Shown here in pieces: positions 1 to 64,000 of a DNA stretch of 64,000 nt. The notes under the pieces were generated by a model. The model made no database searches. It was not told where the DNA came from and saw only the letters and a program-made list of their open reading frames with translations. Position 1 is the first letter of the stretch, and each line of letters opens with the position of its first letter. The DNA is from Pocillopora damicornis (lineage: Eukaryota), in assembly GCF_003704095.1 (NCBI RefSeq), contig NW_020844867.1, positions 62,001 to 126,000 of the forward strand, given 5' to 3'. A program made the position numbers and the translations under genes.

Positions 1-898
1 TTATTTAAAAATATTTCGCCTTGCCACTTAGTTGTCCTTCAGTACGTAGCTTCTATAGAAAGCCTTTCAAATTCGAACCTCGTTAAACCAGCTCCTTCCT
101 GATAGTCCGCTGACCTGAATACGACAAGAGGACTATTGTATTGGATAATGTCAGGAGAGAACCGGGAAAATACGAAATATGATTTCAATAAAAAGTAATC
201 ATGCCCTGGTAAACATTACAAGGCTAGTTTTCTTCGCGTGTTCTTTAATTCATAACAAAAGCTGGGGTAAGCGTGAAGCTGCAACTTTTAAAAAGGGCTT
301 GAAACGCCACAGAAACGTAAGTAATTATTTCTCTCTTGCTCAGGCAAATACACCGCAACACAAGATATTCTGTCACTCAAGAATCTCTCTAAGTTTAGAG
401 CACGTACTAAAGCAGGTGAAAAAATAAATTTATTTTAAGGTTAATCAATATTTGAAAAGACCTTACACACTCTTTAAACGACTCAGATCTATTTGCATAG
501 ACTGTCTTTCAAGCATGTTCAACTTTGTCTGCTCAATATGCGAGGAATTGAATAATTTGCCTTAAAATACTTTCCTCTAACGAAGATATAGTTAGCTTTC
601 CCATTTTTGTATTCCGGTATTTCCTTCCGTAGGTATAAGTGAAACGTTCGTAGTGTTATAATGTTCCTTATAGAACTCACACGTGAAAAAATGCAAAAAT
701 ATTTATTTATTTTTATTCCCTAAAGCTCTGTGAACGATGATTAGCATGCAATATCGTTATTGTCTATTAATTGATTCGTCTACACACGACAAAATGGTTT
801 CGTCGAGTCATTTATGGCAACAAAACACAACTTTGCTGATCCTAGCAGTATGCAGGACACGTGTCATATGAACTTTGTAATAGACCTCGCTCATTGTA

Positions 899-976
899 GA
901 GTCTCTGTAGTTTAGTGGTTAGAGCATCGGAGTGCGGAACCCGAAGGTCTTAGCTTCGATTTCTCATAAGGACTCA
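899..976 (+). repeat. tRNA-like (Arg-GCG-like) sequence inside a larger repeat (~830-1095); degenerate, probably SINE/pseudo-tRNA
   Basis: gagtctc...ggactca acceptor-like ends, A-box-like tagtttagtggttagagc, anticodon arm cgga-gtgcggaa-cccg, decayed B-box (gcttcgatttc). A second degenerate copy with similar upstream flank lies at ~21557-21677. Confidence 0.6.
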
Positions 977-3575
977 GAATTTTTTCGGAAAAAAATTTTG
1001 TCTTTGTCCCACGCTCGTGACAAGACGAAAAATACCTTTCTCTATTTCATTACCGAGCTCAAAACTTAGTATATCTCTCATTCTATTTACAAAACACAAG
1101 ATATTTCCCATTCAAATGGAAAGAAAGGAGAACATTGCAAACAAACAAGAAATCCGTTGTTTCGTTCAGTGTCATAGAGTCATATCTACCTGAATGAAAG
1201 TCAACTAGCTTACCAACGGTTTATCTCTTCTCCACGACATAGAGCTTTAAGTTGTTTGCCATCCTTCACCTGGTGTAAAAGAGCTCAGCATGAAAAGAAC
1301 GGGGATCGGGAATTCCGGAGACAATTGGAGTACGGTTATCACAAGCGTAACAATAGCCTTACTTACTTTCAAACGCAAAACGTATTCATTCTCATATTGT
1401 TCATGCATTATTACGGGGGTTTGCGCTGACTCGACGGCGACGTCTGGGTAAGCGATTAAGATATGAACTTCAACTTCTCTTGAGGGATTTGTGATTACTT
1501 TGATGGGCCTTTCTACTGTAACGGCGCCAGATCTTCTCATCTACTCAACATGTGTGTTTGGCCTTTAGTTTGAAGTTGAAATTTGCAGTACTTGCTGTCA
1601 AGTTTCCTGTCCCGAGGCGACGTAAATTTTGTTGATTTCTTGTTGTTTTCCATGGACTACTTAAAAATATACTAAATCTTAAAATGCACGCAAGAGCTAC
1701 TGTTCTGCTCTTGAAATCGTTCATTTCTGTAGGCTGTCGCCGCCGTCGCCGTCATGGTTCTAAATAAATTGGTTACAGTTTGTTTGACAATGGCTGAAGA
1801 CGTGCTGTGGCAAAAACCCAGACGTTGTAACAAAGTTAAACCAAATTTTTTCCGCTTTTGTTGTGAAAATCCCTGATGATGAAAATTCCTCTAGCCTATC
1901 GACTTTTTTTTAACAATCTAGCATAATATTTATTTTGGATTTCTAATTTGGCAGAGCAAAAGTTCAGTTGATCATGCACTGGCTCAGTTCGTTAAATGTG
2001 GAAAATTGTTGTTCAGTGTAGAATTCGTGACAACTCTCTTGCTCTGTATAGTGAGGTTTCAACTCTTTTCTCCAAGGGGAGGTCGCTTAACAATAATTGG
2101 AACTTTCACGAAAGTTAGATAGCCACATTCTGTCTATGGCGGGGGCTCTCACACGCTGAAAAAATACTCAACAGTTGGATAACTCGTGAGCGCATCTTAA
2201 AATGCCCTTGCTTGAAAGAAAAGCTGAATTGAAGCTACAATTTTTTATCGATCCTAGATGCTTTTATGATCTAAAATTTCTCAAGTACTTATTTACATAA
2301 TCCGAAAATAAAACTTCTCGAATGTTTCATGTTTCGGCACATAAAAAAAACATCAAGTACTTAAACTTTTTAGTAGATCTAAAGAGCGTACAACTTGACA
2401 TGGTAGTGAAAATGGAATAGTGAAGGACGATTCGCAGTTACATTTATCAAGTGGGTAGAAACGTGGTAGGTAAGTGGTAATATTTAAATGTGTTATACGC
2501 ATTTAAACTTACAATTAACCAAACTTTCGTTAGCTGTTTCGGCACAATTCACTGACCAGATCCCATTTCTTTTGTGCAAGAAATACGCATATATTCACGT
2601 AGAGCGTCACAAAAATAATTTCGTGCACAGATGTATTTATTTCAGTATGGATAATGTTGTCAGTCAGACGGAAGTTTATACGATTTGATAACATTTGCCA
2701 AAACAGTCTGGCGAAAATGGCTTCCTATCTAAATTTTCGAGCGGCCAAAGATTGGTTCAAACTTGTAACATCAACAGCCGATCCTTTCATCTCAAGTTTG
2801 GTTTCTGATTGTAGTGAAGTAGAAGCTGATCAGTTTTGTTTTTGCACCAAACAGTTTGGCGAAAATGAACACCGATCTGAATTTCCAAGCGGCAAAAAGT
2901 AATTTAAACTACGTATACATATTAACTCCACCAATCGATTTATTATGCGTAAAGCTTGATAAATGTTGTCTTTAAGCGGCTGCAGAGCTGGCGAATATTG
3001 TTTTTGGGACAATACTATGGAGTGAAAATTAAAACAAGTTTTAATTTCCGACGTTTAAAAGTCAGCCAGACGATTTGTAGGTCTACATCGTAAAATTTAT
3101 GTCGAATTTGTCTCTATAATTCAGTCCTACGGATATACATCCGTAATTAACACTCAAATATCCTGAAATTTCCACAGAGTCTCTCCCACACTTAGTGATA
3201 CATTATTATTAACGTCAGATGGGAGAATTTAAAACCACAACGCCTGCTTCTTTCATTTTGTCTTTAATTTACTGCTTTTCGCTTCGTTGATCGGCTCGAT
3301 TAGCTGGTAGTAATGAATAACAGGGGATTTACAGGTTCACATCTTTAAGTAATACAGCAAAGAAAGATTGCTTTTTTTCGAGCTCAGAATTTCTCCAAAG
3401 TTCCTTCGTGCGAGTTTATCCCAGGATGAATTACATCGCACTTTGATTGCGCTTCTTTTAAATTTAGAATCTCGGTTTCCCTAAAATAACCAGCTCAAAC
3501 ACTCGAAAACTATGTACATGTATAAGTTCTCTCTTTAAACATATTCCACCGAGTGATCATAAAGGCTTTGTCTTC

Positions 3576-3946
3576 GGCCCAGTTCCCACTTTGTGCTCCT
3601 GACGTGTCGAACTTAGTTCAGAAATTAAGTTAGAAAAAAGCATGGCAGAAGCACGGCGTCTGAATCAAACTTTTGAGTTAAGTTCGACAAGCACTACCGT
3701 GCCACACGACTCTGGCGCTACAGTGCTTCAAGCGTCGTGCCTCCGCCGAGCCAAACAAAATTTATAAATTATGCTTATGACTTTTTGGCGGGATTGAGAA
3801 CGAATTATCAGTTTACCTCCATAAATTCTGAATTTCGTACCACTCTACCAAGATGTCTGCGTCAAAGTCGTGTTCCCGCCGTGCTAAAGTCAGACCTAAT
3901 AGCAAGCAATTTCGGCACGGCAGAGACACGACGTCTGAACTGGGCC
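3576..3946. mobile_element. MITE, PIF/Harbinger-like
   Basis: Perfect 10-bp TIR ggcccagttc (3576) / gaactgggcc (3937-3946), 3-bp direct repeat ttc on both flanks, internal inverted subrepeats (cacggcagag/acgacgtctg motifs), no ORF. Confidence 0.65.
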
Positions 3947-4814
3947 TTCCTCTCTGCGTGAAACCAACAGAGGTGATGAGAATTAATGTGAGAGAAGTTG
4001 GTTACATTTTGGAAACATTAAAGAAATACGATATTTATCATCTATGCCACGAGTTCACTTTGGATGATGTAAGGCGGAGTTAATCCAGAGATTTGAGGAG
4101 TTTTAGGTTACTCGTTTTCCCGACTCGAGACTAAATTTTAACTGCGGTTTGATTCTGAGTCCTAAACGTGACACAAGTGTGATTCGGTTGAAAGCATGAA
4201 GAAGAAGAGCTTTATTTACATAAAACAAACGCGAAGACTAATCATCACATGATAGGTGCAAAGCTTGTTCACACCTACAAATCTTTTTTAGATGAACTGA
4301 ATCTGAAAAAAAAATGAAAGAAAGTTGCAAAGAACAAAGCAAACTAGGTGAAAGGAACAAGATTTACTTTCAGTTGATTTCTTAAAGCTATCGTGGTATT
4401 TTATGCAAATTATATCGAAGATAAATTATTTCTTTGCGTCAGTAGGTGCTAAATTATCTCCTAATTGACTCTATTGGTGAAGAACGATCTGGATAACTGC
4501 CAAAAGGTTTGTTATAATCGCCTTTATAACTTATTGCGTTACAGGCTTACATGCTTTGCCGAGAATAAATTGGATATATAAACCGCATCATAATTCTTGA
4601 ATAACAACCATTTTTTTGCTAATGTTAAAAACCTATTTAAAATCCCTTTGAAACCTATTAATTGCTTTGAATTAGTTATGAAATAATACAAAAAGAAGAC
4701 TACAATTAACAAATAAAAAATAGCGTAGGAGGTGTGGGCAAAACTCACGAAATTCCTTTTTAAACAAACGTCACGGCCTACTCGATTAACACAAGTATTT
4801 AGCCTGCAGATGGA

Positions 4815-7800
4815 ATGGAGGGCGCGAAACATCAGAACCCCAACAAATATCTCAAACTTTGTTTGTTAAATCGCTTGTGGCTGTGTTATTTGTTCTTTCA
4901 ACAAATTCGAGGTATGTTAAGTTAGCTAATTTATTGCTGCCACATGTAGTTTTGGGGATCTTGCTGTACTGAAAATTCAGATAAGTGTCTTATCTGAGGA
5001 AGTCTTTTGGCAAAGATCACGAAGGCGAAAAACAGCTGGGGATAATTGCGCTATCAGGCGTTTCGCGTTTTTCTTAGAAACACCAGTTTCAAAGACCACG
5101 AACTTCGTGTTTCTTTTATGACGGGTACTTCCTTTTGCAGGAGAGCAACAACAACAAAACTAGTCGCTCTGAATAAGAAAACTATTTCATTTTGCAAGCA
5201 AACTTATTGGAACCTGTTACTTGGAAATTTTCGCATAACATGACGCAAATATTAAGGTTGGGAAATTTACTCTAAGAGGATCCGTTTTACATTACCATTG
5301 TTCACAAGAATCTCAATCATATTGTGAATAACGTAACGTTAATTTTTTTTGGCTGAAAACTAACGCTAAAACATTTCAATCGAGCGAAGGGAGGGAAGGT
5401 AAGCGTCACTAAACCTTCAGATATGTCTTCTTTATGCCATACCACACCACTGTCACGTGTTCTTCTAAAAGAAAAAAAAAGAGCTTATTTAAAGGCTAAT
5501 GACCACAAAACAAATTCAAAATGTTTTTATCTTGAAATTAAACCTGTTTTTCTTTCACAAAACAGCTGCAATTAAAAGGGTACGAAATTAGCTTAGTTCC
5601 CTAAACTCTAGAGCACAGTATTGCGAAATGTTTTGTCTCTTAGAAGAAACAATTTTTTTTAAGTTTGAAAGAAAATGTATTATTTATGCTAAACATATTA
5701 ACGATATGAATATTCTCATTTTTCGCGTGTTATGAAATATTGACGATGCGTGATAAAGCGATTTTTAATTTTGATGAGTTCGGTTTTTGGTCTGTTCTCC
5801 CTCCACGTTTCAATTCAACCAACCACAACCAACGGCAGATATTGGCTGTTTAGATCATTAACAGCTGGCAAATTGGGGTAACGGGAGACGTGTGACCTCT
5901 ATAAGTGTACACAAGTAGTTCCCAAGTAATTGTACTGTTATGACTAAGGATAAATTTCATTCAGCTAATAAGTCAAAACCATACTGTGTGTGCATAAAAC
6001 AAGTTGTTAAGTTTTAATACACAGCACTGCTGTTGTGACTACAGATAACCTTTGTATAGCTGAGTCAAAAACCATAAGGTGCTGAAATTGAATCTGAATA
6101 TATTTTAATGAATTAGGTGACTGCAGTTTCATCGCTCAGCGCCCTTTCGTTGAAACGCCTTAGCTTGCTCGAGAGCGAGGTTATCTTCATTCTTGCTCTT
6201 CACTTTTTCCTGGATTTAGGATTAAATTTCTGCCAGTGCAATACATATTCCCCCTGGGGCAGGAAAAATTCCTCATGGATGTTAATTAGCAAGCTAAGTA
6301 CATTCAAAGTAAAGGCAGCTGAAGCACAATTCTTAATTTAGCCAAGAATCGAAAGATGAGCGTGAGATGTTAATGGCGAACGTCTAAAAAAGAAATTAGC
6401 TAGAGCAGATATTTTCATGCCGTCTAGATCTTGTTATAAATTCTTTTCATAACTATTTCTTTATATTGTCAAAATTATTTCACTCTCTCGTCATCCAAAA
6501 AAGCAGCAGTCTATTAGAGTCTCTCTCGGGATGGAGTGGCTGTGTATTTCCACTTTCGTCAAGACTTAAACCGTTTTCGAATTCGAGGTGTCAAACTTGA
6601 CTCACCCTCTACATCAATTGCATTCTAATATTGAATGAGGCTAAACACCGGATCCAAATATGGCAGACTACTCTCCCGTGAAAGATTTCGTTTCCTTTTA
6701 AAGGCTTTCAGGAACACAAAAACTCAGAAGCATACGAAATAGAACGGAATAGATTGACAACGAAGCAATACCTCTCCAGAGCTGCGGTCACACAACAAAA
6801 TCCAAGGCCTTGCCAGCCTCGCTATCATGCAACTCAACCCGGGCCGACCGAGTAATGCGCTACATTTGCATCCGGTCTATGCCTCCGCCGATGTGAGCAA
6901 CATTTAATCCCAATCTGTCAATCCGATGTTCCGCTGGATCGTTTATATTCGGATTTCGGCCAGTTTGAAAATCCCAATGCTGCATGTAAACTGCATACGA
7001 ATGTTCGCATGTAAGAATTCTGTCTTTGAAAGTACTGCAAAAGGCAGTGAAAAAATTGAGGCACTTTCAAACTGAATTTCTAAGCTGTCAAGCTTGTAAG
7101 TCAGAAAAGGTTACCAGTCTTTCTCTAAATGCCAAAAGCTGAACAGTTAACAAATTTGTCGAAACAGTATACCGACCGAGGGCGAACAGAGACTAACGCT
7201 GCGATCCTCGGTCCGAAGTTCAAAAAAAAAAATCTAGAATCCGGGTCAAAATTTCCAAGAGACGCGTGATCCACATAATTTTTTGAGTGAGCGAATTCGT
7301 GGATATCATAAAATGATAATAATTTAAAGCGAGAGAGCAATTTAGTCTCGTTCCCTATAAACGTTCACTCTGATATATATTTATTAATTCGTTTTGTTCT
7401 CACCTAATTCTGTTCATATATCTATTTATGTCCTATTTCTTCTGTTTTTTTTCTTAACAGGTGTGTCATCTGCAAGATGTAAGTCCTCGTGTCTCTCATC
7501 TCAGGGTAATTGGCAGGACTCCGTATCAACGAAGGTAGACCCAGGCCTCAATACAACTCTCAATGGCTCGGCCATTTCAAGAACACAACTAATAGGTATG
7601 AGTTGGGAACAAGACGGAAAGCGAATAGATATTAGCAGTGGCTCGTCTGTTCATTCTTATTATTTATCACCGCGGGGTGGGGGGGAGTGGAGGATTTCGG
7701 AGAGGATCGCATGGTTCTCGAAGAATGGATCAGTCGTCGCCAACAAAGTATGAGGGAGGACTATGGGAAATTTATGCTAATTAACTGCTAGTGAGAAGGA

Positions 7801-10800
7801 CCCATGTTGTGCGGGAGGGGAAGGCAAATTTCAATAATTTATCAATCATTGCTGCTTCGAAATGATAAATCCAATCAAGATCTCATCTTAAAGTCATCCT
7901 GTTATCTTTTGCTTTTTTTATTTTATAATTGCGATCAGTTTTGACTTTATCATAAAGTGTGACTAAACATGGAGTGATACTATAACCACTTCCCGACGTT
8001 CGGTTAATAAAACGATGCGCGATAGTCATAAAGTGTGACTAAACATGGAGTGATACTATAACCACTTCCCGACGTTCAGTTAATAAAACGATGCGCGATA
8101 GTCACTGGTGCGATAGTAGCGGAAGAGTGAAGAAACGCTAGAGGACCGGGTTAATTGCGCGATGAAAAACTCGACCCAAACCCCCCTCAGTCTTCGCTCT
8201 GCCGATACTATCGATCTGTTTACTATTTCGCACCATTTTGTTGATAGAACGTCTGGAACACGCTAGCAACAGTATTGATAACATCCATTTTCCTGAAACT
8301 TAGCTAAATAAATTATCATAAAGGTTAACTTATGTCAGCTCTCGAGTGCGTGCATTAACATGGAGAGATTTTTGAGCAGTTTTTCGATGCATTTTCCCTC
8401 CCCTAGAAGCGGTGAAAGTTGTCTGTACCTCTCCCACGCCTGACATTATTCTTAAAGACAAGGAGAAGAAAATGAAGTGCTGTTTTTCGGGACAGCCTAC
8501 CCCTCAGCTGGTCCACTGGTACAGGAATGGAGAAAAAGTCGTCAACGGATCCAAAGGAATTTATGAGTATCAGAGGAGTAGAGGAAAATATATCGAAAGT
8601 ACTCTTCTCCTCCCGCCTGGCCGAGGGGAACTGGAGGGATTTTACGAATGCAGTGCTACCAACCAGGAATCTGACTGGTCGAGTAATGCTTCTGAAAGAT
8701 TACAGGTTAAATTTGAATGTAAGCATTTCGGATCTGATTAAGTATCGTAACCATAAGTTGTGGTAAATTTACAGTTCGAATTTCTGACATAGAAGGTTAC
8801 TTTTCCAAAAATTTTCTAACACGAGTTTGATTTTAAGAAATTATTTTGAAAGATCAATGCCGATTTTTTGAGAAGCATGTCGCTGTGCATGAATTTTTTT
8901 GTCAACATTAATAATTACAAAAAACGTTTCGCAGTAAACCAATAATAAGAGATTATAAATTAATCATTATCTCTTGTCTAATGTATATATAATAAGCAAC
9001 AATCTATATAGACCGCCGAACTGCCGTGCGGACCAACACTCAGGATCTTAAAACAACTGAGGAGAATGTGTTGCCTTTGGTATGACGATCTAGTCTTCTC
9101 GGGTAAGGATAAAAACCGTAGGCCCGTCTCCTGTATCTTCTTCTCTATTGGTTTGCAGGGGACGGTCAAGAACCCACGCATTTCTCACAAACAGTAGGTG
9201 ACGTAGCTCCCGGTGTTATGGATCTGGCTTTGTTTCCAAAGATTCCTAAATTGGGGTCATCTGCGAAATTCCCTTTAAAAGAATTTCGGTAAACTGCTTA
9301 AAGCAGCCTGGTCAAAGCTCTCCATAAAGTGTTATTTAGTGCATTAGAACATATTCATATGTAGAGTGCTCTCTATAAATGCTTCATTATTATTATTATT
9401 ATTACTATCTCCTTCTTAGGTCCTATTCAAATTCTACATCACCCAATCATTTCCGCATCGAAATTGAAATTTTCTACTATTAAGCTAACTTGCCTATATG
9501 AGCAGAATGAGGATTGTCCCCATCAAATATTATGGTATCGAGAAGGAAAAGAAAAAAAGCTTTTGGAAAAAAGCGCAAAGTACCGAATACAAGAAAAACA
9601 AGTTAAAAATAAATGTGAAGAAGTCTCCGTTTTGTCCATTCTGAACGTTACTGAAAATGACGAAGGAAATTACAGCTGCATTTGGACTTGCGAATATCAC
9701 TCCAACTTAACAGCTTTCATAGATTTAAAACTCCCCCCTCCAGGTAAGTCAGTTCTTAAATTCGTAACTGTTTTGCAAGTATTTAGTTTAGCTAATCCAA
9801 GGGACTGACCTCGGCAGGGAGGTCGCAACATAACCAATATATATAATGAACAAAAGTGTGGTTTTGAATCTTCCACGTCAGGGTCTTCTATTCGGTTGGT
9901 GACAAGTCTATTTGTCTGTTATCTTCCTGTTTTAGCAGACTGCCTACTGAAAGTACAAGTCAACCAACTACTAACTTACCCAGCTACCTATGACTCAACT
10001 GCCTCTCTCTCCTCGTTATTCTCTCCCTCCCTTATATGTACTTACATCTTATTATCATCTTTTAAACTCCAGATTTTAGAACAATTCCTACAAATTTACC
10101 CATAACCTTACCTCACTCCCTACCTTCACCCCCACTTTCGTAGATTGTTTTAATGTCTTATAAAAGTTTCTCCCTACAACTCGTCCTCCCTCTTTCCTCA
10201 TCCCCAGATCCTTCTGTCCCTTCTACCAACTTGCCCTCTTCCCTCCCGACCCACTTCTCTACTTCCCTCCCCTCTACCTATCTTCCCATTTCCCACCTTC
10301 CTTGCCCACCTCTTTACCTCCCTATCTCCCTCCTGTCCATGCTTGTTTGACCACAGAGAATCTTACATGTTCATTTTCAGATCCACCAATACTGAACACG
10401 ACCATTGCAAATAAATCAACTAAATTCACAGCAAAGCCGTCGTCTCACTTCCCTTCTGGTTAGTGTTTTTCAGTATTTTCAAGTCACATTTTAAATCCCT
10501 CTACGCTGAATCATGAATTTCAAACTTTTTTGTTTAAATCTGCAGGAGGTACAAAGAACTGGCTTCTACCAGTCATCATTATTTCAGCAGCAACTCTCAC
10601 TGTGATCATCATGTCGTTGGTGCGACTTTTAGTCAAGAAAAAGAGTTCGTCAACTTTTAAATTGGGAAAATGTAAGTTGCAGACATCATATTTACTGGTT
10701 CGTGTTGCCGGAAAAATCCAACGGTACAGGTGCACCATAGGCTCAAACGTGACATTTAGCGGTTTTAGCTGGACTATTTTAGGATGAGATTTAGCTTCAG

Positions 10801-11864
10801 TGAACATCGACCGACCGACCAACTGACTCTCCATTTGATTAACAAAATAGTTGGTGAACCGACTGGCCGAATGACCGACTTTATGACTGACACACTGGCT
10901 GAATGGCTCACTGATCACTTAACTGACTGACTATCTATTAACTGACTGACATAATTACTGGCTAACCGATCAGCTGGCTGATCTACTACTGACTGACTGA
11001 ATTACTGAATGGCTGACTGATTAAGTAACTGACACATTGATTGACCGACTGTCTGCCCGACTGACTGACTAACTGACTGCATGAATGACTGGACGCCTGA
11101 CAGACTGACTGGCTGACCGACTGACTGACTGTATGACTGATTGACTGACTGGTCGACTGACCGACTGCCTGCCTGACAGACAGACAGACTGACTGACTGA
11201 CGACTGACTGACTGACTGACTAACTGCCTGACTGACCGACTGGCTGTCTGACTGACTGAATGACTAAATAGCTGTCTGGCTGACTGACTAAGTGACCGAT
11301 GCACCGATTCATAGAGTGACTAACCGCCTTGGCTTTCAAATTGTAACAAGGAAAGGAATGGTGTTCCAATAGCTTTTTTTCTTACCTCTGACAGATGGCT
11401 TAAAGGAAGCAGCCACCCTAAATCGACTGTTTATCAGCTTCAGTTCAAAAGATTTGGCGTGGACTAATGAGAACCTCATTTCAATTTTTGAGAAGCACTC
11501 GATAGCTTACAGCATTCATAGCCGGGACTTTGAGCTTGGAAAGCCGATAGTCCAAAACATGGCGGACAATGTGTATGGCAGCCGTCAGGTTTTGATCGTT
11601 TTATCCCAGAATTACCTTGCCAGTAATTTCTGCCGGGAGGAGCTGCACATGGCTGTCCAGAGGGGAATAGACTCGGGAGATTCGTCGCTAATTCTTGTGA
11701 TGATTAACAACTTGAAGAAAAAGCAACTACCGGCTGCTCTGAGAAATAAAAAAATGTTGGACTTTGACAAACATAAGAAGAAACAAGATTGGGAGGAGAA
11801 AATACTGAGCGAAATAGTCGACGGCCAAGGTCAAGCTGCCGACTCGTACACTTCTAGGTTCTAA
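4815..11864 (+). CDS. IL-1 receptor-like Ig-TM-TIR protein (paralog 1)
   Basis: Exons, all joined in phase 1: 4815-4911 (MEGAKHQNPNKYLKLCLLNRLWLCYLFFQQIR, signal-peptide-like); degenerate Ig1 exon from 7461 (skipped or ending at cryptic donor 7505/7595); 8407-8718 (Ig: KCCFSG..VHWYRNG..EGFYEC); 9420-9743 (Ig: LTC..ILWY..DEGNYSC); 10381-10458 (S/T/P stalk); 10546-10671 (TM WLLPVIIISAATLTVIIMSLV, then RLLVKKK); 11395-11864 (TIR: LFISFSSKDLAW, IHSRDFELG, VLSQNYLASNFCREEL). 468 aa if exon 2 is skipped. Confidence 0.85.
7655..7800. mobile_element. Non-autonomous DNA transposon fragment interrupting the Ig1 exon of paralog 1
   Basis: Similarity to the paralog-2 Ig1 exon stops after SSGSSV (~7650) and is replaced by attatttatcaccgcgggg..gaggattt..ggatcagtcgtcgccaacaaagtat, which I recognise as a common anthozoan MITE end. 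Right boundary uncertain. Confidence 0.5.
7951..8102. repeat. Tandem duplication, 2 x 76 bp
   Basis: cataaagtgtgactaaacatgg...gcgcgatagt at 7951-8026 and 8027-8102, one mismatch. Confidence 0.95.
8108..8265. mobile_element. MITE fragment (same family as 58752-58943)
   Basis: Shares gtgcgatagtagcgga and ttcgctctgccg.tactatcg blocks with the 58752-58943 copy; ends gaacgtctggaacacgcta. Confidence 0.55.
9012..9404 (+). mobile_element. 5'-truncated SINE with Deu/Nin-type central domain and (TTA)n tail
   Basis: cttctcgggtaaggataaaaaccgtaggcccgtctc...ggacggtcaagaacccac...agtagg...cccggtgtt resembles the Deu-domain core (recalled consensus). 3' end tataaatgc-(tta)n is typical of an L2-type tail. 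Confidence 0.6.
10810..11325. repeat. Degenerate (GACT)n microsatellite in the intron between the TM and TIR exons
   Basis: About 500 bp of gact/gacc/ggct tetramers. Confidence 0.95.
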
Positions 11865-13527
11865 AGAGTACTGGATGATTATTCAAGACTGGATCGAGCT
11901 AGCTGGTTCATAGAATACAAATTTTTTGGTTGGCTTGACTTTTTAAAAAACGTTTCCTTCATGTCAAGGGAAGTCGCACTACCGACATGAGAAAGAGGCA
12001 ATTTGGCCTTACATCACATAGGGGTTTCAAATTGCGTGACAAGTCATTTAGGACGAGTTAAGTTAAGGTGTCTGGTGGGTTCCTTGGCAGGGACTAGACA
12101 CTTATGTCAGGCCAGGGCAATTGCATTGGAGCTTATGTATTCTAAATTTCACTCCAAATGATTTGAGTACTTCATAATGATAGACATTATTTTGAGTATT
12201 GCACTTCTACTCTTAGATTCAACTTGCTGCATTGCTTGGCTATAACTGACGAGCTATTAGCCAATGGGTATGCTGACATTTGTGCATGTATATTATTAGA
12301 GAACGAAATCACACGATTTCGGGTGCTATTCGGAGGAGTAAAATATTTTCATAAAGGCCAAAAAAATTGCCTGAGATGGAAGGAAAGTCGAGTGCAGTTT
12401 GTCACGGTGTTTGAAAAATTCAGGAATACTGTTTGTTCTCCATTATGCAAGAACTGGTAATCTCTTGTCAAAAACCTATCGTTTACTGTACAGGTAAACC
12501 CGTGGTTATTTTATAAAAGCAATAGACTGGGCTATCCATCGGTTTATTGGTGTAATAACCAGCGCAGGATTTTGGTTGGAATCAAGAAAGAAGGTGTTTA
12601 TCTCTTGTCTTATGATCGAATGCTTACAGGCGACAATGTATAGAAAAGATTGCGCCAGTTTCCAGCAGTTGTACTGATATTCGGTAACAGTAGGGGGAAA
12701 ATGAAGATAAAATCTGGAAGCGTCGCAGTAATTTGCACGCCCAAACGAGCCAATATACGAGAGATGTTCTCTAAGTTTTCAAAGCGAAATTTTTAGAACG
12801 ATACGATTAAAATCGTCATGTGTTGTAAAGACTAAGCCTTCATGTCGTCATTTTAATAACTGCTGAGGTCTGGCTAATAAATAATATAATCATGATGTAA
12901 TCCTATTATAATTGTAGGCTTCCAGAACCTTCTAACACAGAATTATGACAGTTTCTTTGAGGAAGCGATTTTACGTAGATACTAGAACTTTTTGTTGTCA
13001 TTTTAAGAACTGCAGAGAACTTGCTAATAGATAATGTAATTTATAATGTAATTTTATCAAAAAGAGTTATTTCAAAGGCTTCCACAACCTTCTAGAATTG
13101 TGGAAGTTTCTTCTAGAAAGCTTTACTCACGCACTGTATGATATGATATTGACGTAATCTCATTAAGAGAATTATCTCTCAGGCTTCTAGAACCTTCTAG
13201 AGTTCTAGTAAGTACTTTTATGAACACAAGGATATTTTAGGCATAGATATGCAGCCTTGCAAAGATTTTTACTCGGAGAGTACCTTTTTTCCGCTCAGAT
13301 ATATGACAATTAATGTTCAAGTTAAAAATATGCCAGGACTAATCATCTTAAATGTGTGCGCGTTTTGTTTTTTTTCGCGGTTGACGCCTGGAATCGCTTG
13401 CGAAGGTATGTTGCACAAATGCTGTCTACGCCTTGAAGACAAATGTATAAAACGGTTTAATTAAACGATTTTTCCTGAAAGTGCACGTCATTCTGGTGGA
13501 ATGTTCGGGGGCTTTAGTGTATACATA

Positions 13528-13627
13528 NNNNNNNNNNNNNNNNNNNNNNNNNNNNNNNNNNNNNNNNNNNNNNNNNNNNNNNNNNNNNNNNNNNNNNNNN
13601 NNNNNNNNNNNNNNNNNNNNNNNNNNN
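13528..13627. other. Assembly gap (100 N)
   Basis: Run of N. Confidence 1.
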
Positions 13628-15113
13628 TTTTAGAATGAAACGATACCTAGCGCTCGTCGCCTAAATCCAAATGGCCTCTTACGTATTCTTCTATTATCCC
13701 ACTCAAGTTCGCAGGGATATGCTTGATCAGAAACCTTCATTGTTTGTTTTTTTGTTTGTTTGTTTTCTTCTCTGTCTACTTTCCTTTTCTCTTGCTTGTT
13801 TGTTGCAAAACGTAATTCAGGAAGAGCTGATCACGGGCAGGTTCATTCCCAGAGCTTCTTAACAATCATATTTTGAAACAGTATTTTCCAAAACACTTCT
13901 TAGTTTCGGTAAGAAGACGCTGTTAGGAACTTGAGCCCACGTTTATCCCCAGTATGAACATTCTCCCTCGGGGTAATTGAAGCCCAGACACGACAGAGCG
14001 GGGGAAATCGCGACTACATCTGCCTGAACGTCAAATGATATTTTACTATCAAAATAGAAAAATCCAAATTCGCCTTCGGCTATCTTAGCTCTTCCTACCG
14101 AGATTTCATAATAATGAAACAAGGTGTTGAGATCGCTGTCAATCAAACGAGATTCGCAATATTGCAAAAGGGTCTTCCATTTCCCTTTGTAAATTAAGTG
14201 AAATATCCATCCGTCTCCCGTAAAATCTCGTTTAATTTCGCTTTTGTTACATCTACTAGTACAATGTATTTGTTAATTGTACGAGAAAATCGTTGAACAA
14301 TCAGAGAATTTCTGTCAAGGAATGTTATGAACGTGGCTCTATTCTTGAATTTGATATGCTAATGATACTTTTGCCTGCTCTGAAACCAGAGACTGAGAAT
14401 ATAAAATATTTGCCTACGGCAACTTCTACATGTTGAGCCAAAGAAAAAAATACAAGGTACATCAAGTATTTCCGTAAGCTTTTTTTAGACACAGCAAGGA
14501 GAGATCTCATGCATGCACCCCCATAACTGATCAAATTAATAGTTTACGACTTCAAGTAATAAACGGATTCTAACCAGGGAACCACAATTTTCCAACCTTG
14601 GGACGATTGAGATTGAGAGCAAGTATTCCCTGTCAAGGAATTAACGTCATGTGCCCTTGGGCACATCAGAGTTGTCAGCCTGTGGTTTATAGAGGTAAAA
14701 GTATCCGACGTGACTGGAGGAAATCACAAAATTTATTTCAAAGCCAAAATTACGAGTGTGGTTCCCCTTATTAGTAAATATTTATAAAATGTTTGCATGC
14801 TGACCCGGTTGTACGTGCAGCTATCTTACTCTAACAAGGAAGTTTACATGAAGAATTGACGTCTATGTCATTTTTACGGCATACAATTTAGTTACTCATC
14901 ACCTCAATTGGAACAACCTAAGCATATGAAAGTGTGATGATTCTCCAGCGATGCAAAGTGCTTGAAATGATTTAAGTCAAAAATTTCAGATATAAAGAAC
15001 AAAATATGATTTACTGCCGATAGTTGAAGTGATATCATGATCGTCGCCTGATAATTGCTCAGGACTATACAGGCATTATCCACAGCAGAGGAACACCTCG
15101 CAGCAACTGTGTC

Positions 15114-15123
15114 GGAAATTCCC
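15114..15123 (-). promoter_or_regulatory. Candidate NF-kB site GGGAATTTCC
   Basis: Exact match to the GGGRNWYYCC consensus, ~3 kb upstream of the paralog-2 ATG. Motif match only. Confidence 0.3.
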
Positions 15124-16358
15124 ATTTACTGACTCAAACGTGATACTCAGATAAAGAAAAAAATGCAGAATAAAACTAGGTGCAGGAACTGCGTGCCATA
15201 ACAGTTATTTGCGATCAGTAAATACAATCGCATCGCATGGGAAGAATCTAATTTGTTTTTCTCCGATGATTCTGGCATATTTTCCAAAAGACATGATTGA
15301 TGTTTCCTAATTCAGTCGTCAATAAATCTAAATGTGAATGATGTCTAATCAATTTTTCACTCAGTAAGTCAATAGCGCTCTAATAAGTGAAAATCTACTA
15401 AGTATTGGCACAAAATGTAGAATGTGCAGCATGTAAAAAATTTTGCCTATGTAAACTTTACAGTTTTTTCTTCAATCCACCAAAGGATAAACTGCAGGGA
15501 TAGGGTCACGCGAAAAGGAAATCAAACAAAATTAGAACGAAAATTGTTTATTACCTTCAACTCGACGGAAATTTAATTAAAAGTTTGGCGGTCCGAGTTC
15601 TAGGGTCAGATAAATTTATGCCAAAACATTTGAACATTGTACTCTTGAGCGTCACCCCTGAAAATTACGCTAAAAAACTTTTGTATGTGCTCAATGTAAT
15701 TTTCAATTGGCAAAACTTGTTACGAATAAAAGGCTTATCGAAGTTCAGAACTCAACATTTTAGTGGATGACATTCCTAAAGTGCACACAGGAATAGCAGG
15801 CTCACTGTTGACAGTACTCAGGCGACAGAATTTATCCCCTATTGAACTGTAACATCAAGGGAATTTGAAGAAGTTTAGTCATTATGCGAGCATTATGCTC
15901 ACTATTCTGACCATGGCTTTATGCCCGAAATTATCCCGGAATAATTTATCTGACCCGACCGACTTCTAGCAGGGGGCGATGAAGAGCGGACGTATTTAAG
16001 ACCGTTTTTAATGAACGCCACTGTAATTCCGCTGTACTCCTAGGTCACTAAGTTAAAAATCCTACGTTTCCTTCCTTGCTCACGTGGTACCACTTGAAAA
16101 AAAACCAAGAAAATCGCAAATTTCAGCCCGATTTAAATCCACTTGAAACATAGGAGAAGAGGAATGGAAAGTGGTGGGTCTTGCAGGAGACGAAAGAGAG
16201 GTTAATATAGCAAGACCTCGAAAAAAAAAACGGCGCAAATTGAACTTCCAAACACCTACTTTCTTACCATTTTTCTATGCAGCTGATTTTAGTATTTCGG
16301 GAAAATTGAATTAAACCAGATTGCTGTAAACACGACTTCAAGGTTTACTGAACGTAAA

Positions 16359-16368
16359 GGAAAATCCC
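16359..16368 (-). promoter_or_regulatory. Candidate NF-kB site GGGATTTTCC
   Basis: Exact match to GGGRNWYYCC, ~1.7 kb upstream of the paralog-2 ATG (a gap intervenes). Motif match only. Confidence 0.3.
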
Positions 16369-16678
16369 GCTTGTTATGATAAGATTGACGACTAGACTTG
16401 CATAATCGAAAAGAGTACATGGGAAATTACGTCTGGGGCGGGATTAATGTCTCATGTCTCAATATTCACGGCAAGAGATGACATTATTCATAGCCTGTAG
16501 TTCAAAAAGCAGGACTGGACGCGGAGATAGCTACCCACGCAATAAAGGTTCATTATATCCCCTTGGGATAATTTTTTTTTTTCCTACTGAGATGATGGAA
16601 ATAGTTGTGGGTAGCAAAAGTACGTGCTTTGATTGCGGGGTTCTTTGCAGTCTCTCCAAAGATGTCACACCTATATAT

Positions 16679-16778
16679 NNNNNNNNNNNNNNNNNNNNNN
16701 NNNNNNNNNNNNNNNNNNNNNNNNNNNNNNNNNNNNNNNNNNNNNNNNNNNNNNNNNNNNNNNNNNNNNNNNNNNNNN
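16679..16778. other. Assembly gap (100 N)
   Basis: Run of N. Confidence 1.
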
Positions 16779-18086
16779 GGGGGGGGAGAGTTTATAGTTC
16801 ATCAAGCTACGTGCCTACCAAAGATCATTTGCGTAGTTAATTGGCAGAAGCAAACCTCTCGTGGTCGATTTTTAATCCCGGATAAGAAGATAGAAGTTCA
16901 AACAGAATAATCCAACATTCTATTAATTATCATAATAAGTTCGTTAACCGCAATCCTGATCATTATTTGGCACGAGATTGAATATTCTGACGAAACGAGT
17001 TTAAGCTGCGCGCGCAATAGTTTCCAAGACACACTGTAACGCGGGGGTGGGGAGGGGGCTGTGCGGGAGTGCTAAATGTGCAGTCTGTCTTCATTTCCTT
17101 CGGCTTATATATTATTGAGTGTTTCTTTCCTTTGAAAAATATTGTTTCAGGGTTTAAATATATCTACAGGTACGTTTTGAAATCCAAACTGTATATTTGC
17201 TTTGGTTTGTTTGATTATAATTCACAAAAAACGATAAAATTCAAAAATTGAAATTTTGCTCACGTAAAATTAAGGAACGCAATTTAACACCTAACATGAT
17301 CGCTAAAGTCTAACAAAACCGCCCTTTAGAATGTTTTTTTCCGCCTTTAGATTTTATTTCAAGTAATTAACCTCGATTGATAAACAATGGCGTGGGAAAA
17401 ACCACTTTGAAATACACCTATAAAGAACTAGATATAATGAGAGGGAATGTCCAGTCCCCCAATTACACTTCCTTTGCAGCACTCGTTCCAAGTGTTTCAG
17501 ACAATTTACAAAAATACGCCCACAATTGTGAAGTCAAAAAAGGTTATGAAATCTTGTTCTTTTTTATGAGATTTATCGGAAGATCCGTTTCGAGAACATT
17601 GAGTTATTTTAGTTTCTAGAAAAGCTCATGGAGATTTTGAAGACATTGATTATCTTTTTCTGTTGAAAGATCTCTAACGCGAACGTTGGAAGAACAGTAA
17701 AACGGTTAAGGTTAACTTCTATGTATTTTATGGGGTTTAGTGACATCACGGCTGAGATGTCATTCATCGTCTTAGTCATCTAAAGAGGATCAAGATTTGT
17801 CCTTGTAATTTTTTTTTCTTCTGTTTAATTAGATCAAGCAGATTAAATGACTGTTTCCGGGCGGAACTTTTAACAGGGCTGAAGTGTTAACAAGTAATTG
17901 CTTTAGACCTTCCAATACGTCGGCGAAATTCTTGAGGTACCAAGAGAGATTGAACAAATATCTCTTTTTACCACAAATAAATAAGCGTGGGCGGTCAGCA
18001 AGCATGCACAAATTCTGTGCCGAAAGGTATAAAATCAAAACCATCGAATCGGTGCAGCAGTGTGTTGTCAACGTGGTGAAGGAAGG

Positions 18087-21000
18087 ATGACAAATCTAGC
18101 GAAAAGCTCCGGTCTCTGCCTGATTGATGTTCTTTTGCTGAGTTTTCTGTCATCTTTGATGATTCAAGGTATGTTTAATGGTCACGACAGCTAACATTTA
18201 GATTCCTGATTCCGGATTCCTGATTCCTCTTGTAAACGTCTTTTTGTTTTGTTTCGTTTTTTGTTTATTTGTTTCTTTGCTTGACCGTTGCACATCGTTA
18301 AGACATTAAAATAATGAACGCAGGCATAATTTTATATCTGTTCCCAGATAAAATATAAAAAAAGTTCCCTCACCTTACATCACTTAATAAGAACTTGTAA
18401 TCCAGACACGTGATGAAAGCCTTCGATGAGATCATGATATCTCAAAAATAAATTTTAATATTTCAAATACAAAAATAGTGTCATAAAAATGGGGCTTCTT
18501 TCCTTACTATATTTCATGACTGTTAGTTAATTTTTTCTCCCGGTTATACAGCTTACCTAAGCTTCATTCGGAAAAGAACATTTTTTTAAATTCATGTACC
18601 GGGCAAAGCCATGACTGAGTCACCCAGCATCATTAATGCACAGACGTGCCTTCGCTTCATCCAATTTATTTAAAGATTTAATTTGATTTTAGAAAGATAC
18701 AATGTCTGACTTTAAGTAAATAAGTTGAAGCTACAGAGGTCCTTGTAACAAGAAATTGAACATGAGAAACTTTGTACTTTGTATTATTCAGAACTGAAGA
18801 TTACAGAAGAACTGTCGAAACATGTTTTTAAAAAGTGTCTTTCATTTTCTTAAATTCGTTACATCTCTGCTACTATTCGGGCCTTTCATATTTTGAAAAT
18901 GAACCACATGTTAATTTTGTCTCGTCTGCAGTTTTTTAGATGCAACAACGTTCTTCAGAAATAAAAGAACGAACAGTTTTTTCGGACAGACTGTTAAGAG
19001 ATTGTACAGAGCAGAAATTGCGATACATTTAGTTAAACTCGGTATGATAAACATTCCCGTTATATAAACTACCCTAGAAATGTTCACGCTCGTCGTATTA
19101 CGGCTCAGCTTCTAAGCCATCTGTAAGATGCAATGCACAGGACCAAGATATCAACCGCTGACATACCTCATTGAAAGGAAGGTCACAAAAGCATTTTTGA
19201 TTAACAGCGAAAATAACCAGACTTGCCATGAATGAACCCACTTAAGCCGAACGTTTTTGGTCTTTGAGTATCTTTAAAGAGAATGGAATAAACTGGTGGT
19301 GTTCCGATACCTCTACATGCTACCAAGATACTTAATGAAATCCCATGCAGGATCGGTTTCACATGCATCCTGCCTTCGTTTAGGAATAGCAACGATAAAA
19401 CGTTTTCTTTTATGAAACAGGTAACAAAAGTTCTCTCACCATGTTAGAAAAAAGGATAAGATAGTAAAAAAGAGTATATCATGACTGAGTTGTAGCAATG
19501 CTGAGGAACAAAGAAACGTGGGGTAAAAAATTGTTTGACAAGAAGTACGTGACTTGCTCTCCAGGGCTGTCCTTCGTCATCCAACGTCGGTGGAAGGAAA
19601 AATTAATACCTCTCTCTTTAATTTGTTGTCGCCTTTAAGTCCGAGGCAATTATACTCAGAGATATCTTTCAATTAACTGACAAATACAACTTGAACTACG
19701 GGTATGATGAATCCTCTTTTCCAGTTCCAGCAAGCTTTACAAGAAATCGCCATTGTTTTACGATGATAACGGAAAAAGCATGGCGGGTATCCTTAAACGC
19801 CTGCCTGCTCTCTTTAAGACTAACAAAGAATTGCTCCGAGGAATTTGTCTCTATTTTCTGTGTTCCACATGTATGGCAATACCATATATAACAACGCCAC
19901 TTTAATTCAGCCACGAATTACATAAAAATTAAACACAATACTATGTGTATGAATGAATGTGAACATTTTTTCGTTTTGCTAACACACTGCTTAAAGCAGA
20001 TGAAACAGAAATACCGTGTATAATAACAGACATATTTAGAGACATGTGAAAGCGGGCAGATTCCAGGTGCAAGGAAGACAGAACTTAAAGCGAACCTGCA
20101 AGCAAGGTTTTCAGAAAGATCATCCATTAAAGACTGACATAAGCGTTGGATGTACTGTAAGTCCAAAAGCAATTGCCAGAGAACAAAGTTGCTTCTCTTC
20201 AAGAACCGGCAATAACTAAACATTTTCTTGTATGGCGCAGAATCCTGGAATATGACGAAGACCATATCAGCCACACATTACGACTTCAACACGGACAAAG
20301 TGTGTAATTCATTAAGAATTCCGGTTTTAATTAACACATGCGCAATGAGGCGCTAGAATTACCCAGGGACACTGGACACCACTAAGTATCCTAGCGACCG
20401 ATTGCAGATTCATCAAAATAAATTGACTGGCTTAATCGATCGCAAACCTGTTTTGATCGCATGAGCTAAACGTACGGTTGACTAAAATCGTGATGGCACT
20501 TCCACAAACTGTGGGCTTCAAAGCTGAAGCAGTCGATGAAGAAGGAGTTTGGTGTACGTGCACTGTTGAAGAAGTAGACGATGATTACGTGATCGTTTCC
20601 TTTGACGGCTGGAATGAGTGGAATCGCCGCGTTTGTGATCCACGAGAGATCAGGGATCGAACATTGCCTGATCGGAAAAGAAAGCGAAGAAACCCCTCCC
20701 TTCAGTGAACAATGTCTTCGCTTTAAGGAGACCGAATTTTACTTCTAAATATCAAGCGACTTCTTGCTGAGTAAGAAGTCTCCTAGAACAGATGCCTGAG
20801 CAGAAGAATCTCCGAAGATGAGCTGCGCAGAAGAACGGGTACAAATCCAATCACCCAGAAAGTTCGGAGAAGAAGATAGAGATCGATCGGCACCGTGATC
20901 CGAATGCTACCATCAGTTCTGCTCAGAGTCGCCCTCCGACGACCGACGAACGAAAGGCAGTCCCAAGGAAACATGGAGAGAGCCGTAGAAAGGGAAATGA

Positions 21001-23422
21001 GCGACAGAGGCAGAACATGGGGATAGCTTGACCGTCTGGCAACCGACAGAATTCGATGGTGTTCTCAGGCTTTGGCTTAATGCGTAAAGACGTTCGCAGA
21101 ACACTGACTTCTAACTAATACAATACATAATAGAACACGTACCATCATGGCAGTCGGGACGTGTCTTTATGTCTTCCGCATTTCCATAACGTTTTTCGTT
21201 CCCTTCGTTTTTCTCTGTTGAGCGCACCGAATAGTGCTAGGAAGAAAGTTATTCCCAGATAGTTAGAACATTTGTTCATGAATTCGAGTTAAATTTGAAC
21301 AAATTCCACCTTGATTTTCCATCTACATCGGCGTGATCCAGCCGCCATTTCGTTCCCTTACCTGACTTACCTACTCTACGATTCACACAGCCTCCCTTAA
21401 CCTAGTGGAAGTCAATTTTGTGTGTAGTGGTGATATTCATCCTCAGCCGGGAAAGAAAAAAAAGTCGGAATTGTACTGTGCCCCTCTATTCATTTCATTA
21501 CTGCGTTTCAAAATATACCATCTTTCTCATGTTCTACTTACTAACACGAGAATTGCGACATTGCTGATCGTATGAATATTCAGGATGCATGATAAATAGT
21601 TGACAAAGAGTTTTTGTGGCTCAGTGGAAGCGCATCGGGTAAACCGTGCATCGGAGCGCGGTTTACGAAGGTCTAGGCATTAAGACTTGGCAGTTTATCT
21701 TTGCCTAACGCCATTATTTTCTCTTCCAAATTCTTGTTTCCGAAAATACAGATGCGTCATCCGCACCAAGCACAAAGTGCGAAATAAAGTCTTCCTGCCC
21801 CCTGTCAGCGGGCTGCCAATTCACCAATCAGATGATAGTAGACCCAGGCTCCACTATTCCAACCAACTGCTCCATCTTCGCAGGAGGAAAGGCCAAAGTC
21901 GTGACCTGGAACCAAGCGAAACAGCGAGTTGGTACAAGTAATGGCGGCGTATCAGATCTGGTTTTGAAAAAAGTGAGTTCGTCGGCGAGTGGAAGTTATT
22001 CATGTGAATGCACCTCTGTCAATTTTACACGTAAGTATACCTCTCTATTAACGTCTGTTTTTCAACCTTTAAAGGAACACTGACACATTGCCTCAAATGA
22101 ATTTCCTTGTTACTTCAATATTCGGCATAGGAGTCGAGGTGGCTTAAGGATTTTTGTGCTTGACGTTGGATCGAAAGTCTGGATTGGAGACCTGGGCCCA
22201 GTTGTATAAAAGGGAAGATAACGCTATCCAACGGATAATTCGTTATCCAGCGGATAAGTGATAGAAAACGTACAGCGTTATCCACCGGATAGAGATTCAT
22301 TTAGTGGATAGTGTTATCCGACCTTTAAACAAACGAGTCCAGGCCAAGTCATTGTGCTGAGTTCTTGGGCAAAAAACTTGAATATTACAGTGCTTCCCTT
22401 GTAACAGGTGTTTAAATGAGTATTAGTGAACTGTCATTCAGGGAGGAGTAGTAATACTCCTAGTCGCTTAAAGAAATGAATAAGATCCGGCTGGATGGGT
22501 CACTTGCCTCGTGTACAGGCTTTTCCTAATTTAACTTTCATCAAGAGATAACTACTCAGTAACTTTATACATCTTATTTTATCCAGGCGATCTTCAAGTC
22601 ATTATGGGTAGTAGTACTCCGAATATCATTAAAAAACACAAAACGATTGACTTAAAATGCTACTTCTCTGGATGGCCCCTTCCTTCCAACGTAGAATGGT
22701 ACAAAGAGCAATGGCTGGTCAGTAACGTGACTTATAAACTGATCACAAATGGAACCAAAGGAATGTACCAAGAGCAAAAACAAACGCGGTGGAATGGTAT
22801 AGAAACGCTTCGTAGCATTCTCCATCTACCATCAGGAACCGAAGACCAAGAAGGATTCTACACCTGTAAGGCAAAGAGTAATATTGCAGGCTGGTCTAGT
22901 AGTGCATCATATACCATACAGATGATCTACGAATGTAAGTAATTTTCCGACTGCGATAAGAATAGCCTCTCTTCATGGCTAATCTTTTAAAGCTGCTCAA
23001 TAGACACTGAAAGTTCCCTTTAAAATGTTTCCTGAAACCCAGCCAAAATTATTTCCGTATATGACTAACCAAGAAGCATTTATTTTTATTTAGGTCCATT
23101 GCCACAATCCCCGACTGTTTCTTCCTCACAAATCTCGGCAAGCAAATTCTCGAATATCAGCCTAACATGTTTAGTTGATACCGATGAGAGTGGCTGCCCA
23201 GAGGAGCTTTACTGGTTTAAAAACAACGACCAAACATCCTTGGCGAGCGGCGGAAAGTACAACATAGCATTGAAAAACACTCACACCAAATGCCAACAGG
23301 AATTCATTCTGACAATTTTTAACGCAACCAAGAATGATGATGAAGGAAGGTACAGTTGCCACTGGATGTGCGAGTATGAAGACACGAAGAAAGCTTTCAT
23401 TGACCTCAAAGTATCTGCTTGA
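18087..23422 (+). CDS. Secreted three-Ig-domain protein, TM/TIR-less paralog of the IL-1R-like gene (paralog 2)
   Basis: Exons 18087-18168 (MTNLAKSSGLCLIDVLLLSFLSSLMIQ, signal peptide), 21752-22030 (Ig1: TNCS..VTW..DLVL..GSYSCEC), 22587-22934 (Ig2), 23094-23422 (Ig3, ends DLKVSA-TGA). All introns are phase 1 GT-AG; 345 aa. Ig2 and Ig3 align clearly with paralog 1, including extra cysteines. Confidence 0.8.
18794..18826 (+). ncRNA. Minimal hammerhead-ribozyme-like motif, probably in a Penelope-like relic
   Basis: CTGAAGA-t-tacag/aagaa/ctgtc-GAAAC-at-GTT: core boxes, stem II with one mismatch, palindromic stem III (acatgt). Confidence 0.4.
20150..21110 (+). mobile_element. Decayed RTE-clade non-LTR retrotransposon 3' end, split by a 494-bp insertion
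   Basis: Translations KSK..QRTKLLLFK..IFLYGAESWNMTKTIS (20160-20275), then NRCL..ISEDELRRRTG..RVALR..GSPKETWR..VEREM..RGRTWG..LATDR..W (20770-21060), match the RTE ORF C-terminus; stops and frameshifts present. Confidence 0.75.
20493..20708 (+). CDS. Small Tudor/MBT (Royal-family)-like ORF with NLS, inside the insertion in the RTE relic
   Basis: 71 aa MALPQTVGFKAEAVDEEGVWCTCTVEEVDDDYVIVSFDGWNEWNRR...RKRKRR. The G.K.EAVD...V..V....V.V.FDGW pattern is characteristic of MBT/Tudor folds. May be a captured fragment rather than a functional gene. Confidence 0.5.
   Translation: MALPQTVGFKAEAVDEEGVWCTCTVEEVDDDYVIVSFDGWNEWNRRVCDPREIRDRTLPDRKRKRRNPSLQ
22130..22523 (+). mobile_element. tRNA-derived CORE-type SINE containing a nested MITE
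   Basis: Decayed tRNA head, core gttcttgggcaaaaaactt...cagtgcttc...gtttaaatgagta, tail ggagtagtaatactcctagtcgctt...gatgggtcacttgcctcgtgtacaggcttt. Confidence 0.65.
22195..22340. mobile_element. MITE with ggataa/ttatcc subrepeats nested in the SINE
   Basis: Imperfect TIR ggcccagttgtataaaagg / cctttaaacaaacgagtcc; repeated tatccaNcggata palindromic units. Confidence 0.7.
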
Positions 23423-24219
23423 TTGGCAACAGGTGAGAATGTTTTTAAACGGAATCATTCTTCCCTAGACTGAATCACTTCATGGCATTGTGATAGAAAT
23501 GCAATAATGCGGTCGCTTAGACGTTTCAACTAAACGTTATTTCCCGGTAAAATAAGTTAATGCAGAGGAGATGCTGAAATTTTTAAGTTAGATTAACAAC
23601 GTGAATAATGAACAACGTGAATAATGAACAACGTGAACAGAAACAAACCGTTGGTCAATTCGGTCTGGCTAATTCTTTAGCTTGACAGTGGATCTCCACT
23701 CTGATAAAACAGTGTCGTTTTTTGTTATCATTCCTGGTAGTGGAACAGTGCCTCGAGCGTTTTAAGGATTCTTGCCATAAATGATCGCAGTACAGATTGC
23801 GAACCACTCCATTGATGACTCGGAAATGAAAGCCAACAAAACTATCGAGTGCACGTGGAAAAAGGCATTTTAATTCAGAGCCACCCTCTAATTCTAAACC
23901 TAAATCATAAATAAATCAACGCTTCTTTTTATCGCAAATAGGGACACGTGTCACGATTACAATTCTTTGGTTATTTGCTTTTCAGTGGTTCCGATGTTTT
24001 AATGTGAATATTTTAGTAAGTTTTCTGTTTTGAGGTGTATATCTTAATAAGTTTAAAGATTAACATCCAAATCAAACTTATGAAAAATAATTTACCTCAG
24101 TAACTTAAATGAATGCTCCCTTAATGTTGAAGGGAATTTTAGAGGAACAGAGAAAATCAAAATATTGTCTTAGGTCATAGCGCTCAGCTTTTAATCCTTG
24201 ATTTTCCTATTGCTTGCAG

Positions 24220-24323
24220 GAACCAAGTTCTGGATATTTGTCATGTCCAAGTCCACGCATTTCTTTACAAAGGGACTTATAGCAACTGCAGCCTCAAAAT
24301 TGAAAACGTTACATCAAGTTTAG
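24220..24323 (+). pseudogene. Vestigial TM exon of paralog 2 (now 3' UTR)
   Basis: Acceptor ttgcttgcag, then phase-1 reading GTKFWIFV..., similar to the paralog-1 TM exon start GGTKNWLLPV. Hydrophobic helix lost, TAG after 34 codons; AATAAA at 24612. Confidence 0.55.
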
Positions 24324-26198
24324 AGTAGTTCAGTTATATTGCCGTGATTTTTTATGAGGATAACTTCCCTATCAATATATGATGTATGATTAGGCAATTT
24401 GATGTTGCTTGTTTGAAGCTATCTGAGTTTCCACTTCCCATTATAGCATTTCAGTGTTTGAGCGATGTCATACCGTTGCTTAGAGTTAAGTGTATGAACA
24501 CGGCTTTGAAACAAAATGAAAAAATTTGCAGACAGCATTTCAAAATACCTGTAAAACTGAGTCTTCGAAAGCGATAAAGATGCTAAAAATGAAATATTAC
24601 CAATACTTTACAATAAAATACTTGCTTGATTCACCTTTTACGATGACCCATGTCGACTCTACACTGTTCATTTATTCTGCATCTATTTTACGGACATAAT
24701 GAATAGCTCAGTAAACACCGAAAAAAAACAGCAGAAACATAACTAATTCATATTATTGAATTTTCAACTTAGCGGAAATTGCATTTTTATTAATCGGATT
24801 GCTTCCCTACGCTGCGGTTATCAGCTCACGTACCAGGTCACCAAAAATAGAAAATTATTCACTCAAGTGTTGCGACTGAAGCTGACTTTACTTTTGGCCG
24901 CGAGCAAACACTTCTCCCGTGCACTGGAAATAAAGTAAAACAAACTTTAGTCAATGTTATCTTGATAACAGAAGTAGAAGCCACATGAAAAAAAAAAAAA
25001 AAGCCAGATGAAATTGTTTTGGGAAGAGCTTTGGAACGAATCAAGAAGTTAATGTTGGAAGCAAGTGGCAAGAACTTGACCACAGACCTGGATATCGTTT
25101 CTCGGCTGCAAGAGTCGTTTCGTGAAATAGTAAAGGCACATCCCGATGAAGGAAATAACTTTACTGAGAATCTGTTGCACCATTTGATTATCGAAACTAG
25201 CTTCTTTCTTTAATGGCGAGGCTAAGAAAATAAAGCAGTCAGAAGTTCCCATCTTCGTCATCCTTTTGTTTACTACTTACTGTGGTTGTTTACCAGAAAT
25301 AGAAAAAAAAAAAAGGCTCAGGTGTCGTTGGCCTATGTGCGTTCTTGGCTCCCCGTGAAAAGAAGTGTAAATTTAATTTCATTGGCAAATCCATGCCATC
25401 AATTAAATTTTCCTTCCATTAAGTAATGCGTCTAACTAACTACTTACAGATCGAAGAAGCCCACACAAAAAGTTTCTTTGTGTAGGAGAGTTATGTGCTG
25501 TCGTTGGAGATTGGGAACAGAGACCTTACCATATGACAACGGTAACGGGGCCGTCGTTTGCTGTCGGCGTTTCCTCCAAAATTTTACATTACATTATTGA
25601 TGAGGTCGAGGTAGAGGTAACCCTTACCGAGACCTTGATTATTCTGGATATTACAGAAACTAAATCTAAAAATTGCTTTTTTCATACATTGAAGGAAAAA
25701 AAATGGTTACGACCGTAAGTGGAACTGATAATTTATTTCTAAACTTGTAAAAATATACTAGTCAGCAGCACATAATCCGATTTACAAAAAAGTCTAAGCG
25801 TGAGAAAAATTGAATAAAAGCTGGTTGAGGAGGTAAATAGCAATAAATAAGTTTAACTGAAGAAAACATTACAATTGTAGAGAGCGAAATTCAACTAATT
25901 TTTCAATGTCTTGCTCGTTCAAAGAAGCAAATGGTCATGTATTTGCTTCCTCACTGACGGCAAGCATCACCCTTAGAAATCATGCACCGCAGTCCTACGT
26001 GACACGATTAGCCTTGACCTTGAGTGACCTTGATATGATGATTATCTTATCTGCAGCTAGATGACGTCCCAGGCTCTAATTTAGAAAATTTCCTTTTGGC
26101 TTTCGGCCAATCTGAAAAGAGATAATGAGTTAATTATATAATAATCCAGCTAACCAGCGCCTGCGTGACAAGAATCCTGTCACGCGGTAATATCATTG

Positions 26199-27388
26199 GG
26201 GAGTTACTACATCACAGGCGACGAGCAGGGGATGAGGAAATGACCGAAATACGAGTGGTAAGCGGGGAAACCAATTTAATACTTCATATAGAGACATATC
26301 AGTTGTAGTTGCAGAAAACGATAGTGTTGTAAAGCCGAAATGTTAACAGTATACTTCGCTAAATAAAATGTTACGCAATTTTTCAAAAGTGTTGATGGCA
26401 CATATATCTTTCACTGCTGTAATAAACAATAGAGGCATCGGTGGCATCCGGAAAGGCACCAAGAAGAATTATATTTACGTTTTGTAACTTGCAAAAAACA
26501 ATCGTATTGTAAAAAAGCCAAAATGTTACCAGGTTAATCACAGTCGGTTTGCTTTTCACTTGAATTTTGCAATCTCGACTTTCGATTCCGGAAAAATGAA
26601 AAGCTAAGCAACTCTAAAAAAATTTCGTGGTAGATTTTTATATTTTTAGAGTCATTAATAAGTTTGTTTCCACAGCCTTTAGATAAGAAATTTTANNNNN
26701 NNNNNNNNNNNNNNNNNNNNNNNNNNNNNNNNNNNNNNNNNNNNNNNNNNNNNNNNNNNNNNNNNNNNNNNNNNNNNNNNNNNNNNNNNNNNNNNAACTG
26801 GTGAGCAGCACTCTACGAACGGTAGTTGTAAAATTTCTTTATTCTCCGATGCGTTTCTTTTAACTGTCGTAAACTTCACAATTTAACACTAAACACGTGT
26901 ATTTGTAGGCCATAGTTATAGTTAGTGGCTATACGGAAGCCAATGACTATAAAGGCTTGGCCGGACCTACGAATAGGAACAGGTGAAGTTGCGGAAAATT
27001 TGAAAATTTTTTGGGGCAAGGTGGGAGAATTCATTTGGGGACCACGGTTTTGGTTTTCTTTTTTCTTCTCTCAGCAAGTAGTTACAAAACGTAAATATAA
27101 TTCTTCTTGGTGCCTTTCCGGATGCCACCAATGCCTTTTCCGATGCCTCTATTGTTTATTACAGTAGTAAAAGATATAATATTATTTGCCATCAACACTT
27201 TTGAAAAATTGCTTAACATTTTATTTAGCGAAGTATACTGTTGATATTTAGGCTTTACAACACTATTGTTTTCCGCAACTATAATTGATATGTCTCTATA
27301 TGACGTATTAAATTTGTTTCCCCGCTGACCACTCGTATTTCGGTCTTTTCTTTATCCCTCACTCGTCGCCCGTGAAGTAGTAACTCCC
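26199..27388. mobile_element. Mutator/MULE-like non-autonomous element with ~290-bp TIRs
   Basis: 26199-26492 is the reverse complement of ~27073-27388 (gggagttactac...gtagtaactccc). Flanks atatcattg / atatcatgc form an imperfect 9-bp TSD. The interior contains a gap. Confidence 0.75.
26696..26795. other. Assembly gap (100 N)
   Basis: Run of N. Confidence 1.
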
Positions 27389-27599
27389 ATATCATGCCGC
27401 CGGCAAGCGATTAGCGGAGCGTGACCTCTGGGGACGAGATTATAAAACAATCAAACACCATGGATACCATTTGTATGGCGAGTAATCGAGACGAACACGT
27501 CTCCAGGTTGAGTCAAAAATTCAAAGGAAAAGCTGCGTGAATGTAAGTAATACTACTTTGTGTACGGCTCAATGCCACCTTTTCCTTACTAGCGCGCTT

Positions 27600-27870
27600 A
27601 ACAGTAGATGTAGGTAATCAAAGGTTAAGTTTCTTAAGAAATTGTACTGCAGCGTCGGTGGTGTTGTATAACAAGATGATTTGTTTGTGTCAACTGAGTT
27701 AAGAATGTGAATTTGCCACCGTAAAGAGTTTCAAAGCTTTCAGAGCGTTAGTCCTTCGCCAGAGCGAACCACTCTAAGGGACAACGCTCGAAACATCAAC
27801 TGTGTAACTCTTTACGGTTGCCAATTTATTTACATTATCAACTTTGTTGATAAAACCAAATTATCTTGTT
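27600..27870. repeat. Palindromic Penelope-related repeat with decayed hammerhead-like motifs on both strands
   Basis: ccaccgtaaagagttt...gagcgttagtccttcgccagagcg mirrored by aagggacaacgctcgaaac...aactctttacggttgcc. Tail acattatcaact..gttgataa.accaaattatcttgt is shared with 42265-42420. Confidence 0.55.
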
Positions 27871-29104
27871 AAGGTAAACAGATGATTTCGAATGCAATTT
27901 GGGATAAAATCAGCACAATTAAATTCTTTAAGAGCGACCCAAATTGCACAAGCCCTCTGTGCGAGTGTAACTTTTTGTTCTAAAAAATTTAGTAGTGCTG
28001 ATTTATTCCAAACAACACGAGAAAAATTGATGTGATTACTTTTAAATAACATACATGCAAAAATCTGTCTCTGTTTTCCTCTTAGCCGTGTTTATGGTTC
28101 ATTGGTGCTGCCGAGTAGAGTTGTTGCCGAAATCGACGTCGAATTCCCGCAAGAATTCGCTTCGAGCTTTTAACTTTCTGTCGCGAATAATTGTGTGTTT
28201 GCACTCTTTCGCGGTAAGAATTCGCTTGATAGCAGTAACCAGTTCACGAAGACTGTTACGCTCGTAATTAATCTCCATCTTTCAGGTGTACGGACTGTTG
28301 CGTAAACGCCGAGAGGATTTTGTTCAGCGCGCTTCATACGTCTTAATACTTTCGACGTAGTCGTTTTTGGAAACCAAAAACTTCCCGACTGTTAGCTGAT
28401 GCTTCGTGCTTAGCTGGGTGTTTTTTTTTGGATTAAAACGTTGTTACTTTCTCCTAACCTGTCCTTCGCGACTCTTCTGTCAATCAATTTAATTTCAGGT
28501 TTCTGCACTCAATTTCAACTTTTAGCGCTGTTTGTGATTAATTGCCGTGTTCTCATCAAATGAGAAAGCTAAAATTTTTGCGTGCACATGATCTAACAAT
28601 TATTCACCGAAGGCGAAGTGAATATTATTGAATAATCCCCTAGACGAATAGTCCCCCCGGGATTTTAGAGCCTGAGGTGAACAATTGTCTTTGTATAATT
28701 GCTCAGGTGCTTTCGAATTCTGATGTAAATTCTGTACATGTAAAAAGCATTGCGCATATTTTGTTACAATTCTGATGATTACTCGTATCAAGATACTGCA
28801 AGCAGTTTTAACAGGTTTTATATAATTTAGTCAGCAGAAGCTTCACGTCTTTAATTGAAAAATGGTCCGCCAAACTCAGTAGCATCTTTTGTGCTCTGCG
28901 AAATTGAATTTACTGTCATAGCGTTTATCGCCGCCTCGGATACGTTGACAAAACGCAAGGCAGCCATTTGTAAATTTAGCGCTACTGTTATATTTACCGT
29001 ACACGAGGTGATTTTCATTGTAAGACTTTGAGTTTTCTTCCCCCGCAGCTGTGAAAGCGCTCGGCGTATTGATTCCACTTCATCTCCTCTAGAGGCCAAA
29101 TCAT

Positions 29105-32100
29105 ATGGGCTCCTGTCGTTCAAAAATGGCTACGGATCAACAGGCTTCAGGTCCAAACACAGAGGAACAGAATGCCAACACGGCTCCAGGACCTCAAAAG
29201 AAGGTACAGAAAAAATAAAATTAGTAGAACAGCTATGCCGGTACACTTGATGGAATAGATTTAATGGTAAAGGATGATTGCTTCAGTCAATTATACAAGA
29301 GTAACCTTATTACTGACTCAAAAGTTCTTCTTCGAGGCTGGGTTGTTCGAATCCAACGCAAGAGAGGATTTTCTTTTGCCCAGGGTTTATGTTTACTTGA
29401 TTTGTAGAAATATTCACGAATTATTCAAAGAGAAAACAGTAATGAAGAAGTCCTCGATTTTATCTCGGCACTTGTGTCTTGCTGATGTCGAACCTGTGGC
29501 GGCTTCGTTTTCATTACGCGTTACAAAATTTTTCTAAGCAGTGTTGTGTTTGTTAGAACGAGCCAGTTGTTAAAGATTCTTGCTAATAAATTTGCTGTTT
29601 ACTGTAGCGGTGTGGAAATGTGATCGATGAACTTAAGATTGAGGTCCGTAGATTAGGTTGCAGAGCGACTTAATCTCTTATCTGTTGAGGAAAAGGGAGA
29701 TTTTTTTATAGCTCAGTGCTTTAGGTGGTAGATTCTATCTTACGATTGGTGTCAACAGCTGAATTGATCTTTCCCGCGAAACTAGGCGAGCGGAATCATT
29801 TCGTTGAGTTCCTGAGTAATTTCTTAGTCAGTTGTGATTCGGTAATCTTGCCTTTCCTTCTCCATGTAAGGTTATCAACAGGTCATATATTTTTTTAGTT
29901 GCTTTCGGTCCAATTCTCCTGTTCCGGTCATTTTGCCAAGAGTAAATTGATATTACGTTGATTACGCCAATGGAATGTTTTAGTGTTTCTTATGGTGTGT
30001 ATAGTTGTGTATAAACTCGACGTTGAAAATACCAACTCGACATATCAGTGAGAGTGATATGTTTAGATACCGTTTCCACCTCCATTGGCTATGAAATCAG
30101 CATTAAAAATACCTTGACATTTCTTTAGCATTATGGTGCAAAGATCACAGTTGCAATTCATCGCTTTAACCGCGGGACCAATAATATTCGTGAACTGTTT
30201 AGGCAACCAGTCCTCCTTGAAAAAGATACTCCTACGTATACTGAAACAGTAATAATCGCCGCACTTTGTAATAAAATTGTCAGACTTGGGAGATCACTAG
30301 TGCTGTCACTATTGCAACAGCTTTTTTACTACAAAGTGCGATGGTCTGCTATAACAAAATGCGATAGCTTTTGCTATTACAAAGTACGACAGTAAATGTT
30401 AATCAATGTTCATACAACAAGGTCGAAAGCGGATGAGGAAAACGATGCTTTGAACGAGCCGGATTGGCGGAAAACCAACACCTTTCGAATTCGAGAAATT
30501 AACATGTCATTCCGCGTTGTTGAGATTTTCAGACTATGAAAATTGAATTATTCAGTGCGTCATTCATAAGTATTACCGGGTTCTTACTGCACACTTTAAG
30601 TTAATCGTTTGTCTCACATGTCAACACATTTATAGGGTGATCCGTCCGTGATCGATGCCTAGGATGGTAATATTTATTTCGAGACAACTGACGATTTCTA
30701 TATGGTATAGTTCTTTCTTAGTCTAAGAGGGTCAATTTAGTAGATTTAGTTAGTTAAACATATTGAAGTTTTGCAGTGACATTGGCTAAGATGTGTATGT
30801 GTAAGTTCGTCTAAGTTACAATCTACTGATAAGGCCCCGTGAAAACTGAAGCAACCGACCCAAACATCGTTAGTAAACTATAACTGAAAAATAAACTGAA
30901 AAAAAAAAACCTTTTACCAAAACCAATAAATAGAACATACACGATAATAACTTCGTTATCTTGATTTAATCGTTTCTGGTTTCGTTTTATTTATTATAGA
31001 TAAAATTCAAATATTTTCGTTACGGTAATTACTAGATTTCTCGTTATCTTTTCGGACACATGCACCAAGGCTTTTCATGTCTGTTTTCTCTCCATTAGTC
31101 CTGAACTCTTTCACAATTCCTGCCGATGATTTTTTTGTAAGCTTCTGCAAGTGTCTACTTTCACATTAGGCGAAAGTCCTCGGCAAGCATCAGTCAAAGG
31201 ACCTGTTGAATTGACAGAGATGTTATTTTTGTTACGTGCGTGACGTCAAGTCACGTTATCGCAACGTCTGTTTTCCTCAAAAAGTGTATCTTTCTCTTAC
31301 TATTCCTGTGGCTGACTGTTCACAAATGTTTTTCTCAATTGAATAATCAATAGACATTTTGGCCAAAACACCGGTGTTTGTGAGTGCCTCTGTGGTGGAC
31401 ATTTAATTAAAACTGGGCACATTTAATAAGCTTACCACCATATTTGGTGTTAAAGATTGGACAGATTTTAAAATATATTCCATATAATTACTATCGCATC
31501 AGTTTCCTTCATCTAGTCAGACATCGCGAGGCATTCAGAGATCTGTTGCGAAATATCTGCCCAACAATGGCTTCAAATCCACAAAATAAGGTAGCAAAGT
31601 AACACTAACTTAAGTTTTGACATTTGTCTCACAAAAGAAAGCTACAAGTCGGTTTTTCGGTTTGCCGCCTAAGTAACAGCTCAAGTCCTAATTTCCTCAT
31701 CTAGTCGAATAGGGAAGTTTTTCACAAATCTAAAGCAATGGATTGTACCTGTTTCATATTTGGTCATTTTGCAATTGTTTTTGAAAAGTTAATATACGTT
31801 TATTTTATTCGAAATTTTAGTAGAACTCACCAACTTTTGGTTACAAATAGCGAGGGAGTTAATTTGTTTTGTTTTGTTTTTAACTGAATGCAAATCTACG
31901 TTGTCACGACATTATTCAGGGAATGCCATGAAAAGCGTTCGATGCGGAATTGCTGGGTAGTTTACATGGCCAAGTAATTTTCTCTTCCTGCCCAAGGAAT
32001 CCATTTATATAGCCTTGTGCCTTTCATGCCTCGCTATAGACCTCGGTGTCTCTTCGATTCAGTGGATAAAAATATGATTATGGCCTGACGTGATCGATCA

Positions 32101-33962
32101 ATTTTGCATGGGTGCCTCCAGATTAAAAAATCTAGAAAATTTTTTAGCGATTTATTTTGCTAGTTCCTATCTTTTGAGGTCCTCATGAGTGGTAATCGGT
32201 ACAACAAAATGTATTAGTTATTTTGGTAAACAGAGACGCTCGGTTTCATTTCTTATCATCTTTGTGATCACTAGAATCAGACTGTTTGAAGGTTCAATGA
32301 TCCGTAACATATGGGGATCATGCGTATTTAAGTGTTTAAAAACTGTCTGCCTTAGCGATCGGAGTCATTGAATCAGAGCAGCAGGAGATGCCTCATCGAA
32401 AATATCTCAGCCCATTTTTTTTCGTAAATCACACAGTCCACAATTATTACAGCAAAGAGTCCACATTTTTGCAGAATGCAACTTTCGTAGTGAAAATCAC
32501 AAATATGGGAATTTGTGTATTTTGCTATTTAAATCTCCCCGATGGGTAACTACGCTACTCCACAATTCAAGCATAAACATAATTTTATGGAATCCAGGAA
32601 TACATTCGGCTTAAATATGTATCCCATATCAACGTATGGTTAAAAACGTCCTAAACAAGAAAAAAATGCAATCAAATCACTTTGAAATTATCTCCTGCTT
32701 CCCGTTGGGTGCATCCGTTCCTTAAAAATTGCAGAGCGAAATGTCTTAATGCATGTTGCATTAGCAATTAATTATAAAAATTCTTAAAAGATACAATATA
32801 TGTTTTACAGGATGGCAGTCAAACTATCGTCCAAGATAAGACCATGAAACTGGGAGACGACATTAACCTGGCTGAACAAAATGATGTCAAGCTTGATCCA
32901 AATCTCGAAAAAAACGAATACCCTGATTTATCTGGAGCGCACTCACTGATGGCTAAATACCTCACGAGGGAGATTTTCGAGAAGCTGAAGGACAAAAAGA
33001 CTTCCACTGGTTTTACCATCGCTCGAGCTGTGAACACCGGAGTGTTAAACAAGGAGAAGTCATTGACTGGTTGCCATGCCGGAGATGTTGATTCTTACAC
33101 CATATTTGGAGAGTTCTTCGATCCCCTCATTGAGGAGTATCACCGCGGGTTCAAGCCTTCCGACAATCACGTGACTGATATGGACCACACTCATCTGAAA
33201 GGCAACATCACCGACCCATCCAAGATCATATCCACAAGAATCAGGGTGGCAAGAAATATTTCTGGCTTCAATCTGGCTCCTGGACAGAATTCCAAAGAGG
33301 AAAAGCTGCAAATAGAAGCTTTGATGCTGCAAGTGTTTGCCGAGCTGAAAGATGATTTGGCCGGGCATTATTACTCACTGGTCAAAATTAGCGAGGAGGA
33401 GAGACAGGAACTTGTCAGGGAGCACTTGTTATTCAAGGGCAATGACAAGATGCAAGCTGACAGCGGATACCATCGATGGTGGCCACATGGACGTGGAATC
33501 TACCTGAATCATAAGAAGACCTTCGCTGTTTGGCTGAATGAGGGGGACCATATCCGTGTCATTTCCATTCAGCAAGGTGGTGACGTGTCCTCTGTATTTA
33601 CAACACTAGTCAAAGGGGTAAATACAATCGAAAATCTCCTCATGAAGTTAGACAACAGGAGCTTTCAAACAACAGATCACCTTGGCATGATCACATGCTG
33701 CCCAACAAATCTCGGAACTGGTCTGAGAGGCGGAGTGTTAATTCAACTACAGAAAGTTGTGGAGAAGATGGGTGAAGAGGGCCTGAAGAAATGGTCTCAT
33801 GAAAACCATCTTCAGGTGAGAGGTCTGTACGGAGAGCACTCCGACACCACAAGTGCTATCTATGACATCTCCAACAAGTACAGGCTTGGCTACTCAGAGG
33901 TCCAGCTCGTTCAGTTTGTGATTGATGGTGTCAACCAGCTGATAGAAATGGAATATCATTAA
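29105..33962 (+). CDS. Phosphagen kinase (arginine kinase-like), isoform A with N-terminal MGSCRSK exon
   Basis: Exon 1a 29105-29203 (33 codons, donor aag|gtacag, phase 0) spliced to the acceptor tttacag|32811; exon 32811-33962 has ATP:guanido phosphotransferase motifs STRIRVARN, WPHGRGI, NEGDH, CPTNLGT, RGLYGEHS, DISNKYRLG. 416 aa. Catalytic exon is certain; first-exon choice is inferred. Confidence 0.85.
31567..31590 (+). CDS. Alternative first coding exon 1b of the phosphagen kinase (MASNPQNK)
   Basis: acaATGG start context, 8 codons, donor aag|gtagca, phase 0, in frame with the 32811 acceptor (391-aa isoform). Confidence 0.5.
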
Positions 33963-36900
33963 GCTGTGAACTTGTCCTCCTTTCAACTACTTTGATTAAG
34001 TTTATTAAGAGTGTGGTGCTAGCAAAATGAACCAGAACTGTTAGGAGAGATTTGTTTCACTGGAGTGTTAGAAAACCATTTGTTGTTTTCCTAAGAATTA
34101 TAAGGCTGACAAGAACGGAGTTTTGGATCAATTCATAATTTTGTCATTGCAAGGTTCCATGATGTTTCTGAGATATTTGTAGGCCCTTGGGCTTTCCAAC
34201 AATTGTCCTGATTTTCATTCTGGTGCCTTGGTAATTGTGTGGTATTAGGTCAGGCCAACGTGTGTATACTGTGTGTTACGTTACTTATGTCAGTCATTTG
34301 ATGTAGGGTAAACAATCGCGTGTTACTAAAATAAATGCGTAATCTTGCAATTTTCACTGCACGACCATTTAGTCCGCCACTCGTGAACACGTAGAAGAAA
34401 TTAAAAACTATGAAATAGCCGCCAACAACTTCACAATTTATCGGTTCATCGGTAAAATCGAGAGAGACCTTAGACCTTTCGGCTTTTCCGTGTAAATTTT
34501 GTCTCCAAACTCCCCTAGGGGAGGGTAAGACTTTGGCCCATGTGTATATTTGATAGAGTACAACGTTTGTGGGCCTTTTCATCGTATTTATGAACCAGTC
34601 TTAAGATCGCAAAATGACTCAAAGAGCCTCACTTATATAGAAAATTGATTCGGAATGGTTTCTGCTTTGGCAAGGATATATCCCTCTCTCCCCTTCAAAG
34701 GTACTAGTCACTACCCTAAACCTCTCTGATCCCGAAAAGGGTGAGGAAAGAAAAGTACGGGTTGAGAACAGGTCGGGGTCGACATGTTTTCAATTGGCTT
34801 ATGCTAAGCTGCAACGTATGCTAGTTTGCTCAGTCAGCTGAAAAGTTTTCGTTATATGCCATAACGAGATTATAGGTAATGAGTTAAAGACGTGAGTAGA
34901 CAAAACTAACCTCTTAGTCGGTGACTAACGACCTTTGGAAGAGCCAAGTCATATGGACAATAAGTAAGCCGAGAAACAGGTGAACTTTGACGTTGATTGA
35001 AGAAGCTTTAATGTTCGGTGTCGATTGTTGTTTGGTAAAATACGTGTGATTTCGCTAATGTTATTGTCATTTAAAATAGGTTAGAGTGAAAACAAAACAT
35101 TCCTTAACTGTTTTCTTAGGCTGCAAATTAATGTACACAATTAAGTTTTACGAGGCAGTTACCTAAAATATCTTGTTGAAGCTTTTTTTTTTCACTGAAC
35201 TCCTGGATCTCTCCAAAGTAAAACACTAAATTTGACAACCAAATTGAGACTTCGATTCACACGATGTTACCATCAGGCTTTAAAAGCCTTAGAAATAACA
35301 TGGTACAATCTTGAAGATATATCGTTTTAGTTTACTTATCAAACAATTAAAATAAACAAATTAAACAGTAGAACAGACATTGAAGTAAAGAAGACTGACG
35401 TACACAAAAACTATAACTTTGGCAGGAGCACTCTCAAATTCTTTAGAAATTCCTTGCAGTGTTTCTGTTCTCAGCTCAGGTGTAACGAGGAACTGCATCA
35501 TTGCAGGTCAGTAAAGGTCTTAAAACCTTCTGTGAATTTAAAGGCGAATCGTAAACCATGGTTGGTATAAAATCTGAAGCTCAGGTATCCGCAGCGTCGA
35601 GAATTTAACTTGTAAACAATAATCCCGGATAGCTTTGTGCTTTGTGGCTTTAAACTCTTCATCAAAACACCAGCATTTTTCACTCTCGTCAGAGGTTAAT
35701 GCGAAAACCAGACGTTTTTAATACAATTTGTTTTGTGAGCTTTGCCCATTTTTGTTCATTTTCTAACCGTCTTTTTCCAATTAATGAAATGATTTATTCT
35801 AAGCTGCATTCTTAATTACCATCCTCATAATTAAGCTGACAAACTTTGTACCTTGTGAAATTCCGCGCGGCTAAAACGAGATAGCTTCAGTTTATAAATC
35901 AATTCAGGCCGGGATGTGTTGACGAGACATTTTTTCCTGGTGGGACATCAAAACATTACTCGACATAAGATATTTCATCATGCAGCTGATAAGTGATTAT
36001 GGTTATCCTCTAAGGTTTTGTGGTTGAAGTCCTCAACAAATCCTTGACAAACTCTCGAAGACATCGCGCTTACGAAGAAGCAGTACATTTGAGGTAAGTT
36101 GTGTAAACATATCCTGGCAGAGGAAGGAACTTATTGTTGAAAACCCAAGGAGAGTAACATTTATTGAGTTAAAGGTCATTCATGTCTCGAAGATTGACTA
36201 ACTTCTTGGGGGTAATGCGCCTCAAGCGCTGTTGGCGAAGGACTGCGCAGATCCACTGTTTATCTCAGTTAGGTTTCTAAATTGCCCTCAGCATCGGTGA
36301 AAATTCAACAACAGGGCAGTTTGAAACTTTTTAAAGAGTTCTGAAGTTCTTAAGCTAATGACAAATCGGAAAAAAAAACTTGCATCGTTTCCTGAAGCTT
36401 CGGTACTAAATAATCACTGATCAACACAGGATGTGCAATAACTGATTGTAGCAGTTTCTTGTCACAACTTTTTGAAGTAATCTCGGTAAAAGCCGATTCT
36501 GCTTGCATAAGTATACAGCTAAAGATGGTGAATGCAAATATCAAAATTTAACCGAGTTTACTGTCGCTCGACTATTGATTTGATAGAAAGCTTAGGAGTT
36601 GATAAGTAAGAGTGAAAATGCTTGTGGCCATCAAGAAGCTACGGGCTCTTGCCAAAGTAGCCGAAACTGTTCGATGACGCTCGAAAATTTGCAATACAGG
36701 CCGGGCCTAGCCGGTGTGTTTTTCTGTCGTCTATTCTTAACTATCCTTGTTCAGTTCTCTTTAGAATTTCCTACATCGGGGACGAAAATTTTATTCAGAT
36801 GTTTCCTTTATTTGAAGTTACTTTTGATTTCCACTTGCAAAAAGTGATTCAAAACAACACTTTTGAGGTCCTGTTTGGTGTCATGACATTGTACACTATT

Positions 36901-48895: not shown

Positions 48896-51095
48896 GACTG
48901 ACTTGTCGAAAGGCAATGTTTGAAGTATAAACTCCGGCGCTGTATAAACACTGAAATACTCGTAAGGAAAAAAAAATTTTTATTGTTGGCGGAAATATTT
49001 TAATCCGTGTTTTAGAAGAGCTAGAGTTGCTTAACCAGTATATTTCATTCCTAAATGTGTTATCTACAGTTTTGTAAGAAATTCTTACCTGTGTCTGAAG
49101 GTTCATTGACACAATGACTCAATTCAAAGACTCAAGGCTTGAAACAGCCATAATATCTTACTGGCGCGAATTACGCCGGAAAAGTCAGCAATGCATCGCA
49201 AACCACAGCGGCTATATTAACGAAAACGTGGTAAAAACAAAACATTTTAAATGTAGAACAATGCCTGTGCGGGTGCTTTTTAAGTCTTGTACACGTGTAA
49301 TCTTTTCCTCGCAGGCCGGGAACAAATTATACCTTTTTTTTTACCTCTACAGAAAGGAATCCCTTCGGCAATTGTGCCTGGTTTTATTAGGAACTTAATA
49401 CATCCTTCACATATTTAACTAAGTAGAGGTCCTACGCAATATGCCGGTGCTAACTGTTGACTACTACTTGCAAAATCCTTGAGGCAAATGTAAGTTTAAA
49501 TTTCAACCGACGTTTACCAATCGTCGTGATTTGCTTGACATTCCGTATTGTTACTTTGGGTAAAGCATGCATACAAATGTGTGTACAAAACATTTATCCA
49601 CCATAATGACAACCGATTTGGAAGTTCACATAACAGCTGTGTCTCGTCTACTCTAGTCGGCCAACAGCTCCCTTGGAAAAACGGCACAAATCGTGGGATG
49701 CCAGGCTATTGTTCGAAAGTAATAATATCATTCGTAATGTTACAGGACTATCCATAACTAGCGTTGGAGCTAAGCTCCGTTCAAATGAATCAGTCAACTT
49801 ATTTCTGACAGCCGATTCGGAGGAATCCCAATACAATTATATTGGGAAAATAGAGAATAGATTTGTAAAATAAATCTATCATTTTAGTAATTTTTGAAAT
49901 TGACATTTTTATCCCGGTTTTATGAAAAATAACATCATTATAATCATGGAGAGCCATCGTACTTCAAAGACGTAACGTATTCACCTCGAAGAGAAAAAAG
50001 TATATCTTAAAGGTTTATGATAAGTTTATTATATCGATATATTATATCTTATATTATTCAGTGTCTTTTGAACAAGACTTATATCCCTAGATGATAAAAT
50101 ACAAATTCGAATTGTTAGGAAGCTCACAAATATTGGAACATTTATACTGTTGTTTTACGCACAGCATATTTACTGATATAATTGAAAGTAGCTCCAGTAT
50201 CATAGTAACCACACTAGGAGATAGGAACAAGCTATGAAATAACTGTGATATTTTGCACGCTCAGATTGGTCAATAAGTTATCACTAATTTTACTTAAAGG
50301 AGTCACAGGATACTTCCCTCAATGCATGTCACAGGGCTTGTAAGTATTTAGTGATAAAAATATAACTATTATTGTACACTATGAAAAATGTCTTCTTTTC
50401 TCTCTCTTTGTTGACATCTCTGCTTCTAGTACGTAAAACATGGAGTCAAGACCCCCCCTTTCCCACAATCGCTGACATCCTTAGTCTGAAAACTGTAAGT
50501 TGGGTGAGTTTTCCGTGAATACAAGAATTGCTATTCTTACCTGATTTCAATGTGACTTTAAACAAGAAGAAAATTAAGAAAGTCGCATTTTTATTGCTGG
50601 AGTCTTATGATCTGTTTTTGGTATTTATTGCCAGTTACATTTTCAGTGTGTGTGTGCACTTAAAAAAAATCTACATTTTTCTTCCAAAATATCATATTTT
50701 CAATCATATTTCATCACAATTTCCGATAATCAGCCGACTCGGAAACTCGTTAGGATTTAAGCACAACCGCTAGTCAGCCAGCTGGCTTGAATTTGGTTGT
50801 CCCGGGGGTGTCTCAGCCCGCAGAGCCGAGGATAATTATCTCATATTAAATGATTGTCCCCCGTAGAAATACAGCCCACTATCTATGACGTCACGAGAGA
50901 CAATTAGGCATCATAATTATTTCACTTAATTCTCCTCTTAAGATAATCGAAGTATTTTTCTTGAAAACAAAATCATGAAAATTGCAAACACATAGTTTTT
51001 AGCACTCTCTGTCGCACACCGCCGAATTCTCGAAGAACTTTGAAGAAATGTAATGGGATGAAAGATCGGAGAGCGATGAGTTTTCCTCCATGAGG

Positions 51096-51103
51096 TGACG
51101 TCA
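51096..51103. promoter_or_regulatory. Palindromic CRE (TGACGTCA) in the SENP promoter region; a second at 50886-50893
   Basis: Exact 8-bp CRE 58 bp upstream of the gccaccATG start. Confidence 0.35.
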
Positions 51104-51160
51104 CACTCGCCTGCATTTGACCAGTGGTTTTCTGATGGCGGTAATTTCGTAAGAGCCACC

Positions 51161-54100
51161 ATGTTGGCATCTTTATCGTCTTTTTATGAAAATATTCGCT
51201 CATATTCTTTCTCTGGAAGGAAAGCAGGAGACAAACGCCGAAGAGAGAGGTATTTTAATATATTCTGTTTGGTTCTGTGTCTTTTCCTGGGCACGATTTA
51301 GAGTTATGTTGGGATTTAAAGGTGTAAATTATGGCGATCCTCATAAAAGTTGATGTGATATTGGGCATAACAGGGCAGCTTTATTTGCAATTCATCCCAA
51401 AATATCTGAATTATAAGAGGCTGACTTATCTTTTTCCGGTACGTTATTTGAACAAATGCCAAGTCTTTCGTCGAGGGAATGGCAACCAACTTTTGTCATC
51501 CTAAACACTTAGTTTCGTTCGTACTTATACAGTGATGTATTACAATAACTTACAAGTTGTCATCCATGTTTACTGCGTATAGATTTCGACTCTTTTAGAA
51601 TTCATCGATATGCATTTTGTTCTTATAGGGAAGACGAGGATGTAATTATAACAGATGTACTTCAGGTTAGTACATCTATAACTCATAATTTTGGCAAGAC
51701 TTTAGAATGTGGAGTCTCTTGTTTACATCTAATTGAGTCACTGTACACTGCAGTTCTTATTTTGCGTTTCTTGGTCCTGTAAAGACTTTGCATTAGGTGG
51801 ATCTTGGTGGTCCTGTATACTTAAGTTTTTCTCCAATTTTAAACAGCAATGAAGAAAAAGTAAACATAGCATGAATTTTGAAAGGGGAGGTTGAAATTTT
51901 GAGGTGTCATATGATGGTCACATATTACAAAGGCAGTATCTAACTTTACGAAAGAGTGGAATTTTGAAGAGGAAATTCGTGTAAAGATGGAAATTTATTG
52001 TGTTAAGGTTTAGAGTGCATGGATAAGTGTCTTTCCTTTATTATAACAATAAATGTGCAGTTATTTCCTTTATTGCAAGATGTTGACCAGAGCATTGTAA
52101 AAGGCTTAGTTTAACAAAGACCTAATTGCTGAATGCTTTTTTCGTTTTTGACATTAGACACCACCAGCTAAGAGGTTAAGAAATTTAGAAGGAGGTGAGT
52201 GCATAAGCAGCTGCATGTATTTTAAAAGAATATGATAAAGTGATAAACAGTTTTATAGCAAACTCTGATATAGTTTTGAAGCTGCATTTTGATACTGAAG
52301 CCACATGGTTGATAAAACAAAGAATATGAGAACATAATAAAGGGATATACAGTTTTGAAGCAAACACTGAGATGGTATTGATGCTACAGTTTGGTACCAA
52401 AGCTACATGGTTGATGTAACAATGTTAAATTGAATTGTTTAAGCATTTTTAATGTGGGATAAAATGCTGATATTCAATGGTAAAATGGAATTTGTTTATC
52501 TGGGTAATTCTGATGAGTTTAAGAAATTGTTTTGCAAATATTTGTTGAGCAAGGCCAAGCTGGAATTTGGCACATTTACTCTTGTGGACGTAGGAAAACC
52601 AATAAACCTGGACAAAACTGCATGCTGCAGGGATGAAAACTGTTAATAAATTCAACCCACAATTGATGCCAGTAGAGAATTGTACCTTGGCCAGCAGTGG
52701 CAGGAATGGGATGAGTATTCTTTTAACCACACTATCCTTGATCCCCCAGGAAAGGAAGAGGCAAAAGGAAACTTGTCTTTGTTATTTAATGAATATACCA
52801 TCTTCCATTTCCTCTGCCCTGAAAGATAATGCACTCCCTGCAGTGTAAAAGTGTAACTGTGTGTGCTGCGTTAAGAATAACTGTGTAAATAATTATAACT
52901 GTTTGAATCTGTTTCCATTCAGCTTCTGGTGAAAACAGTGACAACAGCCCTCTTCATAGTTTTTCGGATTTTGTTCAGAAGGTGAAAACCTGGTCTGGTA
53001 GATACATCTGGCGGTACGTGGTCAAAGGAGATAATCAGGATGTCACTAACACTTCTTTAAGCAGAGACCTTAATGAGGCTGAGAATGAAATTATGGAAAA
53101 ACAGACAAGTTCTGCATATACAAGACCTATTAGTGTGAGTATAAGATATTACAGTGCAGCTTAAAGATAAGGGGACTTAGCAGACAAGTAATAAGCGCTA
53201 AATACCTGTTTTGGTGAACTTTATTTGCATTGTGTTTTGCTGCAAATGCAATGCCCATTTAATTAAGCAATGACCATTCCACAGTAGAAAAAAAACAATG
53301 GGCTAGTTCATACTTTCTATTAACATATGCATATGCTTGTCTGTCAAGAGTAGTATGCATCTGGTCTTAGACTTGTTCTATGCGTGTTTAACACACATTT
53401 TGGTCCTGTTACCTTTGAGCTGCACTGTATAAAGTACATTCACATGTTTGTAATAGTATCAGACTCAAGACTGCTTTTTTCATATGCATGTTATGGTGTG
53501 AAACAGTTTCAAGTTGAAATGACAAAAAACTAGGTTGATACAGTATGTGTTTTCTTATGGTTAAGGGATAAGGTCATTGACCAAAGAGGAAGGAGACAAC
53601 ATTAAAGCTAGTGTGTTATTATCTTGAGCAGTAATGTTTTAGATTTATTACAGTCATAATGTAATAATTTTTTCTCATCATTATATGTTGACGATTTAAA
53701 TGAACATGTGATGTCCATCTTTTGCCACAACATTCTGTTGTTACAAATTGTTTTTACTGTTGAAAATTACTCTAAACATGAAGGGAATTGGGAAATGTTA
53801 CTTTGGTAATATACAGCAGAAACACCAAAATCAACATCTTGTGCACCTACAGTACATGACTGTATAATGCATGGATTGCAATAGCTGTTTATACACATAC
53901 CTTGTTGTCTATCAGTACTTAGTCTGGGATTTAAGGCTGCTTGCTGTACTCAATGTTTTATTTGCTTTACCTATTTATCATGGCAGTTACACCATATATT
54001 AGGGTTGGGTAGATGCTGACTCTAAATACTTTTTAGAATCTTGATAATAAAACCTCCAGACTTTAGTAGGCACCTACTTTAATTACCACGTCAGGTTCCA

Positions 54101-57100
54101 TTAGTCAGGATTTGGTATATGCCAGGATGCCTTAGAATATCAAAGAGCTTTTTCATGATTTGAGACTTTTATATGGTTCTGTTTCCATTAGAAAGGTTTC
54201 TCTTGTTCTCATTTAACCCTTTTGACTCCTCAGAGTAACTAGCAGCTAGTTTCTCCTTACAATATCACCCTCTGAGTCACAAATTAAGGTCATGAGAATA
54301 AAGGAAATGATCATTGACTAGAGAAGCTCTTTGTCAGCATCACAAGAAATTTATAAAGAACAGTGAAGAGAATATACACACTTACATTAAGGTGTAGAGG
54401 GTGAAGCCATTAAAACTGGTGCTTTCCTTATTGCAGAGCATTTGCACAGACAACTTGGGACAACAAGGGAGTTCTAGATTGACAAGGAAACCCTTGCATA
54501 GAAGCAGGAGATCAGAAACATCATCACCTGTACAGTCTCACCCAAGAAAAAACAAGATGGGATTAACAACATCCACAAAGCAAAACTTGAGCATGACAAG
54601 AACATCTGAAAGAAAATATGATTGTAAGTTCTTTCTGTGCAAGAATAAGAACTATTTCACATGAATTATGATGAAAATTGTTTTTCTTGTTCTCTCATTA
54701 TTCCAGTGTTAATATTGGCTAAAATACATGTATGCCATATCAATCATTTTTCTTCAATCAAAACATTGAGTCCATTTAAGAACTATTTATTTGAACTGTC
54801 TGCTATGTTGCAGTGAAGATGTATTGAGAGAGAGCATGATCAGTTAATTGAGAAATCATTGTTAAAATAAGAAAAAAAAAACAAACAAACAAATTAGTAT
54901 TTTAGTTTTAAATTTAAGAGCAACGCAGTATTATTGGCATGGTGTATTTTTAACCAAAAAGAGCATCCAAATTGAATGAACTGTATCCAATTTTTTTCTC
55001 ATCTGTTCTGTGTTGTTCATCTAATTGTAACAACTTATAATGCATTTATCTCACCAGCATCAAAATATAAAAACACTCCCAACAGTAGATCGTACAATGC
55101 TAACCAGTACAAAAGTGAAAGAACATTAGAGTACAACTTGCCTGGACCTTCTCAATCTGGAAGTAGGTCTCCCTCAAGATCACGGAAGACCACAGAAGAG
55201 ACTGTGGGAAGGAGATCTCCAGTTGAAGGGGGGAGATTTACAAGCACAGCAGAAAGGGTAAGGCTTGAAATTGTTAGGGGCCAAGTGCAGTGTACAAGTA
55301 TAGCATGACTGGTTGTGTTAAGAATTACGTGTACTGAAAAATGCTGGTGACTGTAGCTGACATTTGACAATCTGAGAGGAAATCATTGTTATATTCAGTA
55401 GATGTTGACTCTGTTTTGACTCACACTCAGGTTTGCAGTCCACCAGTCACTCTTACTGCCAGTAACAGTTAGTTTTGCTGCATTTTGAGTTTGCTACTTT
55501 CAAGTTCACTACACTGTACATGTTACAATGTAGCTCCATTCATCTTTGAGTTCACTTCATCAATAAACCCAGTTTAACCTAAAGTTTCTAACCTGAATTA
55601 TTCATGTAAATCTCATTTGTTCTTGTAAGTTTACACCTAAGTTTAGAATGCAAAAGTAAGAGTAAGAGTTGGTTAAATAAAGGTCTACTGAGAGAGGACA
55701 TTTCTTGCCCAAGTGGAAGTGGTTAGGCACCAATACATTGTAAATTCTTAGTAGTTCTAAAGTCTTGAAAGAGTTTTCCTTCTAAATTTTTATTTTTGTT
55801 TGGTAGCAAACTTGGTCAGCTGATGTAGCAAACTCCATATTTGTGTGCCAGACATGTAGCAAACTTAAATGTAGGGAACTCAGCATGTAATAAATTGAGC
55901 ATAAACCTTAATGGAAAACAGCCCTTTTCAGAACTAACCTGTTAAATCATTGCTGCAAGTGCATCGTTATTGTTCCTTGACATCTCTTTAATCAATACAC
56001 AATACATGTTTCCACCCATTTGTTTACAAGATATTCATGGACACTGTAATTATTCATTTATTACAAATTTATCTGTAACTTAATTATATATTTATGAGTA
56101 TTTCTCTATTTCTGTTGGCATCTGAGAGAGACTAAAAGACTTTTATCTCAGCCTCTCACATGCACCTTGTTACTGTACCTCACCTACAGTGCTTGTACAG
56201 TATCTTGTGATTTGTGATTTATTTTTACCACTGTGGGTGACTAGTGTCTAATTTTTCCTTGTGATATCACCATCTAAAGCAGCCCTTGATTGTTAAGCAA
56301 ATTCTCCCACTCAGCTCCTTAGAGAAGATAAAGAAAACAGTATGGAGACTATGCATACTGATGTTAGGATGTAAAGAGTTACAATGACCAAAATACCTTA
56401 CTTTTACCTAGTGCATTGTATACAGTCTATTTACAGTGCATCCCTGTTTCTCTGTCATACAAGGTTGTTCGCCTGGAAGAACGAGACAGATACAGGCAGT
56501 TAGTGGCTCAGTTTACCAACATAGGGACACCTGATAGAACAGATCGTACAGGGAACAGAACAGTATTAGATGAACCACTGTATGTGGAAACTGACTTTCT
56601 TACCAAGACAAGATCCTACACAAGGTACTAATGATAGTGAACTGGTCAGCAAGTTTTATAATTCCACTACTATGTCATTTTACCATATGAGGGCAATGGA
56701 TCATGTAAGATATGCCATGGTATTACACTGTAGACCAGAGCAAAAATACAGAAGGAAAATAGTGTAACAAAATGGCCTCTGGGAACAATCTTAATTGTGT
56801 TATTTTTCCCCTGTTTTTTGGCTTTACTTTTTTAAAAACAAACTTTTACAATTTTTTTGTTGGCTATGAAACCCTTAAATTATTTTAATGCTATTGTTTT
56901 CATCTTTGGTGCATGCTCTATGCAATCAGTAAGAAGCTCAGATGAGGCCATAGGATTTCAAAAACTAGAAGACAAAAGCTAAAAGTTAGCAGAGTAAATC
57001 TCCTACCCAATGGTTTAACTTATGAGACATTTTTTTCTTGTTGCTGGCATTTTCCTCGCTCCCACAGGGTCAGAAAAATGCAACACAACTTGCAAAATAT

Positions 57101-60100
57101 CCCCAACTATTATGAAAATTATGTTTTCAGCCATCAAATAAGGTTTTCATTTCCAAGCAGCCAAAGAGACAAAATCTTGTCAAGAGTTTCATCTCTGACC
57201 ATTTTGCAGTATATTGACAGAGTTGAACTAATTTTGGTTTTAGTGTGCTTTATACTTAGAATTGGTGAAAATTCGGGATATTCACCTTGCAACTTCAAGG
57301 CTTAGTTTAATCCTTCAACTTCCAGATCAAATTGTTATTCTCCTTACTGTCAACAATACAATTCTTATAATGCTAGTTCAGAGAATTTTGTATTGGATCA
57401 ACTAATTATCTCCAAATTGATATTCTTCTTTATTCTCATCACTAATCTGGTTAATATTGTATTGATTTGTGAGGAGAAATTCTGTCTTGGTCACTCATGG
57501 GAGTTCTAAGGTTAAATATCCACCACTATTCACCTCCACTTAAATGAATAACTGTGTATCATGATACAATAACATCTTCTGCATACATTGGCATTTAAAT
57601 TGCTTTCCTCATGTTATCAGTGGCATATACTATACCTCAATTGTAGCACTGAGATGTCAGAAAAACCAGTAAAACAAAATCACTCTATCGTTTGTATTTT
57701 TTTTATTGAATAATGTTGTATGGCTCTACCACTCAGGTCTGGAAGTGGAAGCCTCCTGTCACCAAGATCTACCTTAGTGTCACCCCCCGTGTCATTCACT
57801 ATTCCAGCCTCCCCTCCCCTGTCAGCAACAAGGTTGAAAGTAACAGCATCTCCAAGGAGATCAGCCAACAGGTCACGTAAGGTCACAACAGATGTTAGCT
57901 TGTATTCAAGACCAGGTTTGTATTAATTTAGTGTAGAGTTCTTTTCAAAGTTTAGATGTGCTGGGGTGAAATGTTTGACAGAATGAGGTCTAAAAGTATT
58001 TTGCAAAGCTGAAACTTTAAGTGATGTTTCTCGCAGTAACTCTCCCAGTGATATAGAGAAAACTTACAAGGTATAGAATTTAAACATTATACAAAGATTC
58101 TTTTGAAAATTGTGCCTCTGTCTGCACAACCTGGCTGCATGTGACACATGTACTTGTAGACTCTTTCTGACACAACTGGTTGACACAGTACAGGAGTGTA
58201 TGACCCCCTAGTACACAGTAGGTTTCTAACGAGTTCATAATCAAGTGGTTGGAGAGTTTCACTCCACCATCTGAACTTCACGTCCTTAAAGTAGACTTAA
58301 ATTTTCTTATAACCGAAAACTTGTAGAACAATTTTTTTAAGAGTAGGAGGTAGGTTTATTTAGCCCCATGTTATAGTTTGAACTGTATTTGTGGCTTACA
58401 GGTACCACCAACATATCGCCTCCAAACAGTATCACCAGATCAAGGTAAATTGAACATTATACTTCATGCTTTGCAGAATTGTATGTAATGCACTGTGTGT
58501 TCACTGCTTGTGTAGTTGTGTTGATAACCCTTTGGCCCTCCTTAGTTATAAACAGAAAACTTTACATCGTCTCAGACACAGGTGATGATATTGGAAGAAG
58601 TTATCAGCTTGGGAACGTTATCTTGATATAGGACCTAATACTTTAGTCTCATGTACAAGAAAATTTATGGCAGATAGTAGGGAGAATTACAATTTGGATG
58701 TTGAAAGTTGAAGGGATTAATGATTACAGCTGCATTTTTTTCCTACTTCTAAGCCTGTTCAAGGTGTTCAGTTGATGACACCGAAGCGCGTTGGTAAACA
58801 GTGCGATAGTAGCGGAGGAGCGAAAAAATTGAGGGAGACTTGGGTCGAGTCGAGCCGAACCTACCTCGTTTTCGCTCTGCCGCTACTATCGTGCCGTTTT
58901 AATATTTCGCTCCGTTTGTTTACTGAACACCCAAATCAGGCTACCTACTTCCTAGAACCTACCTTTGAGTCTCCTTGGTCTCCAATTTTGTAAATTTTAC
59001 ACTCATTTCGTTCCTTCTTTTATTTCAAGCAACAGGACACTGGACACGTCTGATATTCGCAATCCTTTTGATGAGGACTGGACCACAAGATGGTATGTGT
59101 TAGTAAAGACTTAATCCTACTTCTGTTTTCACATGTTATTACTTATCAATGGCCTTTTTTCTGAAGTGATAAGAAAAGGAACACAATTCGATACCATCAG
59201 AGAACCCGCCAATTTTTATGGTCCTCACTTTTGTACCCTCTGTTTCTGTGAATGTACATTTTTGACCCGCTTTGATTCGTACTTTAAAGATATTGCACTA
59301 CAAACATACTTGCAATACTTAGAGTACTTACTACAGGGGGCAATTCAGTGTTAACGCGAGCGAAAAATTCTCTTTGCCCACATATACAGGGTGCTCTTCT
59401 TACAAACAGGACCCTTATCTTTATGAAGAGAAATACTACAAATCTTCCCATGACTGCTGTCTAAGAAGGACAAATAGAATTGTGCATGCGCGTAGAACGA
59501 AAGTACTCAGTACTTTGTCATTCGTTTATTTTTTCGGTTTACAGGCGAAATCTCCTATCAGAGGATAGTTTAGCCCGACAAAGGGAGATTTCAAAAGAAG
59601 AAAAGAAACTGAAAGCAATAAAGCAAAAGGTAACAGTTTTGCAGAGTTGCTCTTTAATAGTGAATGTCGGTCGTTTCGCCAACGGTCGTTTCTCAAACGT
59701 CTCTAGTCAGTTCGCAAACGTCTCTAGTCAGTTCGCAAACGTGTAGAAGTCAGTTCGCAAACGTTATAAACATTTATGATGTGTAGAAGTCAGTTCACAC
59801 ACTCTGTAGATTTGAGATGTCAACGTTTGAGCATACATTAACTAACTTTATAGCTTAAGTCATACAGTCTTGTGGTTGATTTCGCTCTATCACAGCATTT
59901 GCGTGTTGCATGTACAGTAGCTGTAATCCGCAAATCAATCTACCGATATGAAACAGTTCTTACTGTTGTTGTGTTCGATCAAGAAGCTTTGCTCTTTAAA
60001 GGAAGGTCCACAACTACCAAGACACGGGATAAAAACTGCCCATTTGATAATGAATTATACTTTAGCGATAAATAAGCTGTGAGATTTCACATCCTGTAAT

Positions 60101-63100
60101 TTATGCATACAACGTGTCAGTAATGTAGTATTCCGAACTGTATAGTTAAACCCAGGTTGACATGTAAATGTTTATAACGTTTGCGAACTGACTTCTAAAC
60201 GTTTGCGAACTGACTTCTACACGTTTGCGAACTGGCCAGAGACGTTTGCGAAACTACCGTTGGCGAAACGACCGGTTACTGTTGTGTTTGGGGTGCAAAT
60301 TGTAGATACATCATTAATCTTCAAAAAGCCGTGCGTTGATTTAGAAGCGAGCATTTTTAGCCTCAAAATAGTAAATTTTAAGAAGTATAGTGGGCCAATT
60401 TTGGACAATTCTTCTCTAATTTATGGCTCTTCAAAGCGAGGTAGCGACGGTGAGTCGTCGAAATCGCTTTATGAATAATTAATGATGTCTTAGATGTTCG
60501 TTTTTTCTTAGGCTCTGATTTGAATTAGGGATCGACAGTTTTATCGAGAGGAAAAACTGTCATGTTGTCCTACGGTTCACATTCATGTAACTTTAATAAG
60601 TACGACAATAACGGTGATACTGATGGCATTTCCATTACTTCCCTCTTTCAGCGAGAAGAAGAAACGCAAGCTATTAAAGACAAGGTACAGTTTTATGCAC
60701 TGTAGAAATCTACAATTTATTATCGATTATCATAGACTGACTGGTCTTGTATTTGTTGAGATCTCGCCTCCTTTGTTTCACACAATAAAAAATGACAGTG
60801 TAATGTGGTCTACCAGGATTCCTTGTGCATTGAAACTTCCTAAGTAACGAAGTGCTAGGAACAGTGTAGACGTCTTTTTCTTGTAATAGTGATGCATGCA
60901 CGTGATTATCAGGGTTACGGGATGGAAAATTGCCTTCTCTATCGTAGGGATTCCCGTAGGAAGGAGATTTTTTCTTAGTACTTTTATTATAGAGCTTCTA
61001 TGTATACCAGTATGTTGTTGTCTCGTAAACCGAGCTGCCGGTACAAGCTTTACATGTGCAAAAAATATGTGGGTTTTAATGTTATTTTCAAGTCATAAAC
61101 GTGAAATGAAGGGGGTTTTTTGTCCGCCTAGTCGAGGAAACGATTAAACAAAATGATTTCCAAGTATATTATTTGGTGGATAATTTACATGTACGAATAT
61201 GGCTGAAATTTAATGTCTTATATTATTTGATATTCATACTTGCTTGTCTTTGATTTTAGATAAAGGAACGACTGAGAAGAAGGAACTTAGGACTAGACGA
61301 AGATGAGGAAGAAGAGGTATTTTAAATCAGTGCTATCTTTAAGTTGTTTACACAGCATCGACGCTTTAATTTCGTGAGTGCATGATGTACGAGAAAACAG
61401 CCCACGAAATGAGAATGAGCAAGGTAAGAGCAAACTGCTCATGACAGAAAAAGTCCTCTGGGAAAGTGGGAGTTAATACTTTTTGTCTGCTCTCTCACTC
61501 CAACTTTACAGCGCTTTAAAAACGTTTCAATGGAATTATCCATTTTGAAATTATTTAGTCAGAAGCCTGAAAAACCCAGACGATCTTTTAATCCTGAGAC
61601 GTGCATTTCACCGGTGTGATGGTGTTCTCTTCGGGCTTCCCCTGCGTTTGCTCCTTCGGTTATATATAATCTTTGAAGTTGTGCATTGTACACCAAGCAT
61701 CCTTTTCCAACTGCAAGAATCGTAATCTCGAAATTCTAAGCGATATCCAGCCAAGTGTTCTTTCAACTGAGAGGGACTCGTTCGTGTTCACACATGCACG
61801 TGATCTTTTCATATGCGCTCACGTTACAAATAGTTTAAGTGGCATCAAACGCTTTAGTTACTTACTTGGAATACCTTAATGGTTAAATGTAAATTCGTGC
61901 TAAAAAGTTTATGAGATCGCATATGTTCTTTACCAGGCAGAGGAAGAAGTAGAAGAAATAACAGACTCGTTTGTGCCGCTCACGGATGAAATGGAGAGAA
62001 TGGTGAGTTCAAAATGCTTTGACTTACTTTCTTACTTCCATCCTTACTTAGGAGCAAGGGTGGCGGGGTGGAAGCAAAAGCCTTCATTTCTCACACGGCT
62101 TGGATTACATGTGGTTTGAGTATTTTTATATTGACGAGTTTTGTTTCTGTTTCTTTGGCTTTGCTCCCTTCAAACGAGTCAACGCTCACGTTTTCGAAAC
62201 GTCACCAAGACAAGAACACTCTCTCGCGGACGATCAGATTACACAATCAACAAAACATAGATAAGCCAATCACGAACAAAGGCGGGTAAAACTGGAAAGA
62301 ATAAGAATAAGAACGGATTGCTTTTGAATTAAGTTGAGATACAATTGGCAGAGTTCTTTCAAGTTATTTTTGCAGTATGAACGTTCAAAGAAATCATCCT
62401 GTCGGTTACGCTGTAGCGACTTACAAAGCGTTGACCTAGCCCTCTGTATTAGCTACCAGGTTTTTGTTTAGAGGAAGGGTTCTTCATTCAAAATCCTTCT
62501 TTAGGTTGATGCAGCACTAGCCCCTGGGTATTCTGAAGATCCTCTTGTTGAAGGGTTCCGAGTGACTCTGAAGAGAAGTGACGTGGCAACACTCAGTAAT
62601 CTGAACTGGCTCAATGATGAGGTAAGCTGAGGTGAAGGGTATTTAAAATTGGCATTTGAAGATGGGCTGGAGAGAGCTCGGGCATACAGACTGTATTCTA
62701 GCTCCGGAATGGACAAGCGGATTGGAGAACTAGCGTGGGCCACTGTGTTTCGTCATTTAAGTCAAGGAGTCAATTCACGTCTCACATTGCCCCTCCCCTC
62801 TTGGGAGTGTGATTGGGTACAGGCCAACGTTCAAGGAACTTTATGTGGTAACGGGAGAGGATGGACACGAAAGAGGTCTATTACAACTGAAAGTAAAACG
62901 AAGCTAATTGCTTCGCATGCTGGAAAACGCGAGTGAAGAAGTTGCGAACGGTTTTAGTCTGAATATGATTGGTTGAAGGGATGGCGCGAGTTTTTTGGGC
63001 CAATCACCTCGCGAAGTGAGACAAAACCAAATCAATCCCAGATTAGTTTCGAAACTCGACTGAAAATTACTCTAACACGATAGCTAGGGGATCCTACTCA

Positions 63101-63766
63101 GAAAGATATCAAGACATAAGAGATGGCTGAGGCGTTTTCAGATAGCGATACCATTTGATTTGTGTGTTTTTTTACGTCAATTATCTTGCAGATAATCAAC
63201 TTCTTTTTCAACCTGATCATGGAGAGAAGCAACCAACAAGGAAATGTGAAAGTGCACGCCTTTAATTCATTCTTTTATCCGAAACTGATCAAATCAGGAT
63301 ATGCCAGCCTTAAACGGTGGACGAAAAAGGTAAGGAACATGATTTTGTGCGTGTTTCTTCTCCACGAATTGTGGTCACCTTAGTTAGTCCAATTTAGCCC
63401 CTTGTGCTGCGAAAAGATAACCTGGTCAATGTTTTCAAGAGATTGTCGATTGATATTTTGAAGCTGCTTTTGTTGTTGGTATTTATTTAATAACAAATAC
63501 CTAGTGAGTAGTCAGGCGCGATTGTGCACAAGCCGCGCGTCTACAAGCCTCGGAAACCGATGAGGACCCCCCAAGGGGAGGGGTGCTTTTGGAGCATTTG
63601 TAACAACTGTTTTAATAGTTTATTTAGTTCTACACCCTTTGGTAATAACAATTGTTTGAAGTGTTTGGTTTCATTCATTTTGTATTTGATGTTGTTGTAG
63701 GTGGATATTTTTGCGATGGACGTGGTACTTGTTCCTATTCATCTAGGGATGCATTGGTGTCTCGCG
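51161..63766 (+). CDS. SENP1: Sentrin/SUMO-specific protease, SENP1/SENP2-like (Ulp1/C48 peptidase), 3'-incomplete
   Basis: 17 phase-compatible exons: 51161-51249, 51629-51665, 52158-52194, 52923-53134, 54437-54623, 55058-55257, 56464-56624, 57737-57915, 58402-58444, 59030(or 59036)-59092, 59545-59629, 60652-60684, 61260-61316, 61937-62002, 62505-62621, 63192-63329, 63701-63766. Motifs EERDRYRQL, FVPLTDEM, LNWLNDEIINFF, VHAFNSFFYPKL, KRWTKKVDIF, VPIHLGMHWCLA (catalytic His). Asp and Cys of the triad lie beyond the window. Confidence 0.9.
54213..54405. mobile_element. piggyBac-like MITE (TTAA-ccct ends); partial copy at ~56270-56380
   Basis: ttaaccctt...agagggtgaa ends, ~190 bp, non-coding, intronic. 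Confidence 0.55.
57307..57515. mobile_element. piggyBac-like MITE
   Basis: ttaatccttcaact...agttctaaggttaa; TTAA at both ends. Confidence 0.55.
58524..58720. mobile_element. piggyBac-like MITE (opposite orientation to the 57307 copy)
   Basis: ataaccctt...agttgaagggattaa; right end is the near reverse complement of the 57307 left end. Confidence 0.5.
58752..58943. mobile_element. MITE with agcctg...caggct TIR
   Basis: agcctgttcaaggtgttcagt / actgaacacccaaatcaggct; internal hairpin gatagtagcgg...ccgctactatc. Confidence 0.7.
59668..60274. mobile_element. Foldback-type MITE with ~110-bp TIRs made of gtcagttcgcaaacgt subrepeats
   Basis: cggtcgtttcgccaacggt...gttataaacattta mirrored by taaatgtttataac...accgttggcgaaacgaccg. 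Confidence 0.8.
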
Positions 63767-64000
63767 GTAAGAAAGTTGTTCATTGTAAAACCTTTCATCC
63801 CCGTTCTTATTACTAATGTTGCGTTTTTTAGCCAATTCAGATCCTCCGACGAGGCATATTAAATAATGCAATTGAACAAAATTAGATATACACTCGACGA
63901 TCGTTTTGGCCTCCGTTCACACTTGGCAAATAATTTTGTCCTCACTGGAAATCTTGTAAAGCCATTTTTCATCCGCACTACGACGATAAACAACGGTGGT

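What the first reader, a model, noticed from the sequence alone, without database searches (positions are those of the whole stretch)
29105..32843. Two alternative first exons give a myristoylated/palmitoylated or a cytosolic phosphagen kinase
Seen: exon 1a encodes MGSCRSK-MATDQ..QKK and exon 1b MASNPQNK. Both end AAG|GT in phase 0 and fit the same acceptor at 32811; an in-frame TAG (29090) precedes the 1a ATG. The first ATG context is weak and a second ATG (29126, aaaATGg) is strong, so leaky scanning could add a third, non-acylated form. Established: M-G-x-x-x-S-K is the N-myristoylation consensus, a nearby Cys is often palmitoylated, and myristoylated phosphagen kinases occur in cilia and flagella (sea-urchin flagellar creatine kinase). 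Inference: one gene may supply both membrane-anchored ciliary/sperm and cytosolic ends of a phosphagen shuttle through promoter choice.
Basis: partly seen in the sequence, partly recalled or inferred. Interest (0 to 1): 0.72.

Follow-up and report, generated by a model that had tools for sequence, protein, structure and literature searches.

The report
Coral energy kinase, anchored or free
One coral gene for an ATP-buffering (phosphagen) kinase is spliced into two forms, one with a short leader predicted to carry fatty-acid membrane anchors and one without; the enzyme belongs to an unusual branch, closest to protist sequences, that lacks a normally conserved active-site glutamate, so what it phosphorylates is untested.

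Summary
RNA contigs join both 29203 (exon 1a) and 31590 (exon 1b) to the acceptor at 32811. The two products match RefSeq Pocillopora isoforms X1 (416 aa) and X2 (391 aa), so the isoform pair is already annotated. Correction: 1a is not simply a first exon. In 4 of 7 RNA-type runs it is spliced from an upstream non-coding exon ending at 27542 that carries a short upstream ORF. The pairing of an MG-acylation start with an MA soluble start recurs in other stony corals and in an octocoral, which supports a selected membrane anchor. Ciliary or sperm targeting is not shown: the leader fails the UNC119 high-affinity rule and lacks a lysine patch. It lies outside the coral's canonical arginine and creatine kinases, nested among foraminiferan and ciliate-code sequences, in a larger group that also holds marine-bacterial genes. 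Substrate is untested and gene transfer is possible. Verdict: a known targeting trick (as in Drosophila ArgK1) on an odd enzyme lineage; moderate interest.

The parts
27399..27542 (+). Exon 0, non-coding upstream exon spliced to exon 1a (5' end uncertain; contigs stop near the edge of a repeat that ends at 27395)
   Evidence: Joint 27542>29049 GT..AG in X3 and X14; loose ends in X1 (144 letters) and X10 map to 27513-27542; donor GTAAGT; single copy in the genome
27460..27540 (+). Upstream ORF in exon 0: 26 codons from a strong-context ATG (21 from ATG 27475), stop just before the donor; a TATAAAA lies at 27441
   Evidence: effect on translation inferred
29049..29203 (+). Exon 1a: acceptor at 29049, coding 29105-29203 (MGSCRSK leader plus disordered linker), second in-frame ATG at 29126
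   Evidence: matches RefSeq X1 with 3 differences in 416 aa; pLDDT below 50 for residues 1-40
31526..31590 (+). Exon 1b: coding 31567-31590 (MASNPQNK), soluble-type start; 5' edge estimated from bin depth only
   Evidence: Joint 31590>32811 in X3, X9; product identical to RefSeq X2, 0 differences in 391 aa
31241..31504 (+). Possible promoter elements of exon 1b: TGACGTCA at 31241 and TCAGTT at 31499 (consensus matches only)
   Evidence: TCAKTY occurs 247 times in the window, TGACGTCA at 3 places, so weak evidence
32811..33962 (+). Single coding exon for the whole ATP:guanidino phosphotransferase body (383 aa plus stop)
   Evidence: Pfam PF02807 and PF00217 above cut-off; fold match to CK/AK transition-state structures, TM about 0.78
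33537..33548 (+). NEGD in place of the NEED motif (Gly278 at the Glu225 position)
   Evidence: NEGD in all 23 aligned relatives
33963..34354 (+). 3' UTR; AATAAA at 34330, X1 contig ends at 34354 (X10 runs to 34515)

Best explanation
This is one coral phosphagen-kinase gene that splices either exon 1a or exon 1b onto a single catalytic exon, giving a long form predicted to be myristoylated at Gly2 and palmitoylated at Cys4, and so likely tethered to membranes, and a short form predicted to be soluble. Shown: both splice forms, the upstream non-coding exon 0 feeding exon 1a, conservation of the MG/MA pairing in stony corals and an octocoral, the kinase fold, and membership of an NEGD clade apart from the coral's canonical arginine and creatine kinases. 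Inferred: the choice is made by two promoters (near exon 0 and near exon 1b); the disordered 40-residue linker lets the anchored enzyme regenerate ATP beside membrane ATPases while the short form buffers the cytosol; the upstream ORF and the weak first ATG tune how much anchored enzyme is made; the substrate is most likely arginine (about 0.55), bound without the usual Glu225. General plasma or endomembrane anchoring is favoured over cilium-specific targeting (about 0.3).
For: Splice joints. Identity with RefSeq X1/X2, and two RefSeq accessions for the same X1 protein, as two 5' UTR variants would give. G2-S3-C4 is invariant and position 6 is S/T in 6 of 6 robust-coral MG forms while the linker has indels. 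Paramuricea CAB3988482/CAB3988483 have 0 differences in 379 body residues but MASNK versus MGCLQTK starts. The 3' ends of 1a and 1b align at DNA level (0 of 500 shuffles reach the score; part of this is splice consensus), pointing to exon duplication. Residues 1-40 are unstructured in the model. Cys271, Arg280, Arg309, Glu314 and Tyr89 equivalents are kept (numbering of these positions recalled except Cys271). The NEGD clade holds Sulfurovum and ciliate-code sequences, matching the 'cluster A' arginine kinases summarised in PMC11492440 section 3.1. Precedents: Drosophila ArgK1 (PMC13215054), T. brucei AK3 (bioRxiv 2020.05.07.083568).
Against: No acylation, localisation or activity data exist for this protein. 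No start site could be mapped (contigs only). Exon 1b was seen in only 2 of 7 runs, with short sides. The upstream ORF and the strong second ATG could make the acylated form minor. Glu225, Tyr68 and Gly64, which bind arginine in canonical AK (PMC12387690), are Gly, His and Leu here; Asp62, Arg193 and His284 (recalled numbering) also differ. The link to characterised cluster A enzymes rests on a review's species list, not on their sequences. The three MG leaders seen in Anthozoa do not align beyond the motif, so the pairing may be convergent, not ancestral.
Confidence: 0.7

Rival explanations
1. The long form is a dedicated ciliary or sperm-flagellar kinase, delivered by the UNC119/ARL3 route or by a dual-lipid ciliary signal.
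For: N-terminal myristoyl plus palmitoyl signals can target proteins to cilia (PMC6678300, passages). T. brucei AK3 needs Gly2 and Unc119 for flagellar location. 7 of the 99 loci translated, besides anthozoan L026, carry an MG-acylation-type motif ahead of the catalytic core, two of them in ciliate code. The Oculina leader MGSCTTK fits the small-residue rule.
Against: Arg5 in the window protein, and the octocoral and MGLFP leaders, break the human UNC119 high-affinity rule. There is no lysine patch (2 basic residues in 25). No RFX X-box match lies in 26800-32900. Form 1a is the one assembled in nearly every library laid, so it is not a rare form, though tissues are unknown. Separate creatine kinases exist in the genome.
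Confidence: 0.3
2. The enzyme is not an arginine kinase but uses another guanidine (taurocyamine, hypotaurocyamine or an unknown one), giving corals a third phosphagen system in two compartments.
For: Three arginine-contact residues are changed, the guanidine-specificity loop is one residue longer than in its relatives (KSLTGCH), and it shares CCP, RGLYGEH and the His284-to-Leu change with Schistosoma taurocyamine kinase domain 2. The genome already has a canonical two-domain AK.
Against: The Tyr89 equivalent is AK-like. The clade appears to include species whose enzymes are reported as arginine kinases (PMC11492440, section 3.1). The shared motifs with taurocyamine kinase are few.
Confidence: 0.3
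3. Most protein from exon 1a starts at the strong second ATG, so both transcripts make soluble enzyme and the MG leader is a minor or vestigial form.
For: First ATG lacks a purine at -3, second has A at -3 and G at +4; a strong upstream ORF lies in exon 0.
Against: The seven-residue leader is more conserved than the linker after it across pocilloporid-type sequences and Oculina; none of the RNA variants listed falls in codons 1-7 (10 rows hidden); the first ATG has G at +4.
Confidence: 0.12
4. The protein is a catalytically dead or weak pseudo-kinase with a binding or scaffolding role.
For: Loss of the Glu225 position; recalled, not checked here, that Glu225 substitutions cut canonical AK activity strongly.
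Against: NEGD is fixed across a large clade from bacteria to corals, the ATP-binding arginines and catalytic Cys are kept, and the body is about 80% identical between stony and soft corals.
Confidence: 0.08

Closest known systems
RefSeq Pocillopora 'arginine kinase-like' isoforms X1 (XP_058958532.2, XP_058958540.2) and X2 (XP_027041478.1, XP_058958549.1)
   Same: The same two proteins: X2 identical, X1 with 3 differences.
   Different: Automatic annotation only; nothing on acylation, the NEGD active site or origin.
Drosophila ArgK1 (PMC13215054, passages read)
   Same: One gene, alternative N-terminal exons on a last exon that holds the catalytic domain, different locations.
   Different: There the leader is mitochondrial and shown by experiment; here it is an acylation motif, predicted only, on a different AK lineage.
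Trypanosoma brucei AK1/AK3 and FCaBP/calflagins (PMC4517888 passages; bioRxiv 2020.05.07.083568 section 7)
   Same: Soluble versus Gly2-myristoylated arginine kinase.
   Different: Separate genes there, with a lysine-rich flagellar leader; one gene and no lysine patch here.
'Cluster A' arginine kinases of Sulfurovum, Nitratifractor, ciliates and a sponge (Suzuki 2013, seen only through PMC11492440 section 3.1)
   Same: The NEGD clade recovered here holds Sulfurovum and ciliate-code sequences.
Anthopleura two-domain arginine kinase (PDB 4rf6) and sea-urchin flagellar creatine kinase
   Same: Same fold and family; best PDB sequence score is 4rf6. Myristoylated and non-myristoylated pools of flagellar CK are known (Quest 1997, title only, in PMC3080659).
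   Different: Those are NEED-type multi-domain enzymes; the coral has its own orthologs of that kind elsewhere.

Membership tests
ATP:guanidino phosphotransferase (phosphagen kinase) | N-terminal PF02807 plus catalytic PF00217 domains and CK/AK fold | tested here: met
   (84.9 and 215.4 bits, above cut-offs)
ATP:guanidino phosphotransferase (phosphagen kinase) | CP(S/T)N(I/L)GT signature with catalytic Cys and ATP-binding arginines | tested here: met
   CPTNLGT at residue 330, RIR at 176-178, R339, R370
Canonical arginine kinase (Limulus/Anthopleura type) | NEED motif with Glu225 binding the guanidinium | tested here: not met
   NEGD, Gly278 (role of Glu225 from PMC12387690)
Canonical arginine kinase (Limulus/Anthopleura type) | Gly64-Val65-Gly66..Tyr68 arginine-binding loop | tested here: not met
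   KSLTGCH: Leu, Thr, Gly, His at these positions (alignment)
Canonical arginine kinase (Limulus/Anthopleura type) | Groups with canonical AKs in a tree | tested here: not met
   All 32 NEGD rows form a clade 100/99 apart from 11 other rows including the genome's own AK domain
Creatine kinase (cytosolic, mitochondrial, flagellar) | Long GS loop (NPGHP..TVGCVAGD), NEED, RGTGG loop | tested here: not met
'Cluster A' arginine kinases (Sulfurovum, ciliates, sponge) | Clade with Sulfurovum and ciliate enzymes | tested here: inconclusive
   Same NEGD superclade as Sulfurovum spp. and TAA/TAG=Gln transcripts, but the characterised members were not in the set
'Cluster A' arginine kinases (Sulfurovum, ciliates, sponge) | L-arginine kinase activity | not testable with these tools
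   needs an assay
McsB protein-arginine kinase | NCBIfam cut-off | tested here: not met
   best 125 bits against a cut-off of 385
N-myristoylated, S-palmitoylated proteins | Met-Gly start, S/T at 6, K at 7, Cys within the first residues (consensus from own knowledge) | tested here: met
   MGSCRSK; conserved in orthologs. Motif only; no predictor or assay was run
High-affinity UNC119 (ciliary) cargo | Small or medium residues at positions 3, 4, 5 (PMC8246649) | tested here: not met
   S3-C4-R5; the rule comes from human proteins
FCaBP/AK3-type flagellar leader | Gly2 plus about five lysines in the first 25 residues (PMC4517888) | tested here: not met
   2 basic and 3 acidic residues in the RefSeq X1 leader

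The most novel reading that the evidence does not exclude
Early anthozoans acquired from a protist an intron-free phosphagen kinase that works without the 'catalytic' Glu225, possibly on a non-arginine guanidine, and different lineages then independently gave it a switchable lipid anchor: by duplicating the soluble start exon in robust corals, by a separate MGC exon in octocorals, and in a third anthozoan by taking over the MGLFPSKSK exon that in this coral belongs to the canonical two-domain arginine kinase.
Probability: 0.2. Interest if true: 0.72.

Novelty: new variant of a known kind. Interest (0 to 1): 0.47.

Why it matters
Corals depend on membrane ATPases and ciliated epithelia for calcification, symbiosis and surface flow, yet a 2024 review (PMC11492440) states that the physiological role of arginine kinase in Cnidaria is unexplained. 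This gene gives a directly testable pair (anchored versus free, differing by one small exon). It is also a natural Glu225-to-Gly enzyme that tests how essential the proposed catalytic base is. If the tree reflects transfer from a protist, it shows a foreign metabolic gene being wired into host targeting by small exons. The two-isoform arrangement itself is already in RefSeq and has a precedent in Drosophila.

Tried and rejected
1) 'Exon 1a is a first exon': rejected for at least part of the transcripts. 2) A 22-letter piece ahead of exon 0 in X14 looked like a spliced leader or further exon; it maps once, to another contig (G000:C2176), so it was treated as a chimera, which also weakens X14's 19-letter support for exon 0. 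3) The upstream ORF's MASNRDE resembles the MASNPRDE start of Desmophyllum orthologs, but exon 0 shows no DNA similarity to exon 1b (485 of 500 shuffles score as well) and weak similarity to 1a (21 of 500), and it splices out of frame: not supported as a relic coding exon. 4) RFX X-box scan: none in 26800-32900. 5) Direct bacterial origin: bacterial NEGD genes are 42-47% identical and in another sub-branch. 6) One clade of the anthozoan enzymes with the second group of possibly animal NEGD sequences is rejected (p-AU 7e-7), but the group was named after seeing the tree and its organisms are unknown. 7) Lack of cover on exon 1b in 5 of 7 runs is not evidence of absence (contigs). Contig depth was not used to rank isoforms. 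8) The start of the multi-domain creatine kinase on C2813 was not found in 30 kb upstream with a simple motif scan. 9) ESM Atlas gave only generic AK/CK clusters. 10) Earlier scan findings: three look-ups, nothing. 11) Literature: 'arginine kinase + myristoylation + cnidarian' 0 papers; 'Pocillopora + arginine kinase' 0. Uda 2012, Matsuo 2017 and Jaiswal 2016 are not held. Matsuo 2017's title announces two cnidarian AK lineages and may already cover this one. Trees: 39 of 158 rows were dropped as near-duplicates; one search used 43 hand-picked rows; 99 of 110 loci gave a usable frame. No complex prediction was run and no supplements were consulted.
Full report
What is in the sequence. The window holds a phosphagen kinase whose whole catalytic body is one exon, 32811-33962. 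Two short upstream frames end in AAG|GT in phase 0: 29105-29203 (MGSCRSK-MATDQ..QKK) and 31567-31590 (MASNPQNK). The products are 416 and 391 aa. The short one is identical to RefSeq 'arginine kinase-like isoform X2' of Pocillopora and the long one differs at 3 places from isoform X1. The host is therefore inferred to be a Pocillopora coral, and the isoform pair is already annotated.

RNA evidence. Of 20 runs listed, 8 were laid; 7 are RNA or guessed RNA and one (X15) runs unspliced through both introns like DNA. The 1a joint (3607 bases skipped, GT..AG) is listed in 5 of 7 and implied by loose ends in a sixth. The 1b joint (1220 skipped, GT..AG) is listed in 2 of 7, from two studies, with short sides of 23 and 29 letters; the other five have no cover there, which contigs cannot turn into absence. 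Unexpectedly, 1a has its own acceptor at 29049 and is joined to an upstream exon ending at 27542 in 4 of 7 runs. Two runs begin unspliced at 28996 and 29036, which may be pre-mRNA or a second nearby start; the two RefSeq accessions for one X1 protein would fit two 5' UTRs (inference). Exon 0 is single-copy, non-coding for the kinase, and holds a 26-codon upstream ORF with a strong ATG context. It begins at the edge of a long inverted repeat ending at 27395. No joint into 1b was listed, but 163 loose-end rows were hidden. Start sites cannot be read from contigs.

Conservation of the two starts. Among anthozoan relatives with an N-terminal extension, 10 records start with an MG-acylation motif and 15 with an MA-type start; most of the other 18 look like gene-call starts at the body exon's edge (one unrelated MA record set aside). 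Pocilloporid-type records keep MGSCRS while the linker gains and loses residues. Oculina has MGSCTTK-MASKPQD and MASNPQD on two neighbouring locus tags. Paramuricea has MGCLQTK and MASNK on bodies with 0 differences in 379 residues and consecutive accessions, most simply isoforms of one gene. The 3' ends of 1a and 1b align at DNA level better than all 500 shuffles, suggesting that 1a arose from a copy of 1b plus a leader. A third leader, MGLFPSKSK, sits on this kinase in another anthozoan (P0004, L026). The same leader, similar even in its 5' UTR, lies upstream of the canonical two-domain AK in the window's own genome and splices in frame to it on paper (G000:C983). The three leaders do not align beyond the motif.

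The enzyme. Fold and family are clear. The catalytic Cys, ATP-binding arginines, Glu314 and Tyr89 equivalents are kept. But NEED is NEGD, and the arginine-binding loop reads KSLTGCH. Glu225, Gly64, Val65 and Tyr68 bind arginine in canonical AK (PMC12387690, passages). These changes are not private: NEGD with GCHAGD marks a wide clade found in metagenomes and marine bacteria. In a 43-row tree (LG+C20) all 32 NEGD rows form one clade (100/99) apart from the coral's own AK and CK domains. The 9 anthozoan-clade rows (100/99; named members are stony and soft corals) are sister to an unnamed protein and two transcripts that read TAA/TAG as Gln (96/92), then to a group holding two foraminiferan proteins (96/93; names). 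Sulfurovum and other bacteria fall in another sub-branch. This matches the 'cluster A' AKs described second-hand in PMC11492440 (section 3.1 read). Nesting among protists and an intron-free body fit a gene transfer. However, most rows are unnamed, the coral's multi-domain CK also has a 759-codon intron-free stretch, and an ancient paralog lost elsewhere is not excluded.

How it most likely works. Two promoters (inferred) give two mRNAs. The 1a mRNA, after an upstream ORF and a middling first ATG, makes a protein predicted to be myristoylated on Gly2 and palmitoylated on Cys4, hung from a membrane by a disordered linker (pLDDT below 50 for residues 1-40); ribosomes that skip to 29126 would make a soluble version. 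The 1b mRNA makes a soluble enzyme. Together they would buffer ATP at membranes and in bulk cytosol with one phosphagen, most likely phosphoarginine. Confidence: two forms 0.95, anchoring of the long form 0.8, arginine 0.55, cilium-specific 0.3.

Against the ciliary reading. Dual acylation can target cilia (PMC6678300, passages), and trypanosome AK3 is a precedent (bioRxiv 2020.05.07.083568, section 7). But Arg5 breaks the small-residue rule for high-affinity UNC119 cargo (PMC8246649, passages), the lysine patch needed by FCaBP-type leaders (PMC4517888, passages) is missing, and no X-box was found. A shuttle also needs a mitochondrial end; neither form shows such a leader by eye, whereas the genome has creatine kinases with mitochondrial-type N-terminal extensions and a multi-domain one (PMC3080659, passages, for the sea-urchin system).

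Comparison and novelty. Choosing a compartment by alternative N-terminal exons on one catalytic exon is known for Drosophila ArgK1 (PMC13215054, passages). The held library has no paper joining arginine kinase, myristoylation and cnidarians or Pocillopora and arginine kinase, but it lacks the key subscription papers (Uda 2012, Matsuo 2017; seen as reference titles only). PMC13679545 (passages) notes divergent, unassigned cnidarian phosphagen kinases; PMC6429109 and PMC7603314 were seen as passages only and add background. Verdict: real, partly mis-described, a new variant of a known kind; the unusual active site and origin are more interesting than the exon choice.

Noticed in passing
G000:C983:27839-27981 (minus strand; L025) and L026:1-250: The canonical two-domain arginine kinase of this genome has an upstream MGLFPSKSK exon (phase 2, in frame on paper). 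A homologous exon, similar in its 5' UTR too, heads the NEGD-type kinase in another anthozoan: possible exon sharing or capture between paralog lineages.
   Followed up: partly
window 26192-27395: Long inverted repeat (arms about 300 bases, 89-98% complementary, an assembly gap between them), high-copy by read depth, ending at the 5' edge of exon 0; may be a MITE-like element supplying or abutting the upstream promoter.
   Followed up: partly
window 27460-27540: Upstream ORF whose second Met starts MASNRDE, resembling ortholog N-termini; no DNA-level support for homology.
   Followed up: yes
G000:C2813, C983, C3794, C2178, C694, C2075 (L002-L020): At least seven further phosphagen-kinase genes: a multi-domain CK with a 759-codon intron-free stretch, a two-domain AK, two tail-to-tail CKs with hydrophobic N-terminal extensions (mitochondrial type), a cytosolic CK and two highly divergent copies.
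   Followed up: partly
window 7388-11864 (+): Multi-exon receptor with Ig domains, a likely transmembrane stretch and a TIR domain (IL-1R-like); Pfam Ig_3 and TIR_2 above cut-off.
   Followed up: partly
window 21709-23422 (+): Second set of Ig-domain exons resembling those at 8376-9808; possible tandem paralog.
   Followed up: partly
window 46793-48895 (+): Long single open frame for a B-box, coiled-coil, filamin, NHL protein (TRIM2/3/71-like).
   Followed up: partly
window 40532-41260 (+): Open frame with a likely signal peptide, Cys-rich repeats and a transmembrane helix; no Pfam match at E 0.001.
   Followed up: partly
window 20457-20708 (+) and 63159-63383 (+): Weak MBT-repeat match (below cut-off) and a Ulp1/SENP protease exon (above cut-off).
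   Followed up: no
L032, L038, L042, L048, L049, L054, L067; P0309: Several unnamed NEGD-clade kinases, two in ciliate code, carry MG-Cys or MG-small acylation motifs ahead of the core, so lipid anchoring recurs in this clade.
   Followed up: partly
L106-L135: NEGD-type phosphagen kinases in marine bacteria of several phyla (Sulfurovum, Desulfocapsa, Desulfuromusa, Roseovarius, Anderseniella, Pirellulaceae), a patchy spread.
   Followed up: partly
P0141-P0143 (Desmophyllum OS493_001382-001386), P0002/P0136 (Oculina): In other robust corals this gene occurs as a run of neighbouring locus tags, probably a tandem array, whereas the window's genome has one copy.
   Followed up: no
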